64,000 bases of DNA from Candidatus Freyarchaeum deiterrae (GCA_037305845.1 CP147778.1:576001-640000), one strand, 5' to 3'; shown: positions 1 to 64,000, numbered from the stretch's first letter. Notes: generated from the letters alone by a model not told the origin. Translations and numbers: made by a program.

Positions 1-48
1 AGAATACTGCGGGGTATAGCTGAGCGCGAACTCACTAAGGGGGGGTAG
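1..48 (+). CDS. 3' end of an upstream gene, possibly the antitoxin partner of the PIN toxin (partial)
   Basis: Open frame RILRGIAERELTKGG* ends 8 nt before the PIN gene, the usual vapBC layout. Only 15 codons are visible. Confidence 0.3.
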   Translation, partial: RILRGIAERELTKGG

Positions 49-56
49 CTAATACT

Positions 57-473
57 GTGCCGTTTCTCATTGAAACCGATGTCCTACTCGCCCTAATATC
101 ACCAGAAGATAAATACCATGTTGATGTAATTAAGTTGCTTGATAGTTTTGTTGGAGAAATTCGGCTCTCCCCTTATGCAGTAGTAGAATTAGACCTACTT
201 TTAAAATCGGGAGGAATTGTTATCACCGAAATCAAAACTTTCTATTCACTTTTAAGTAAGGTCTTGCAATATCGAAAGGTAGACTCACTTTTGATTAAGC
301 CAACTTATCACGGCGAAGCGGGAGAGCTTAGAGAGAAATATAAAGGGCTAACTTACTTCGATAGCCTTCACGCAGCGATTGGAATAACCGAAAACTTGGA
401 ACTACTAAGTTATGATAAGGAATATCTCAAGATAAAGGAGTTAACATGCACAAGCCCAAAAAAATACGTTTAA
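57..473 (+). CDS. vapC: PIN-domain (VapC-like) ribonuclease toxin
   Basis: 138 aa with N-terminal LIETDVL, central E, and TYFDSLHAA...LLSYD acidic PIN motifs. Confidence 0.85.
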   Translation: MPFLIETDVLLALISPEDKYHVDVIKLLDSFVGEIRLSPYAVVELDLLLKSGGIVITEIKTFYSLLSKVLQYRKVDSLLIKPTYHGEAGELREKYKGLTYFDSLHAAIGITENLELLSYDKEYLKIKELTCTSPKKYV

Positions 474-577
474 AGTTATTCTAGTTTCATTGCTTATTTA
501 TACACTTCAATTGAGGTTCGAAAATTATTTTCAACCAATTCATCTATCGATTTAAGGACTTTTCACTAGGGGTAATC

Positions 578-2452
578 CTAGATTTTGTTTAGGAATTTTT
601 CTATTTCTTCTTCCGCGTTGTCTGCTCTGATGTATATGGGTACGTTTGCCAGTCCTGTGGCGATGTAGCTTGAGAGCAGCCAGTCGCCGGGTGTGAATTC
701 TAGGGTTTTTTCGAGTATGTTTTTGTCCATCATGAATGTGTTGCTGATTAGCCCCCGGTCGTAGGGTCGGGGTAGGGTGCTTACGAAGTATGTGTGTAAT
801 TGCTGTAGGGCGCTGGTGTTGAGGTGGGCTATTCTCTGGGTGGCTATGCATCCGCCTAGACCGTATTTCCTTCCCTGTCGGAGCAGTCTTTCGACTTCGA
901 TGGAGCACTGTTTATCTATTCCGGATACGTTTCCGGGATTCGCTACAAATTCCTGCGCTTCGTCCCAGACGAAGAGGATGTAGGGTCTTACTTTGAACTC
1001 TCTTTTTCTCTGGGCGAGGACGTTTTGGGTTAGGTCTATGACTAGCTGTTTTATTATTTGGGGGTCGCTGATTGAGACGCTGATGAGTCGGGTGTCTCCT
1101 TCTATTAGTCCTTGTATGGCTTCTGTGGTTAAACCCTCGCTGGAGTCGGTTTCTTCTCTTCCATGGAAGTAGCGGGCCATGTGTTCTCTCGTTTCAAACC
1201 AGCCGTAGAGGGTACTTTTTTCGTGTATTTTGTAGGCTTCGGCTATCTGTGGGGCGGCTATTGCTATTTTGTCTACGAACTCTCGGTCTATTTCGTCGGA
1301 TTCTATGCAGCCCTTCTCTTTCATGTGGTTTGCGGTTAGTATCTCGATTTCGTTTAGCGCTTCTACGTAGTTCGGTTTGCCTTGGTTGTCTGCCTTTAGC
1401 GCGACTACATCGTCCAGAAATTCTTGGAAGGTGGGAGTTCTCTGCACTTGCCGCACAAAGTGGGTAACCCTGTCCTGTGCATAAATTTTTTCCATTCCTT
1501 TAACCACTCTTGGATCATCCTCGAAGAGCTTTGGTTTAACGATTGAGTTGTAGAGTTTTTCTGCGGTCTCCGCTTTGTGCTCTAGAATAATTTTTGAGGG
1601 TATTCTCGGGTCTGCGAACAAATTCATTAGAAGGAAGGGGTATTCACAGGATATATCGAAAATTACCACCTTTGTGTCCGCGGTGTGTATCAGTAGCCTT
1701 CTCAGAACGTTCGAAAGCATATTACTCTTACCACCGCCAGTAAATGCGAAGATGCCGAAGTGGTATCTCACCAGTGAATCGTAGTCAATGTAGATGGGAA
1801 TGTTCTCAGCTGAAGCCTCAAACATCTTAATAGTTCCCAGCCTGGGATCTTTCCAGGGATCACTACTCGTCCCCTTAGAACTGAAGCCTATTTTCTCTAA
1901 CACTTTGCGGTTATACATGTCCTTAATCATTTCCTTGTTGAGAATGTAGACCTTTTCTCCAACGACCGGATAGGAGAATCCCCGCTTATAATCAAATTCG
2001 TGGTTCTCGCCGGTTACGAGGTCGTAGTTTATGGGGATTGCCGATATCTGTATAATCATGGTGGACTTGTCGCTGGTTTCCCAGTCGTTGACCGATTGTT
2101 CGATGACTTCAAACTGGAGAGGGTAGTACTGGTAGTCTTTCAAGCCTCTCAGACCGAAATGCTCCGGCCAGAAACGCAGAATCTCCATGAGAGTGTATCT
2201 GGTTCCACCCGTCTCCTTGGTTCTAAAGTTTCTCACCGCCAGAAGCATTCCTGAGTCGATTAGCCTCAGGAGGTCTCTATCGTACTCTGCTAGAACCCGG
2301 CAGGTGTATGGTGAGGATGAGCCGAATTCTTCACTGGAGGTCTCCTGGCTTGGAACCACTCTTCCAAGTCTCGCCTTGAATTTTCCATCGAAATCCGTAA
2401 AGTACAGTTTAAGCTCCTCTTCTAAGCTGCTCAATCTCACCCCTCCTTTCAC
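578..2452 (-). CDS. herA: HerA/FtsK-family ATPase (HerA-like DNA translocase); real start may be TTG at 2434
   Basis: HFGIFAFTGGGKS Walker A, FVWDEAQEF Walker B, RQGRKYG arginine finger, ATQR motif. Overlaps the NurA-like gene; GGAGGGGTG precedes TTG 2434. Confidence 0.85.
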   Translation of the reverse strand: MKGGVRLSSLEEELKLYFTDFDGKFKARLGRVVPSQETSSEEFGSSSPYTCRVLAEYDRDLLRLIDSGMLLAVRNFRTKETGGTRYTLMEILRFWPEHFGLRGLKDYQYYPLQFEVIEQSVNDWETSDKSTMIIQISAIPINYDLVTGENHEFDYKRGFSYPVVGEKVYILNKEMIKDMYNRKVLEKIGFSSKGTSSDPWKDPRLGTIKMFEASAENIPIYIDYDSLVRYHFGIFAFTGGGKSNMLSNVLRRLLIHTADTKVVIFDISCEYPFLLMNLFADPRIPSKIILEHKAETAEKLYNSIVKPKLFEDDPRVVKGMEKIYAQDRVTHFVRQVQRTPTFQEFLDDVVALKADNQGKPNYVEALNEIEILTANHMKEKGCIESDEIDREFVDKIAIAAPQIAEAYKIHEKSTLYGWFETREHMARYFHGREETDSSEGLTTEAIQGLIEGDTRLISVSISDPQIIKQLVIDLTQNVLAQRKREFKVRPYILFVWDEAQEFVANPGNVSGIDKQCSIEVERLLRQGRKYGLGGCIATQRIAHLNTSALQQLHTYFVSTLPRPYDRGLISNTFMMDKNILEKTLEFTPGDWLLSSYIATGLANVPIYIRADNAEEEIEKFLNKI

Positions 2453-4334
2453 GGAAGCTGGTCATGTAGTAAACAAATTTCTTCAAATCTTTATTCGTCA
2501 TAATCCACTCCTTAGCGGTATCAATCAGGTTCCTAAACAGGGAGTAATTCCACTTCGCCACATTATCCGCAATGAACAGTGGCTTATTATGCCCGAACAC
2601 CTCGGGAATAGTTGAAGACGTTGTAGCCGTAAGAGTAACCAGAGTAAGGTTCTGAAGCTCGTTTCCATTTCCCTCATTCTTCATTATAAAGATATTCACA
2701 GGCTCTTCTCCAACATAAATCTGGCGGAAACTCTCAATATTTTCCTTTCTCATATCGTATTCTGGGTAGGCCAACCGGTCTATGAGTAGAACGTTGCTCC
2801 TCAGTTTTGGATCGTGCACAGCCTCTTGCAGTTGTATGTAGCTTTTGAGAAACAATCTTTCCATGGTTATCTTGTTTTTCCTCGCTCCCATAACATATCT
2901 CGGTCCTCTTTGGTGATCCGGTACAATTGTGGTAAAAGCGGAATCGTACTCTATTAGGCTCCAGGGGGGATGGAGAGTGTCGTAACTGTTGAAGGAGAAG
3001 GACTGTAAAAGCATCCGGTCGGTGTTGGGAAGAGTCGAGAAGCATTCTGGCGAAAGGGTGCAGCTGAATAGGTTGCAGTTAGAGCAGACGGGAATGAAGT
3101 GGTTCTTAAAATCACTCGCCGCGGTGTCCTTAGTTATTCCCAAAAGTAGAACTTTTCTTTTCCAGCACTCCTCGATGAGCATGTAGAAGCAGAAAAGGGT
3201 AAGAAAGGCAATGTCCAGCGTGGACATATATTGAGAAGTACCATCCGCTCTCTCTATAATCATCTTATTACCCGCCGCGGATTCCTCTATGTCTTCTTGG
3301 AATATTCCCCGTCCCAAACTTCTAACCATTTTAGAAAGTCTCTCCCAAGAATTCCTATACCGAGGGTTGATACTGTATTCAGGATGGCTGTGAAGAATTA
3401 TACCCTCTCTCACAAGACTGCTAATATACCTACCCACCTTTTCTTCTCGCGCGGAATCATTTATTCCCAATTCTTCACAAATCTGCTTCAACGTGATAGG
3501 GGATTCCTTCTTTTCCAAAAGGAGAATTATGCTGTGGCGCAAATAGTCGCCTCTAGCAGGAGGAAGGCTAAGTTCGGGATTCAAGACCCGGTACCGGCCG
3601 ATGAAGAGATCGTTTTTATCAATGGGTTCACCATCCACCATGTATCCCATTATGGCGCACTTCTTGTCCCAGTAGGTTTTCTTTGAGGTTTCCTTGGCGA
3701 TGGCGCGTTGAGTGCCTGAGAGAGACCTATCTAGGAAAAGAATCTTCACAGGGTCTTTTGGATTAGTCACCAGAAGATATGCCAGATAGTATTCTGCGAA
3801 GGTCATAATCCAGTTCGCGATCGCCGAGTTGTCCGCTATCTCCTGTTCAGATAGTGGCTGAGAAAGTAGACCCTCTGGATCGTCGCCTTCACGGAAAAAT
3901 GTCTGGTCAATCTCCGGAACCTCATTAATATAAACTGGAACACAGCTAGAGATGCCCCTTCCCTCTTCTAAAAGTCGAGTGTAGTATTCAACCGTGGGTT
4001 TGGAATCTTTATTGAATTGGATTTGACCGTCTGCAGCGTAGGCACCTCCGAAGAAGAGGATAAAGTCGAAAAGTCTTTTTGAGTACTCTGTCCCATCCAC
4101 CGCTGCGAATCTAACCGTGTCGGAACCGAAAAAGTCCACAGCGGTGCTATAAGCCTTTTCAAGGTTTAAATCTTTGACCAAGAGTTTGGATATGAAATTG
4201 TTTATATCATCTATTGAAGAGAACCTGTTTTTGTAGTCGGTGAGTTGTCGCTCTACGCCTTTTAACAGAATGCTGCTGATCCTACTTATCTGAGAACTCA
4301 GGAAAGATTTTCCCATAACAATTACTCCTAACAA
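2409..4334 (-). CDS. nurA: Long NurA-like nuclease with an inserted winged-HTH segment
   Basis: FAAVDGT, LFLDRSL, GITKD and C-terminal GHNKPLFIADNVAK NurA-type motifs; internal ITLKQICEELGI...YISSLVREGII wHTH-like segment; coupled to herA. Confidence 0.75.
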   Translation of the reverse strand: MLGVIVMGKSFLSSQISRISSILLKGVERQLTDYKNRFSSIDDINNFISKLLVKDLNLEKAYSTAVDFFGSDTVRFAAVDGTEYSKRLFDFILFFGGAYAADGQIQFNKDSKPTVEYYTRLLEEGRGISSCVPVYINEVPEIDQTFFREGDDPEGLLSQPLSEQEIADNSAIANWIMTFAEYYLAYLLVTNPKDPVKILFLDRSLSGTQRAIAKETSKKTYWDKKCAIMGYMVDGEPIDKNDLFIGRYRVLNPELSLPPARGDYLRHSIILLLEKKESPITLKQICEELGINDSAREEKVGRYISSLVREGIILHSHPEYSINPRYRNSWERLSKMVRSLGRGIFQEDIEESAAGNKMIIERADGTSQYMSTLDIAFLTLFCFYMLIEECWKRKVLLLGITKDTAASDFKNHFIPVCSNCNLFSCTLSPECFSTLPNTDRMLLQSFSFNSYDTLHPPWSLIEYDSAFTTIVPDHQRGPRYVMGARKNKITMERLFLKSYIQLQEAVHDPKLRSNVLLIDRLAYPEYDMRKENIESFRQIYVGEEPVNIFIMKNEGNGNELQNLTLVTLTATTSSTIPEVFGHNKPLFIADNVAKWNYSLFRNLIDTAKEWIMTNKDLKKFVYYMTSFRERRGEIEQLRRGA

Positions 4335-4652
4335 ACCATGGAATATATCTTTTTAGAATACTTTGTCTTGAAGAACACCTGACCCCCGAGTTCAAGAACC
4401 ATAATATTAATATCAAGTTTACACGATTTAAAGATATCATATTATTGAAAAAGTCAAAGAAACAATTTTAAGCATTTTACCATAGTAAACTTTCAGAGCT
4501 TCCTTAATGATATTATTAACATTTTTATCTTCAAATGTTATTTGTATTTTTAAGCAGTCATTAAGCTCATTATGAACATTGATTAATTAAGCAAGATTTT
4601 TCCAACAATTACATTTTTCCAATTCTCGTGAAGCGATTACAGTTGGGGTGAA

Positions 4653-6374
4653 ATGATGAAGTTTTCTACTCTAGCGAAGTGTTTTGAGAATTTAGAAAAC
4701 ACTTCAAGCCGGCTTGGGATGACCGACATCCTGGCGAGTCTCTTCAAAGAGTGTACGGTTGAGGATATAGACAAGGTTATTTACATGCTTCAGGGTGTTG
4801 TGGCTCCTCCCTTTAAGGGTATAGAGATGGGTATGGGGGAGAAGTTTGTTCAAAAAGCGGTGTCTAATGCGTCGGGTGTTTCGAAGGAGGAGGTGGTTAA
4901 GGAGTATAAGTCATCTGGTGACTTGGGAATAGTGGTTTCAGGTCTTCTTCCTAAAAAAGAAGGAAATCTTACGGTCTCCCAGGTTTGTGATGCTTTCATG
5001 AAGATTGCGACGGCTTCGGGTAAAGGTACACAGGAAGTGCGAATTAAAGCCTTAACGGAACTCTTAAAGAACTCTTCCCCACTGGAAGCGAGGTACTTGG
5101 TTAGGATACCTTTGGGTAAGCTTAGGCTGGGTGCAGGTGATGCCACGATAATAGATGCGCTATCTGTGAGAATTGTTGGCGATAAGTCTATGAAGGGAGA
5201 GATTGAGAGGGCTTACAATCTCTGCTGCGACATGGGCTTGGTCGCCAAAACGCTGTATACGGATAGGATAGCAATCTCAAATTTTGAGATTAAGGTGGGT
5301 AACCCTATTAAGCCGGCTTTGGCTGAGAGGCTCCCCAGTGTGGAGGAGATAATTGATAAGATTGGTGAGTGCTACGCAGAAGCCAAATATGATGGGTTCA
5401 GAATCCAGCTCCACAAAGAGGGGGACAAGGTCGAACTCTTCTCGAGAAGAATTGAGAGAATGACCCACATGTTTCCTGAATTAGTCCAGGCAGCCAGAGA
5501 ACAAATTAAAGGGGATGCCATCATTGAGGGAGAAACTATAAGTTATAATGAATCCACAGGAGAATTTTTACCATTTCAGTTCACTATTAGAAGAAAGAGA
5601 AAACACGGAGTAGAGGAAATGGCGGAGCAGTATCCTGTGGTGTACTTCGCCTTCGACATTCTTTACAACGGCCAAGACCTTACAAAGAAGTCCTACATCG
5701 AAAGGAGAAGTGTTCTGGAAAGTAGCATTAGTGAAGGTGAAAGAATTAGAGTTTCCGAGAAGATAAGAACTAAAGACGCCGAGGAGATGAAACGTTTCTT
5801 CAATGAGAGCATTGAGAGGGGACTGGAGGGAATCGTGGCAAAAGATTTGAACGCTCCATACACAGCTGGAGCCAGAAAGTTTGCGTGGATAAAATTGAAG
5901 AGGTCATACAAGGGTGAATTAGCGGATACAATTGATGTCACAATTGTAGGGTATCTCGCCGGAAGAGGATCCAGAGCAAAAATGGTGGGAGCCCTGCTAG
6001 GAGCGGTCTACGACGAGGAGACTGAAACTTTCAAGACCGTAGCCAAAGTGGGCTCCGGAATGACGGAAGACCAAATGAAAACGCTGAAGAAAATGTTAGA
6101 CGAGATTAGGGTTGAAAACAAACCGAAAAACGTGGATGCAATCATAGTTCCCGATGTCTGGACTTATCCTCAGTACGTGGTTACGGTGTCCGCTGATGAG
6201 ATAACATTATCGCCTTCACACACCTGCGGCAGAGTCCAAGATTTGGGATACGCTCTCAGATTTCCCAGAATGGTGAGCTGGATAAGGGAAGATAAAAAAC
6301 CCGAGGACTCCACTACGGTAAAAGAGATAATAGAAATGTATAATATGCAAAAACATGCAAAGACTGGTGAATGA
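4653..6374 (+). CDS. lig: ATP-dependent DNA ligase (archaeal/eukaryotic type)
   Basis: KYDGFR adenylation motif, EGE, FDIL, EGIVAK, WIKLK and LRFPR motifs; N-terminal DNA-binding domain. Confidence 0.97.
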   Translation: MMKFSTLAKCFENLENTSSRLGMTDILASLFKECTVEDIDKVIYMLQGVVAPPFKGIEMGMGEKFVQKAVSNASGVSKEEVVKEYKSSGDLGIVVSGLLPKKEGNLTVSQVCDAFMKIATASGKGTQEVRIKALTELLKNSSPLEARYLVRIPLGKLRLGAGDATIIDALSVRIVGDKSMKGEIERAYNLCCDMGLVAKTLYTDRIAISNFEIKVGNPIKPALAERLPSVEEIIDKIGECYAEAKYDGFRIQLHKEGDKVELFSRRIERMTHMFPELVQAAREQIKGDAIIEGETISYNESTGEFLPFQFTIRRKRKHGVEEMAEQYPVVYFAFDILYNGQDLTKKSYIERRSVLESSISEGERIRVSEKIRTKDAEEMKRFFNESIERGLEGIVAKDLNAPYTAGARKFAWIKLKRSYKGELADTIDVTIVGYLAGRGSRAKMVGALLGAVYDEETETFKTVAKVGSGMTEDQMKTLKKMLDEIRVENKPKNVDAIIVPDVWTYPQYVVTVSADEITLSPSHTCGRVQDLGYALRFPRMVSWIREDKKPEDSTTVKEIIEMYNMQKHAKTGE

Positions 6375-6411
6375 GATCTGCCTTTTTTTAAAAAAAAAAG
6401 AAATAAGTGGA

Positions 6412-6759
6412 TTAAAGGCCCACAAGAGCCGATAGGATATAGCCTATCATGTAAGAGCGTAGTATGTAATCGTAGTACCAGCCGCTTCCGAAGAAAACAC
6501 CGTTCAAAACCACTCCCAGTTCTACCAGAAGATTTGTCCCTGCAAATACTTGAACACCCAAAGAGACTCCGAGTATTGTTCCCAAGGGCGACAGACCCAA
6601 CCCTTGAGCATCAGTAATTATGCTACTCACAATGTTCAGTATCTGCGTTTGTGTAATCATTAGGAAAGTTATTAGTCCGAACCATATGCCTATTATAACC
6701 AGAATTGCGAGAGCTAACCTTGCTACTGCTTCTTCTTTCAAGTTTTTCATCTCCTCCAA
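6412..6759 (-). CDS. Small hydrophobic membrane protein, function unknown
   Basis: 115 aa with several hydrophobic stretches. Confidence 0.55.
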   Translation of the reverse strand: MEEMKNLKEEAVARLALAILVIIGIWFGLITFLMITQTQILNIVSSIITDAQGLGLSPLGTILGVSLGVQVFAGTNLLVELGVVLNGVFFGSGWYYDYILRSYMIGYILSALVGL

Positions 6760-7043
6760 AACGTTACTCTACTAATGATTGGAGGATATTTATAAATTAT
6801 TTGCTTATGGCACAGTTTTAAAAACTAGTTAATTATCCTTTAAAAGTATCAAAATAAATAGAGAAAAGTAATGTCTTTTTCGTCAATATTAGAATTTTTC
6901 TACCTATCTTGCGAACCGGTAGGGGAGATACTAGACCGACTTTGGCTTTCGCTGAATTCATATTGGCTTCATTTTCGCTTAGGGCAATGCTGTATGTTAC
7001 TGCTCTAAAAAAAATTATCACTAGTTAAAAAATGGAAAGATGG

Positions 7044-7118
7044 GAGATTTGGTCGCTTTGGCTAAGTTTCGGGAACAAAATTTCATTTATCTTTTCGATT
7101 TTATTCCCACCAAATCTC
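7044..7118 (-). promoter_or_regulatory. Structured 3' UTR of the Sec-candidate gene (candidate SECIS-like element or terminator)
   Basis: Perfect 10-bp inverted repeat 7044-7053/7109-7118 enclosing an 11-bp stem 7071-7081/7098-7108. The one non-WC pair in that stem is U-G only in the minus-strand RNA. Confidence 0.45.
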
Positions 7119-7576
7119 TAACTTTTTAATTTTTTAAGGACTTCGAATATTTCCTCGTTTTTGGGGATGTCCTGCATTGAATCGCCGTAGTGCGCATACT
7201 GTATGATTCCTTCTTTGTCTACTACTAGTAAAGCGGGCATTCTTCCCAATTTGAGTGGGTTAACCTCTTGTTTCAACAAGTTGGGAACCTTTTTGGTTTG
7301 GTCGTAGTATACTGGGTATTTTCCTTTTGCGTATTTTGTTTCCATTTTTTGGGAGTTTGCCAGTGTGTCTGCGGTAATGGGGTATAATGCGGCATTTAGC
7401 TGATCGAATTCGTTGAGGTGGTTTGCTAGTCTGGCGATGTGTGCTCTGCAGTATGGTCAGTTGATACCTCTGAGAAGGACTACTACCACGTTTTTCTTAC
7501 CTTCAAAGTCCTTTATGTTGACATTTTCTCCTCTTGAGTTCGGCAGGCTGAATTCTGGAATTTTTGTGCCTACCAT
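7118..7576 (-). CDS. AhpC/TSA peroxiredoxin-like protein with in-frame TGA at codon 40 (UxxC); probable selenoprotein, 152 aa
   Basis: Read by hand: MVGTKIPEFSLPNSRGENVNIKDFEGKKNVVVVLLRGIN(TGA 7459-7457)PYCRAHIARL... continues in frame into the 75-aa track ORF (PALLVVDKEGIIQYAHYG). The TGA replaces the first Cys of the RGxxCPYC motif. Confidence 0.85.
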
Positions 7577-7715
7577 TTTGAACTTGTCATTCGTCTTGTA
7601 GGCACCTCCTCCATTCGCTAAAAGATAGAATAGTATATTTTTATTTATAGTTTTTGCGGTTAATATAGGGTTGTGGATATTAATGAAGCTAAGGAAATGG
7701 CAACACTATTGTTTT

Positions 7716-8522
7716 CTATTTTTTACTTTTTGGGCACGGCTCATCTAGTAATGCTATTACTTCCTTGTATTGTTTCAAATCCGCTGGTACGGTTAGTTGC
7801 ATCTCTTCCAAGAAGTCTGAGTACATTTTCTGGTCTAGGACCTCGCATAGGAAGTCTTTAATTTTGTGAGCGACTCTTAATCCCTCTGAACCACATTGAT
7901 CAACTAGATTTAGGAAAATACTCGCCATTGATTCTCGGAGGGAGCTTTGGAGTTCTTTGCCTTTATCAGGTATTTTTTTCCGCATCTTCCAGACAGTATT
8001 AAAAATCTTCAGTGCTTCCTCTGCTTTTTTAACCCTCTTGTCACAACTAAGTGTAGAAGCCAAGTTTAGGAGAGTTTGTCCTTTGCTGTAGACAGCTATC
8101 GCGTAGTCCGGCACTATTTTTAAAGCCGCATCGTAACTCTTTATAGCCTCTTCGTACCTGCCTAGTTTTCCAAGAGCGATTCCCTTATTGTAGTAGGTTA
8201 CAAAGTTATGATGGTTTATTTTTAACGCGTCATCCAGACTTTCTATGGCTTCTTCATACTTATTCAGCTTTATGAGAGAGCCGCCCTTATTGTTTAAAGC
8301 TTCTACGTCTTTTGGGTTTATTTTTAGAACCCTGTCGAAACACTCTACAGCCTCATCGTGTCTTCCTAGCTGGTCCAGCGCGGTGCCCTTGTTAGTCAGA
8401 GCTACTTCGTCTTGAGAATTGATATTCAGAGCCTTGTTATAAAATTGTATAGCCTCTTCATATTTTCCCTCATCAACCAGAGAGTTCCCTTGGTTAACGA
8501 GGTCTTCTTCAGACTCATCCAT
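7716..8522 (-). CDS. Tetratricopeptide-repeat protein
   Basis: Four 34-aa repeats (NKGxAL...YEEAI..YDxALKINP) plus a helical C-terminal region. Confidence 0.9.
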   Translation of the reverse strand: MDESEEDLVNQGNSLVDEGKYEEAIQFYNKALNINSQDEVALTNKGTALDQLGRHDEAVECFDRVLKINPKDVEALNNKGGSLIKLNKYEEAIESLDDALKINHHNFVTYYNKGIALGKLGRYEEAIKSYDAALKIVPDYAIAVYSKGQTLLNLASTLSCDKRVKKAEEALKIFNTVWKMRKKIPDKGKELQSSLRESMASIFLNLVDQCGSEGLRVAHKIKDFLCEVLDQKMYSDFLEEMQLTVPADLKQYKEVIALLDEPCPKSKK

Positions 8523-8674
8523 AAAATAACCCTCCTTTTAATCTGATTTTGCTAAATCATAAAATTTAGCAGTTCCATATCCGTAAATTCATCAGTTCTA
8601 ATTATATAAGGCGTCCTAGTTTTTATGTTTTATTTTAAAAAAATATTTATTCCACTTGTTGAATCTGGAATTTT

Positions 8675-9586
8675 CTATACCTTTTTCAGAATGTCTCTGT
8701 ACACTGAGGCTTCTGGGTGGATTTCTATATCTGTTTTTTTAATGAAGTTCTGGTATCCCCGTTCTCCCAAAATCTTAATCAAAAGTTTTTTTATGTTTAC
8801 AACGCTTGGTGAAGCCGCAGAGCCGCAGACTTCAGCCAGATTTTGTATAACCTGAATCATAATGCGAGGAACATCGACCTTGAATCTTTGCACAACCTCG
8901 GGAGACAGCTTTTCTACATCCCAAACCGATTCCAAACTTTCAAGGACCGCACTAACCCTGGAGATTGCATTCTCACAGCTCAATGTACCGGGGAAAACCA
9001 GCAGAGCTAGGGCCTTATTAAGAGAAGCTTCAGCCATTTGAGGGTTCAAAGCTAGTGCCTCGTCAAAAAGTTTAGCCGCTTCATCGAATCTTCCCAAACG
9101 CAGGAGAAGATTGCCCTTGTTGTAGATTGTTTCCGCATCCTTAGGATTTATCTCGAGAGCCTTATTGTAACACTCTAGAGACTCATTAAAGCAGCACAGG
9201 TTTAGCAATGCATTCCCCTTGTTATGCAAGGCTTCCCAGTCCTGGGAATTTATCTCCAAGACCTTGTCAAAAAAATTAATCGCTTCCCTAGATTTACCCA
9301 GCTCGCAGAGGGCGGTGCCCTTATTGAACAAGGCCTCTGAGTTTTCCGGTTTCAGAGCTAGAGCTTCATCATAGTAGTGAATAGCCTCCTCCAACTTACC
9401 TTGCTCAAAAAATTCGTTGCCCTTGTTAACCAGATCCTTAACCTTCTTTGAATCCAAGCCTATGCCTCTCCAACAAAAACCATCAAATGATAACCTTTTC
9501 TCTCTTTCCCTTCTTATATCTTGCAACCATTGAGGCTTTGACCGCATCCAAATAAATATTAGTGGTTGTGAAGCAACAATTATCAT
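8675..9586 (-). CDS. Tetratricopeptide-repeat protein, paralog of the neighbour; real start probably about 40 codons downstream of the track start
   Basis: TPR repeats and a C-terminal region (TLSC motif) similar to 7716..8522; GGAGAGG precedes the TTG of LDSKK. Confidence 0.85.
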   Translation of the reverse strand: MIIVASQPLIFIWMRSKPQWLQDIRREREKRLSFDGFCWRGIGLDSKKVKDLVNKGNEFFEQGKLEEAIHYYDEALALKPENSEALFNKGTALCELGKSREAINFFDKVLEINSQDWEALHNKGNALLNLCCFNESLECYNKALEINPKDAETIYNKGNLLLRLGRFDEAAKLFDEALALNPQMAEASLNKALALLVFPGTLSCENAISRVSAVLESLESVWDVEKLSPEVVQRFKVDVPRIMIQVIQNLAEVCGSAASPSVVNIKKLLIKILGERGYQNFIKKTDIEIHPEASVYRDILKKV

Positions 9587-9696
9587 TTCTGAGTAAAAAT
9601 TTAGTTAATTTTAAATAAAACAAGTATAAAATAATATTTAACCTGTTTAAAGTAGGAATCTTCTTTTAGAAAGAATAGAGGAGAGAGGTTTCTAAA

Positions 9697-11475
9697 ATGA
9701 GTAAGAAAACCAAGGCAAATCCTAGCAAGGAAAAAAAGGCAGCAAAAGAAGCCGCTAAACCAAAAGCAAAAGAAGCTGCTAAACCTATAGAAGGAGAGTT
9801 ACCAGACTACATAAAGAACAAAATCTGGTTGAAGAAATACCCTAGTGACTTCCCTAAAGAAGTTAAAATACCCACGGATAAGTCAATACCGGATGTGGCG
9901 GACGAAGCCGCAGAAAAGTGGCCAAACGAGGTAACCACAATATTCTACGGGAGAGAGTTCACCCGAAAAGAGTTTAAAGACAACATCGACAGGCTCACCA
10001 CAGCCTTCCAGCAGAAACTGGGAATCAAGAAAGGCGACAAGATAGCAATATACCTGCCCAACTGCCCCCAGTTCATAATAGCGTACTTGGCTGGCCTGGC
10101 AGCCGGGGCAACCATGACCTGCATCAGCCCGCTCTTCGTTTCCAGAGAAGTCGCGTACCAGATAAAAGACAGCGGAGCACAAACCCTAGTAACAATGGAT
10201 ATGTTCTGGAAAAATGTAGAAGAAGCAAAAAAGGAGGTTAAACTCAAAAACATCCTTATAACCAACATATTTGGACAGACACCCAATGTGCCAGAAAATG
10301 CTGCCCAAGGAATCCACCATATGACAAATTTGATTAAAGACACCGCACCCAACGTGACAAAAGTAAAATTCAATCCCATGAAAGACATTGCGGTAATTCA
10401 GTACACCGGTGGCACAACTGGCCTTCCCAAGGGTGCGCTCCTCACACACAACAACCTCATAGCAAACGCAATACAAATCCTACCCATAAATGAAACATTA
10501 AGGAAGAGATTCCATGAAGACAAGGTCAAGGCTATCACTGTGCTTCCTTGGTATCACATATATGGCCAGACCTGCGAGATCGTACTGAGCCAAATGATTG
10601 AGACAACCGGTGTCGTTTTTGCAAATTTCGACCCCGGAGCGGTTATTGACGCCATTCAGAAGTATAAACCATGGGTGTTATTAGGAGTATCTGCTATGCT
10701 TATCGCGCTCATGAACCACCCCAAGGCTCATGAGACGGATTTCACCTGTCTCAAATTTATGAGCATGGGAGCTGCACCGACTCCGGATGAGGTTGCGAAT
10801 CAGTGGAAGAAACTTTCAGGATGGCCGCTTAGTGAAGGTTTCGGTTTAACTGAAGCGAGCCCTGTCACTCACAGTCGAGCCGCTGTGCTGTTCGGCGAAA
10901 AATTGGGCAGCATCGGTCCACCGATTCCCAATACACTGGCTGGTGTAGTGGACCCGGAGAGCAACAAGTTCCTACCCATTGGTGAGATGGGTGAGCTGGT
11001 GATCAGCGGTCCCCAGGTTATGCAAGGCTACTGGAACAGACCGGAGGAAACCAAGAAAGTTTTCTTCGAGGCTGGAGGATACAAGTGGCTCAAAACCGGA
11101 GACCTAGCTAAGATGGATGACGAGGGATACTTCTACATTGTGGACCGCACCAAGGACATAATAAAGTATAAAGGCCACAGCGTTTATCCACGGGAAATCG
11201 AGGAAGTCATCTTCGAGCACCCAGCTGTACTGGAATGTGCAGTAATTGGTATACCAGACCCCAAAGCTGGAGAGAATATCAAGGCATTCATTTCGCTCAA
11301 ACCGGAGTGCAAGGGCAAAATAACCGAAGAGGAGATGAAGAACTGGATAAAGGAGCGGGTGGCGGCTTACAAGTATCCCAGATACGTGGAGTTCATCGAC
11401 ACTATTCCCAAGACTATCGTGGGCAAGGTTCTGAGACGAGTGCTTAGAGAGAGAGAAGCTGCAAAAATGGGGTAA
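9697..11475 (+). CDS. Long-chain acyl-CoA ligase (FadD-like), copy 1
   Basis: YTGGTTGLPKG, EGFGLTE, TGD, DRTKD and GKVLRR ANL-family motifs. Confidence 0.95.
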   Translation: MSKKTKANPSKEKKAAKEAAKPKAKEAAKPIEGELPDYIKNKIWLKKYPSDFPKEVKIPTDKSIPDVADEAAEKWPNEVTTIFYGREFTRKEFKDNIDRLTTAFQQKLGIKKGDKIAIYLPNCPQFIIAYLAGLAAGATMTCISPLFVSREVAYQIKDSGAQTLVTMDMFWKNVEEAKKEVKLKNILITNIFGQTPNVPENAAQGIHHMTNLIKDTAPNVTKVKFNPMKDIAVIQYTGGTTGLPKGALLTHNNLIANAIQILPINETLRKRFHEDKVKAITVLPWYHIYGQTCEIVLSQMIETTGVVFANFDPGAVIDAIQKYKPWVLLGVSAMLIALMNHPKAHETDFTCLKFMSMGAAPTPDEVANQWKKLSGWPLSEGFGLTEASPVTHSRAAVLFGEKLGSIGPPIPNTLAGVVDPESNKFLPIGEMGELVISGPQVMQGYWNRPEETKKVFFEAGGYKWLKTGDLAKMDDEGYFYIVDRTKDIIKYKGHSVYPREIEEVIFEHPAVLECAVIGIPDPKAGENIKAFISLKPECKGKITEEEMKNWIKERVAAYKYPRYVEFIDTIPKTIVGKVLRRVLREREAAKMG

Positions 11476-11872
11476 CATTACCATTACTCTCTTTTTTTTA
11501 TTTGTTAGCCTTTTATTTTAAATAGAGTAAGATACCAGACAATAATTCGTAAAACCCCACTTATTTTAGAAACAGTAAGATGAGGAGTTTTAAAAAAGGA
11601 GTAAGAAGAAGAAGCAAAACACGGGAAACTAACGTAATTCAGTTCTGAAGGCTTCTTTTGAAGCGTTTGAAGTTTGTATTTAAAGGAAAAATACATTAGA
11701 ATTGAGCAGTTTTACCGAATTTATCAGCTCCATGTCTATTTTTAAGATTGTATTATTTTTCAATTAATTTTATATAAGAGATGGGAAAGAGTACTATACA
11801 AGTTGTTCAAAAAGAGGAACAATCTCCCTTTTATAAATAAAACAAAAAAGTATAGAGGAGAGAGATAAAAAA

Positions 11873-13693
11873 ATGAGTAAGAAAAAAGAATCAAAAGCAG
11901 CTGCTAAACCAGCAAAAGAAGCTGCTAAACCAGCAAAAGAAGCTGCTAAACCAGCAAAAGAAGCTGCTAAACCAGCAAAAGCAGCTGCCAAACCAAAGGA
12001 AGGAGAGTTACCAGACTATATAATTAACAAAATCTGGTTGAAGAAATACCCCAAAGAAGTAGCCACTGAAGTCAAAATACCCACTGACAAGTCGATACCC
12101 GACCTGTTCGATGAAGCAGTAGCAAGAAATCCAGACTTTATATCCATGATATTCTATGGAACACAGATACCCCGAAAATGGTTTAAGGACCAAGCGGACA
12201 GACTCGCCACAGCCTTCCAGAAAAAACTGGGAATCAAGAAAGGGGACAAAATAGCGATATATCTACCCAACTGCCCCGCTTTCATAGTAGCGTACTCTGC
12301 TGGACTGAAGGCCGGAGCAACCATGACCTGCATCAGCCCGCTCTTCGTTTCCAGAGAAGTCGCGTACCAGATGAAAGACAGCGGAGCACAAACCCTAGTA
12401 ACCATGGACACATTCTACCCAAGAGTAACCGCGGACGAAGTAAAAAAAGAGGTTAAAATCAAGAACATCATCTTAATGAACCTATTTGGACAGCCAGTTA
12501 CCGTGCCAGAAAACCCTGCCCAAGGAATCTACCATATGGCCAACCTGATAAAAGACACCGCGCCCGACGTAACCAAAGTAAAAATAGACCCTATGAAAGA
12601 CCTCGCGGTGATCCAGTACACTGGAGGCACAACCGGTCTACCCAAGGGTGCAATGCTCACGCACAACAACCTCATATCAAACGCCTACCAGATTAGACCG
12701 GCCACTGATGCACAAATGAAGAAGTTCAAGGAACCTATCATTAAAGCAATCAGCGTGCTTCCATGGTATCACATATACGGTCAGACCTGTGAAATCGTGA
12801 CTGCCCAACTGCTCGATTCAACCGCTACCGTTTTTGCAGATTTCAACCCCCAGCTTGTTCTTGAAGCCATCAACAAGTTTAGACCCTGGCAGTTCTTAGC
12901 GGTTTCCGCCCTGCTCATTGCACTGATGAACCACCCCAAGGCCAAGGAAACAGATTTCACCAGTCTCAAATACATGAACATGGGTGCCGCGTCAACCCCG
13001 GACGTGGTTGCGAATCAGTGGAAGAAACTCTCAGGATGGCCGCTTAGTGAAGGCTACGGTCTAACTGAAACAAGCCCCGTCACCCACACTCGACCCGCAT
13101 CACTGTTCGGTGAAAAATTGGGCAGTATCGGTCCACCGATTCCCAATACACTTGCAGGCGTAGTGGATCCGGAGAGCAACAAGTTCTTACCAATCGGTGA
13201 GATGGGCGAGCTTGTGATCAATGGTCCCCAGGTGATGCAGGGCTACTGGAACAGACCAGAAGAAACCAAGAAGGTGTTCTTCGAAGCCGGAGGGCTAAAG
13301 TGGCTTAAAACCGGTGACCTTGCCACGATGGACAAAGAAGGATACTTCTACATAGTGGACCGTACTAAGGACATAATAAAGTACAAGGGACACAGCGTCT
13401 ATCCCAGAGAAATTGAGGAAGTCCTCTTTACGAACCCCGCGATACTGGAGGCCGCGGTTATCGGTATACCAGACCCTGAGGCCGGTGAGAACATAAAAGC
13501 GGTCATTGTGCTGAAACCGGAGTCCAAGGGCAAAGTAACCGAGAATGAGATGATAGAGTGGTGCAAGAAAAACATGGCGGCCTACAAGTATCCCCGATAC
13601 GTGGAGTTCGTAGACGCTCTACCCAAGACAAATGTAGGCAAAATCCTAAGAAGAGTACTCAGAGAGCAGGATGCTGCGAAGAGAAAGAAGTAA
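11873..13693 (+). CDS. Long-chain acyl-CoA ligase, copy 2, with an N-terminal AAKPAKE repeat tail
   Basis: Same AMP-binding motifs as copy 1. Confidence 0.95.
   Translation: MSKKKESKAAAKPAKEAAKPAKEAAKPAKEAAKPAKAAAKPKEGELPDYIINKIWLKKYPKEVATEVKIPTDKSIPDLFDEAVARNPDFISMIFYGTQIPRKWFKDQADRLATAFQKKLGIKKGDKIAIYLPNCPAFIVAYSAGLKAGATMTCISPLFVSREVAYQMKDSGAQTLVTMDTFYPRVTADEVKKEVKIKNIILMNLFGQPVTVPENPAQGIYHMANLIKDTAPDVTKVKIDPMKDLAVIQYTGGTTGLPKGAMLTHNNLISNAYQIRPATDAQMKKFKEPIIKAISVLPWYHIYGQTCEIVTAQLLDSTATVFADFNPQLVLEAINKFRPWQFLAVSALLIALMNHPKAKETDFTSLKYMNMGAASTPDVVANQWKKLSGWPLSEGYGLTETSPVTHTRPASLFGEKLGSIGPPIPNTLAGVVDPESNKFLPIGEMGELVINGPQVMQGYWNRPEETKKVFFEAGGLKWLKTGDLATMDKEGYFYIVDRTKDIIKYKGHSVYPREIEEVLFTNPAILEAAVIGIPDPEAGENIKAVIVLKPESKGKVTENEMIEWCKKNMAAYKYPRYVEFVDALPKTNVGKILRRVLREQDAAKRKK
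11900..11995 (+). repeat. 21-bp coding tandem repeat (gctgctaaaccagcaaaagaa), 4 copies plus a partial copy
   Basis: Units start at 11900, 11921, 11942, 11963 and 11984 (partial) and encode AAKPAKE. Confidence 0.95.
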
Positions 13694-13885
13694 TTCTAAA
13701 AACTTCTTTTTTCATTTTTTATTTTTTTAAAAAAGAAATGCTATCGTATTTTTGATTATTACTATTTCTACTTTTTGCTTCATAGTTCCTGCAATTAATT
13801 TTAAATAAGAGTTAAATAGTAGAATACAGTTATTAAAAAGAAAATTAATTTTCTCTTCAAAAAAGTATAGAGGAGAGAGTAAAGA

Positions 13886-15607
13886 ATGAGTAAAAAAGAA
13901 TCAAAAGAAGGAGAACTACCAGATTATATAAAGAAAAAAATTTGGCTGAAGTCTTACCCCAAAGATGTGCCCAAAGAAGTTGTAATACCCACAGATAAGT
14001 CGATATCCGACCTGTTTGATGATGCTGTAGCAAGGAATTCCGAGTTCGTAAGCATGATATTCTATGACAGAGAAATCAAAAGAAAAGACTTTAAGGACAG
14101 AGTGGACAGGCTCTGCACTGCCTTCCAGCAGAAGCTTGGAGTCAAGAAAGGTGACAAGATAGCGATATACCTGCTCAACGGCCCAGACTACATCGTAGCG
14201 TACATGGCTGGACTGAAGGCCGGAGCGACCCTGACCTGCATCAGCCCGCTCTTCGTTTCCCGAGAAGTCGCTTATCAGATAAAGGACAGCGGAGCACAAA
14301 CTCTGGTAACCCTTGACATATTTTACCCCAGAATAACCGTGGACGAAGTGAAGAACGATATCAAAGGACTCAAAAACGTTATCCTGACGAACCTGTTCGG
14401 ACAGACACCTAACGTGCCCGAGAGCAAGGAGAAAGGAATCTACCACATGGCAAACCTGATACAAAACACTGCTCCCAACGTGACAAAAGTAAAAATAGAC
14501 CCCATGAAAGACATCGCCGTAATCCAGTACACCGGAGGCACAACCGGTCTACCCAAGGGTGCACTCCTTACACACTACAACCTCATAGCAAACGCCTACG
14601 AGGTTAAAGGTGGAACAGAAGCAATGGAGAAGAGGTTCAAGGAAGATAAGGTTAGATCTATCAGCTTACTTCCTTGGTATCACATATACGGTCAGACCTG
14701 TGAGATTGTAGCTGGTCAGCTGATCGATACAACAGCTGTGGTTTTTGCAGATCCGGGTAATACTGCACTGGTTCTTGACGCTATTAATAAGTATAAGCCT
14801 TGGTTTATCTTGGCGGTTCCCACTATGCTAATTCAGTTCTTGAACAACCCCAAAACTAAGGACACAAATTTCACTAGTGTCAAATACATGAACATGGGTT
14901 CCTCATCGACCCCGGATGCGGTTGCGAACCAGTGGAAGAAACTCTCAGGATGGCCACTCAGCGAAGGCTACGGTCTAACTGAAGCAAGCCCCGTGACACA
15001 CACCCGACAAGCTGTGCTATTAGGTGAAAAAAATGGTAGCATCGGCCCACCCATTCCCAATACACTTGCAGGCGTAGTGGATCCGGAGAGCAACAAGTTC
15101 CTACCCATTGGAGAGCTGGGTGAGCTAGTGATCAGCGGTCCCCAGGTTATGCAGGGCTACTGGAATAAACCAGAAGAGAGCAAGAAGGTGTTCTTCGAAG
15201 CCGGAGGATACAAGTGGCTGAAAACCGGTGACTTGGCCAAGATGGACAAGCAGGGATTCTTCTTCATAGTGGACCGTACTAAGGACATAATAAAGTACAA
15301 GGGACACAGCGTTTATCCCAGAGAAATCGAAGAAGTCCTCTTTACGAACCCCGCGGTACTGGAGTGTGCAATTATTGGTATACCAGACCCTGAGGCCGGT
15401 GAGAACATAAAAGCAATAATAGTGCTGAAACCAGATTACAAGGGCAAGGTTACCGAGGATCAGATGAAGGACTGGCTTAAGGAGCGGGTGGCAGCATACA
15501 AGTATCCCAGATACATAGAGTTCGCGGACAGTCTCCCCAAGTCCAACGTGGGTAAAGTTTTAAGAAGAGTACTCAGAGAGCAGGATGCTACGAAGAGAAA
15601 GAAGTAA
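13886..15607 (+). CDS. Long-chain acyl-CoA ligase, copy 3
   Basis: Same AMP-binding motifs. Confidence 0.95.
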   Translation: MSKKESKEGELPDYIKKKIWLKSYPKDVPKEVVIPTDKSISDLFDDAVARNSEFVSMIFYDREIKRKDFKDRVDRLCTAFQQKLGVKKGDKIAIYLLNGPDYIVAYMAGLKAGATLTCISPLFVSREVAYQIKDSGAQTLVTLDIFYPRITVDEVKNDIKGLKNVILTNLFGQTPNVPESKEKGIYHMANLIQNTAPNVTKVKIDPMKDIAVIQYTGGTTGLPKGALLTHYNLIANAYEVKGGTEAMEKRFKEDKVRSISLLPWYHIYGQTCEIVAGQLIDTTAVVFADPGNTALVLDAINKYKPWFILAVPTMLIQFLNNPKTKDTNFTSVKYMNMGSSSTPDAVANQWKKLSGWPLSEGYGLTEASPVTHTRQAVLLGEKNGSIGPPIPNTLAGVVDPESNKFLPIGELGELVISGPQVMQGYWNKPEESKKVFFEAGGYKWLKTGDLAKMDKQGFFFIVDRTKDIIKYKGHSVYPREIEEVLFTNPAVLECAIIGIPDPEAGENIKAIIVLKPDYKGKVTEDQMKDWLKERVAAYKYPRYIEFADSLPKSNVGKVLRRVLREQDATKRKK

Positions 15608-15798
15608 CCCTTAAAACTTTTTTTCATTTCTATTCTATTTTTTGTAGTTTTATTTTAAAGATTTAGTCAAGGTTGTACATAATCTTGTTTTTTGTGAGAT
15701 TATTTCATTTTTTAATATTATTACTGTTTGTGGTATTGTTTATTAATTCGTAGAACGATAAAGTATAAAGCATAATGCTATTATGGTAGGTTTTATTT

Positions 15799-17502
15799 AT
15801 GCCTAGCTCAAAAGAGTCTGGGAAGTTGCCCGAATATGTTAGGAAGAAAATTTGGTTGAAGAGTTATCCCAAGGGTTACCCTCAAAAGATTAAAGTACCC
15901 AAAAAATCTTTACCTGATGCGTTCAGAAAAGCGGATAAAAAATACGGTAACTCCGTTAGCATCGTTTTTTATGATAAGGAATACTCCCGTAAACAAATTA
16001 GGGAGTGGGCTGATAGATTTGCTACAGCTCTCTACAAACTGGGAGTGAGAAAGGGTGACATAGTGGCGATCTACCTGCCGAATTGCCTTCAGTTTCTAGT
16101 AGTGTACTTTGGCATTTTGGAAATAGGGGCCACGGTTACCGCTATCAGTCCCCTATTTGTGCCCCGTGAGGTTGCCTACCAGCTGAATGACAGCGGAGCA
16201 GAAACCATAGTAACAATTGATCTTTTCTACAACAACGTGAAACAGATTAAAAATGAAACACGGCTCAAAAACATTATAGTGTGCAGTCTACTGGGGGGCG
16301 GACTCCGACTCGAGGCAGAAGACTTGGATAAAATATTGAAATATGATGAACTAATAGAGGGAGCTTCACCGAATCCACCAAGGGTAAAAATAAAACCCAA
16401 AGAAGATGTGGCAATTCTCCAGTACACCGGAGGAACCACGGGCTTGCCTAAGGGTGCGATGCTTACACACTACAACGTTTTAGCCGACGCGTTGCAGATA
16501 GCGCCCATCATAGAAACCTTGAACAAAAAATTTGGTTTTAAAAGAACCATAGCAATTTCGGTTTTACCCTGGTATCACATATACGGCCAGACTGTTGAAA
16601 TTGTCGTTGGTAACCTATTAAACAGCCTCGGTATCGGTTTTACTCAATTTGATCCCGCTTCAATTCTCGAGGCGATTCAGAGGTATAAGCCGAATATATT
16701 TATTGCTGTTCCAGCTATTCTGATCTTTTTGTTGAACCATCCGAAGTCTCATGAGATCGACTTTTCCAGTTTGAAGTATCTTACTATGGGTGCTGCCCCC
16801 GCTCCTGTCGAACTTTTTAAGCAGTGGCAGCAGTTATCGGGTAATCTTCTTAGTGAGGGTTATGGTTTAACAGAAGCCAGCCCAGTTACTCATACTCGTT
16901 GTGCTCCGATTTTTGATGGGGTTCCAGGTTCTGTTGGCCCTCCTGTGCCTAATACCCTAGCGGCTATAGTGAACCCAGAAACTAACGCGTTTCTGCCTAT
17001 CGGTGAGCTGGGTGAGCTGGTGGTCAGCGGTCCTCAGGTTATGAAAGGTTACTGGAAACGCCCCGTGGAAACCGAAAAGGTGTTCTTTTACGCTGGCGGT
17101 GTAAAGTGGCTGAAGACCGGCGACCTTGCCCGGATGGATGCAAATGGTCATTTTTACATTGTTGACCGCGTCAAGGACATAATTAAGTATAAGGGTCACA
17201 GTGTTTATCCGAGGGAGCTTGAAGAGGTTTTATTCGAACACGAGGCGGTAATGGACGCTACGGTGATTGGTGTGCCTGACCCTGAGGCGGGTGAGCAGAT
17301 TAAGGCTTTTATCGTTTTGAAGCCCCAGTTTAAGGACAAGGTCAAGGAAAATGACGTTTGGTCCTGGTGCAAGGAGAGAATGGCGGCTTATAAGTATCCG
17401 AGGTACATCGAGTTTGTAGGGTCTCTTCCTAAGAGTATGGTTGGTAAGACTTTGAGAAGGGTGCTGAGAGAGCAGGAGGCACAAAAAACAAGGGCAACCT
17501 AA
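15799..17502 (+). CDS. Long-chain acyl-CoA ligase, copy 4 (most divergent)
   Basis: Same AMP-binding motifs. Confidence 0.95.
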   Translation: MPSSKESGKLPEYVRKKIWLKSYPKGYPQKIKVPKKSLPDAFRKADKKYGNSVSIVFYDKEYSRKQIREWADRFATALYKLGVRKGDIVAIYLPNCLQFLVVYFGILEIGATVTAISPLFVPREVAYQLNDSGAETIVTIDLFYNNVKQIKNETRLKNIIVCSLLGGGLRLEAEDLDKILKYDELIEGASPNPPRVKIKPKEDVAILQYTGGTTGLPKGAMLTHYNVLADALQIAPIIETLNKKFGFKRTIAISVLPWYHIYGQTVEIVVGNLLNSLGIGFTQFDPASILEAIQRYKPNIFIAVPAILIFLLNHPKSHEIDFSSLKYLTMGAAPAPVELFKQWQQLSGNLLSEGYGLTEASPVTHTRCAPIFDGVPGSVGPPVPNTLAAIVNPETNAFLPIGELGELVVSGPQVMKGYWKRPVETEKVFFYAGGVKWLKTGDLARMDANGHFYIVDRVKDIIKYKGHSVYPRELEEVLFEHEAVMDATVIGVPDPEAGEQIKAFIVLKPQFKDKVKENDVWSWCKERMAAYKYPRYIEFVGSLPKSMVGKTLRRVLREQEAQKTRAT

Positions 17503-17610
17503 TTTCTACGCTCTCGTTTTAATTTTTCCTTTTTCGGTATCTAGAGACTGCAAAACTTTATTTAGGAATAATTTCTATTCTTGAAATACGTTTCGCTTGG
17601 TTGGTAAGGT

Positions 17611-18441
17611 TTGGATATTGTTTTTGAGGTGGTGTTTTTTATGCCGAAGTTTGAGACGGTTCTTTATGAGAAGAAAGGCAGTGTAGCGGTTATAACGCTT
17701 AACCGTCCTGAGAAGCTGAATGCTCTGAATTCGCAGATGAATAAGGATCTGAAACGTGCTTTAGGGGAGACTAAAGATGACCCCAAGGTGAGGGCTGTAG
17801 TTCTCACAGGTGCGGGTCGCGGTTTCTGTGCAGGCGCTGATATTTCGGATTTTGCTGGCGGTGTCACGCTTGAGGACTTTAAGAAGCTGACTGAGCAGGG
17901 TATTACACCTGAAACTCTCATTACACCTTATGATTTGATTGAAGTGCCTAAGCCTATTATTGCGGCGGTTAACGGTGTGGCGGTGGGTTTCGGTACAAAT
18001 GTTCTTTTGAACTGTGATATCATAATTGCTTCTGAAGCGGCTAGTTTTGGAGAATTCTTCGTCAGAATGGCGATACTTCCGGATATGAATGGATGCCTAC
18101 TGCTCCCCCTGCTTTTGGGAATTCACAAAGCAAAAGAACTAATTTTCACCGGTGATCGAATAAATGCTCAGGAAGCGTTAAGAATAGGACTGGTTAACCG
18201 AGTAGTTCCACCGGATCAGTTGATGCCTACAGTGATGGAACTCGCGAATCGGCTGGCTGAGGGGCCCCCTCTGGCGCTGGCGATGTCTAAGAAGTTTATT
18301 TATGAGGGTTTCCAAAAAATATTTGATGAGATGATTGTAAAGGAAGCTCAGTATCAAACCCAGCTTTACGCCTCTGAGGACCACAGAGAGGCTGCGGCGT
18401 CATTTCTAGAAAAGAGAAAACCAGTTTTCAAGGGCAAGTAG
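17611..18441 (+). CDS. Enoyl-CoA hydratase/isomerase (crotonase family); likely start ATG 17641
   Basis: LNRPEKLNAL, FCAGADI, KPIIAAVNG and FLEKRKPVFKG motifs. Confidence 0.93.
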   Translation: MDIVFEVVFFMPKFETVLYEKKGSVAVITLNRPEKLNALNSQMNKDLKRALGETKDDPKVRAVVLTGAGRGFCAGADISDFAGGVTLEDFKKLTEQGITPETLITPYDLIEVPKPIIAAVNGVAVGFGTNVLLNCDIIIASEAASFGEFFVRMAILPDMNGCLLLPLLLGIHKAKELIFTGDRINAQEALRIGLVNRVVPPDQLMPTVMELANRLAEGPPLALAMSKKFIYEGFQKIFDEMIVKEAQYQTQLYASEDHREAAASFLEKRKPVFKGK

Positions 18442-18476
18442 TTTTTTAGCGGCGTCCTTATTATTCCTATCTTTAT

Positions 18477-19226
18477 TTATTTTTGTTTGTTTTTTGGTTT
18501 GTTTTGGGTATCTAGAACTTTGAAGAGAGTGGTTCTGAGTTCCGGGAATCCTTTTGCTACTGCTATGGCTCCGTACTTGTTTCCATCGGGATTCTCTTGC
18601 CAGTCTATCCATACAGCGTCTATGCCGGCTGCCTTCGCTCCTTGTATGTCCGTCTGTTGGCTGTCTCCTACATGAATGGCTTGTTCGGGTTTAATATCCA
18701 GTCTCTTTAAAACTTCTAGAAAAGGTTGAGGACTAGGTTTGGCTTCGGGGGTTGTTTCACCCGCGACTACGTAGGTGTCAAAAAATTTCGCCAGTCCGGA
18801 GGCTTTGAATCGATTCTCCTTCCATCCTGGGGCGACATCTGTGTCGCTTAGCAGGCCGAGTTTGTATCCCTTTTGTTTGAGCTCTTTTAGGAGTTCCGGT
18901 GCGCCTTTGTAGACTTTGGATGTGTCTCTTAGAACTGTCCAGTAAGTACTGGTCAGTTTGTAGATGAAGTCTTGGGGAACGTTGGTTACATTTAGCTCTT
19001 TGAAAATAACGTTCCACCACTCGTTTCTGTTTCGTATTAGCTTTTTCTCCTCTTCGTATTCAGTTTTTTTTACTAATTCAAGTATAGTTTTGTAGTTGGC
19101 TTTTATTCCCCTTTTTTTTAGGCAATCAGTTATGAGCTTTGTCACTTTTTTGTGTGATTCTATGCGGTTAGAGAAAGAATCTATAAGGGTTCCATCAAAA
19201 TCAAAGATTATTCCCAGCTTTTTCAT
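18477..19226 (-). CDS. HAD-superfamily hydrolase
   Basis: DFDGTL motif I, KPSP, and VGDSQQTDIQGA motif IV. Confidence 0.92.
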   Translation of the reverse strand: MKKLGIIFDFDGTLIDSFSNRIESHKKVTKLITDCLKKRGIKANYKTILELVKKTEYEEEKKLIRNRNEWWNVIFKELNVTNVPQDFIYKLTSTYWTVLRDTSKVYKGAPELLKELKQKGYKLGLLSDTDVAPGWKENRFKASGLAKFFDTYVVAGETTPEAKPSPQPFLEVLKRLDIKPEQAIHVGDSQQTDIQGAKAAGIDAVWIDWQENPDGNKYGAIAVAKGFPELRTTLFKVLDTQNKPKNKQK

Positions 19227-19354
19227 TTCACAAATCCCCTTTAGAATATCTACAAAATAATCAGTATTTTATGAAGAATGAAGTCATCCCATTTAAATTT
19301 TTGCACCAAGTAATTTTTTGTTTCTGGCTTTTCAAAAAAAGGAATGATGGGGGT

Positions 19355-20086
19355 TTAACCGTATTTTTCTTTTACCCAGGAGTAGATTACTTCTAGTTGT
19401 TTTTTGAGGCGTGCCTTTTGTTCGGGTGTCTTTCTGGATTTCGGTTTTTCGGAGGGAATCGCGTAAATGTCTAGTACTGAGCCTTGGGGCTGGTCTACAA
19501 ATTTTACGGTTACTGGTGTGTCGCACTCTATGTCTTCTATGTTGTATCCCGCTTCTTCCATGGACACTCGTAGTGCGATTAGGGTGTTGCAGCCATCCAC
19601 TCTTACGTAGCCTAATACTAGGGGTAGCTGGGGTAGGAACGCTTCTGCGGCGAAGCCGAGTATTGCGTAGCTGTGGAGGATACCTTGGGGTTTTAACTCA
19701 ATCCATTCTGTTTCCTCTAGGTTGCATTCTGGTCTCCAGCAGTGTGCTCTTGGTGGCATAAATTTGTCTCCGCAGTGGGGGCATTGTGTGCCGTAGATTT
19801 TTTTCTCTAATAAACCCTCAAAGAACTTTGACACTCTTCCGTAACTGTGATTATATAGGATATCGTAGGGTCTGTATACTCGCATGTATCTTCTGGATTC
19901 GAGCTCATCTATTCGCGGTCCCTCATCTGCTTCTATGATCTTGTAACCCGCTATCGACATTTTACCCAAACTTCCCCAATCCTTGAATTGGGGGTCTAGG
20001 GGTGCTTCTTTAATGATTTTGGCGTTGTGTCCCAGCTCTCCAATTTTGGGCCATTTGAATTTCTTTTCTTTAGACATCATTTTCAC
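19355..20086 (-). CDS. DUF35-type Zn-ribbon/OB-fold protein (thiolase partner)
   Basis: CPHC...PPRAHCWRPEC zinc ribbon followed by an OB fold; 4-nt overlap with the thiolase gene. Confidence 0.9.
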   Translation of the reverse strand: MKMMSKEKKFKWPKIGELGHNAKIIKEAPLDPQFKDWGSLGKMSIAGYKIIEADEGPRIDELESRRYMRVYRPYDILYNHSYGRVSKFFEGLLEKKIYGTQCPHCGDKFMPPRAHCWRPECNLEETEWIELKPQGILHSYAILGFAAEAFLPQLPLVLGYVRVDGCNTLIALRVSMEEAGYNIEDIECDTPVTVKFVDQPQGSVLDIYAIPSEKPKSRKTPEQKARLKKQLEVIYSWVKEKYG

Positions 20087-21399
20087 CTCGTCAGAATTGC
20101 CACAGCTATGGCGGTTCCTGTTCCTGCATGGCTGTGAAGCAAACCGGTTTCCGCCTCGGCAACCTGAGTTTTGCCACCCAAATGTTTTTCAGGAATCATC
20201 TGTTTCAATTGCCACAAGAGCTCCACACACTGCCCTATGGCTGTGGAACCCACTGGGTGACCCATGCCTTCCAGTCCTCCGCTGGGGTTGACAGCAACCT
20301 CACTGTCTACGTACACCTGGCCCTCTCGGATTAGTTTTCTTCCTTCCCCAACATTGCAAAGCATTAAATCTTCGTAGGTTTGTAGCTCACTGATATCGTA
20401 GGCATCATGAATCTCGATTACATCTAGCTCGTGAAGTGGATCGGATATTCCCGCCATCTTGTAGGCTGTTTTTGCAGCCATCTTACAAGCACCAAAATTG
20501 GACATCTCAGGATAAGGCTCTCTAGGTTTTATAGCGTAGTCCGGGTACTGTTTCTTGGAATCCCTGTTTACAGCCGCCCAGTTAGGGCTATCCACCCTAT
20601 CTCCCGGTCTCATGAAATCTGTACCCAAGCTTATACCGTCAATCCAAACCGGCTCATCGGTGTAGTTTCCAGCGACGTCCTCCGAGGCCAGGACTACACA
20701 GGAAGCCCCTTCAGTTAAGAGGCAACAATCCATAGTTTTCAGTGGCCAAGCTAAGAGTCTTGAGTTAAGCACATCGTCAACCGAGATTTCTTTTCCTCCA
20801 TTTTCCTGTGGCCACTGGGCGTAGGGGTTGTCTAGTGAGTAGTTTTTGTTCTTTACCGCTATAAGGGCAAAGTCTTCCTCGGTATCACCGTAAAGGTACA
20901 TGTGTCTTGCTGCCATGGCAGCGTAGTATCCGGTGTAGTATCCGCCGGCGGGGAATTCGAAATCGGTGTCTGAGGCTAGGGCTATGAATTCATTTGCTTT
21001 GGCTGTACCAACTTCTCCCTGCTTTTCAACTCCGGTTACTAAACACACCTCGGAGAGGCCAGATGCGACTAGTGCAAAACCCGCACGTATAGCTGCGAGT
21101 GGTCCCGCTCCTCCGTCTTCAACTCTGAAGACTGGTTTTGGTGTTAAACCTAGGTAGTCATTTATTGTCCATGACATGGCTAACTGCTGCTCAAAGTGAT
21201 CAGCGAAATATGAGCATACATGGTTATCAATATCTCTTATGGTCAGGTCTGGGCAATCGTTAAGGGCTTCCTTGAAGGCTTCCGCAACCATTTCTTCCTG
21301 ATTCTCGTATCTGGGCCGCGCATATCTTGAAATACCACCAGTAATTATAGCAACGTTTCTCATCATATTCGGAACAAACATACTGCACAAAGTTTTCAC
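20083..21399 (-). CDS. SCP2-type thiolase-family protein lacking the N-terminal nucleophilic Cys
   Basis: NPYAQ, HDAY and NPSGG..GHPVG thiolase motifs; EDGGAG sits where ExxCAS is expected. Confidence 0.88.
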   Translation of the reverse strand: MKTLCSMFVPNMMRNVAIITGGISRYARPRYENQEEMVAEAFKEALNDCPDLTIRDIDNHVCSYFADHFEQQLAMSWTINDYLGLTPKPVFRVEDGGAGPLAAIRAGFALVASGLSEVCLVTGVEKQGEVGTAKANEFIALASDTDFEFPAGGYYTGYYAAMAARHMYLYGDTEEDFALIAVKNKNYSLDNPYAQWPQENGGKEISVDDVLNSRLLAWPLKTMDCCLLTEGASCVVLASEDVAGNYTDEPVWIDGISLGTDFMRPGDRVDSPNWAAVNRDSKKQYPDYAIKPREPYPEMSNFGACKMAAKTAYKMAGISDPLHELDVIEIHDAYDISELQTYEDLMLCNVGEGRKLIREGQVYVDSEVAVNPSGGLEGMGHPVGSTAIGQCVELLWQLKQMIPEKHLGGKTQVAEAETGLLHSHAGTGTAIAVAILTR

Positions 21400-21619
21400 C
21401 TTCTTCCTGCAAGATAATGTTGGCTATTAATTTGAGAGCAATTTAACTTTATAAAAAGGTTACTGAACGATTAGGAGCAGCGTAACTTGAACACATTTTT
21501 ATTGGTTAAGGGCTAGCGAATCAAGTGTTTTAGTAGATAAGCAGCAATTTGTTGTGATTCAAAACATTTAATTTTGAGCAATCGTACAAATCAGTATTCA
21601 CTGTTAGAGGAATGAGTCT

Positions 21620-22216
21620 TTGGCGGAGATAATTGCCTGCGTGCGAGAAACGGATGGTGGATACGAAGTTTTCCCTATGGCAAGGAGGGAAGCCCACAGG
21701 AAGAACGTTGAACATCTTGTTGTTAGGATTCTGGGTTTTAATAGAGATGGAATGCTCCTGGTTCAGAAGAGGTCCCTCACAAAGAAAAGCCACCCCGGAA
21801 TGTACACAGACAGCGCCAGTGGACATGTTCTTTACGAGGAGAATTTCAGTTTCGAATCCATTATTAAAAGCGCGGAGAGGGAACTCTGGGAAGAAATGGG
21901 AGTAAAAGGAGTGCTAAAGCCCTACCTAGACAAGAAATTCGATGCAGAAGACTTAGAACTAAACTATGTTTTCCTCGCGCTCATAAAGGGACAAACCAAA
22001 TTCAACGAGGAGGTAGACGCTGAAAAAAGTGGGTTCAAAACCGTGGATCAGTTGAGAGAGATGCTCAAAAAAGAGAAATTCGTTGAGTTTGCAAAAGAAC
22101 TGTGGGAAAAGTTCCTAGTGGAATACCCCACAACCGAAGCGGTGAAAAGTCTAGCAGAAACAATGGAACATTACCACCAAAAGAAACCAAAAACTGACCA
22201 CTTAAACCACATTTAG
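21620..22216 (+). CDS. Nudix hydrolase (IPP isomerase type 1-like / YfcD-like)
   Basis: QKRS..K..HPG, SGHV, and AERELWEEMGV Nudix box. Confidence 0.85.
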   Translation: MAEIIACVRETDGGYEVFPMARREAHRKNVEHLVVRILGFNRDGMLLVQKRSLTKKSHPGMYTDSASGHVLYEENFSFESIIKSAERELWEEMGVKGVLKPYLDKKFDAEDLELNYVFLALIKGQTKFNEEVDAEKSGFKTVDQLREMLKKEKFVEFAKELWEKFLVEYPTTEAVKSLAETMEHYHQKKPKTDHLNHI

Positions 22217-22286
22217 AATTGAACGTAGAAAGGGAAAACAACCCTGTTTCGATGGTTCATATTTAATTTACACGAATTATTTGGTA

Positions 22287-22484
22287 ATGGAGAAAATGGA
22301 AAACTTCGCAAAAGCTGCATAAATACTTATATTGGCGGGTTTAGCGATTTTTGGTCTTATGTTTCTAATTATAAAAAATCCAATTTCAGATATCGGAATT
22401 ATTTTAGTTTTTGTAACCGCACTACTTTGAACAATTGGTTTTACACATTTTAGAAGAAGAAGAAGAAAATCGTGGGGACAATAA
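22287..22484 (+). pseudogene. Disrupted small two-helix membrane protein gene
   Basis: MEKMENFAKAA*ILILAGLAIFGLMFLIIKNPISDIGIILVFVTALL*TIGFTHFRRRRRKSWGQ* with internal stops at 22320 (TAA) and 22428 (TGA). Confidence 0.45.
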
Positions 22485-22607
22485 CGTAATTAAATTTCTT
22501 GTTGAAAAGCAATGCTTCCCCTTTGATTGGGTCAAATTTTTGGTAATGAGTGAAGGGAAAAACGTTTAATTGATGAAAAGTTAGTGTTATAAAAGGGTTG
22601 ATTTAAA

Positions 22608-23084
22608 ATGTCAGAACCAGAGACTGTAGATTTGGTTATTGATCATAAGTTGAAGCGTGTTACGCCAGAAATGATTGACTGGTGGTGGGGCACTATCTCC
22701 AACACAGAGCGCTACAAGTTGTGGCACCCAAAGGCTCACAAGTTGTTTGAATCGGAAGGCGATCTCATTTTTCGCGTTGAGGAGGAAATTGGTGGAAATC
22801 TCATAAAGACGCGTACTCGCCCAGAAACTCCAAGTTCAATACCTGTACCTACAACCTACAGCCACGTCTTCGCGATGAGTGTCCTTGACGATAACAACAA
22901 ACCACAGAGCTGGATCGTGCATGAATACGAGGCAATGCCGAACGGAACGCGAATGCGCTCGACATTTCGATTACCTAAAGGGGTTCCTCCAATTTTTACC
23001 GAAAGCTTGCGCAAGCATAATCAAGAAGAGATGACGCATTTAGCTAAAATTCTTCCAGAACTGTACAAGAAAGAGAACAAGTAA
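22608..23084 (+). CDS. PhlG/DAPG-hydrolase-like (START/Bet v1 fold) protein
   Basis: VTPEMIDWWW, RYKLWHP.AH, EEIGG, MRSTF and HNQEEM..L..ILPELY motifs. Confidence 0.75.
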   Translation: MSEPETVDLVIDHKLKRVTPEMIDWWWGTISNTERYKLWHPKAHKLFESEGDLIFRVEEEIGGNLIKTRTRPETPSSIPVPTTYSHVFAMSVLDDNNKPQSWIVHEYEAMPNGTRMRSTFRLPKGVPPIFTESLRKHNQEEMTHLAKILPELYKKENK

Positions 23085-23156
23085 TTAATTGACCTTCTGA
23101 TGCCTACTATATCAAAGACAGTCAGCCATAAAAACCAAGTTTTTTTTTTCCTTTAA

Positions 23157-23274
23157 ATAGACACGTGTCTATATGTGGCGAGTCTGGGTATCCACTGGAG
23201 GCGACAAGTTCCCCAAAGGGTGTGAAGTCCAAGGGAATCATAGATTTATGTCTGCTTGACCCGATACCCTGAGT
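23157..23274. repeat. 16-bp perfect palindrome plus a 94-bp element with terminal inverted repeats and nested stems
   Basis: ATAGACACGTGTCTAT at 23157-23172; 23181-23192 versus 23263-23274 match 10/12 as inverted repeats (gggtatc/gataccc core); internal caag/cttg and ttccc/gggaa stems. Confidence 0.5.
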
Positions 23275-23275
23275 T

Positions 23276-23764
23276 TTAAAATATTTTCTGCATCAAGTGT
23301 ACGTCTAAGAGCTTTCCAAACTTGCGTCCCACTTCTCTCATAGTTCCTATATGCGTAAACCCCAGAATTTCAAATAAATGAATGCTTGCTTTATTATTTT
23401 CTTCAATTCTAGCAATGACTGTGTGAAGCCCAGCATTGCCTCCTTTACGCAAAATAGCTTCAGTTAGCTTTTTACCAATACCCTTTCCTCTATATCTTTC
23501 CCTAACATACAGTGATATTTCTGCAGTGTCAGAATAAGCGCATCGGTCTGACCACATGCTTAAAGACGCCCACCCAATAATTAAGCCATTATCCTCTGCA
23601 ACTATTAAGGGAAATCTGGAATTATGATTGCCAAACCAGACTTTTTGTTCCTCTACTGTTTTGGGTTGAGTATCAAACGTCGCAACTGTATTAAGGATAG
23701 CATCATTATATATTTCGGTAATTGCGGAGAGGTCATCTATTTTTGCATCTCTTATTTTTAACAC
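23276..23764 (-). CDS. GNAT N-acetyltransferase (phosphinothricin/YncA-like)
   Basis: IYNDAI...ATFD, RGKGIGKKL, NKASIHLF..LGF and VGRKFG motifs. Confidence 0.92.
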   Translation of the reverse strand: MLKIRDAKIDDLSAITEIYNDAILNTVATFDTQPKTVEEQKVWFGNHNSRFPLIVAEDNGLIIGWASLSMWSDRCAYSDTAEISLYVRERYRGKGIGKKLTEAILRKGGNAGLHTVIARIEENNKASIHLFEILGFTHIGTMREVGRKFGKLLDVHLMQKIF

Positions 23765-23906
23765 ATCTAATCACACCAGTCAGAAAATCCAGCCAAGAAC
23801 TCTGAAACAATAACCTTTTTAACAATTTACCCTAATAGTATAAGTCACTTATGATGCTTCTACTCTAAACATAAACAATCATACAAAAATAGAATAATAG
23901 GTAAGA

Positions 23907-26900
23907 ATGATGAAGAGCATTTTGAGAAACAAGAAAACCTTAAGGATAGCAGTAGTTTTAGCAGCAGTCCTACTCTCCACAACAATCCTCGCGGCTACCA
24001 CAATCCAAAACCAGAACCAAAACGCTAATCCCCTAATCAGCGTATATATGCAGGGCATCCCCCAGAGCCCTAATGCAGTCATTCAACCCAAGCAGGACAT
24101 CGGGGTTAACTGGGATTTTTCAGGAAACCAGTCTGAATCGATAAATGTTACGGCTGACAACATAGTGATAAACGGACACGGATACTACCTGCTGGGCTCC
24201 GGATCCGGAAACGGCTTCAGATTAACAGGCAGGCACAACGTAACCATCATAAACGTCCAAGTCACAGGATGGAGTACTGGCTTCCGGTTAGACTCCGGTT
24301 CCAACAACAATAATTTTACAAATAACACAGCAAACAATAACACTCAATACGGATTCTACCTGGACTCCGGCTCCAACAACAACACACTCTCGAATAACAC
24401 AGCAAACAATAACACTAACAACTCAGGCTTCTACCTGTACAACAGCTCCAACAATACTCTTTCAGGTAACACAGCAAACAACAACACCAAGGAATTCGGC
24501 TTCGTCTTATACTCCAGCTCCAACAATACTCTTTCAGGTAACACAGCAAACAACAACCTATACGGCTTCGACCTATACTCCAGCTCCAACAATACTCTTT
24601 CAGGTAACACAGCAAACAACAACACCAACACAGGCTTCAGCCTAGGCTCCAGCTCCAACAACAATAATTTTACGAATAACACCGCAAACAAAAACACCAA
24701 AAACTGTGGCTTCGTCATATCCGACAGCTCCAACAATACATTTACGGGCAATAACACAGCAAACAACAACGTCTTCGGCTTCGAAATAGTCGGGAGTTCT
24801 AACAACAACACTTTTTCGGGTAACACTGCAAACAACAACAGTAACGCAGTCAACAACGGCGCCGGTTTCTTACTAGGCTCCAGCTTGAACAACAATACTC
24901 TTTCCAATAACAACGCAACTAACAACGACCACGGCTTCTGGCTAGATTCCGGTTCGAATAACAATACTCTTTCGGCTAACAATGCGAACAACAACAGTTA
25001 CGGCTTCTACCTAATCTCCAGCGCGAACAACACTCTTACGAGTAATAACACCGCAAACAACAACATTTACGGCTTCTACCTAATCTCCAACTCGAACAAC
25101 AATATTCTTTCGGGTAACACAGCAAACAACAACAGTTACGGCTTCTATCTAGAATCCAGCTCAAATAAGAACAATCTTACAAGTAACACCGCAAAATACA
25201 ACACCTACGGTTTCTACCTGAACAGCAGCTCAAACAACAATACTCTTTCGGGTAACAACGCAACCAACAACCAACACGGCTTCTGGTTGTACTCTAGCTC
25301 AAACAACACATTTACGGGCAACAACGCAACCAACAACAACAATGAAGGCTTCCACCTAGAGTCCGGTTCCAACAACAACACTCTCTCTGGTAACACAGCA
25401 AACAATAACACCATGCACTCAGGCTTCTACATTTACTCCAGCTCAAACAATACTTTTTCAGGTAACACAGCAAACAACAACACCAACGAAGCCGGCTTCT
25501 ACATTTACTCCAGCTCAAACAACAACAATTTTACAGGTAACACAGCAAACAACAACTACTACGGCTTCTGGTTGTACTCTAGCTCATACAACACATTTAC
25601 GGGCAACAACGCAACCAGCAACAACAACACAGGCTTCAGTCTAGGCTCCAGTTCAAACAATAACAATTTTACAGGTAACAACGCAACCAGCTACAACAAC
25701 ACAGGCTTCAGCCTGTCCTCCAGCTCAAACAACAATCTTACAGGTAACACGGCAAACAACAACAATGATGGCTTCGAAATAGTCGGGAGTTCAAACAACA
25801 ATGCCCTTACGGGTAACACGGCAAACAATTGCCAAAATAACGGCTTCTACATTTACTCCAGCTCAAACAACACTCTTTCAGGTAACACGGCAAACAGCAG
25901 CAACAACACAGGCTTCTACCTATTCTCCAGCTCAAATAATAATACTCTTACGGGTAACATAGCAAACAACGATGCAGGGTACGGCTTCTATGTAACCTCC
26001 AGCTCAAATAATACTTTTACAAATAACACAGCAAACAACGTTAACAATGGTTTCGGCTTCTGGCTGATCCATAGTTCGTACAATAATCTCACAAATAACA
26101 CAGCAAATTACAATAATATATGCGGTTTCGACCTGTACTACAGCTCTCACAATAATCTTTCGGGTAACAACGCAAACAACAACTCTCAATACGGCTTCTT
26201 ATTAGCCACCAACTCAAAAAACAATATTCTTACGGGTAACAACGCAAACAACAACGGCGACGGCTTCAGCCTAGGCGATAACTCGAACAACAACGATCTT
26301 ACAGTTAACACAGCAGACAACAACACCCAAAACGGCTTCTACCTACAATACTGCCCGTACAACAATCTTACGGGTAACACCGCAAACAACAACTCTCAAT
26401 TCGGCTTCTGGTTGTACTCTAGCTCATACAACACATTTACGGGCAACAACGCAACCAGCAACAACAACACAGGCTTCAGCCTGTCCTCCAGCTCAAACAA
26501 CAACAATTTTACAGGTAACACAGCAACCAGCAACAACAACACAGGCTTCAGCCTGTCCTCCAGCTCAAACAACAATCTTACAGGTAACACGGCAAACAAC
26601 AGCGACTTCGGCTTCGAAATAGTAGGGAGTTCGAACAACAATATCCTTATGAGTAACACGGCAAACAACAATAACGAAGGCTTCTACCTAACCAGCAGCT
26701 CGAACAACACTCTTACGAGTAACAATGCAACTAACACCATTAACTTCGGCTTCTACCTAGTCAGCAGTTTGAACAACACTCTTACGAGTAACAATGCAAC
26801 TAACACCAACGGCTACGGCTATATCCTGTGGAATAGCTCGTACAATATTCTTTCGATTAACGCCGCTATAAACAACAACGACACCGGCTTCTATTTGGTT

Positions 26901-27776
26901 GGGAATTCTACTGTTAATACTCTTACGAGTAACAATGCAAACAACAACACAGGCAACGGCTTCTACCTAGATGTCAGCTCGAACAACAATACTCTTACTG
27001 GTAACAACGCAAACAACAACTCTCAATACGGCTTCAGACTATCCTCCAGTTCGAACAACACTCTTACAGGTAACACAGCAAACAACAACGGCCTCGGCGG
27101 CTTCTACATAGACCCCAGCTCAAACAACACTCTCTCAAATAACAACGCAACTAACAACTACTACGGCTTCTACCTGTACAACAGCTCAAACAACACTCTC
27201 TCAAATAACAACGCAACTAACAACTACTACGGCTTCTATTTGAGTGGGAATTCTACGGGTAATAGCATAGTAAACAGCACTGCTTTAAACAATATTAATG
27301 GAGTATACGACTGGTCTACTTGTACAGGCGTCAATGATTTGGATTATTATCTATGTGTGAATGTTACGGGTGTTTCGGGTTCCCCGCTGTCTGGCGCGGA
27401 TGTTGAGGTTTTGAGCAATGCAACGGTTGTGTACACTACTACAACTGGCTCGAATGGTCTCACCTCTTGGATCGCTGTCCCCTATCAGACGTTCACGGCA
27501 AATGGCACGATGACTAATAACACTATCACTGTTACTGTGCAGTATTCCGTTTCAAACATTTCGAGAACGGTAGACATGTCCTCGTCGCATATGGAAACAT
27601 TCCAGTTCACACAGGTGGCTGGGCCGTCTTCAATGCTTCCTGTGATGCTGTTGCTTTTGGCTGGTGAGCAGAGTGGTGTTAGTCCTATGGTTTACGGTGC
27701 TGTGGGCATTGCCGTTGTGGTGGGTGTGGTTCTTGTTGCTGGTTTGGTCTACTACTTCCGAAGAATGAACGCTTAA
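23907..27776 (+). CDS. Membrane-anchored right-handed beta-helix (NosD/CASH-like) surface glycoprotein, 1289 aa
   Basis: N-terminal basic plus hydrophobic leader, roughly 45 22-24-aa GFxLxxSSNNTLSGNTANNN coils, an Ig-like domain, a C-terminal TM helix and YYFRR tail; dense N-X-S/T sequons. Confidence 0.9.
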   Translation: MMKSILRNKKTLRIAVVLAAVLLSTTILAATTIQNQNQNANPLISVYMQGIPQSPNAVIQPKQDIGVNWDFSGNQSESINVTADNIVINGHGYYLLGSGSGNGFRLTGRHNVTIINVQVTGWSTGFRLDSGSNNNNFTNNTANNNTQYGFYLDSGSNNNTLSNNTANNNTNNSGFYLYNSSNNTLSGNTANNNTKEFGFVLYSSSNNTLSGNTANNNLYGFDLYSSSNNTLSGNTANNNTNTGFSLGSSSNNNNFTNNTANKNTKNCGFVISDSSNNTFTGNNTANNNVFGFEIVGSSNNNTFSGNTANNNSNAVNNGAGFLLGSSLNNNTLSNNNATNNDHGFWLDSGSNNNTLSANNANNNSYGFYLISSANNTLTSNNTANNNIYGFYLISNSNNNILSGNTANNNSYGFYLESSSNKNNLTSNTAKYNTYGFYLNSSSNNNTLSGNNATNNQHGFWLYSSSNNTFTGNNATNNNNEGFHLESGSNNNTLSGNTANNNTMHSGFYIYSSSNNTFSGNTANNNTNEAGFYIYSSSNNNNFTGNTANNNYYGFWLYSSSYNTFTGNNATSNNNTGFSLGSSSNNNNFTGNNATSYNNTGFSLSSSSNNNLTGNTANNNNDGFEIVGSSNNNALTGNTANNCQNNGFYIYSSSNNTLSGNTANSSNNTGFYLFSSSNNNTLTGNIANNDAGYGFYVTSSSNNTFTNNTANNVNNGFGFWLIHSSYNNLTNNTANYNNICGFDLYYSSHNNLSGNNANNNSQYGFLLATNSKNNILTGNNANNNGDGFSLGDNSNNNDLTVNTADNNTQNGFYLQYCPYNNLTGNTANNNSQFGFWLYSSSYNTFTGNNATSNNNTGFSLSSSSNNNNFTGNTATSNNNTGFSLSSSSNNNLTGNTANNSDFGFEIVGSSNNNILMSNTANNNNEGFYLTSSSNNTLTSNNATNTINFGFYLVSSLNNTLTSNNATNTNGYGYILWNSSYNILSINAAINNNDTGFYLVGNSTVNTLTSNNANNNTGNGFYLDVSSNNNTLTGNNANNNSQYGFRLSSSSNNTLTGNTANNNGLGGFYIDPSSNNTLSNNNATNNYYGFYLYNSSNNTLSNNNATNNYYGFYLSGNSTGNSIVNSTALNNINGVYDWSTCTGVNDLDYYLCVNVTGVSGSPLSGADVEVLSNATVVYTTTTGSNGLTSWIAVPYQTFTANGTMTNNTITVTVQYSVSNISRTVDMSSSHMETFQFTQVAGPSSMLPVMLLLLAGEQSGVSPMVYGAVGIAVVVGVVLVAGLVYYFRRMNA
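25561..26640 (+). repeat. About 240-bp internal block duplicated at an 840-bp offset (25561-25800 versus 26401-26640)
   Basis: Line-by-line near identity between the two blocks. Confidence 0.9.
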
Positions 27777-27780
27777 AATA

Positions 27781-27839
27781 GGGGCTAGAGGACTTTTGAC
27801 CGATTATTCGGCAGTCTTGCCCTCGGCTCTTCTTTTTTT
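27781..27839 (+). terminator. Conserved 3' stem-loop plus T tract after beta-helix gene 1
   Basis: ggggctagaggacttttgaccgattattcgg... is shared with the 3' end of the paralog; inner ccga/tcgg stem; followed by a T run. Confidence 0.6.
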
Positions 27840-27926
27840 GTAGCCTTTATCTTAATCCTTAAATATCGCGAATACTATAGTAATACTATAAAATCCCCAA
27901 AAAACAGTGTGAGTGAGATGTAAAGT

Positions 27927-28385
27927 ATGGCTGACGAATATGTAGATGTCTTCACATGCATAGAATGTAGGAATCCCAGAGTGGCAACGGATTCTAAGGT
28001 GAGAAAGGACTTCGCCATAATTTCAGGAAAATGCCTCAAAGGACACCCCTTCGACCTGAAACTTCCAATGGATCAGGAGCACAAGTGGATCGGTTATCTC
28101 AGAAACAGCATATACAAGTGCAGATGCGGAATGCCCCTAGAGGACGTCAAGATAAAGGAAGGAGAAAAGGAAACCCTGCTCACGCTCAAGTGTACAAAAC
28201 ACACTCAGACAAGAAATGTAGACACGGTACTCTGGCACACCATCTCTGCTGACAAAGACACACAAAAAGCTATGCAACACGACGAAGAATTGGAACTGGA
28301 CTCGTACATAAACAATTTAGAAGCAAAAAAAATCGATAAAGCCGGCAGGAAAGAGGAGCAATCGTCACCGCAAAAGTGGCCATAA
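27927..28385 (+). CDS. Hypothetical protein with two repeated Cys/His zinc-binding-like units
   Basis: CIEC...KCLKGH and CRC...KCTKH. Confidence 0.7.
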   Translation: MADEYVDVFTCIECRNPRVATDSKVRKDFAIISGKCLKGHPFDLKLPMDQEHKWIGYLRNSIYKCRCGMPLEDVKIKEGEKETLLTLKCTKHTQTRNVDTVLWHTISADKDTQKAMQHDEELELDSYINNLEAKKIDKAGRKEEQSSPQKWP

Positions 28386-28788
28386 TAGTAAACGTGGATA
28401 TACGGCGTCCCATAAAACTACATTCAATCCTTTAGAAGGATTAATTCTTAAATAAAATCAGAGAAAAATTAAGGAGAAAGCCAAAATCCAAACAAGAATT
28501 AATCCATATTCTTTCATATCTTTTTATCAGGTAGTATCAATAATAGAAAACCATCTAAAAATTTTAAAAGCTAAGAATTCTCCTGCCAAATCTTTCATTC
28601 AATTCTTGCATCAGGATTTGAGCAATTATTTTTTATCTTCTTTTATCGCATTTTCTCCACTTAGCCCGAAATATCAGAACAGAAATTTATATGCTGGGCC
28701 TAAAAATACTCGAAACGGAGCCTAAAACCGCGCAAAGCTCTTTTTTGGGAAAATTCAATTTTTGAGGCTATATTTTTATATAGATTAA

Positions 28789-30786
28789 ATGCGTCGTTTC
28801 AATAGTGACGATTATCATGTCTTTTTGGAGGTGCCCAGAATAAAAGAACTAATTAGTAGAGAAAAGGGCAAAAAAGTGGTAATGCTTGGAAACGAAGCTA
28901 TGGCTAGAGGAGCGCTGGAAGCTGGAATTGGATTCGCAAGCACTTATCCAGGAACACCAGCAAGCGAAGTCGGAGACAGCCTCGCCGAAATAGCTCAAGA
29001 TTTACCAGGACTAACATTCCAGTACTCGACCAATGAATATGTAGCGCTGGAAACCGCAATCGGAGCCAGCTGGTCTGGGGTTCGATCACTCTGCACCATG
29101 AAGATGGTCGGAATGAACGTCGCAGCCGACCCCCTGTTTACACTGGCATACAGCGGTGTCGTCGGAGGCCTCGTTATAATTAACGGTGGAGACCCCAGTG
29201 CATCATCCAGCACGAATGAACAGGACAACAGATACTATGGATTGCACGCCCGCATTCCGGTTGTGGAACCATCAAGTACACAGGAGAGCAAGGACTTTTT
29301 GGTTGAGTCTTTTAACATATCTGAAAAGTATGATGTACCAGTAATCGTGAACAGTACTGCTAGGGCCAGTCATGCGGTAGGGGTTGTGGAACTCGGAGAA
29401 CTTAAGGACCCGCCGAAGGAGGGATACTTCAAGAAAAACTGGGCAAAATACTACAACGCCCAAGTGCTGACAGTAATGAACCATCAAAAACTACTTAGAA
29501 ACCAGGAAAAAATGATACAGGAATACGCCCCGGTCACAAAGCTGAATAGAATACTTCCTGGAGATTCTAAAACGGGGGTAATAACCTCAGGAATGTCTTA
29601 TGACTACACACTGGAAGCCTTAGACATTCTTGGAATTTACGATGTGCCCATCCTTAAACTCGGATTAGTTTATCCTCTCTCACCTAAACAGATCACGGAT
29701 TTTGCTTCAAATCTAGAACAGATTATTGTAATGGAGGAATTGGATCCCTTCCTTGAAGGAGAAGTCAAAAAGATAGCTTATGACCAAGGGCTGGAGATTC
29801 CGATTAAAGGTAAGGAACTCTTCCCAGCGGCAGGAGAGCTGAATACGGAAATAGCGATGCAGGCCTATGCTAAGACGTTTGCCAAAGTACTACCCATAAA
29901 TATGGACGAACTAAACTTGAAAGTGTTTGGAGCAGCAATGATACTCCCTATGAGGCCCCCAGGCATGTGCCCGGGCTGTCCGCACAGAGCCACGTACTAT
30001 GCTCTCAAAAAGGCGGTTCAAGATAAAGGATATGACATAATATGGGCTAATGATATAGGTTGCTATGCAACAGGCGCTTTGCCCCCATTCCAGATGGGTG
30101 ATTTGATGACCTGCATGTCTGCTGGTGAGAGTATTGCTTCGGGTATGAGTTATAAGACCAAGAAGCAGAAGACTGTGGCTTTCATTGGTGATTCAACCTT
30201 CATGCATACAGGTATGCCGGGACTTTTGAACGCGGTCTGGAATGATGCGGATTTACTCCTGGTTATCATGGATAACAGGTGGACGGCTATGACCGGTCAC
30301 CAGCCTACTCCCGAAACTGGTATTAACTGGTCGGGCAAGAAATCCAAGTCTGTGAATATTAAGGACATCGTTAGTGCTCTCGGTGTTGACTATGTACGTA
30401 CGGCTGATCCGTTTAATGTTAAGAATACAATTGCGATGTTCGAGGAAGCTATGAAGAAGACAGGTGTACGAGTAGTTATTTCTCAGCAGGAATGTATTCT
30501 AGAGTCTAGACGGCGTAGCAGGACTGCTATTGAAGAACTTAAGGAGAAGGGTGTTAAGCAGTACATCGATGTTAATGAAGATGCCTGCATCTTCTGTGAG
30601 GAGTGCGTCAAGGAGTTCGGCTGCCCAGCGATGACAGTTACAGAGTTTGAGGGAGAAAAAGTTTCCCACATTGACATGTCCAGGTGTGTGGAATGCATGG
30701 TATGTAAGCAAATCTGCAAGGGGTGCGCAATCAGCGTTACCAAGGTTTTCCCGGGTACAACTATTCTGGAGGAAAAGGGCAAATGA
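28789..30786 (+). CDS. iorA: Indolepyruvate:ferredoxin oxidoreductase alpha subunit
   Basis: LGNEAMARG, YPGTP, MCPGCPHR, GDSTF TPP motif and C-terminal 2x[4Fe-4S]. Confidence 0.93.
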   Translation: MRRFNSDDYHVFLEVPRIKELISREKGKKVVMLGNEAMARGALEAGIGFASTYPGTPASEVGDSLAEIAQDLPGLTFQYSTNEYVALETAIGASWSGVRSLCTMKMVGMNVAADPLFTLAYSGVVGGLVIINGGDPSASSSTNEQDNRYYGLHARIPVVEPSSTQESKDFLVESFNISEKYDVPVIVNSTARASHAVGVVELGELKDPPKEGYFKKNWAKYYNAQVLTVMNHQKLLRNQEKMIQEYAPVTKLNRILPGDSKTGVITSGMSYDYTLEALDILGIYDVPILKLGLVYPLSPKQITDFASNLEQIIVMEELDPFLEGEVKKIAYDQGLEIPIKGKELFPAAGELNTEIAMQAYAKTFAKVLPINMDELNLKVFGAAMILPMRPPGMCPGCPHRATYYALKKAVQDKGYDIIWANDIGCYATGALPPFQMGDLMTCMSAGESIASGMSYKTKKQKTVAFIGDSTFMHTGMPGLLNAVWNDADLLLVIMDNRWTAMTGHQPTPETGINWSGKKSKSVNIKDIVSALGVDYVRTADPFNVKNTIAMFEEAMKKTGVRVVISQQECILESRRRSRTAIEELKEKGVKQYIDVNEDACIFCEECVKEFGCPAMTVTEFEGEKVSHIDMSRCVECMVCKQICKGCAISVTKVFPGTTILEEKGK

Positions 30787-31427
30787 AAAAGGTAAACATT
30801 TACATCTGTGGTGTGGGCGGTCAGGGAACAATGACTCTGGGACTTCTTTTAAAGCAGGCTGGCGTTCTCGATAACATGATGGTTACCGGAACGGAGTCTC
30901 GGGGAGCTTCTCAACGAGAGGGTTCAGTGGACAGCCATGTGAGGTTCGCTATTCTCGACACCGGTGAAGAGTTTGATGAGCGTAAGTCCATTCACTCACC
31001 GCTCATTCCCACCCGCCAAGCTGACCTATATTTAAGCATGGAACAAGCTGAGACTCTGCGGAACATCAAGTACGTTTCCGAGGACGGTATCGTCATAATG
31101 AACAAGTATGAGATATGGCCCCCCACCGTGAGAACTGGTGACGCCCAGTACCCCACCCTTGAACAGACTTTGGAGAACGTGAAGAAGTTTAACAATAACG
31201 TATACGTGGTCAACGCTAACAAGTTGTCCGAGGAGAAATACGGAGACTATTCGGGAGTTAACATGATCTTTCTAGGCGTCGCTATGGCTACTGGAAAAAT
31301 TCCTGTAAAAATAGAAACCATTGAGAAAATTATTAGTGAACAGACGCGGAATCCAGAGAAGAACATCGAGCAGTTTAGACTCGGCCTCGAAGAAGGAAAA
31401 AAGATTATGTCCGCCGGAACCGCGTAA
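30783..31427 (+). CDS. iorB: Indolepyruvate oxidoreductase beta subunit (ATGA-coupled start at 30783)
   Basis: GVGGQG and SQREGSV.SHVR motifs; overlaps the iorA stop. Confidence 0.9.
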   Translation: MKKVNIYICGVGGQGTMTLGLLLKQAGVLDNMMVTGTESRGASQREGSVDSHVRFAILDTGEEFDERKSIHSPLIPTRQADLYLSMEQAETLRNIKYVSEDGIVIMNKYEIWPPTVRTGDAQYPTLEQTLENVKKFNNNVYVVNANKLSEEKYGDYSGVNMIFLGVAMATGKIPVKIETIEKIISEQTRNPEKNIEQFRLGLEEGKKIMSAGTA

Positions 31428-31586
31428 CTCAATTTCTAAAAGTAAAAAGTTTACTGGGATATTATCCCACCCTCATTTTTTTAACGAACTGCGAAACTTG
31501 AATATTCTAATAATAAAGATTTAGTGGTTCTCTTTTTCATAGAAAATTAAAATTGAAATGCCGACAGAATAGTGTTCTTTTCGATT

Positions 31587-32072
31587 TTAAAGGGAGGAAC
31601 GGTAATCCGGCCTGAAACTTGTTTTTGTTAGGTTGGAGCTACCAGTGGCGATCAGGTTTCCTTCTATATCGTGTATTTCAGCCATTGCGTGTACAATTTT
31701 CCGTCCTTCGCGTACAATTTGTCCCTTAACCCGAACCTTCTCCCCTACTTTCACCTTTCCTAAATAGTCTACGTGAAAATCTATACTTATCAGAAATCCT
31801 TCGTATCCGAGGGTTGCGCATGTTACTCCAATGGTGTCATCCATTAGAGCGCACTGCATTCCGCCGTGTAAAAGTCCAGTGGGATTAGCCATCTCAGGGC
31901 GAACCACAAATTCAAATTCCATCTCTCCACGTTTGACGTTCATAATAGTTCCATTCAACCACTTTGTAAAGGGAGGAACCGGAAACTCTTGCGCTCCTCT
32001 TCCCTTCATCGCTTTAAATAATTCCACCATCTGCTCGGATCTTTTTTTAATTTCGTCCTGTTCGTTTGACAT
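31587..32072 (-). CDS. PaaI-family hot-dog thioesterase
   Basis: NPTGLLHGG...MDD motif. Confidence 0.92.
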   Translation of the reverse strand: MSNEQDEIKKRSEQMVELFKAMKGRGAQEFPVPPFTKWLNGTIMNVKRGEMEFEFVVRPEMANPTGLLHGGMQCALMDDTIGVTCATLGYEGFLISIDFHVDYLGKVKVGEKVRVKGQIVREGRKIVHAMAEIHDIEGNLIATGSSNLTKTSFRPDYRSSL

Positions 32073-32205
32073 AGAGATATCTCCTCTATCAGTTTTACAC
32101 TTAAATTTCTAATGCTAATAAGCAACTAAAAAGTATTTGTATATGGCATTACAAAGATTTGAGCGAGAGAATAGACACACCACTTCAATTGATTATCTTT
32201 GTATC

Positions 32206-32892
32206 CTAAATTCTTCGAAGCCCATTAATGTTAGGGCAGACCTTTCTACAGATGTTGCACGAGAGAACCCATCCACCGCCTTCTGTGGTAGAGGTAGAGC
32301 GTTCTCTACAAAGTTTTTGATTAATGGTTATCCCATCAAGAGCATGTTGCGGGCACGAATCTATGCACAACGTACATTTAGGGATACAGCTCTCATAAGA
32401 GGCAATGGGATCCGGCTCTAGATCTATAGGTACAAGAATAGCACCGAGCCATATCATGTTTCCATATTTATCATTTATGAGAAGGGTGTTCTTTCCGATT
32501 ACTCCAAGACCGGCTAGTTGTCCTGCATGCTTCAGTGAGAGAATACCTCTCCCCTGTCTTTTATCTGAATCCCAGTATTCGTAAGGGTCAGCGGAAGGTA
32601 TAGGAATTGACATAATATTCTCTTTTTCTAGCCACTGGGAAAGATTAAACGCGATCCCATCTAGTTTATGCACCATCATGTTTCTTACGAAGGTGTATGG
32701 AACGTTAGTCGTTGCTTGGAGGGTGCTAAGGGGGAAATGAGATGCAAAGACAATCACTGACTTGCAATCAACATAAATATCACATGGATGAAAACCTTTT
32801 GGAGCATTTGCGAACCGAGCCACAGGAGCGATTCCACAAATATCTGCTCCTTCTTGAATTGCTCTCTTCTTAATTATTTTGGAGTTAATCAC
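32206..32892 (-). CDS. QueG/reductive-dehalogenase-like Fe-S protein
   Basis: GADICGIA, KHAGQLAGLGVIGKN, CIPKCTLCIDSCP and C...CNICRKVCP motifs. Confidence 0.8.
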   Translation of the reverse strand: MINSKIIKKRAIQEGADICGIAPVARFANAPKGFHPCDIYVDCKSVIVFASHFPLSTLQATTNVPYTFVRNMMVHKLDGIAFNLSQWLEKENIMSIPIPSADPYEYWDSDKRQGRGILSLKHAGQLAGLGVIGKNTLLINDKYGNMIWLGAILVPIDLEPDPIASYESCIPKCTLCIDSCPQHALDGITINQKLCRERSTSTTEGGGWVLSCNICRKVCPNINGLRRI

Positions 32893-32965
32893 GATTCAAC
32901 CTCGGAACTATTGAAAGACAGATTAATACTGTCATTACAATTTAGACAAATATATATGGGATTTT

Positions 32966-34210
32966 TTATGTGAAGCAGTATTTTGTTTCGCTGTATTCTT
33001 TTTTGAATTGGATTACTTCTTCTCTCACTTTTTCGGGTTTTTCACCCTTTATTATTACTCTATTTATTAGGTTAGCGATGTGTTCCATTTCGCTTTCTTT
33101 CATTCCTGTTCTGGTGCATTCTTGGGTTCCCAGTCTGATACCCGAAGGATCCTCGGTGTTTTCGTCTTTGTCCCAAGGTAGGAGGTTTTTGTTGCAGATT
33201 ATGTTTGCCCTTTCGAGCGTTTCGGCTACGGTTTTTCCACCCTTGTTTTCCCTCACGTCGACTACTACTTGGTGGGATTCTGTGAAACCTTTATGTTCGC
33301 AGAGAACGTTGAAGCCCATTTCGTATAGGCTGCTGGCTAGTTTCTTGGAGTTCTTCACTGTCTGATCCGCATATTTTTCTCCGAACTCTAGCATCTCAAT
33401 TAGAGTTATTGCTAGGGAAGGAAGTCGGAATAGGTGGTGGTTGGAAATCAGTCCGGGTAGAATGGCTTGTGCCACTTGCTTTGACATCTTATCGTTATCC
33501 GTATAAACCATGCCTCCTTGAGGCCCGGGGAATGTTTTGTGGCTTGATGAGGCGACCACATCGGCTCCCTCTCTCAAAGGATCTTGAAACCTCTTTCCCG
33601 CAATCAATCCTAAAACGTGAGAGGCATCATACAAAATTTTAGTATCACCTAGTAGTACTTCTTTAATCTCTTTTACTGGATGAGGGAACAGGAACAGGCT
33701 TCCTCCAAGGATAACTAGTTTGATTTCCTCATTTTTGAGGAGTGGTTTTAATTTGTCTACATCAATGTTCATTTCCTGGGGGTCGAACGGCATGTTTAAG
33801 GTTTTTAACCCTCTTACTCCTGCGGTTCCGACTGTGGAGTGGCTGATGTGCCCTCCGTCGTGAATATTCAGGTTTGCTATTTTGTCTCCGGGTTCGGTTA
33901 GGGCTACGTAAACACAGAGATTCGCTATCATACCAGATATTGGGCGGGGATCGAAATGTTTGCAATGGAAGAGTTTTTTGCCCAAATCTATTACTAGGGT
34001 TTCTATTTCATCGACATACTTTGTTCCTTGATAATGTCTTTTGTATGGTAGACCTTCAGCGTATCGGTGCATCATGTCGGAGTTGAAAACTTCTATCGCT
34101 TGAGGACTCATTATATTCTCACTTGCAATCAGATTAATGCATTCTTTTTCTCGCCAAGTGTTCTGTTTCTCCACTATTTCCAGTGTTTTTTGGAGCTGTT
34201 GCTTGGACAT
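32966..34210 (-). CDS. glyA: Serine hydroxymethyltransferase
   Basis: LIASEN, YAEG, GGHISH, SSHKTFPGPQGG (PLP Lys) and SGIRLGT motifs. Confidence 0.97.
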   Translation of the reverse strand: MSKQQLQKTLEIVEKQNTWREKECINLIASENIMSPQAIEVFNSDMMHRYAEGLPYKRHYQGTKYVDEIETLVIDLGKKLFHCKHFDPRPISGMIANLCVYVALTEPGDKIANLNIHDGGHISHSTVGTAGVRGLKTLNMPFDPQEMNIDVDKLKPLLKNEEIKLVILGGSLFLFPHPVKEIKEVLLGDTKILYDASHVLGLIAGKRFQDPLREGADVVASSSHKTFPGPQGGMVYTDNDKMSKQVAQAILPGLISNHHLFRLPSLAITLIEMLEFGEKYADQTVKNSKKLASSLYEMGFNVLCEHKGFTESHQVVVDVRENKGGKTVAETLERANIICNKNLLPWDKDENTEDPSGIRLGTQECTRTGMKESEMEHIANLINRVIIKGEKPEKVREEVIQFKKEYSETKYCFT

Positions 34211-34485
34211 GTTCTGTATCTCCGCTAAATAGTAGAGAGACTAAAAGAATTTGACATTAAAAATATATCTCTTTAAAATCACACTAAATTAACACCGAGT
34301 TATAATTAATTAAAAACATAATCAGTAGAGCATCGGTTTTCCTGCTAAATAAACGTTGAAACCTGGTAATGGTTCCTTTTCTAAAAGTAAGTTGACTATT
34401 ATTTGCAAAACAACTTTTTATTTATCTATTTTTAGTAGATTGTTTCGACTAAGTTACTTTGAATAATGTGGGATGACTTCAACAG

Positions 34486-35019
34486 TTACTGTAATAAATT
34501 CTTCTTTTGATAATCCCTGATTTTTGTTTTACACTTTGCCATTGAAACAAGGTTGCAATCGAAGTTCCCCGCCTGCTCACCATCTATTTCACAAGAGAGT
34601 TCTTGTAGCTCTTTACTCAAGTGAGGACAGGGAATTTGTGACAATTCAGAAATTATTGAGTCACCTACCGTCCCATTAATATCACTGGGATCCGCATCGA
34701 AAATTTCAAACAAAGACCTATTGTCTTTTATAACCCTCAATATAGAGTCCTGAGCCTTTTCTACAAGCCCCGGCTTTTCCGCATCGGTTATCAGAAGAAG
34801 ATACCAGCCCTTTTTCTTAATGGAAAAAGACTTGATGTAAGCGTTCATGTCCTGAAAAGAAATTGTTTGGGGCGCTTCTCCTGTAACCTCTTTCCAGAAT
34901 GTCTGGGTGGCTGAGAAGATTCCCGCAACTAGGTCGGGGTCGGCCTCGATGGAGCCTAGTTTCAGACTCAGTGGGCAGATTCCGTCATCGTTTATTATGT
35001 ATATGTTGTGTAGGACCAT
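34486..35019 (-). CDS. Longin-like domain protein with a C-terminal 4-Cys motif, copy 1
   Basis: IYIINDDGICP...DPDLVAGIFSA...LLLITD longin-type pattern; tail CPH...C...C...C. Confidence 0.7.
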   Translation of the reverse strand: MVLHNIYIINDDGICPLSLKLGSIEADPDLVAGIFSATQTFWKEVTGEAPQTISFQDMNAYIKSFSIKKKGWYLLLITDAEKPGLVEKAQDSILRVIKDNRSLFEIFDADPSDINGTVGDSIISELSQIPCPHLSKELQELSCEIDGEQAGNFDCNLVSMAKCKTKIRDYQKKNLLQ

Positions 35020-35442
35020 ATGATCATCCCAGTTAACTTTCCAAAGCTTAGAGTTAGTTAGCTGTTTTATGTGATTTGATAAAACAGTTATACTATTTCG
35101 TTTCTATTAACGAATAATTATTTAATAAAAATACCCGATATAATTTATTGCCGTTTTGATTTATCATGTTATAAATTATAAGGTTTTATGGAAATTGCGC
35201 AATATTCTTCATAATTTAAAAAGAGGTATAACAATCAGTAAAAAATGGCAAGCATATTCTTAGGCTAGACAAAAAGATTCTTGAGGAGATAGCACTCCTA
35301 AGCGAAAAATGAGAAACTCGCCATAAAAACCCTAAAAAGAAAAAAATCACCCGTTTCATAAACTATTTATTTAAAAAAAGAGAATTTATCGTAGTTTCAA
35401 CTTTTGCATCAAAAGGTAAAAAGTGCGTGTAAGCATTGAGAG

Positions 35443-37122
35443 GTGCTTTGCTTGAAAATTGCAATGGTTCAAATAAATTCTACCATGGGAGATTTAGAGG
35501 GAAACATAGAGAATATAAAAAAGTTCATTAATGAAGCAGAGGAACACCAAGCCGATCTGGTGGTTTTTCCAGAACTGGCAGTTCCTGGTTATCCACCTCA
35601 GGATTTGCTGCTTGAGAAAGCATTTGTGGAAAAAAACAAAGAGCTCCTTTTGAAATTAATCGAACAAAATAATGTTGACATAGCTGGAATAATTGGCTTC
35701 GTCGATTATAAAGGAAAAAAGCTGTATAATGCAGCAGCCATTTTTCACCGAAACAGGATTGTTGGTGTAATCTACAAAACTCTTTTGCCGACGTATGATG
35801 TGTTTGACGAGGACAGGTACTTCGAACCCCAAAACGAAGGGGAGATTAAGCCCATACCGATGCGCATTAATGGTGAGAAACTCAATCTGGGGGTTGAAAT
35901 TTGCGAGGACCTCTGGGATGAAAGTTATGATATAAAAGTTACAGATTTACTTGCAGAGAGAGGAGCCAACCTAGTTGTTAATATTTCCGCTTCTCCTTTT
36001 CATGTTGGAAAAAGGTTTGAGAGGGAAAGACTGCTAAGAGAGAAGTCTACCAAAAATAGGATTCCAATTTTTTATGCGAATCTGGTTGGTGGGCAGGATG
36101 AGCTCGTCTTTGATGGACAGAGCCTCGCGGTAGATAGTTCTGGTAATTTGATAGCTATTGGTAAACAATTCGAGGAAGATTTGGTGATAACTCAAATAGA
36201 CCTAAAGAGCGGTAAAACGGAGAAAATAAATCCTCCACCTTATCATAAAGAAAAAGAAATGCTTGAAGCCCTGGTGTTAGGAATACGTGACTATTATAGA
36301 AAAACTGGTTTTGAGAAAGCAGTCGTTGGTATGAGTGGAGGAATCGATTCATCACTCACAACCTGTATTGCAGTTGAAGCCTTGGGCAGAGAGAATGTCA
36401 TCGGCGTTTCCATGCCTTCCAAGTTTTCTAGTGGACATAGTAAAGGGGATGCTCAGAAATTGGCTGAAAATCTAGGGATATGCTTTGTTCAGGTTCCTAT
36501 TCAGGAAATTGTAGACACTTATCATAGAGTCTTGGAAGAACCTTTGGAGGAAATAAGAAAATATTATGGTGTGACGAAAGAAAGCGACGATCCAGTTGCA
36601 GATGAAAACATTCAGCCCAGAGCTAGGGGAAACAGTTTAATGGACATATCTAATCGGCTGAAAGATTTGAGAATATTAGTTCTGAACACGGGAAATAAGA
36701 CTGAGCTAGCCCTTGGTTACTGTACTTTATACGGAGACATGACCGGTGGAATTGGAGCTATCGGTGATGTGAGCAAGCTTGAGGTCTACAAATTAGCAAG
36801 ATATGTGAATGAAAAAGCGGGTAAAGAGATAGTGCCTGAGAATGTTTTTAAGAAAAAACCCTCTGCGGAGCTTGAGGCAGGGCAATTTGATCCCTTCGAT
36901 TTCGACATTGTCAGTCCATTAGTTGATGAGATTATCGAAAATAGGAGAAGCAAACAAGAGTTAATCGATATGGGTTACCCTGAGGAAGTTGTGGAGGATA
37001 CTTATAGAAGGATTAGAAGAGCGGAGTATAAGAGATGGCAGGCTCCACCTTGTGTAAAGATTACACCTAAAGCGTTTGGCATAGGATGGAAAATGCCCAT
37101 AGTTAATAGGTATAAGGGATAA
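35443..37122 (+). CDS. nadE: Glutamine-dependent NAD+ synthetase
   Basis: Nitrilase domain (FPE, K, EICEDLW) fused to a synthetase domain (SGGIDS, ENIQPR, GYCTLYGD, PSAEL). Confidence 0.95.
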   Translation: MLCLKIAMVQINSTMGDLEGNIENIKKFINEAEEHQADLVVFPELAVPGYPPQDLLLEKAFVEKNKELLLKLIEQNNVDIAGIIGFVDYKGKKLYNAAAIFHRNRIVGVIYKTLLPTYDVFDEDRYFEPQNEGEIKPIPMRINGEKLNLGVEICEDLWDESYDIKVTDLLAERGANLVVNISASPFHVGKRFERERLLREKSTKNRIPIFYANLVGGQDELVFDGQSLAVDSSGNLIAIGKQFEEDLVITQIDLKSGKTEKINPPPYHKEKEMLEALVLGIRDYYRKTGFEKAVVGMSGGIDSSLTTCIAVEALGRENVIGVSMPSKFSSGHSKGDAQKLAENLGICFVQVPIQEIVDTYHRVLEEPLEEIRKYYGVTKESDDPVADENIQPRARGNSLMDISNRLKDLRILVLNTGNKTELALGYCTLYGDMTGGIGAIGDVSKLEVYKLARYVNEKAGKEIVPENVFKKKPSAELEAGQFDPFDFDIVSPLVDEIIENRRSKQELIDMGYPEEVVEDTYRRIRRAEYKRWQAPPCVKITPKAFGIGWKMPIVNRYKG

Positions 37123-37239
37123 TGATGATGATGCGAAAAGAAGGTTTCCGATTTATCTTATATCCAAAATTTAGGACAATATGATTTGTGTTGGCATTTA
37201 TTAAGGTGAGTATGAACAACGTGATGAGTTCAACAGTGA

Positions 37240-37779
37240 CTATGATAAATTCTTCGTTTGGTAATCTCTGATTTTTGTTTGACATGATGACATAGAAACA
37301 ATGTTACAATTAAGGCCCACTATCGGCTTATAATCGATTTCACAAACGTCTTCGATCGATTTTTTCTTTGCGTGAGGACAGGAAATTTGTGACAATTTAT
37401 TAGTTATCAATTCACTCATGGTACTAGTTATATCTGTGGTATCAGCAAAAAAATTTTTAAATAACTCATTATTTTCTTCCACAATCTTCAATATATAATC
37501 CTGAACCTTTTCAACAAGCATCATCTTCTCCTTGTCGGTTACTAGGATGAGATACCAGCCCTTTTTCTCAATAGAAAAAGACTTGATGTAAGCATTCATG
37601 TCCTTAAAAGAAATTATTTTGGGCGTTTCCCCAGTAATCTCTTCCCATAGCTTCTGGGTGGCTGCGAAAATTCCAGCAACTAGGTCGGAGTTAGCTTCAA
37701 TAGAGCCTAGTTTCAAGTTCAGTGGACAGAGCCCTTCGCCATTTATTATGTATATATTGTGTATTACCATCATACTCAT
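37240..37779 (-). CDS. Longin-like domain protein with a C-terminal 4-Cys motif, copy 2
   Basis: Clear paralog of 34486..35019 at both protein and DNA level. Confidence 0.7.
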   Translation of the reverse strand: MSMMVIHNIYIINGEGLCPLNLKLGSIEANSDLVAGIFAATQKLWEEITGETPKIISFKDMNAYIKSFSIEKKGWYLILVTDKEKMMLVEKVQDYILKIVEENNELFKNFFADTTDITSTMSELITNKLSQISCPHAKKKSIEDVCEIDYKPIVGLNCNIVSMSSCQTKIRDYQTKNLS

Positions 37780-37915
37780 CTCGGTTCGCTCGGTTCGCTT
37801 TCTAAAGCTTGGCTTTAGATTTCTCTTTTTTGAGTATTTAAGTTCCCCCTGTTCATAACAAACATTTTCTTTCCTTGTTTTTCAAAAAATTTACGTGTTA
37901 ATTATGTGGGCAGGT

Positions 37916-38071
37916 TTATTGTTTGTTTATTTCAAATGTGTTATTAGTTTCATATGGATTAAAAGTTCCACAGTTATTGCAGATATATCCTCTAGTATAA
38001 CATTCCTCACACTCACAGTTTAATTTGGTAAAGGATCGACATTTTTCGCATAGTGCATAGATGATTTTCAT
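37916..38071 (-). CDS. Unannotated 51-aa Cys-rich microprotein (CxxC, CxCxxC, CxxC)
   Basis: MKIIYALCEKCRSFTKLNCECEECYTRGYICNNCGTFNPYETNNTFEINKQ*, preceded by AGGGGG; shorter than any ORF in the track. Confidence 0.65.
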   Translation of the reverse strand: MKIIYALCEKCRSFTKLNCECEECYTRGYICNNCGTFNPYETNNTFEINKQ

Positions 38072-38631
38072 TCATAAACCCCCTAAGCTTTCACATTGAT
38101 GTTTGAATTGTTCAGGGTTTTTTTCTAAGTTCAAATTTTATAACGATTTCCGAGAAATGTTTTTGGGAATAATTTCCTTTGCTTTCCAACACCTCTCGTA
38201 ACGCAAGTTCGGATAAGTTACTCCATTTTACTTAGCTTTGCGTTATTCTAATTGGTATATTACTATTTAATAAAAATATCCAATATATTTTATTTTTGTT
38301 TTAGCAGATTTAATTATAAATTATACGAATTATTCGAAAATGCGCAATATTCTTTGAGTTAAGGAAATACCACAAGCAAGGTAGAAATCAAAACCATTAC
38401 ACTAATAGCCTTGCTAAGCGACAACCAATTCAACCACAAAAATTTTATTTATGAAAGATTTTAAATTACCAAGCTCAAGTTTTGTACTGAGAAAAGCGCG
38501 AAACAATTATCATTATTTAAATAATGTGAATAGGAATCCGGTGAAGATTTTTGTCTTCTAATCTTCAACGGGTTTTCGAAGAGGTTGTGCTTCATATATA
38601 CAGGGAAATTTGATGAGAGGTGATTTGTTAA

Positions 38632-39951
38632 ATGAGTTCTAAGGAACGGTCTGAAAGGGAAGAGGAATTGGACTTTCTTAAGAGACTCAGGTCAGAATTT
38701 GAAGAATCTGTCCAGTTTATAGACAGAGAAGTAGAAACCCTTGAAAAAGGAATTGTTAAGTTATTAGAAGTGCCCTACAGGCAATTAATTGTTAGATTCC
38801 CGGTGCAAACAGATGATGGGTTAGTAAAAATGTATACGGGATACCGGGTTCAGCATAGTCGAGTGTACGAACCCACTAAGGGAGGCATAAGATTCGCTCC
38901 GGACGTGGATTTAGATTTGATTACTGCTCTCGCATTTGAGATGACACTGAAATGTCGTGTTGCGGATCTTCCTTTTGGCGGCGCAAAGGGAGGAGTATGT
39001 TGTAATCCGAAGGGTATGTCACGGAGAGAGCTTGAAAGGTTAACAAGAAGATACACTTACGAAATCTTTCCCACAATAGGCCCAGATTCTGATGTACCAG
39101 CACCAGATGTTGGTACAGGTGAGAGAGAAATGGGGATTATCTATGACACTTATAAAATGTTCAACCCAAAATCCCCAAATACCGAGGCCGTGGTGACTGG
39201 GAAACCAATCAATTTAGGCGGCTCAGTGGGCAGGACCGAAGCGACAGCAGAAGGCGGTTCCTATATTCTAGAAGAGGCTGTTAAACAAAAACACATCGAA
39301 GGATTAAACTCCCTGAGAGATGCTGCTGTCGTCATCCAAGGATTCGGGAATGTGGGATACTATACCGCAAAAATTCTCCAAGAGGATTATGGATGTAGAA
39401 TTGTAGGAGTATCTGATTCAAAGGGAGGAATATACAGCGAAAATGGATTGAACCCGAAAGATGTATTGAATCATAAAGGAAAGGTAAGTCGTGAAAGATC
39501 CGTAGTGGAATATAATGGACTTCAGCGTCTAACCACGGAGCAACTGTTGACAAAACCTTGTGATATTCTAGTCCCCGCTGCTAAAGAGACGCAAATTACG
39601 AATACAATTGCGAATGGCATAAAAGCCAAAGTAATCTTGGAACTAGCAAATGGACCCACCACCATTTCTGCCGATAAAATATTAATCGATAAAAACATCC
39701 TTGTACTACCCGATATACTTGCAAACGCTGGCGGAGTTACAGTGAGTTACTTCGAATGGCTTCAAAACAAAGCAGGTGAAAGCTGGGAACTGAGTCAGGT
39801 TAATGAAAGGCTGCATAAAAAAATGAAAAACGCTTACGAAAATGTATTCAAATTCGCTAAGGACTATAATCTCAGTATGAGAAAAGCTGCATTTGCCTAC
39901 GCTATCTTGGGATCTGTAAAAGTTTTACAGAATAGAGGCATCTTTCCCTAA
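38632..39951 (+). CDS. gdhA: Glu/Leu/Phe/Val dehydrogenase (glutamate dehydrogenase)
   Basis: KGGIRF, GGAKGG, VPAPD, QGFGNVG and NAGGVTVSYFEW motifs. Confidence 0.95.
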   Translation: MSSKERSEREEELDFLKRLRSEFEESVQFIDREVETLEKGIVKLLEVPYRQLIVRFPVQTDDGLVKMYTGYRVQHSRVYEPTKGGIRFAPDVDLDLITALAFEMTLKCRVADLPFGGAKGGVCCNPKGMSRRELERLTRRYTYEIFPTIGPDSDVPAPDVGTGEREMGIIYDTYKMFNPKSPNTEAVVTGKPINLGGSVGRTEATAEGGSYILEEAVKQKHIEGLNSLRDAAVVIQGFGNVGYYTAKILQEDYGCRIVGVSDSKGGIYSENGLNPKDVLNHKGKVSRERSVVEYNGLQRLTTEQLLTKPCDILVPAAKETQITNTIANGIKAKVILELANGPTTISADKILIDKNILVLPDILANAGGVTVSYFEWLQNKAGESWELSQVNERLHKKMKNAYENVFKFAKDYNLSMRKAAFAYAILGSVKVLQNRGIFP

Positions 39952-40003
39952 ATTCCCCTTACACTTTAAGGGTTTAGTGATCCTACACATTTAGGGTTAG
40001 AAG

Positions 40004-40570
40004 TTAAAATTTTCCCCTATACAAGTTTGTTGTGGGGCAGGCTACACATTTCTCTTCTTGGTATCTAACACAATTTTTGCAGTCTACTCCGCATGGTGGT
40101 TTATCATTTTTTTGTGTAGGGGAGAGATTCACATCGAGGTAAGAGTCATAGAAGACTTCACTTATGGGGTAGAAATCTGATCTTCGGACGCCTTTCTGAC
40201 TTCTTATCGAACATTTTCCCATCGATATGCACTCTAATGTGCTTTGATCCTCAGCAATTACTATGGCGGCTAAGTTGTATCCACCTATGGATGTGAACAC
40301 TTTCGCTACTCTGGGGCATTTCTGGAATCTTTCTATGATGTTTTTCATATCTTCTAAAGTTTCGATTTCAAGAAAAACTAGTGCGGGCATTAGTTTTGTC
40401 TGCGAAACGTTAAGTAGTGCTTTTATTTTGATTGTCCCGCTTTTAGTTAGTTTGTCGAGCCTTTTTTTGATGCCCATACTGGTGTAGCCGGTCTTTTTGC
40501 TTATCTCTTGAAGGGTGGATCTTCCATCAATGCTTAACTGTTCAATTATTTTTTTATCAAGTTCGTCCAT
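40004..40570 (-). CDS. Lrp/AsnC-family regulator with a C-terminal Cys cluster
   Basis: N-terminal HTH, RAM-like domain and PCGVDCKNC...CVACP tail. Confidence 0.88.
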   Translation of the reverse strand: MDELDKKIIEQLSIDGRSTLQEISKKTGYTSMGIKKRLDKLTKSGTIKIKALLNVSQTKLMPALVFLEIETLEDMKNIIERFQKCPRVAKVFTSIGGYNLAAIVIAEDQSTLECISMGKCSIRSQKGVRRSDFYPISEVFYDSYLDVNLSPTQKNDKPPCGVDCKNCVRYQEEKCVACPTTNLYRGKF

Positions 40571-40641
40571 TTTTCATTCCCGTAGCCTGATTATTGATTG
40601 GAAGCGGGTCATTCTTGCACTATTGCTAGAGTTAATGGCTT

Positions 40642-41181
40642 TTAGAGTTTTTTAGATATATTTTCTACTTCCGCTTCTAATTCCTCAATTTTGTTTCTTA
40701 AAAATTCTATTGTTTTTTCATTGTTTACTGTTTGTAGGGGGTTGGAGCAAACTGGACATTTAAACTTGGAATCTGCGGCTTCCTCGAAAGTGAGCTCTGG
40801 ACATTCTTTTGTGCCGCAGCAGAAGAAAACGTTTCTTTCGCATTCGAGTCTCTGCTTTAGCTTATCGATTGTAAGCAGAGCCTTTCTCCTATAGGCTAGG
40901 ATACTAGATTTCATGGGTAATAGTTTCCAAAAATGTGTAAAGTAACTTGTCTTAAGGTCCCGGACTGTGTGATAGGTTGCAACACGAGAATCGTAAAGTT
41001 TGTATAAGGTCTTTCTAACTTCATTAACAGTCATACCAGTCCTTGACGCGAGTTGTTCATCGGTAGATTCGTAATCAAAGGTGAGATGTTCTATGACCCT
41101 GAGAATGTCTTCGTCAAATTGTTCTCCAATGAGTGTTTGATAGGGTATACTTTCGGTTTCTTGACGGGCTGTTGATGCCAT
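40642..41181 (-). CDS. tfe: Transcription factor E alpha-like protein
   Basis: TDEQLA...NEVRKTLYKLY wHTH and C...C...TFEEA..FKCPVC zinc ribbon. Confidence 0.85.
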   Translation of the reverse strand: MASTARQETESIPYQTLIGEQFDEDILRVIEHLTFDYESTDEQLASRTGMTVNEVRKTLYKLYDSRVATYHTVRDLKTSYFTHFWKLLPMKSSILAYRRKALLTIDKLKQRLECERNVFFCCGTKECPELTFEEAADSKFKCPVCSNPLQTVNNEKTIEFLRNKIEELEAEVENISKKL

Positions 41182-41504
41182 TCTTCCAGTCCCTCCTTTT
41201 TTTTAATACCTGAATTGAAGTGTTTTTATTTTGTTGATTTACAATTGTAAACACTTCGCTATATAATTTATAAAGTAAACTACTTTTATACTTTGCGGTT
41301 AAAATATAAACTCTTCTTGTTTGAAACCTCTTCCCCGAGCCCCTGCACCACTAATTACGCAAAAAGAACCAATTAAACAACACCTGAGAAAGAAATACGT
41401 TATAAATGAATCAGAAGTAGCGCTTGCAACTTACTATTTTTTATAAAATTGAACCTTATTCCGAAAAGAGATATTTAAAACAGTATAAAGGACTAAATTA
41501 AAAC

Positions 41505-42410
41505 ATGAAACTAACAATAAATCCCATTTCACCGTTTGACTTTGATTTAAGTGCAAAAATTTTTTCTGATGATGATAAACAAATTCGCAAATATGAGAAC
41601 GGGAAGTACTGGCAGGTTTTAAGGGTAAATAATAAACTGATTTTTACTTCCATAACTTCTTCAGGGACAGCTGATGAAGCAAAACTATTAGTGAGGTTGG
41701 AATCTAACGAAGAAATTTCTAATAACGACAAGAAAATAGCCAAAGAAATCATTTACTCCCTTTTCAATTTAGGATTTGACCTTAAACCGTTTTATGAATA
41801 TGTAAAAAAGGATAAAATCATGTCGAATTTGACCCGGAAGCTCAATGGCTTAAAGAGCCCAACAACTTCCACAGTTTACGAAGCGTTGATCGACTCAATA
41901 GTTGAACAACAAATTTCTCTAAATGTGGCACACAGCATGGAAAGAAAAATAATCAAAACCTTCGGCGACATTTTGAAGGTAGACGATGAAGTCTATTACG
42001 CATATCCAACACCACAAAAATTGGCTTCCTTAACCATAGAACAACTTCGCGAGTGTGGTTTGAGTTCAAGAAAAGCGGAGTACATCCGAGACATATCAAA
42101 ATTGGTGGCGGATGGGAAATTAGATTTGGAGAAATTCAAAGGCTACGAGGATATAAATGATATTATTAATGAACTACGTGAAATACGGGGAATCGGGGTT
42201 TGGACAGCGGAAATGACTATGGTCAGAGGAATGCAGAAACTGGAGGCTATACCTGCTGACGATATAGGTTTAAGGAGAACCATTTCGCACTACTACTGTA
42301 AAGATAGGAAAATCTCTAACGATGAGACGCGTAGAATTGCGGAGAAATGGGGAAAGTGGAAAGGTTTGGCTAGTTTTTATTTAATAATAGCTGTAAGATT
42401 GGGGTTATAG
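41505..42410 (+). CDS. alkA: DNA-3-methyladenine glycosylase II (HhH-GPD)
   Basis: IVEQQIS, IRGIGVWTA HhH motif and PADD catalytic Asp. Confidence 0.92.
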   Translation: MKLTINPISPFDFDLSAKIFSDDDKQIRKYENGKYWQVLRVNNKLIFTSITSSGTADEAKLLVRLESNEEISNNDKKIAKEIIYSLFNLGFDLKPFYEYVKKDKIMSNLTRKLNGLKSPTTSTVYEALIDSIVEQQISLNVAHSMERKIIKTFGDILKVDDEVYYAYPTPQKLASLTIEQLRECGLSSRKAEYIRDISKLVADGKLDLEKFKGYEDINDIINELREIRGIGVWTAEMTMVRGMQKLEAIPADDIGLRRTISHYYCKDRKISNDETRRIAEKWGKWKGLASFYLIIAVRLGL

Positions 42411-42661
42411 GAATATAGAATTTCAGCAGCTCATTCACGCCCTCGCAGCTAATTAAAGTTTGTTTGTATATTTCTCGGTTTACGAAGTGGCACAGTTAAC
42501 TCCGTTTCCTGCCGTGAGTTATGACTAACCACAACACCCCAAAAATAAAAGAAAGCAACACGAGAGCAGAAGAATAGAACAAAACGAAACGAAAAAAAAC
42601 AAAACGAAAAAACAGGGAAAAGAACCTAAAAGTTGGACGATAAACACCTGAGAAATAAAAC

Positions 42662-42718
42662 AAAAAAAAGAGCGTAGAGCAAGGCTCCCGAATAATCGGT
42701 CAAAAGTCCTCTAGCCCC
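42662..42718 (-). terminator. Conserved 3' stem-loop plus T tract after beta-helix gene 2
   Basis: Reverse complement matches 27781-27839. Confidence 0.6.
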
Positions 42719-42724
42719 TATTTT

Positions 42725-45628
42725 TTAAGCTTTCATTCTTCGGAAGTAGTAGACCAAACCAGCAACAAGCACCACACCCACCACAACGGCAACGCCCACA
42801 GCAGCGTAGACCATGGGACTAACGCCGCCCTGCATACCAGACAGTATCAATGCGTAAAACGCTGGAAGCATTAGAGTCACATTCACCTGGAACGGTTCCA
42901 CGTGTGATGTGGACATGTTAACCGTCCTAGGGTTGCTTCCTGAGACGGAGATCCCCTGGTAGTACACGGTAACAACGGTGGTGTTCGTAATCATGGTATC
43001 GTTTGTTATGAATGTCCTGTAGGTGACCGCAATCCAGGGGGTGACACCATTAGAATCGGTTGTGGGGTCTGTACCACCACTAAAGTGTGACGAGCGATAC
43101 ACACTTGTTCCATCGGTCACAACATTAACGTCCGCACCCGAAATAGGGAAGCCCAGAAGATCGATGACATTCACACGCAGATAGTAAGTCACTGCGCAAC
43201 CCGTAAAATCATTGATGCCAGTACAAGTAGACCAGTCATATCCCCCATTTGTATTGTTTAAAGCAGTGTTACCTGTGATGTTATTACCCGTAGAACTCCC
43301 ACTCAAATAGAAACCCCAATAGTTGTTGTTTGCATAGTTATTTGTAAGATTGTTGTTCGAGCTGGAGTCTAGGATGAAGCCGTAACCTGTATTGTTGGTT
43401 GCGTTGTTACCCGAAAGAATATTGTACGAGCTGGGATCTATGAGGAAGCCGCCGTAGCCGTTGTTGTTTGCAGTGTTACCTGTAAGATTGTTGTTCGAGC
43501 TGGAGGATAGGTGGAAGCCGTATTGGTTGTTGTTGTTTGCGGTGTTACCCGAAATAATGTTGTTGTTCGAGCTGATGTTAAGGTAGAAGCCGCTGTTGGT
43601 GTTTTTGTTTGCGGTGTTGCCCGAAAGAGTATTATTGTTAGCGCTGGCGATTAGGCCGAAGCCGTATTGGTTGTTGTTGTTTGCTGTGTTACCCGTAAGA
43701 GTATTGTAAGAGCTGCTCCATATGTAGAAGCCGCCGTTGGTATTGTTTGTGGCATTGTTACCCGAAAGAATATTGTTGTTCGAGCTGGAGTACACCCAGA
43801 AGCCGATGGTGTTGTTTGTAGCTGTGTTACCCGAAAGATTATTGTTTTCCGCGCTATTGTACAGCAAGAAGCCTCTTTGTTGGTTGTTGTTTGCTGTGTT
43901 ACCCGAAAGAGTATTGTTCGAGCTGGAGAGTAGATAGAAGCCGTCGAAGGTGTTGTTGTTTGCAGTATTACCCAAAAGAATATTATTGCTATAGCTTTGA
44001 TACAGGTAGAAGCCGTCGCCGGTGTTGTTGTTAGCGTTGTTACCCGAAAGATTATTGTAAGAGCTTTCGTCTAGGTAGAAGCCGTAGTTGTTGTTTGTGG
44101 CGTTGTTACCCGAAAGAGTATTGTAAGAGCTGTAGTACAGGTGGAAGCCGTAGGCGGTGTTGTTGGTTGCGTTGTTACCCGAAAGAGTATAGTTCGAGCA
44201 AAAGTATAGGAAGAAGCCGTCGGGGTTGTTGTATGCAGTGTTACTAGAAAGAGTATTGTAAGAGCTGGAGTTTAGGTAGAACCCCAAAACGTGGTTGTTG
44301 TTTGCTGTGTTACCCGTAAGAGTATTGTTGGTCGAGCTGGAGTCTAGCCAGAAGCCGTATTGAGTGTTGTAGTTTGCCGTGTTACCCGTAAGAGTATTGT
44401 TAGAGCTGGATAGGTAGAAGCCATATTGGGTGTTGTTTGCTGTGTTACCCGAAAGAGTATTGTTAGAGCTGGATAGGTAGAAGCCGTAGTGGGTGGTGTT
44501 GGTTACTTTGTTACCCGAAAGAGTATTGTTGTACGAGCTGCTCCATAGGTAGAAGCCGTCTTGGATGTTGTTGTTTGCTGTGTTATTTGTAAGATTGTTG
44601 TACGAGCTGGCGTATATGTCGAAGCCGTCTTGGGTGTTGTTGTTTGCGTTGTTAACAGAAAGAGTATTGTTTGCGCTATTGTCTAGGTAGAAGCCGCTGT
44701 TTGTGTTGTTTGTGGCGTTGTTACCCGAAAGAGTATTGTTGTTCGAGCTGACGTTAATGTAAAATCCGTCGGTGTTTTTGGTTGCCGTGTTACTCGAAAG
44801 AGTATTGTTGTTAGCCGTCGCGATTAGGTTGAAGCCGTCTCTACTGTTGTTGGTTGCATTGTTACCCGAAAGAGTATTGTTACGGCTGGCGGCTACGAAG
44901 AAGCCGTCTCTACTGTTGTTGGTTGCATTGTTACCCGAAAGAGTATTGTAGTAGCTGCTGTGTAGGTAGAAGCCGTCGATGCTGTTGTTGGTTGCGGTGT
45001 TATTTGTAAGATTGTTGTTTGAGCAGGAGAGTAGGCCGAATCCTAATTGGGTGTTGTTGTTTGCAGTGTTACCCGAAAGAATGTTGTTAGAGTTATTGAA
45101 CAGGTAGAAGCCGTACCAGTAGTTGTTGTTTGCGGTGTTACCAGAAAGAATATTGTAGTTCGAGCTATTGTCTATTAAGAAGCCGTATTGTGTGTTGTTG
45201 TTTGCCGTGTTACCTGAGAGCGTGTTGTTTGAGCTGGAGTTTAGGAAGAAGCCGATTTCCCACCCTGTGACTTTGACGTTCTTTATGGTCACGTTGCTTC
45301 TGCCAGTCAAGTTGAAGCCCAACCCGGATCCAGAGCCCAGCAGGTAGTATCCGTGTCCGTTTATCACTATGTTGTCAGCCGTAACATTTATCGGTTGAGA
45401 TTGGTTTCCTGAAAAATCCCAGTTAACCCCGATGTCCTGCTTGGGTTGAATGATGGTGTTAGGACTCTGGTGGATGCCCTGCATATAAACGCTGATTAGA
45501 GGATACGAGTTTCGGTTCTGGTTTTGGGTTTGGTTTATGGTAAATGTGAGGATGGTTGCTGTGAGTAGAACTGCTGCTAAAACTACTGCTATCCTTAGGG
45601 TTTTTTTGTTTCCCCTGATGTTTCTCAT
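42725..45628 (-). CDS. Membrane-anchored beta-helix surface glycoprotein, 967 aa, inverted paralog of 23907..27776
   Basis: Same leader and C-terminal TM/YYFRR tail; roughly 30 coils. Confidence 0.9.
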   Translation of the reverse strand: MRNIRGNKKTLRIAVVLAAVLLTATILTFTINQTQNQNRNSYPLISVYMQGIHQSPNTIIQPKQDIGVNWDFSGNQSQPINVTADNIVINGHGYYLLGSGSGLGFNLTGRSNVTIKNVKVTGWEIGFFLNSSSNNTLSGNTANNNTQYGFLIDNSSNYNILSGNTANNNYWYGFYLFNNSNNILSGNTANNNTQLGFGLLSCSNNNLTNNTATNNSIDGFYLHSSYYNTLSGNNATNNSRDGFFVAASRNNTLSGNNATNNSRDGFNLIATANNNTLSSNTATKNTDGFYINVSSNNNTLSGNNATNNTNSGFYLDNSANNTLSVNNANNNTQDGFDIYASSYNNLTNNTANNNIQDGFYLWSSSYNNTLSGNKVTNTTHYGFYLSSSNNTLSGNTANNTQYGFYLSSSNNTLTGNTANYNTQYGFWLDSSSTNNTLTGNTANNNHVLGFYLNSSSYNTLSSNTAYNNPDGFFLYFCSNYTLSGNNATNNTAYGFHLYYSSYNTLSGNNATNNNYGFYLDESSYNNLSGNNANNNTGDGFYLYQSYSNNILLGNTANNNTFDGFYLLSSSNNTLSGNTANNNQQRGFLLYNSAENNNLSGNTATNNTIGFWVYSSSNNNILSGNNATNNTNGGFYIWSSSYNTLTGNTANNNNQYGFGLIASANNNTLSGNTANKNTNSGFYLNISSNNNIISGNTANNNNQYGFHLSSSSNNNLTGNTANNNGYGGFLIDPSSYNILSGNNATNNTGYGFILDSSSNNNLTNNYANNNYWGFYLSGSSTGNNITGNTALNNTNGGYDWSTCTGINDFTGCAVTYYLRVNVIDLLGFPISGADVNVVTDGTSVYRSSHFSGGTDPTTDSNGVTPWIAVTYRTFITNDTMITNTTVVTVYYQGISVSGSNPRTVNMSTSHVEPFQVNVTLMLPAFYALILSGMQGGVSPMVYAAVGVAVVVGVVLVAGLVYYFRRMKA

Positions 45629-46450
45629 AATTTTCCCTTTTATTTTATTTTTTTATGGTTGTTTGTTTGTGTTTCGTTTAGTAGAAACAATTAAGTTTTT
45701 CCAGAGGGCAGGCTCCGTGTTTAGTTAGTTTGGGAGGGCTTGTTTCTCTTTTCTGCTATTTCTTGTGGTCAAGATGAGTGGAGAAGGATAGTTGGCTATT
45801 TGTTAGATTTTCCTGCCGCTCTGCCTTCTTCCTCTATGGGTTAGAAGCTAAATGTTTATGTTTGAGTAACTTTGAATATAACATATTTATATTTTGTGTT
45901 TTCCTTCTTTTTCGTGCCTAATTCAATTAGGCAATAAATGGGATTCCTCCAAAAAAAGAGCACAAGTAAGCATGTTTAATAAAGGCAAAAAAAACAAAAA
46001 CTACTGAAAAGGGGGGGGTGCGGCGCAAGCATCCACACACGTATTCTTGGTGTCCTTACCTACCTATTATTCCGAAAAATGGGTGCCTGTTCCTTATCTT
46101 ATTCTTTTGAGCGTTCTTGAATCTATTTTGTAAAATTATAGGATGATGTAGAATTAGCTGATCTCACTTCTCTTTTTTGAGGCTTGGCTTTAAGTCGAGA
46201 ATGTTCATAAGCTTTATTGAATGCTTTTTCGAGGCGGGAGCGAACCATTCTGTTCCGCGTCACCGTTGTGGTTTTCAGTAACTTTTTTCAGCCCTTTTGG
46301 TATTCAAACGAACAATTATATTTCCCTTTTCTTTTCTAAACACTTCTGTAAATTAATTTAGAGGCGTCTTCTATACGTCTGAACTTAGCTCATATCAGGA
46401 AACGCGGGGATAACTGTGTCTACGAAGTAACCGAAAGGTTTATTAAATTT

Positions 46451-46506
46451 ACTGTAATATTACAGTCGTTGACTATAATATATTGCTTCGAACTGTAATA
46501 TTAAGG
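46451..46506 (+). promoter_or_regulatory. Putative operator array upstream of the wHTH regulator
   Basis: Perfect palindrome ACTGTAATATTACAGT at 46451-46466; related sites at 46472 (ACTATAATAT) and 46492 (ACTGTAATATTA). Confidence 0.65.
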
Positions 46507-46838
46507 TGTTCAAAATGTGTGGCGAAAACTATCCAAACAATAGACTGAATAAGCTGCAAAATTTGATGGGAGTGCTCCATTGCCCAACCCGTTGGTTAAT
46601 CATTGATTTTATAGGTGAAGGAACCAAAAGCACCAAGGAAATCTATGAGCATCTTATAGAAAATAATGAGAAACTAACCCCTTCGGGATTATACTATCAC
46701 TTATCCGAATTAAAGAATGGCGAAATCATCGAGGTTGCAGAGTATAAAGAAGATGGCGGAGGAGCACCAAAGAAGGTTTGGAAATTAAAGCAGAAAAAAA
46801 TAGTAATCGATTTGCTAAAGCCTGAAGGAGATGAGTAA
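46506..46838 (+). CDS. ArsR-like winged-HTH transcriptional regulator
   Basis: HCPTRWLII...SGLYYHLSELK.GEII; first gene of the operon. Confidence 0.85.
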   Translation: MFKMCGENYPNNRLNKLQNLMGVLHCPTRWLIIDFIGEGTKSTKEIYEHLIENNEKLTPSGLYYHLSELKNGEIIEVAEYKEDGGGAPKKVWKLKQKKIVIDLLKPEGDE

Positions 46839-47049
46839 AATGTGTGGACCGGAAACAGGTAGACATCACGGAACGAAGGGCATGTGTGGATGCCAGAGTT
46901 ATTATCTGAAACCAGGATTTAAAGGAAGTATTATAATGGAAGACTTGACAAATGAGGAAAGGATAGAAATTCTAAAGGATTACAAAAAAATTCTGGAAAA
47001 AGAGCTTGAAAGCGTGAATAAGGAAATAAAAAGTCTCAAAGAAGAATAG
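46831..47049 (+). CDS. Small Cys/His-containing coiled-coil protein (DUF5320-like)
   Basis: MCG..HH..MCGC N-terminus and EERIEILKDYKKILEKELESV coiled coil; overlaps the regulator stop. Confidence 0.65.
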   Translation: MSKMCGPETGRHHGTKGMCGCQSYYLKPGFKGSIIMEDLTNEERIEILKDYKKILEKELESVNKEIKSLKEE

Positions 47050-47068
47050 AGAAGGAGCAGTAAGCAGA

Positions 47069-48004
47069 TTGACCAGCGTCATAGAAGTAAGCAATCTCAC
47101 CAAGTACTACGGCGAGCAAACAGCGGTCGACCACATAAGCTTCAAGGTGAAGGCGGGTGAAGTCTTCGGCTTTCTTGGTCCAAATGGTGCAGGTAAGACC
47201 ACAACCATCAGGATGCTCACCGGAATAATTGAGCCGGATGAAGGAACAGCACAAATAATGGGATACGATATTCGCCGCCAAACAGTAAAAGCCAAGGAGC
47301 TAATGGGAATTTTGCCAGAAACATCAAATGCATACGTAGACCTCTCCGCTTGGAACAACCTTATGCTCATGGGAGAAATATACGGAGTTCCAAAAAAAGA
47401 GAGAGAAGAAAAGGCTAAGGAATTACTTCAGAGGCTCGGTCTTTACGAGAGAAAGGATGATCACGTAAAAGGCTTTTCCCAAGGGATGAAGAAAAGACTA
47501 ATGATATGTATGGCTCTGATACACAGCCCCCCGCTCCTATTTCTGGACGAACCCACAAGTGCACTCGATGTTCAGAGCACTAGACTCATCCGAGATATGC
47601 TCAGAGAACTAAATGAAAACGACACAAGCATATTTTTAACTACCCACAACATGGAAGAGGCGAATCTGCTATGCGACAGAGTCGCCATAATTAACCATGG
47701 GAAAATAGCAGCAATAGATAGCCCTGAAAAGCTGAAAAGCAGAATTGGTGGATTGAACTCGGTGGAGGTTAGCTTTACTTCTTCCCCAAAATTAGAAAGA
47801 TTAGCAGAAATAACCAACGTAAGAGAAGTTAAAAAGTTTGGAGATAAGTTCAGATTGTACACAAGCAATCCCAGTGAAGTAATAGCTCAAATAATGGAAT
47901 ACACCCAGAAAAACGATTCACAAATTGTGACTCTTCAAACTCTTGCTCCAACCCTAGAGGATATATTCGTCAAGCTCACAGAAGAGAAAGGAAGGAGTAA
48001 ATAA
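47069..48004 (+). CDS. ABC-2 exporter ATP-binding subunit, copy 1
   Basis: GPNGAGKT, FSQGM, LDEPT and TTH motifs. Confidence 0.95.
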   Translation: MTSVIEVSNLTKYYGEQTAVDHISFKVKAGEVFGFLGPNGAGKTTTIRMLTGIIEPDEGTAQIMGYDIRRQTVKAKELMGILPETSNAYVDLSAWNNLMLMGEIYGVPKKEREEKAKELLQRLGLYERKDDHVKGFSQGMKKRLMICMALIHSPPLLFLDEPTSALDVQSTRLIRDMLRELNENDTSIFLTTHNMEEANLLCDRVAIINHGKIAAIDSPEKLKSRIGGLNSVEVSFTSSPKLERLAEITNVREVKKFGDKFRLYTSNPSEVIAQIMEYTQKNDSQIVTLQTLAPTLEDIFVKLTEEKGRSK

Positions 48005-48007
48005 ACT

Positions 48008-48763
48008 ATGACAGTTAAAGTGAGACATATTACGCAAAGTAAGCGTGCCTTTGTTATCGCAAAGAAGAATATTCGCATATACTACCTTAAAGGACCGGTA
48101 ATCACTTTCGGGATATTGATGCCGGTGTTCCTTGCCTTAGCTTTCTCTATTGGAAGAAATGTTTCCTTAAGCTCACTAATGCCCGGCTTATTTGCAATGA
48201 CTCTGTTCTTTACGGCAACAGCTGTAGGCCCACTAATCATGCCATGGGAAACTACCATGAGAACCCTTGAGAGATTGGTATCCACTCCAGCGAGCCTCCC
48301 CGCAATCATATTAGGGGACGTAATTGCCTCAGTTATCTTTGGGATCATCATATCTGTCGTGCCTCTTGTAGTTGGAGTATTTACGGGCGTAACCATAGCA
48401 AATTTCCTAATACTAATAGTAGGTATGGTAATTGCAGCATTCTGCTTTTCTTGCCTCGGAGAATTGTTCTCTGTACCTCCTACATCTATGCCAGCCCCGG
48501 TAATGATGCTTGCATCGGTTGTAAGATTCCCCTTGGTATTCATCAGTGGAATTTTTATACCAGTAGAACAATTGCCCGGATGGGGGCAAGCAATAGCACT
48601 CTTCTCCCCCCTCACTTATTTTACAGACCTAGTAAGATACGCTACTCAGGGGTCAGGGTATTTCCCAGTATTTGTGGACATAGGAATGCTCATACTGTTT
48701 AGTGCGATCTTCCTTTTTGCAGCAATAATCATCCACAAACGAAACCTATCAAAAAGGTTTTAG
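48008..48763 (+). CDS. ABC-2 permease, copy 1
   Basis: About six TM segments; SGIFIP...SPLTY motif. Confidence 0.92.
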   Translation: MTVKVRHITQSKRAFVIAKKNIRIYYLKGPVITFGILMPVFLALAFSIGRNVSLSSLMPGLFAMTLFFTATAVGPLIMPWETTMRTLERLVSTPASLPAIILGDVIASVIFGIIISVVPLVVGVFTGVTIANFLILIVGMVIAAFCFSCLGELFSVPPTSMPAPVMMLASVVRFPLVFISGIFIPVEQLPGWGQAIALFSPLTYFTDLVRYATQGSGYFPVFVDIGMLILFSAIFLFAAIIIHKRNLSKRF

Positions 48764-48775
48764 AAACGATTTTAA

Positions 48776-48800
48776 GAGGCTTGAAGCCTCAACTTTTTTT
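48776..48800 (+). terminator. Inverted repeat plus T7
   Basis: gaggctt-g-aagcctc followed by aac and seven T. Confidence 0.5.
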
Positions 48801-48973
48801 CTCATCAGGTCTAAATATTTACCTAGCTATGCAAGTCTAGCACAAGTGAATCATTTTAAAAAAAGCCCTAGAAGAATCATATAAAATCCAAAATAGGTAT
48901 ATATTTAGCCTTTTTTGGTTTTTCAGCTTTAGAACGTACTTAAGCATGATTCGCAAGATTATTGCAATGATGG

Positions 48974-49133
48974 ATGTGTCTGACAAAGAATCCGTTGCCG
49001 AAGCCCTTGGAAATCACCATGCTGGGCTATGAGGTAGTCGAGAAGATAGAAGCTCTACACCACATCGGCCAGAATACTACTCCCAAAAGATTGGGTCGGA
49101 AAAAGGGTCAGAGTTGTCCGACTGGCCTCCTAA
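48974..49133 (+). pseudogene. Frameshifted DUF2080-like (transposon-associated, AbrB-like) small gene
   Basis: ...GYEVVEKIEA then, after a frame change, TTSARILLPKDWVGKRVRVVRLAS*. Confidence 0.6.
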
Positions 49134-49300
49134 AAGGACGGTTGGGAGAAGAGCTAAGTACATACGATAATAAAAAAGATTTTTTTATAAATCTAATAAT
49201 CTTAAAATAGATAAGAGGCTTCAATCTCCGAAAGGCGTAAATTTAGACATGGTTACACATGCTAATTGTAAAATTTTAGATTATTACTAGAGGACTTGAA

Positions 49301-49495
49301 ATGTTTATTAATATTCTCGGAACTACTGGCATGTGCGGATGTCCAAGTCATTATTTGAGACCAGGATTCGGAGAAGGCGTAACGGAAATCTTAACAAAAG
49401 GGGAAAGGACAGAAACGCTAAAGGATTACAAAAGAATCCCAGAGAAAGAGCTTGAAAGTGTGAATTGGGGAATGAGAAGGCTCAAAGGAGAATAG
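49301..49495 (+). CDS. Degenerate second copy of the DUF5320-like protein
   Basis: GMCGCPSHYLRPGF...KDYKR.PEKELESV aligns to 46831..47049 but the N-terminus differs. Confidence 0.5.
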   Translation: MFINILGTTGMCGCPSHYLRPGFGEGVTEILTKGERTETLKDYKRIPEKELESVNWGMRRLKGE

Positions 49496-49513
49496 AGGGG
49501 GGCATTAAGTACA

Positions 49514-50440
49514 TTGAGCAGTATCATAAAAGTAAGTAATCTTACCAAGTATTATGGCGAGCTAACAGCTGTCGATCACCTAAGCTTCGAGGTTGAGAAG
49601 GGAGAGTTCTTCGGCTTTCTTGGCCCAAATGGGGCGGGTAAAACCACCACCATCAGGATGCTCACCGGGATAATTGAGCCGGATGAAGGAACAGCACAAA
49701 TAATGGGTCATGATATTCGCCGCGAAACAGTAAAGGCCAAGGAGGTTATGGGAATTTTGCCAGAAACGGCAAATGCGTACGTAGACATCTCCGCTTGGCA
49801 CAACCTTATGCTCATGGGAGAGCTCTATGATGTTCCCAAAAAAGAGAGAGAAGAGAGGGCTAAGGAATTACTTGAGAGGTTTGATCTTTACGATAGAAAG
49901 GATAGTCATGTAAAAGATTTTTCTCATGGAATGACGCAAAGATTGATGATATGTATGGCTCTAATACACACGCCCCCGGTTCTATTTCTGGACGAACCTA
50001 CAACTGCACTCGATGTTCATAGCACTAGGCTCATCCGAAGCATGCTTCGAGAACTAAATGAAAATGGAGTCACCATATTTTTAACAACTCACAATATGGA
50101 AGAGGCTAATCTACTGTGTGAGAGAGTAGCTATCATTAACCATGGGAAAATAGCAGCAATAGATAGCCCTGAAAAGCTTAAAGTCAGAATTGGCGGATTG
50201 AACTCGGTGGAGGTTAGCTTCACCTCGCCCCCTAATTTAGAAGAATTAGCTGAAATACCTTCAGTGAGGGAAGTGAAAAGATTTGGAGATAAGGTCAGAC
50301 TGTACACCAGTAATCCTGGTGAGGTAGCAATGAGCGTAACTGAGTATGCGCAAAAGATTAATTCGAGTATAGTGACTATTCAGACGCTTTCCCCAAACCT
50401 TGAGGAAGTGTTTGTTATGCTCACAGAGGGAAAGGAGTGA
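49514..50440 (+). CDS. ABC-2 exporter ATP-binding subunit, copy 2
   Basis: Walker motifs; close paralog of copy 1. Confidence 0.95.
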   Translation: MSSIIKVSNLTKYYGELTAVDHLSFEVEKGEFFGFLGPNGAGKTTTIRMLTGIIEPDEGTAQIMGHDIRRETVKAKEVMGILPETANAYVDISAWHNLMLMGELYDVPKKEREERAKELLERFDLYDRKDSHVKDFSHGMTQRLMICMALIHTPPVLFLDEPTTALDVHSTRLIRSMLRELNENGVTIFLTTHNMEEANLLCERVAIINHGKIAAIDSPEKLKVRIGGLNSVEVSFTSPPNLEELAEIPSVREVKRFGDKVRLYTSNPGEVAMSVTEYAQKINSSIVTIQTLSPNLEEVFVMLTEGKE

Positions 50441-50449
50441 AAGGCAACT

Positions 50450-51205
50450 ATGATATTTAACGGAGGATTCAATAAGCAAATGAAACATGCACTTGCTATA
50501 GCAAAAAAGGACATTCGTATATACTACTTAAAGGGCTCAGTATTCACTTTCGGAGTATTAATTCCTTTATTCCTCTTCTTAGCGTTCTCCGTTGGAAGAA
50601 ATATTCCTATAGGTCAACAGATATCCGGCTTATTGGGAATGACTCTGTTATTTACGGCAACAGCTGTAAGCCCGATAATCATGCCATGGGAAGGGACTAG
50701 GAGAACACTTGAGAGATTGGTTTCTACTCCGGTCTCTCTTTCAACGATCATACTGGGGGATGTAATTGCTTCGTTCATATTTGGAATTATTATATCTATT
50801 GTGCCTATTGCTGCCGGGCTAATTATTGGCGTACCCATAGAGAATCCTATAATACTGGTAGTGGGGATAATACTTGCATCATTCTGCTTTTCTTGCATCG
50901 GAGAACTGTTCGCCACACCACCCACAAACGTACCCTCCACGATAATGATGCTTTCGTCGCTAATAAAATTCCCACTATTATTTGTCAGCGGAATCTTCGT
51001 ACCAATTCAACAATTGCCCGGATGGGGGCAGGCAGTAGCGGTCTTCTCTCCCCTCACCTATTTTACAGACCTAGCAAATTATGTAACTCAGGGGTCGGGG
51101 TATTTCCCAGTATTTGTGGACATAGGAATGCTCATACTGTTTAGCGCGATCTTCCTCCTCGCAGCAATATATCTCCACAAGCGAACTCTATCAAGCAGAC
51201 TATAA
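50450..51205 (+). CDS. ABC-2 permease, copy 2
   Basis: Paralog of 48008..48763. Confidence 0.92.
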   Translation: MIFNGGFNKQMKHALAIAKKDIRIYYLKGSVFTFGVLIPLFLFLAFSVGRNIPIGQQISGLLGMTLLFTATAVSPIIMPWEGTRRTLERLVSTPVSLSTIILGDVIASFIFGIIISIVPIAAGLIIGVPIENPIILVVGIILASFCFSCIGELFATPPTNVPSTIMMLSSLIKFPLLFVSGIFVPIQQLPGWGQAVAVFSPLTYFTDLANYVTQGSGYFPVFVDIGMLILFSAIFLLAAIYLHKRTLSSRL

Positions 51206-51434
51206 ACACAATCACGAGACTCTGAAGCCTTTAACTTCTTAATTATTATTCGTTCAGCCTCAATATTTGATCTTGTCAACACAAATCCAGCATACGCTAT
51301 CAGTTTAAAAGAATCTATAAGATAATCATTTAAAAATCAAGATATAAATTCTAAAATTTTAAAGGCTAAATGTATTTTTTCGTATATTCTCATATTTGTC
51401 GTCTAAAAAAGGGAAATTGGTGTGTGTTGTTTTT

Positions 51435-52601
51435 CTATTTACAACTAGTCTTGGTTATTTTCTCGGGAACAGGGGTTATTTTCTCCTTGAATAGTTTCTT
51501 TTTGAGCCAGAAGGAAACGGTTACCAGGTTTATGAGTACTGGAACCTCTATTAGTGGTCCTATAACTGCGGCGAATGCCTGACCCGAGGCTATGCCGAAA
51601 ACCCCTATGCAGACCGCTATTGCCAACTCAAAGTTATTACTTGCAGCCGTGAAGGATATGGTTGCTGTTTGCTCATAGCTAAATCCTAGACGCCAAGACA
51701 TCACGTAAGACACTAGGAACATTATAAAGAAGTATATGAGCAAGGGTATCGCAATTCTTAGGACATCAAAGGGATGAGTAAGGATTTTTCCACCCTGCAG
51801 TGAGAACATTACAACAACGGTGAAGAGTAGACCCACCAAAGCTGTTGGAGCAAGTTTGTTAACAAAGTGGCCATCGTACCACGCTTTTCCTCTTCTCTTG
51901 ACCAGAGCGTATCTAGTGATCATACCCGCAAAGAGTGGTACGCCCAAATAAATTGTAACACTCTTAGCTATATCAAGAAGTGATATGTTTACCGTCACAG
52001 CGCCTGTTAGGCTCAGTATCCAGGTGGGTACCCCTAGGAGTGTTAGAATCCCGCTTGATCCCGCAAGCCATGTCGGTGTTCCGGTGAGCCATGAGGGCAG
52101 TAGGGTGATAAACAGGTAAGCTAATGGAGAGTACATTATTATTTGGAAAACCGAATTTAGGGCGACCAGAACCGCGCAGAGTTCACACTCTCCTCTTGCG
52201 AGCTGGTTCCAAACAAGAACCATTGCTATGCAGCGAGCTAGGCCAACAATTATAAGCCCCATCCGGTATTCTGGTAAATCCGGGAGGAAAATCCATGCTA
52301 GTATAAACATTAGGATTGGACCAATGATCCAGTTTTGAACTAGGGAGACCCCGAACGCTTTTTTTTCTCCGCGGAGTTTTGAGAGTTCTTCGTATTTTAC
52401 TCTAGCAAGAGGCGGATACATCATCCATACGAGGCCTATAGCGATGGGTAGTGAAACAGCACCTAAACTCAATTCGTTAAGGAATCCGGGAATCTCAGGA
52501 AACAGGGCGCCTAGTAGAACGCCTATAGCCATGGCAATAAAAATCCACAGGGTTAGAAATCTGTTCAAAAGTGAGAGCTTTTCAGCTTGTTGCCCCGACA
52601 T
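51435..52601 (-). CDS. acr3: Acr3 arsenite efflux permease
   Basis: [29 protein letters not shown] and GPLIEVPVL motifs. Confidence 0.96.
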
Positions 52602-52680
52602 AAACTGTTTCCTCTCATTTTTGGAATACTATCATTATTCTCTTTTTTTGGCTTATAATTACAGTGTTCGGTTTTAGTTT

Positions 52681-52704
52681 ATATATCGATAAATGTAAAT
52701 ATAT
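52681..52704. promoter_or_regulatory. Putative ArsR box A (upstream of acr3)
   Basis: ATATATCGAT-AAAT-GTAAATATAT, similar to three other island sites. Confidence 0.5.
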
Positions 52705-52983
52705 CTATTTTAGGGTAACTTTTTGCGTTATAGTATTTAAATATAATGGTGTTACTCTTAGCTGTGAGACTTTAATTTCAAAGGCTTTTGACCTTTTTAA
52801 TTTGGGGAGGTACCAGTAACTTGTTAGGGGAAAGCCTTTTTTCTGAGCATTAACCATATGCTTTTCCTTAACCAACACCAATATTAAAGATTGGATTGGA
52901 GTCTTACGAATTGCATTTTGGACTTTCCCAAGTCAATATTTACCTACGGTACCCGGATTCAATATTGAAAACTAAACAGTTAA

Positions 52984-53007
52984 ACTTATCAATTTATGAT
53001 AATATAG
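52984..53007. promoter_or_regulatory. Putative ArsR box C (upstream of the radical SAM gene)
   Basis: ACTTATCAAT-TTAT-GATAATATAG. Confidence 0.35.
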
Positions 53008-53128
53008 ATACAACAAAAATGTCGGAAACGGAAAAAGATTAACCACTATAATGCTTTATTAAAAGCATCAAGTATTGTTAGAGGAGTGCACAACTCAAAT
53101 CTTTTATGAGATTTGAATAGAAGGAGGA

Positions 53129-54586
53129 GTGACCACGAGCGGGATAACATCTTCGGTAGAGGTTTTAAAATCTACCATCGATAACAGATTTGTGCGTTTT
53201 CTTTTAAGAAGGCTAACCAGTAAGTGCGAAAAGGATGGCAAGAGCCGCCTAGGTGTCGCTCTGGAGCTCTTCTCAGGCGCAAGAGAAAAGGGTTGTTTCA
53301 CGTGCAGCCATTTAGCTCTACCTATTGTTCGCTGGGCTATAGGCAGGGGAGGATCGGCATTTGGTGTTTCGGGAGAGGATATGAAAAATAGATTCAAGGA
53401 TCCTTACTGGTGCACTGGTCTTATAGATGTGATTAAGGGAATTGCAAAGTATGGCATAAAAAAACCATTCGTTCCCGGTGCGCCGTTCCTGATTGTGTGG
53501 GATTACACAAACGCCTGCAACTTGAAATGCAAACACTGCTACGCCTCTGCTGGAAAACCCTTACCTAACGAGTTGAGTAGTGAAGAGGCACTTAGAATTG
53601 CGGACGAGCTTGCCGATGCCGGAGTTACCGCTGTTGCCTTTTCAGGTGGAGAACCCTTGATGCGAAAAGACATTTTCAAAACCATAAAACGTCTGAGAGA
53701 CCATGGAGTGTACCCAGCCGTGGCATCAAACGGGACTCTCATAAACAAAGAAATGGCTAAGAAACTTGCGAAAAGTGGTGTGGGTTTTGTGCAGATAAGC
53801 CTCGACGGAGCAAATTCCAATACCCACGACAGTTTTCGTGGCATACCCGGAGCGTACGAGGAAACGCTCTTAGGAATAAAGAACTGCGTCGAAAACGATT
53901 TATTTGTTGAGGCATCAACTACAGCCACAAAACTGAACTATTTGGAGATTCCAAGAATCGCAGATCTATGCGAGGAGCTTGGCGTTGACTGGTACATGAT
54001 TTACAACTTTGTGCCGACGGGTAGAGGGAACTTCATCACAGAAAACGACCTCTCTCCAGAGGAGAGAGAAGAACTACTCAAAACGCTGTGGAAAAGACTA
54101 CGTAATGGTGGAAAAATGCAATATCTGTCCACCGCTCCTCAGTTTGCAAGAGTCGCCCTACAAGATGAAAATGGATCGGAAAATAGGATTATACCAGGGC
54201 ACTTCTACAATCCTGTTCTTGCGGACCAGCTTCAAAACTTGGGAGATTTTATCGGTGGATGTGGAGCGGGGAGAATGTATGCAGGTCTTGAACCAGATGG
54301 TACTCTTAAGCCATGTGTTTTCCTGCCATTAAAATTGGGAAATCTTCGGGAGCAGAAACTTGAAGAAATATGGGACAGCCACCCTATTCTGAAAACTCTT
54401 AGAGACAGAACCCAGCTGAAAGGAAATTGTAGGAAATGCCAGTATAGAGAAATGTGTGGAGGATGCAGAGCCAGAGCCTACGGATACTTCGGTGACATCA
54501 CCGCTCCTGACCCGGGATGCATAAACAACACAGATGCTTTCGAAAAAATAGTAGAAAAAGAAAAGGAAAAAGAGATCAGTATTTGA
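53129..54586 (+). CDS. Radical SAM protein with SPASM domain and Cys-bearing N-terminal extension
   Basis: CNLKCKHC, SGGEP, GCGAG and CRKCQYREMCGGCRARA...DPGC; N-terminal KC...CFTC. Confidence 0.92.
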   Translation: MTTSGITSSVEVLKSTIDNRFVRFLLRRLTSKCEKDGKSRLGVALELFSGAREKGCFTCSHLALPIVRWAIGRGGSAFGVSGEDMKNRFKDPYWCTGLIDVIKGIAKYGIKKPFVPGAPFLIVWDYTNACNLKCKHCYASAGKPLPNELSSEEALRIADELADAGVTAVAFSGGEPLMRKDIFKTIKRLRDHGVYPAVASNGTLINKEMAKKLAKSGVGFVQISLDGANSNTHDSFRGIPGAYEETLLGIKNCVENDLFVEASTTATKLNYLEIPRIADLCEELGVDWYMIYNFVPTGRGNFITENDLSPEEREELLKTLWKRLRNGGKMQYLSTAPQFARVALQDENGSENRIIPGHFYNPVLADQLQNLGDFIGGCGAGRMYAGLEPDGTLKPCVFLPLKLGNLREQKLEEIWDSHPILKTLRDRTQLKGNCRKCQYREMCGGCRARAYGYFGDITAPDPGCINNTDAFEKIVEKEKEKEISI

Positions 54587-54739
54587 ACAAATCGCTGCAT
54601 ATCAATCTGAACTTCTCTATTTTTCTTCAATTGCAGGATGCCCTTCAATTTCTTCTCAAATGATTCTGTGCTAAAAAGGTTTTAGAGATTTATTTGAAAG
54701 AGACATTAAGTTACATCTATTTTATCAATTTAATGGAAA

Positions 54740-55165
54740 TCATTGGTTTTCATAAAGTTCGTCTACTTTTTTTACAATTTCTTCCGCGATTTTCTCTGCT
54801 AATTTGTAACCCGCATCGCCTAATTCTTCTCTGGAATTAGGAATCAGATCAGGGTGTTTTTCCATTATTTCTTTTACTCGAACAGTTGCTGCCACAGGAC
54901 CGCTATAATTTTCTACTGCAATTTTGGCGCATTCTTCTTCGCATCCTTCAATTGTGATGGTTGGGTGGGTTTCTGCGAATTCTCTTTCTTCATTTCCACC
55001 ATGTCTTTCTAATCCCCCTGCCATGAATAGTGGTTGACACAGAATTACAGTCTTATCTGGGCGTAGCTTTTCAACAACTATTCTGGCAGCAGCTCGAGAC
55101 AGGGTGCCCTCAACTAAATTTTCTCCGCTGCATGCGATAATCCCAATTTTCTGTTTTATGGGCAC
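54740..55165 (-). CDS. DGC-domain (putative metal-binding) protein, type B copy 2
   Basis: ACSG...LCQP...EGCEEECA four-Cys pattern. Confidence 0.85.
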   Translation of the reverse strand: MPIKQKIGIIACSGENLVEGTLSRAAARIVVEKLRPDKTVILCQPLFMAGGLERHGGNEEREFAETHPTITIEGCEEECAKIAVENYSGPVAATVRVKEIMEKHPDLIPNSREELGDAGYKLAEKIAEEIVKKVDELYENQ

Positions 55166-55602
55166 TAGTAATCACCCTCCTTTTTTTCTCCCAGTAACTC
55201 ATCAATTTTTTGTGTGATTTTTTCCGCAAGTTTACGAGATAATTTTTTCGCGTTTTTTCCTAAAGGAAAAACACTTTCCTCGGGTTTTAAATCACGGTTT
55301 TCTTTCAATATATCTGTGGTCATGAATTGAGCATCAACTTTTCCAACAGCTTCGGAAACATCATTATACGCACACTTGAGAGGGCAACCATCAATCACAA
55401 TGACCTTGTTCGATTTTAGTTTATCAATCACTTCCTTTTTACCTTTAACAATTAATGGAAGACATTCAATATCAGACTTGCCTTTAGCTAACTCATTCAC
55501 CACAATATATGCAGCTTCTCTGCCTAGTCCACCAAAAACTTTTCCGATTCCACTGCAAGGAAGTACATAAACTATTTTATTTGTTAATTTAATCGCCTCC
55601 AC
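55165..55602 (-). CDS. DGC-domain protein, type A copy 2
   Basis: PCSG...CLP...DGCPLKCA. Confidence 0.85.
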   Translation of the reverse strand: MEAIKLTNKIVYVLPCSGIGKVFGGLGREAAYIVVNELAKGKSDIECLPLIVKGKKEVIDKLKSNKVIVIDGCPLKCAYNDVSEAVGKVDAQFMTTDILKENRDLKPEESVFPLGKNAKKLSRKLAEKITQKIDELLGEKKEGDY

Positions 55603-56470
55603 TTTTTTTCATGTGTTTTCTTTCCTCTTCTATTTTCTTTTTCATATGCTCAAAATAAGCAGGTCCGTCCATTAGCAATTCTTTATCTTCTTCAAAATTT
55701 TTCAATTCTACTTCTACAAACCATCCTCCACCATAAGGGTCTTGATTCAATAGATGCGGTGAAGCTTCTAATTCCTTGTTCACAGCAGTAACTTTGCCTG
55801 AAGCGGGAGTAATCAGTTGAAGAATAGTCTTAATAGATTCAAAGGATCCGACATCACCGAACTGCTCAAATTCTAAACCAATTTCGGGAAGTTCGACAAA
55901 AATTATGTCACTCGCTTTATTTTGGAGAAAATCGGAAATACCCATAAGTGCTTTTTCACCATTGGGTTTTACCCAACAATCATTTTCATTAAAATAGTAG
56001 CCAGACTTAGGAACTTTGAAATGAAATTTGTCTACAGTAGTTTCAAAATATTCAATTTTGCCTAATTCCCGAACTTCAGTTACTTCTTCCCTTGATTCTT
56101 TTAGATAATCCAAAATCTCTGTTGCCATACACCCCGCTAACTTTTGCCCTTCCTCACTCAAAATGAGAGATTTTCCCGGCTTTAACTTATATTTTTTAGT
56201 CATGTCAGGAGTAAAGATTTTTTTCCTCGGTTTTAGGGATTTTTGATCAATCAACTTGGTTGCACAGCGAGTCATACACCCATCAATCACAATTATATCA
56301 GATTCCTTCAAAATCTCTTCATATTTTTCGTTACCAGTATTTAATAGAACTGGACATATTAGCTCAATATCAGGATCTTTTTCTATTACTTTTAATGCAG
56401 CATTTCTAGTAATTACGCCTAGAGATTTATCAAGTCCATTGCACGGTAAAATGCAGACTTTTTTTTTCAT
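55589..56470 (-). CDS. DGC domain fused to a GcvH-like lipoyl-carrier domain
   Basis: N-terminal PCNG...CPV...DGCMTRCA; C-terminal WV...GISDF...ESIKT (Lys214, codon 55831-55829)...NQDPYGGGW. Confidence 0.9.
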   Translation of the reverse strand: MKKKVCILPCNGLDKSLGVITRNAALKVIEKDPDIELICPVLLNTGNEKYEEILKESDIIVIDGCMTRCATKLIDQKSLKPRKKIFTPDMTKKYKLKPGKSLILSEEGQKLAGCMATEILDYLKESREEVTEVRELGKIEYFETTVDKFHFKVPKSGYYFNENDCWVKPNGEKALMGISDFLQNKASDIIFVELPEIGLEFEQFGDVGSFESIKTILQLITPASGKVTAVNKELEASPHLLNQDPYGGGWFVEVELKNFEEDKELLMDGPAYFEHMKKKIEEERKHMKKSGGD

Positions 56471-56476
56471 TGAGGC

Positions 56477-56785
56477 TCACCTTGTTTCGTTTTCCTTTCT
56501 TTGTTTTTTAATTAATTCGGTAATTTCCTTTTTATCTGGAAATGAAAGAGCATCCGGGGCACATGTTTTGGCGCAAGCCCGACAAAAAACCACACAATTG
56601 TATGGATTTTTAACTATCAATTTCTTGTCTTCATTTTCTCTTCTTTCATAGACATTGTGAGGACAAAACTTGTCGCATTCCATGCAGAAATTACATTTAT
56701 TATAATCGATTGTAGGGAACCAAGGAATTTTTTTTCGAGGAACCCCCATAAAAGTCTCTTTATCTGCATCATATTCTTTACTCAT
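56477..56785 (-). CDS. 4Fe-4S dicluster ferredoxin-like protein
   Basis: CNFCMECDKFCP and CVVFCRACAKTC. Confidence 0.9.
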   Translation of the reverse strand: MSKEYDADKETFMGVPRKKIPWFPTIDYNKCNFCMECDKFCPHNVYERRENEDKKLIVKNPYNCVVFCRACAKTCAPDALSFPDKKEITELIKKQRKENETR

Positions 56786-57168
56786 TTTTTCCCCTCCTTC
56801 TTTTCATTGTACTCGTTTAATGTTTTTTCGACCAATTCTACAGCTTCATCAGTTGTCTTTTCTCGTACATCAAGTGGTATAAGGTCTTTTTCTACATCAA
56901 GTCCTGCTTTTTTAAAAGCGTCTCGAAACAATTTGTATTGCATATTAGGAGCACATCCGGCAACCAGATACTTTCTTCCAGGACGCAAAAAATCACCTAG
57001 AAAGCGATCTCCATCAACCTCACAAAGCTGAGGATGAATAAACGCATACTCCACGGGGAGTTCTACCCGTACTCGGTTAATAAAATCCCAAATATCCATT
57101 TTTGCAAACCCAGGACATTTACCAGTGCATACGCACATTATAACTCCAACATTTTTTTCTTCGCTCAT
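56782..57168 (-). CDS. Stand-alone protein resembling the HdrA N-terminal domain
   Basis: VGVIMCVC...QLC..DG...VAGCAP...FR....AGL...DVRE parallels the HdrA N-terminus (GVYVCHC...C...VAACSP...NIRE). Confidence 0.75.
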   Translation of the reverse strand: MSEEKNVGVIMCVCTGKCPGFAKMDIWDFINRVRVELPVEYAFIHPQLCEVDGDRFLGDFLRPGRKYLVAGCAPNMQYKLFRDAFKKAGLDVEKDLIPLDVREKTTDEAVELVEKTLNEYNEKKEGKK

Positions 57169-57272
57169 TTTAATTATTCTCCTTTTTTATGATATTCATC
57201 AAAATTTTTTGATGCTTCTAAATAACTATGCCTTTTTACTCGATTAACTAAAGCTAATTTATCAACTATTTT

Positions 57273-57713
57273 TCATTTCTCTTGTTCTTCCTCGTTCGTC
57301 TGTTTCATTTCGCTTAGTATTCTGTCCACTTCCTCTGCGATTTTCTCCGCAACTCTCTGAGCCAGCTTTTCGCCTTCTTCATCTAGTTTAGCTCTGGATT
57401 CAGCTTTGAGCTTACATTCATTCATTATCTCGGGAATCTGAATTACCGCAGCCAAGTTTCCTTTATGCTTTCTAATACTCTTTTCAGCACATCTCTTGTC
57501 ACAACCATCAACGACAATTGTGGGTTGTTTCTTAACAAAATCCTGATCTTCTTTTCCACCAGCAAGGTAGAGAGGTAAGCAGATTGTCATGGTTTGGGTG
57601 GGTCTTAACTTCTCCAAAACGATACGCACAGCAATCCTGGTGACTGTTCCCTCCGGTATTTCTTCACCACTGCAAGGTACAATTCCCACTATAGGTATCA
57701 TCAACACCTTCAA
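57273..57713 (-). CDS. DGC-domain protein, type B copy 1
   Basis: PCSGEE..EGT...CLP...DGCDKRCA. Confidence 0.85.
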   Translation of the reverse strand: MKVLMIPIVGIVPCSGEEIPEGTVTRIAVRIVLEKLRPTQTMTICLPLYLAGGKEDQDFVKKQPTIVVDGCDKRCAEKSIRKHKGNLAAVIQIPEIMNECKLKAESRAKLDEEGEKLAQRVAEKIAEEVDRILSEMKQTNEEEQEK

Positions 57714-58108
57714 CCTCCTTCAGACTCTAATATCCTATCAATTTCTAGTGCAATTTTTTGAGCCATTATTTCTGCTAACCTTTTCCCCTTTGGGTCAAGT
57801 TCTCTTATGGCAGTTTGATTAGGCTTCAAGTCTCTGTTTTCTTTCAGCACACTGGTAACATTAACTTTGTTAACTATTCTTCCGCCAGCGTTTTTGACCG
57901 CTAACTCTGCACACTCTGTTGGGCAACCGTTAATAACGATACATAGGTTCTCTTGAACGAGCCTCCTAGCATCATCGTCCCCCACCACCAGCAACGGTAG
58001 ACAAGTGATTAAGGTTTTTTCTGGTCTCAGTTGCTCGACAACCTTGTAGGCTGCTTCGCGTGTAATTGTTCCAAAAACTTTTCCCACACCACTGCACGGT
58101 AAAACCAC
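57710..58108 (-). CDS. DGC-domain protein, type A copy 1 (homology extends to CTG at 58123)
   Basis: PCSGVGKVFG...CLP...NGCPTECA. Confidence 0.8.
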   Translation of the reverse strand: MVLPCSGVGKVFGTITREAAYKVVEQLRPEKTLITCLPLLVVGDDDARRLVQENLCIVINGCPTECAELAVKNAGGRIVNKVNVTSVLKENRDLKPNQTAIRELDPKGKRLAEIMAQKIALEIDRILESEGG

Positions 58109-58115
58109 AACTTTT

Positions 58116-58235
58116 TTAGTCAGCTTTCAATTCCTCCTTTATTACTTTCTTTACGCCTAGGTTCCATCCACCCTTTGCGATAGATACTGGCAAAATTCTA
58201 ACCTCTTGTTCCTTTTTGAATTTCTCATTCCCATA
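58116..58235 (-). pseudogene. Short remnant reading frame at the head of the DGC operon
   Basis: AGGAGG and ATG at 58234; a shifted frame reads GNEKFKKEQEVRILPVSIAKGGWNLGVKKVIKEELKAD* and its stop overlaps the start region of the next gene. Confidence 0.35.
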
Positions 58236-58314
58236 TGAGATTTCCTCCTAATTGTAAAGATAGGTAAGGGATCAGATTTTCTGTTATTGACACAACTGGC
58301 GTGGAAGGATTTAA

Positions 58315-58338
58315 ATTTATCGTTTCATGACGATATAT
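58315..58338. promoter_or_regulatory. Putative ArsR box B (upstream of the DGC operon)
   Basis: ATTTATCGTT-TCAT-GACGATATAT imperfect palindrome. Confidence 0.5.
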
Positions 58339-58875
58339 CTATATTTAAAATTGTGTTTTGAAGGATTGTCTGGTTGTTTCGTCATCTTGAATCTCAATTT
58401 TCTCTTCTACCACCTTTCATTATCCTACATAATTGGTAGAAGGCTAAAACGGTGAACATTTGGAATGCAAAACCTAATGCAACAGGTAAGGAAAACCAAA
58501 CCCCCAAACAATGTAAGGACTATTCCCAGAAGCAATTGGTAGATTTTTCATCCTAACGAATAGGTTATTGCGATGTTCTTTTTGAATAAAGTATTTGGTT
58601 GACAAAATGTAGGAAGTAAAGAGCAACACTAGAAAAATGGCGATTGTAGACACCATAAGCGGCGTGATTAATGATACATTTGAGCCAACAGGATACAATA
58701 ATATACTCAATGGTTTCTCAGCCAAGCGGATTTTATCAAGTTTATAGCTCTTCTCTTTAGACTTAATGAGAACAGATTTGAGTAATTATTGAATTCTTTT
58801 CTATTGGGACGTATACTTTGTTTAATAATTTGTTGTTGCGTTTTTTAGATAAGCCGTATAATAGAAAATATTGAA

Positions 58876-59166
58876 TTAAACGTTTGATGCCTTTATAGCA
58901 TCCTGAGGTGCCTTTAGGGCATCTTGAATTGTTTTTTCCAATTTTTCTGCTTTGAAAAACTCGGGAAACTTTTCGGTGCCGTTTACCACCAGTCCCTTAC
59001 TACCGATATTGAGTTCTCTGGCTTCCTCCGATGAGGAAGATTTTATATCAAATTCGACCTGGTTTCGGTATTTTGTGAGTACATTAAAAACTCGATCCAT
59101 GAATGCGGAGAATTGACAGGAACAGGAGCCTACGGGAATGAAAATATCTATTTTAACTTTGGACAT
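58876..59166 (-). CDS. Small thioredoxin-like/ArsD-like protein with CxC
   Basis: KIDIFIPVGSCSC...LVVNG fold pattern; GGAGG upstream. Confidence 0.6.
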   Translation of the reverse strand: MSKVKIDIFIPVGSCSCQFSAFMDRVFNVLTKYRNQVEFDIKSSSSEEARELNIGSKGLVVNGTEKFPEFFKAEKLEKTIQDALKAPQDAIKASNV

Positions 59167-59316
59167 AGAACTTTTCCTCCTATTATTTTAAACATAATTT
59201 TTGAACACCGTAAATACATAATTTTTGTTTTGATCATGTCTTGAGAGATTGTGATTTGAGCTCAGCGTCAGCGTTCCGGTTCTTTCTTGTGTTATAATTA
59301 AATTGCAAGTTTTTAA

Positions 59317-59340
59317 ATTTATTGGTATATGACAATATAT
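59317..59340. promoter_or_regulatory. Putative ArsR box D (between the CxC gene and arsR)
   Basis: ATTTATTGGT-ATAT-GACAATATAT, with an overlapping variant at 59335 (ATATATCAAT-AATA-GTAAAATTAC). Confidence 0.45.
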
Positions 59341-59706
59341 CAATAATAGTAAAATTACATACTCTAAACAAAGCAGTATCACTTATTTTGATATATTTAT
59401 ATTTTCTATTTTATTATTTAGGATATGGCTCAGGATCAGAGTTAACCTTTTAGACATCACTGTTCATAGGAGCTATGAATTGTGCGTTGAAGTGCCTGCT
59501 AATTTATATATTCAAAATCTCGAAATCTATGCGAATATTACTATATTTCAATAATTTTATAATAGTCATGTACATTAAATATTATTTAGAGAATAGACAA
59601 AGAAAGATTCGAAAACTCCTATCAGACTATCCTTGCACATATTGTTGAAGACTAGAAAAAATATGTCAATGGGTTAACGCTTGCCTCAAGTTAAGGAGGG
59701 AATTTA

Positions 59707-60036
59707 TTGGCCATCGAGAAATTAATTACGAAAAAAAATGTGGAGTTATTGAAAGCATTAGCAGATGAAACAAGATTGAAAATACTTCAGTTTTTGGGCG
59801 TGGAGGAGAAGTGTCAGTGTGATATTGTCCCTGCTATGGAAAAATCGCAGTCCACAATTTCTCAACACCTTCAAATTCTAACAAATTCGGGAGTTCTGGA
59901 GTACCGAAAAGATGGACAGAGAAGCCTCTACAAATTGAGAGATGAAAGAATACACAAAATAACCGAATTAATTAATAGCATTTCCAAAGATTCCCTTTTA
60001 GAAATATCCAAACTAGCAAAATCAATCAAAAAATAG
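59707..60036 (+). CDS. arsR: ArsR/SmtB repressor with an alpha3 CxC metalloid site
   Basis: KALADETRLKIL, EKCQCDI (compare ELCVCDL) and SQSTISQHL. Confidence 0.9.
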   Translation: MAIEKLITKKNVELLKALADETRLKILQFLGVEEKCQCDIVPAMEKSQSTISQHLQILTNSGVLEYRKDGQRSLYKLRDERIHKITELINSISKDSLLEISKLAKSIKK

Positions 60037-60237
60037 GAAAGAAACGATCTGCTTTACCATCGCTTGAAAAAATGAGCCTTAATAGAGATGGTTTTATCTC
60101 TTTTAGAATTCAATTAATTTAAAAATAAGAATAAAAAAATAAAGGTAGAATATTAATATATTGTATTTCACTATGGGTTTGTAACTCATTAGGCAAGGGG
60201 ATATCTTATTGAAATAACGCGTTTTGTGTAGATGTTT

Positions 60238-60672
60238 TTACGGGGCTTTCACCTATGTGGTGAATTTGTAGTGATGATCCTCTTCTTATTGGAGTATTTG
60301 CTCAAAGAGGAATTTAGTTGTGACATCCTTTTCTTTCGTGGCTACATCGATTATCTTTTTGTACATGTCAATTGCGCTTTGTTCAGCGTTAATGTCCAGT
60401 TTAATCATTTCTTCCAAGTTTTTACCTATGGTGATGGGGGCGGGTTTGGTTGTTGGGTCACCGCCGAGATAGTTGAGTCTTTCCGCGATGCTTTCGGCGT
60501 GTTTCATTTCTTGAATGGCTATCTGTTTTAGTTCCTCAACTATTGCTACACTTATATAGCCGGTGGCCTTTACGTGCTGACACATGTACTGGATAGATAC
60601 TTGTAGTTCTGCGGCTATGGCCTTGTTTAGCCAATCTTTTAACTCCGCACTCGCTAATTCGTCCACCTCCAA
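60238..60672 (-). pseudogene. Ferritin-like (bacterioferritin-type) gene inactivated by nonsense mutations
   Basis: ELQVSIQY and EMKHAE motifs; the frame continues ILQ*(60288-60286)EEDHHYKFTT*(60255-60253)VKAP*, so the stop cuts off the last ExxH helix. Confidence 0.8.
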
Positions 60673-61166
60673 TTCGAAACAAAATTTTTTGTGACTATAT
60701 AGACAAAGTGATACATATAAATAGTCGATTGATTTTCACTAGTGTCTTATTTAATCTTAAACGAGTTATTTTTTATGAATAGGTAAGTATGCGAAATCTA
60801 CCTTGGAAGTCTGCTGAAATAGAGTCAGGTATTGCAAGGGGGAAAAGGAATGCTAGTTTGCTTTGGCAAACTAAGGATTTTTCAAAGAAGGTGAGTAAGT
60901 TTCAGGTACTATTCTTTTCTCGTTCTTAGGTGGAGAGATATAACGGAATTTCTCTGAGGGGCTGAGCATTCAAGGCATGAGAATCTTTTTCATTTTTTTG
61001 TATGATTATAGATTTCATTACACATGTTATAAAGAGGACAGATGGGGTGAAATTAAATCTTTAGATGCGGTATAAGTGTAGGTATGGACCATAAGCGATA
61101 ACCATAAAAGATTTATGGATAAACAGCTTAAAGAATTAGATATGCTGTCAAGCGGTATAGATAGAC

Positions 61167-61598
61167 TTGAGTCTATATAAAAAAAATATTGAATTTAAGG
61201 GGTTAATGAGAATGAGTACGAGTACAAGACCTGTTCCAATAACTTTTTTTACAATAATAGCGCTAATCATGGGCGTGCTTGGAATAGTTGCAAGCATGTT
61301 AATTTTCTTCGTTTATGCAGTGCCTTCTATTACAAATCTATCAACTGACGGGGATGCAACAATTGGGGTAATTGTATTAATCGTGGCTGTGGTCTATCTG
61401 ATTACGAGTTTCGGTCTCTGGATGTTAAAGAACTGGGCAAGACTTTTGATGCTAATCCTCGTTATTCCGACCATTATAGGAAGTTTTTTGGCTCTATTTG
61501 TTTTCCCAATTGGTACTGTGGCAGGAATCATAGGATTTATTTTTTGTATAATAATAGTGGTCTACATGACTGGAGAAGTTAAAGTCTATTTCGGGTAG
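61167..61598 (+). CDS. Four-TM membrane protein, function unknown
   Basis: RPVPIT start, GLWMLKNWAR motif and hydrophobic helices; likely start at MSTSTRP. Confidence 0.7.
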   Translation: MSLYKKNIEFKGLMRMSTSTRPVPITFFTIIALIMGVLGIVASMLIFFVYAVPSITNLSTDGDATIGVIVLIVAVVYLITSFGLWMLKNWARLLMLILVIPTIIGSFLALFVFPIGTVAGIIGFIFCIIIVVYMTGEVKVYFG

Positions 61599-61600
61599 AA

Positions 61601-61922
61601 CTAATAATAAATATAATTATTTTTTTTGTTTTTTATTTTATTACTATGGTTTAGAGAAGTTGCTCCCCATCTATCGTTTGAAGTTATTTTTTTTCTTGAA
61701 TCCACAATTAAAATTAGAGACGGAGTACCAAAAGCATCATCATTTCTAAATTCGCCAGACATGTACGTTCTCGGGTTTAATGCAACAGGGACTACAGGCA
61801 ATCCCTTGTAATCTTGATGCGTGTTTAGGAAATCCGCTCTCCCCGGAGCTGAAGCAATAATATTTGAACCCCCCCCTAGTAAATGGTACCTCTGAGGTTT
61901 TACCAGACGAAGGAATATTCAT
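61601..61922 (-). pseudogene. galK: Truncated, frameshifted galactokinase (GHMP) 5' fragment
   Basis: IASAPGRADFLNTHQDYKGLPVVPVALNPRT is the galactokinase substrate-binding signature; ATG 61922 is out of frame across a G8 run and no ATP-binding domain follows. Confidence 0.75.
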
Positions 61923-61937
61923 TTATAATCCCTTTTT

Positions 61938-62780
61938 CTAGTGCTCTTCGGTTTTTGATTCATAAATTTTCTTCAAGAGCAGTGCGTCAAACTCTATGTT
62001 AGGGCTTTCTGAGATTACAATCCCTTTTATCTTGTAGTCTTTCCAGGATTTTATCAGCTCCTCATAATTTATGTCTGACTCCGCCAGCGTAATGTGTCTT
62101 ATCTCGCCCTTTGGAGAGTATTCTACTCCTGAGATGTGGATGTGCATGTTATCTAGAATTTCCCTTCCCAGACCATTCTCTAATTTACTGAGGACTGATT
62201 CAAAGTGTTGGTATCTGTTTGATTCACCGTTTGTGCGGGCGTTAAGATGCGCAAAGTCAACAGCTGGAAGAACCTGTTCTATTTCTTGGCTCAGTTTTAT
62301 TAGCTCTCCGAGGGTCCCGAATTGACTTTTTTTGCCCGTAGTCTCCGGCCTTATCCAAACATTATTTCCCTCTTCTTGAAGGGCCTTAATAATTGGGGAA
62401 AGATGTTCCTTAACGGTTTTATAAACGGATTCTGGTTTGGCTTCTCCGTAGGTTGCTACGTGAAAGGTTATGGATTTTCCCCCTGCTATCTTGGTGGTTC
62501 TGGCCGTTTTTAGTATTCTGTCGATACTAGCTTTAACAGTTTCTCTTTTGAGAGAGTTTAAATTGATGTAGTAAGGTCCATGAGCTGTGAGGTGAACATT
62601 GTGTTCTTTTGCCACCATTTTTATTTTCTGGGCGAGAGTTTTACTCATTTTTACTCCGTAAACGAATTCAAGTTCCAAAGCATCCAGTCCAAGTTCTCTC
62701 ACTCTTTTTATACCATTTATGGAGCTTTTTTTCTGAGTAGTTATTGGTATTCCAGCTGTGCCGAAAAACAACATCTCCAA
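61938..62780 (-). CDS. nfo: Endonuclease IV-like AP endonuclease (TIM barrel)
   Basis: HGPYYINL, FH, PETTGK..QFG, DFAH, HIHISG and ISESP metal ligands. Confidence 0.9.
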   Translation of the reverse strand: MEMLFFGTAGIPITTQKKSSINGIKRVRELGLDALELEFVYGVKMSKTLAQKIKMVAKEHNVHLTAHGPYYINLNSLKRETVKASIDRILKTARTTKIAGGKSITFHVATYGEAKPESVYKTVKEHLSPIIKALQEEGNNVWIRPETTGKKSQFGTLGELIKLSQEIEQVLPAVDFAHLNARTNGESNRYQHFESVLSKLENGLGREILDNMHIHISGVEYSPKGEIRHITLAESDINYEELIKSWKDYKIKGIVISESPNIEFDALLLKKIYESKTEEH

Positions 62781-63101
62781 TCAACTATCTTCGTTTAAGT
62801 TTTAGAAAATAATTCATTTTATACGAGAATTGGCGCTTGTATTTGTACTGAATTTTTAATCGCAAGAAAACTTTTGAAAGGCGTTAATTATACTTTCTTA
62901 TAAGGTACTAGGAATATTTATTTCTGTATCGTTACAAACAATCACTAAAAATAAAATTTTTAAACCTTCTCAACTTGAAGATGTTATATTAATCTCTAGT
63001 TGTGTAACAAAAAATAGCCTACCATAATATATGGAACAATTTGGAAAACTTTTAAGGCGATAATACATATTTATATTCTAAGGGAAAAAGTGGGTGGTTT
63101 A

Positions 63102-64000
63102 TTGTTCGTAAAGCAAGGTGTCTGTTTCGCTGTCTTTGACGAAAATGAAGGACCAATTTGTGTTCATTTTAAGGGAATTGAAAGACCTATTGCGGAAAAG
63201 ATCGCCTTAAAGAGTATGGTTGCCGCACTATCTTTTAGTCAGCAGGTAGAAGAGGGAGAATCCATAATCCCTCTTCAAGAGGAAAAGCGTAACGCTTTTG
63301 TCTACTATTTCTCTGTAGCCGACGAGAAAGCTAGAGGGAAAGAGAGAGTCGGAACACTCAATTTCGTTGTTAACCGTGAGGACGGTGATGCGCTTTACCG
63401 TTTTGCTCCGATTCTCTTAGAGCACTCGAAAAGAATAGTGCAGGATATTAAAAAATACTATGTTTACAGGCAGCCGATTCCCCAAGTTCTAATGGACAGC
63501 GTGAATAGTATTTTATCAATCGACTTTGAGAGAGTAGCTCTGCCCGTTATTTTTGAAGAATATTTAATTCAAATATATCTCTCTAGGAATACTACTTTTC
63601 ACCGTTCGATTGTGGAAAAAACAAATAGCATTTCTCGGAATGAAGAAATTTTTGGAGACAAAATTGGTATCGTGGGGAGAGACGAGAATCAAAATATTGT
63701 TTGGATACTTCTCTCTTGTAATTTTTCAAAAATGAGTAATGAGCAGAAACAGAAGTTATATGGTGTTATAGATAAACTAGGAAATAATATCCCGTCATTA
63801 GAGGTAACATTTGTTCTTAACGAATTGGGTCTGAGAAAAGACGGCTCATTCGATGAGAAGATGATTGAAAAAATTACCCGAATTTCCAGAACAAAAGAAG
63901 TTGAGGGAAAAGAATTCGACCTATGCGGAACGAACGCTGGTAAAAAAATTGTTTGGGCACTTTTATCGAAAAACTTTCTAGCCATGGACGAATCTGATAT
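63102..64000 (+). CDS. uDENN/longin (folliculin/SMCR8/NPR2-like) domain protein, truncated by the window end and absent from the ORF track
   Basis: Open frame of at least 299 codons from TTG 63102 (or GTG 63090): VCFAVFDENEGP...FVYYFSVADEKARGKERVGTLNFVV. Confidence 0.75.
   Translation, partial: MFVKQGVCFAVFDENEGPICVHFKGIERPIAEKIALKSMVAALSFSQQVEEGESIIPLQEEKRNAFVYYFSVADEKARGKERVGTLNFVVNREDGDALYRFAPILLEHSKRIVQDIKKYYVYRQPIPQVLMDSVNSILSIDFERVALPVIFEEYLIQIYLSRNTTFHRSIVEKTNSISRNEEIFGDKIGIVGRDENQNIVWILLSCNFSKMSNEQKQKLYGVIDKLGNNIPSLEVTFVLNELGLRKDGSFDEKMIEKITRISRTKEVEGKEFDLCGTNAGKKIVWALLSKNFLAMDESD

Follow-up and report, generated by a model that had tools for sequence, protein, structure and literature searches.

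Lipoyl Carriers, Hdr-like Proteins, and Arsenic Resistance

Lipoamide is known from textbooks as the target of trivalent arsenic, and As(III) has a high affinity for dihydrolipoamide. Protein-bound lipoamide also serves as the reductant of a detoxification pathway in the Lpd-DlaT-AhpD-AhpC relay of Mycobacterium tuberculosis, where it is supplied from NADH through Lpd. In the sHdr-LbpA system of sulfur oxidation, an Hdr-like complex works with GcvH-like lipoate-binding proteins and a dedicated ligase (bioRxiv 10.64898/2026.10.01.755906). The LbpA proteins are recognized by conserved cysteines near both termini and by a basic ligase-binding surface. Among arsenic-resistance loci, an arsR-arsP-thioredoxin-DGC operon of Pseudodesulfovibrio mercurii ND132 is arsenic-induced (bioRxiv 10.1101/2022.10.17.512643). 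Among the searchable papers PF08859, the DGC family, is named in a single one, and zinc binding by DGC is a proposal in the literature. The description of the SAO system mentions neither DGC nor glycine cleavage (Haft and Gwadz, bioRxiv 10.1101/2022.07.06.499078), and none of its families (the SaoA/B/P/X ABC transporter, SaoL, and SaoE) matches the core proteins described below. Searchable papers contained no description of a lipoyl carrier, an HdrA-N-like protein, or a ferredoxin in ars operons, and a search of their titles and abstracts combining lipoyl or GcvH with ars found no published description of the gene cassette considered here.

Organization of the Operon

The stretch of DNA analyzed here (the window, 64 kb) comes from a Freyarchaeia-like Asgard archaeon with a genome of 3.58 Mb. 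Seven ORFs, all on the minus strand, occupy positions 54740-58108, with intergenic gaps in transcription order of -4, +104, -4, +6, -14, and -1 nt; they bear out a sequence-only reading of this DNA, which had called seven co-directional, mostly overlapping genes with a cysteine cluster in every product (4-8 Cys each). The operon is a five-gene core, consisting of a protein here called X, a ferredoxin, a DGC-GcvH fusion, and two DGC paralogues, together with a lineage-specific extra pair of DGC genes, the 104-nt gap marking the boundary between the two parts. The extra pair comes first, with a DGC of the CSG(V/I)GK type (57710-58108, minus strand; PF08859 E 5.6e-16; a CTG at 58123 is a possible alternative start) that is 45% identical to the fourth core protein, and a DGC of the CSGE type (57273-57713, minus strand; E 1.7e-14) that is 43% identical to the fifth. 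Within the same lineage this pair is divergent from X (loci L001 and L002) or absent. DGC copy number differs by lineage, with extra pairs here and in loci L001, L016, and L081. The core begins with X (56782-57168, minus strand), followed by a 2[4Fe-4S] ferredoxin (56477-56785, minus strand) that scores over the Fer4_10 cut-off and has eight conserved cysteines, the DGC-GcvH fusion (55589-56470, minus strand), which matches both PF08859 and GCV_H, and DGC proteins of the CSGIGK type (55165-55602, minus strand) and the CSGE type (54740-55165, minus strand), each with a PF08859 match and four invariant cysteines. The profile searches proposed in the sequence-only reading returned the DGC, GCV_H, and ferredoxin domains, all five DGC domains passing the PF08859 cut-off (E 2e-11 to 3.5e-18). 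None of the seven products matched ArsC, ArsM, ArsD, ArsH, or ArsI in Pfam or NCBIfam, and the five core proteins correspond to no characterized Ars protein. Prediction of a complex of X, two DGCs, and the fused DGC domain gave no answer either way (score 0.00, mark 0.32).

The DGC-GcvH Fusion

The fusion protein consists of a DGC domain (residues 1-128), a low-confidence linker, and an H-protein domain (about 150-283), within which residues 158-278 match GCV_H with an E of 2.3e-30. Lys214, which the earlier reading had taken for a retained lipoylation lysine, falls on the lipoyl lysine in alignments with H-proteins of solved structure and is invariant in 150/150 sequences as well as in 18 further loci, some of them duplicates. 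The modeled H domain superimposes on pea H-protein with an rmsd of 1.0 over 131 residues. The fusion is like the glycine cleavage H-protein (GcvH; PF01597, TIGR00527) in its fold, its lipoyl lysine, its acidic ligase-recognition surface (pI 4.66; acidic residues 188, 193, 196, and 211), and its pairing with Lpd in bacteria. It differs in its N-terminal DGC domain, in having DCW (DCW, DFW, or DAW across relatives) in place of the HEW cavity motif, in the lack of linkage to gcvP and gcvT, and in falling narrowly below the gcvH cut-offs (109 versus 115.85 for TIGR00527; 111.3 versus 117 for NF002270). In several bacterial loci X is preceded by a second H-like gene, one without the lysine.

The single cysteine of the H domain, Cys165, occupies the place that the cavity residue Glu14 holds in E. 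coli GcvH and was considered as a third thiol that would bind As(III) together with those of the lipoyl group. This candidate was downgraded as neither universal nor specific: because the residue is only about 90% conserved, with Phe or Ala in other Asgard lineages, and is present in another H-protein of the genome, it cannot be an essential arsenic ligand. The fused DGC domain has only three invariant cysteines, the second cysteine of the family having been lost in several Asgard lineages, whereas the free core DGCs have four. DGC was considered as an MvhD/HdrA-N relative; its profile comparison with X (hhalign) gave a probability of 1.2%, and MvhD was not among the best 50 matches of a DGC structural search. 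The best matches were generic alpha/beta folds, namely 3pu6 (Z 10.6, rmsd 2.9, 115 residues aligned), HybD (Z 8.4), and flavodoxins. A search for a solved structure of a DGC relative found none.

Protein X and the Comparison with sHdr-LbpA

Although X has no Pfam or NCBIfam match, profile comparison aligns it with residues 5-93 of an HdrA of solved structure (7bkb_A; E 2.6e-4), and HdrA chains are the top five Foldseek matches of its model, in agreement with the earlier description of a stand-alone HdrA-N-like protein. X resembles the HdrA N-terminal domain of methanogen HdrABC-MvhD in sequence and fold over about 90-100 residues, including the N-terminal cysteine cluster, of which four Cys positions are common to both. 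It is, however, a separate protein of 128 aa that has neither the FAD-binding thioredoxin-reductase domain nor the ferredoxin domains of HdrA in its chain, and it lacks the EQC cysteine and the motif histidine of HdrA while gaining C18 and H45. Its invariant residues are C12, C14, C18, H45, C49, and C72, its identity across domains of life is 60-82%, and it is probably an Fe-S protein. Fusions of X with other core proteins were sought among longer proteins, a weak test, and none was credible; one apparent fusion resembles a frameshifted read-through. In two small Asgard genomes X, ferredoxin, and arsR occur together without any DGC or H-protein.

The cassette shares with sHdr-LbpA a GcvH-fold lipoyl carrier outside glycine cleavage and Hdr-derived Fe-S proteins; a candidate for a dedicated lipoate ligase, an lplA-like gene, is present in 33/157 loci but not in this window. 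The comparison drawn in the sequence-only reading is an analogy only and does not extend to the catalytic machinery: the cassette has an isolated HdrA-N-like domain without the flavin domain or HdrB/C, and CCG-domain (HdrB/C-type) matches, found in 3 of about 180 loci, never lie within the core. Nor does its carrier resemble LbpA closely, being fused to DGC, acidic like GcvH, and without the N- and C-terminal LbpA cysteine pair. The hosts are anaerobic heterotrophs and acetogens, and the neighbors are ars genes. Compared with the mycobacterial relay, the carrier is an H-protein-DGC fusion rather than an E2, no peroxiredoxin is present, and the gene neighborhood is one of arsenic genes; about 11 cassette loci contain members of the CMD/AhpD family, AhpD being optional in a cassette whose core includes Fe-S proteins. 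It is by its architecture, rather than by demonstrated chemistry, that the cassette stands apart from every family tested.

Arsenic Genes and a Candidate Operator around the Operon

The sole ACR3 arsenite efflux gene of the genome (acr3; 51435-52601, minus strand; TIGR00832, 427.7 bits versus a cut-off of 282.8) lies on one side of the operon and an ArsR/SmtB repressor gene (59707-60036, plus strand) on the other. The flanking order given in the earlier reading is therefore correct, but neither gene is immediately adjacent. A convergent radical SAM/SPASM gene of 1.46 kb (53129-54586, plus strand) intervenes between acr3 and the operon; with close homologues in 12/157 loci, it is placed outside the core. 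A single 239-nt contig from one RNA library covers 54398-54636, the end of this gene, outside the operon. Between the operon and arsR lies a gene for a thioredoxin-fold protein with an invariant CxC (58876-59166, minus strand), an archaeal accessory gene found in 30/54 archaeal loci. Its 96-aa product was considered as ArsD, but profile comparison was negative (probability 0.6%); its fold (TM 0.66-0.71 to Thioredoxin_3 models) makes it the probable counterpart of the bacterial MTH895/ArsE-type thioredoxin. The repressor scores over the NF033788 cut-off and has the alpha3 CxC site (C36 and C38), which is present in 71/71 cassette-adjacent ArsRs, and it reaches only 36 bits versus 155 against the persulfide-sensor model BigR. 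With characterized ars operons the cassette has in common a CxC ArsR, acr3, a thioredoxin-fold neighbor, and DGC-family genes, and it is often physically integrated with them. In keeping with the earlier claim, no homologue of gcvP/T/L, arsC, or arsM was found in the 64-kb window.

A 24-bp imperfect palindrome is a candidate ArsR operator. The 3.58 million positions of the genome were scanned with a matrix derived from just two sites, both in other genomes, and its first-ranked site (58315-58338), conserved in two related genomes, lies about 190 nt upstream of the operon. The second-ranked site (59317-59340) lies between the CxC-thioredoxin gene and arsR, and the eighth (52681-52704) 80 nt upstream of acr3. 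All three sites are AT-rich and may instead represent a promoter element. Two further candidate sites, at 57194 and 59525, failed leave-one-out and cross-genome tests. From these positions it seems likely that the operon and the only arsenite pump of the genome share a repressor site. In Lokiarchaeia-type loci acr3 comes with an arsR of its own, and no cassette operator was found in the acr3 upstream region, so that co-regulation with acr3 is not universal.

Distribution of the Cassette

The core order, X, ferredoxin, DGC-GcvH, DGC, DGC, is intact in 94/108 loci with enough flank, and its carriers include Asgard archaea, Bathyarchaeia, and anaerobic bacteria. In the 55 loci with at least 8 kb on both sides (17 archaeal and 38 bacterial), which are not independent since many come from Acetobacterium and Lokiarchaeia relatives, acr3 or arsA/C/D/M/P/G is present in 35 (identities confirmed with NCBIfam) and arsR in 52, against a chance of 1.2% for an ars-specific gene in a 21-kb window drawn at random from this genome. 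The cross-genome co-occurrence test suggested by the sequence-only reading was therefore positive, and in an independently drawn Asgard family acr3 is found in 7/8 loci, in four genomes lying 28-108 nt before X on the same strand. The arsenic link of the cassette holds, although against it stand the 20/55 loci (9/17 archaeal) with no ars-specific gene. No gcvP or gcvT homologue was found in about 180 fetched loci. Among the 38 bacterial loci, Lpd (TIGR01350 over cut-off) occurs in 18 and arsC in 20, Lpd being directly upstream of X in 16/32 cases. Elsewhere in the present genome are gcvP/T (at 1.265-1.269 Mb, away from the operon), Lpd, lplA-like genes, arsM, and four other H-family genes; one of its two 'lpdA' matches proved to be MerA. 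No arsC of either family was found in the genome, and the published account of the complete Freyarchaeia genome (3.58 Mb) makes no mention of arsenic.

A Possible Lipoyl Relay in Arsenic Detoxification

The reading preferred here, given a probability of about 0.45, is that the operon may serve anaerobes as a detoxification module for arsenic (or antimony) under ArsR control, in which a lipoyl-dithiol relay would reduce or capture arsenicals for efflux. As(III) bound at the CxC site of ArsR would de-repress acr3, the thioredoxin-like gene, and the operon together, as their co-location and shared palindrome suggest. Lys214 would be lipoylated by a lipoate ligase, whose gene belongs to the cassette in many genomes and lies elsewhere in this one. 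The lipoyl disulfide could then be kept reduced by ferredoxin via X, by NADH via dihydrolipoamide dehydrogenase, or by both, as the linkage of these genes implies, and X, with its five invariant cysteines and one histidine, may convert one-electron input to disulfide reduction. The relay had earlier been called ferredoxin-fed; the ferredoxin remains a candidate input, but with Lpd in the bacterial loci it is only one of two. The dithiol and the DGC cysteine sites would reduce pentavalent arsenicals, capture trivalent ones, or both, and hand them to Acr3, ArsP, or ArsD/ArsA for export. The three invariant cysteines of the fused DGC would suit a three-thiolate As(III) site, and the four of the free DGCs may hold Zn or an Fe-S cluster. 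Since arsC is present in 20/38 bacterial loci, the cassette does not merely make up for an absent arsenate reductase, and its role as a simple ArsC replacement is weakened. A bolder form of the proposal, possible although doubtful, is that the five proteins could constitute a new oxygen-independent arsenic-transforming enzyme, in which ferredoxin-fed X would reduce a lipoyl swinging arm that in turn reduces, or dealkylates or desulfurizes, arsenicals at the DGC cysteines.

Other functions would also account for part of the data. The cassette could be a redox module for thiols, sulfur, or selenium in general, controlled by a repressor of the ArsR family and comparable to sHdr-LbpA run in reverse. 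It would act in disulfide repair or in the handling of sulfane sulfur, selenium, or other soft metals, and would be located in arsenic islands merely through clustering of stress genes. The 36% of loci without ars-specific genes fit such a role, as do the CMD/AhpD-family genes, CDF transporters in 11 loci, dsrE/F/H-yeeE-tusA in six archaeal loci, an X-ferredoxin-arsR set that adjoins a ferritin-like gene but no arsenic genes, and, in 16/38 bacterial loci, genes for SufS/selenocysteine-lyase-like proteins and for Se/S carriers. The sulfur genes, however, occur in only a few related lineages, the alpha3 CxC site is present in the regulator, whose score falls far short of the persulfide-sensor model BigR, four genomes have acr3 in line with the core and here acr3 shares its palindrome, and an HdrB/C-type subunit is missing, which together make this reading unlikely. 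It is rather unlikely, too, that the lipoylated fusion and the Cys-rich DGCs serve as an inducible sink for As(III) or MAs(III), or strip arsenic off lipoyl enzymes and thiols that it has poisoned, while Lpd and the Fe-S proteins merely keep thiols reduced, with neither As(V) catalysis nor direct hand-over to Acr3. Five DGC domains with three to four cysteines each, in lineage-variable copy number, fit such a decoy, arsC often stands alongside the cassette, the H-like gene before X in several bacterial loci lacks the lysine, and the glycine-cleavage genes of the genome offer something to protect; yet the gene order is fixed, and X (60-82%) and the DGC paralogues, with many invariant non-Cys residues, are too conserved for a passive sink.

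A specialized role in oxygen-independent conversion of organo- or thio-arsenicals appears improbable; in it the cassette would reduce methylarsenate or thioarsenates, or cleave C-As bonds reductively, and its lipoyl arm would bear the arsenic or sulfur moiety. ArsP, ArsG, ArsE-type thioredoxin, and ArsM co-occur with the cassette, the hosts are anaerobes from sulfidic sediments and soils, and strain ND132, with its As-induced DGC operon, produces an unidentified thioarsenic species, but ArsM (12/157) is rare near the cassette, and no catalytic fold was recognized beyond the generic flavodoxin-like/HybD-like alpha/beta. In five to six loci the acr3-arsR divergon contains an MtrA-like corrinoid gene (6/157, also rare); hgcA as the identity of its cluster was considered and rejected. 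That the fusion is an ordinary glycine-cleavage H-protein in an incidental arsenic neighborhood is very improbable. Its fold and lysine are intact and GcvP, GcvT, and Lpd are encoded in the genome, but gcvP/T were found in none of the loci, four other H-family genes are available, the protein is below both gcvH cut-offs with DCW in place of HEW, and strong linkage ties its gene to ArsR and ars genes.

Significance for Anaerobes and the DGC Family

The arsenic-detoxification reading suggests that anaerobes employ lipoic acid, the classic target of arsenic, in arsenic defense. Cultured carriers exist in Acetobacterium, Eubacterium, Clostridium ragsdalei, and Desulfosporosinus, and the cassette is directly testable in them. 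If the reading is true, it would explain the handling of arsenicals in anaerobes without arsC, apparently including this archaeon, would bear on the chemical forms that arsenic takes in paddy soils, wetlands, and aquifers, and would provide a first function for the DGC family and for a free HdrA N-terminal module. Should the proteins form a new arsenic-transforming enzyme, lipoate would for the first time be known as a cofactor of arsenic resistance, in a role common to Asgard archaea and anaerobic bacteria. A lipoyl carrier under arsenic-type control would turn the target of arsenic into a defense.

A conserved five-gene cassette

The operon comprises seven genes, all on the minus strand. An extra DGC pair (57710-58108 and 57273-57713) is followed by X, a 128-aa HdrA-N-like product (56782-57168), a ferredoxin, a DGC-GcvH fusion (55589-56470) and the core DGC pair (55165-55602 and 54740-55165). 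By Pfam the products contain five DGC domains, a single GCV_H domain and a single dicluster ferredoxin, which together with the coordinates bears out the operon proposed in the sequence-only reading. Genes overlap at four of the six junctions, with gaps of 6 nt and 104 nt at the other two, and all five DGC domains of the host genome (a single contig of 3,576,204 bases) lie inside the operon. The extra pair is a second copy of the core pair (43-45% identical) and in related genomes is divergent from X or missing, so the true unit consists of five genes. Alignment searches recovered relatives of the fusion, 434 of them from contigs of GTDB genomes and at least 436 from metagenomes; 160 of these loci were read. 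Of the 108 loci with enough flank, 94 retain the order X, ferredoxin, DGC-H, DGC (CSGIGK type), DGC (CSGE type). Carriers include Asgard archaea, Bathyarchaeia, Bacillota (Acetobacterium, Eubacterium, Clostridium, Desulfosporosinus), Synergistota, Actinomycetota, Chloroflexota and others. X is 60-82% identical across domains, and the fusion has its nearest relatives, at 82-83% identity, in Freyarchaeota/Jordarchaeia.

X matches no Pfam or NCBIfam family. By profile it resembles the HdrA N-terminal domain (7bkb_A residues 5-93, E 2.6e-4), the top five Foldseek matches to its fold are HdrA chains, and it presumably carries Fe-S clusters. Sampling of 301 Asgard genomes found X in 51. Two small Asgard genomes (1.3-1.4 Mb) encode X, one or two ferredoxins and arsR as an operon (L167:8812-10169 and L179:9787-11200) with no DGC or H-protein gene, suggesting that X and ferredoxin constitute a module of their own. 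Metallo-hydrolase-like and ferritin-like genes flank these operons, the position after X-ferredoxin-arsR being taken by intact homologues of a ferritin-like gene of the window (60220-60672, minus strand; PF00210, E 6.4e-23). The reading frame of the window copy is broken by a TAA (60286-60288) and, ten codons later, by a TAG; the conserved EEDHH segment lies between the two stops, and the gene is probably a pseudogene.

The putative lipoyl arm and the DGC cysteines

Superposition of the modeled H domain of the fusion on pea H-protein gives Z 22.4 and an rmsd of 1.0 over 131 residues. Lys214 occupies the position of the lipoyl lysine and is invariant; the claim that the lipoylation lysine is kept holds for the residue, the modification itself being predicted. 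With a pI of 4.66, the domain shares the acidity of the GcvH-type proteins that canonical ligases use as substrates and differs from LbpA. Dihydrolipoamide dehydrogenase (Lpd; TIGR01350, over cut-off) is encoded at 18 of 38 well-flanked bacterial loci; at cassette loci it carries the His-Glu motif in 25/32 cases and lies directly upstream of X in 16/32. The lipoate ligase gene lplA occurs at 33 of 157 loci, and neither gcvP nor gcvT was found at any fetched cassette locus. Ligase and reductase have been recruited but P and T have not, which speaks for an arm that would undergo lipoylation and redox cycling in some process distinct from glycine cleavage. Outside the window, the host encodes GcvP, GcvT, four other H-family proteins, dihydrolipoamide dehydrogenase and three lplA-like genes. 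Several bacterial loci (L112:8687-9235, L116, L118, L126, L128, L146) have a further H-protein-like gene (PF01597) ahead of X, inside an acr3-arsR divergon; it stands alone and no longer encodes the lipoyl lysine.

The HEW motif is DCW in the fusion, and Cys165 thereby falls where E. coli GcvH has its cavity residue Glu14; this cysteine is replaced in other Asgard lineages and is also present in another host H-protein. Free DGCs keep four cysteines without exception, and the fused DGC keeps C10, C65 and C69, with C39, the second DGC cysteine, lost in several lineages. This three-cysteine set would be compatible with a three-thiolate As(III) site, of which it is not proof. The DGC fold is generic alpha/beta, and no informative solved relative was found.

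Genomic setting and regulation

The operon had been described as lying between acr3 (51435-52601, minus strand; single copy in the host genome) and arsR (59707-60036, plus strand). Both do flank it, but neither adjoins it: a convergent radical SAM/SPASM gene (53129-54586, plus strand) intervenes on the acr3 side, and a CxC thioredoxin-fold gene (58876-59166) on the arsR side. Transcribed divergently from acr3, the radical SAM/SPASM gene exceeds the cut-off of no named equivalog; the same acr3-radical SAM-cassette arrangement recurs at L175, a locus of another Asgard family. Two tandem, similar ABC-2 transporter pairs (ATPase and permease; 47069-51205, plus strand) end just before acr3, and some Lokiarchaeia-type loci have like pairs on the flanks of the cassette. 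Further away in the window, inspection indicates a tandem array of four long-chain acyl-CoA ligase-like paralogues with an enoyl-CoA hydratase-like gene behind it (9697-17502, plus strand), and two very Asn-rich, parallel-beta-helix-like surface proteins (23907-27776, plus; 42725-45628, minus) whose N- and C-terminal segments are near-identical. A HerA-type ATPase (PF01935) is preceded by a 641-aa protein of NurA-like look and no Pfam match (578-4334, minus strand).

Between the divergent arsR and X of Lokiarchaeia-type loci lies a 24-bp palindrome that scores 18.3 bits in leave-one-out tests, against about 8 for shuffles. Of 40 strong matches in 664 kb, 39 fall in this divergon, often accompanied by a second copy outside the training set. 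The palindrome was not found upstream of acr3 in those genomes, where acr3 has its own arsR. The host has a different 24-bp palindrome at 58315, 59317 and 52681; these AT-rich sites rank 1, 2 and 8 among 3.58 million positions with a matrix derived from no more than two orthologous sites of other genomes, and two other candidate sites (57194 and 59525) failed. The shared palindrome supports a predicted single regulon of operon, thioredoxin-like gene and acr3. A perfect inverted repeat (57194-57217, ATCAA-N6-TTGAT) in the 104-nt gap upstream of X failed the cross-genome operator test and might represent a distinct operator or a hairpin.

Linkage to arsenic genes

Fifty-five loci have at least 8 kb of flank on either side; acr3, arsA, arsD, arsC, arsM, arsP or arsG occurs in 35 of them (8/17 archaeal, 27/38 bacterial) and arsR in 52, counts that include kin and duplicates and are given without a P value. 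The proposed cross-genome enrichment beside ars genes is thus upheld; acr3 or arsM is expected by chance in 1.2% of random 21-kb windows of the host genome. Representatives of Acr3, ArsA, ArsD and ArsM at cassette loci exceed NCBIfam cut-offs, and the alpha3 CxC motif is present in 71/71 cassette-adjacent ArsRs. In a second sample outside the first loci, from one Asgard family, acr3 occurs in seven of eight loci; four of these have it in the same orientation as X, 28-108 nt upstream. An arsR-arsP-thioredoxin-DGC operon of P. mercurii ND132 is arsenic-induced (bioRxiv 10.1101/2022.10.17.512643), and PF08859 has no mention in the searchable literature beyond that paper. In five to six bacterial loci (L044:76-771, L112:3215-3946, L118, L128, L145) an MtrA-like corrinoid protein gene adjoins acr3, arsC or arsM in the arsenic island.

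Elsewhere in the host genome no arsC was found with the LMWPc and ArsC families. MerA mercuric reductase (L163:7323-8723, ~2.843 Mb) exceeds the TIGR02053 cut-off. At the host arsM region (L161:8211-12854, ~3.408-3.413 Mb) an HgcAB-associated HgcC-family regulator gene precedes arsM, and a gene resembling catalase-peroxidase and a short piece of a radical SAM gene are adjacent. A DUF166 gene lies 3 kb from this arsM; in many Lokiarchaeia-type loci, DUF166 is the gene right after the cassette.

Proposed function

The best reading of the cassette, with a probability of roughly 0.45, is a lipoyl-dithiol relay for arsenicals. Reduced ferredoxin via X, or NADH via Lpd, would keep the lipoyl dithiol reduced, and the dithiol and DGC cysteines may reduce and/or capture arsenicals for export, with a predicted hand-over to Acr3. 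The Lpd-lipoyl-AhpD relay is a system with analogous logic. The sHdr-LbpA system has a similar parts list, but the cassette falls outside it, as it does outside HdrA and SAO, and no characterized Ars protein is among its core proteins.

A general thiol, sulfur, selenium or soft-metal redox module is unlikely, and the arsenic-linked readings taken together are probable. A decoy or repair sink, to which the conserved cysteines might also lend themselves, is doubtful, and anaerobic conversion of organo- or thio-arsenicals is improbable. Ordinary glycine cleavage, suggested by the H domain, is very improbable, the cassette falling outside that system too.

No paper describing the cassette was found in the searchable literature, which largely excludes subscription journals. 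The cassette is a real and conserved system of arsenic islands that appears not to have been described before, with a lipoyl-dithiol relay as its candidate chemistry.
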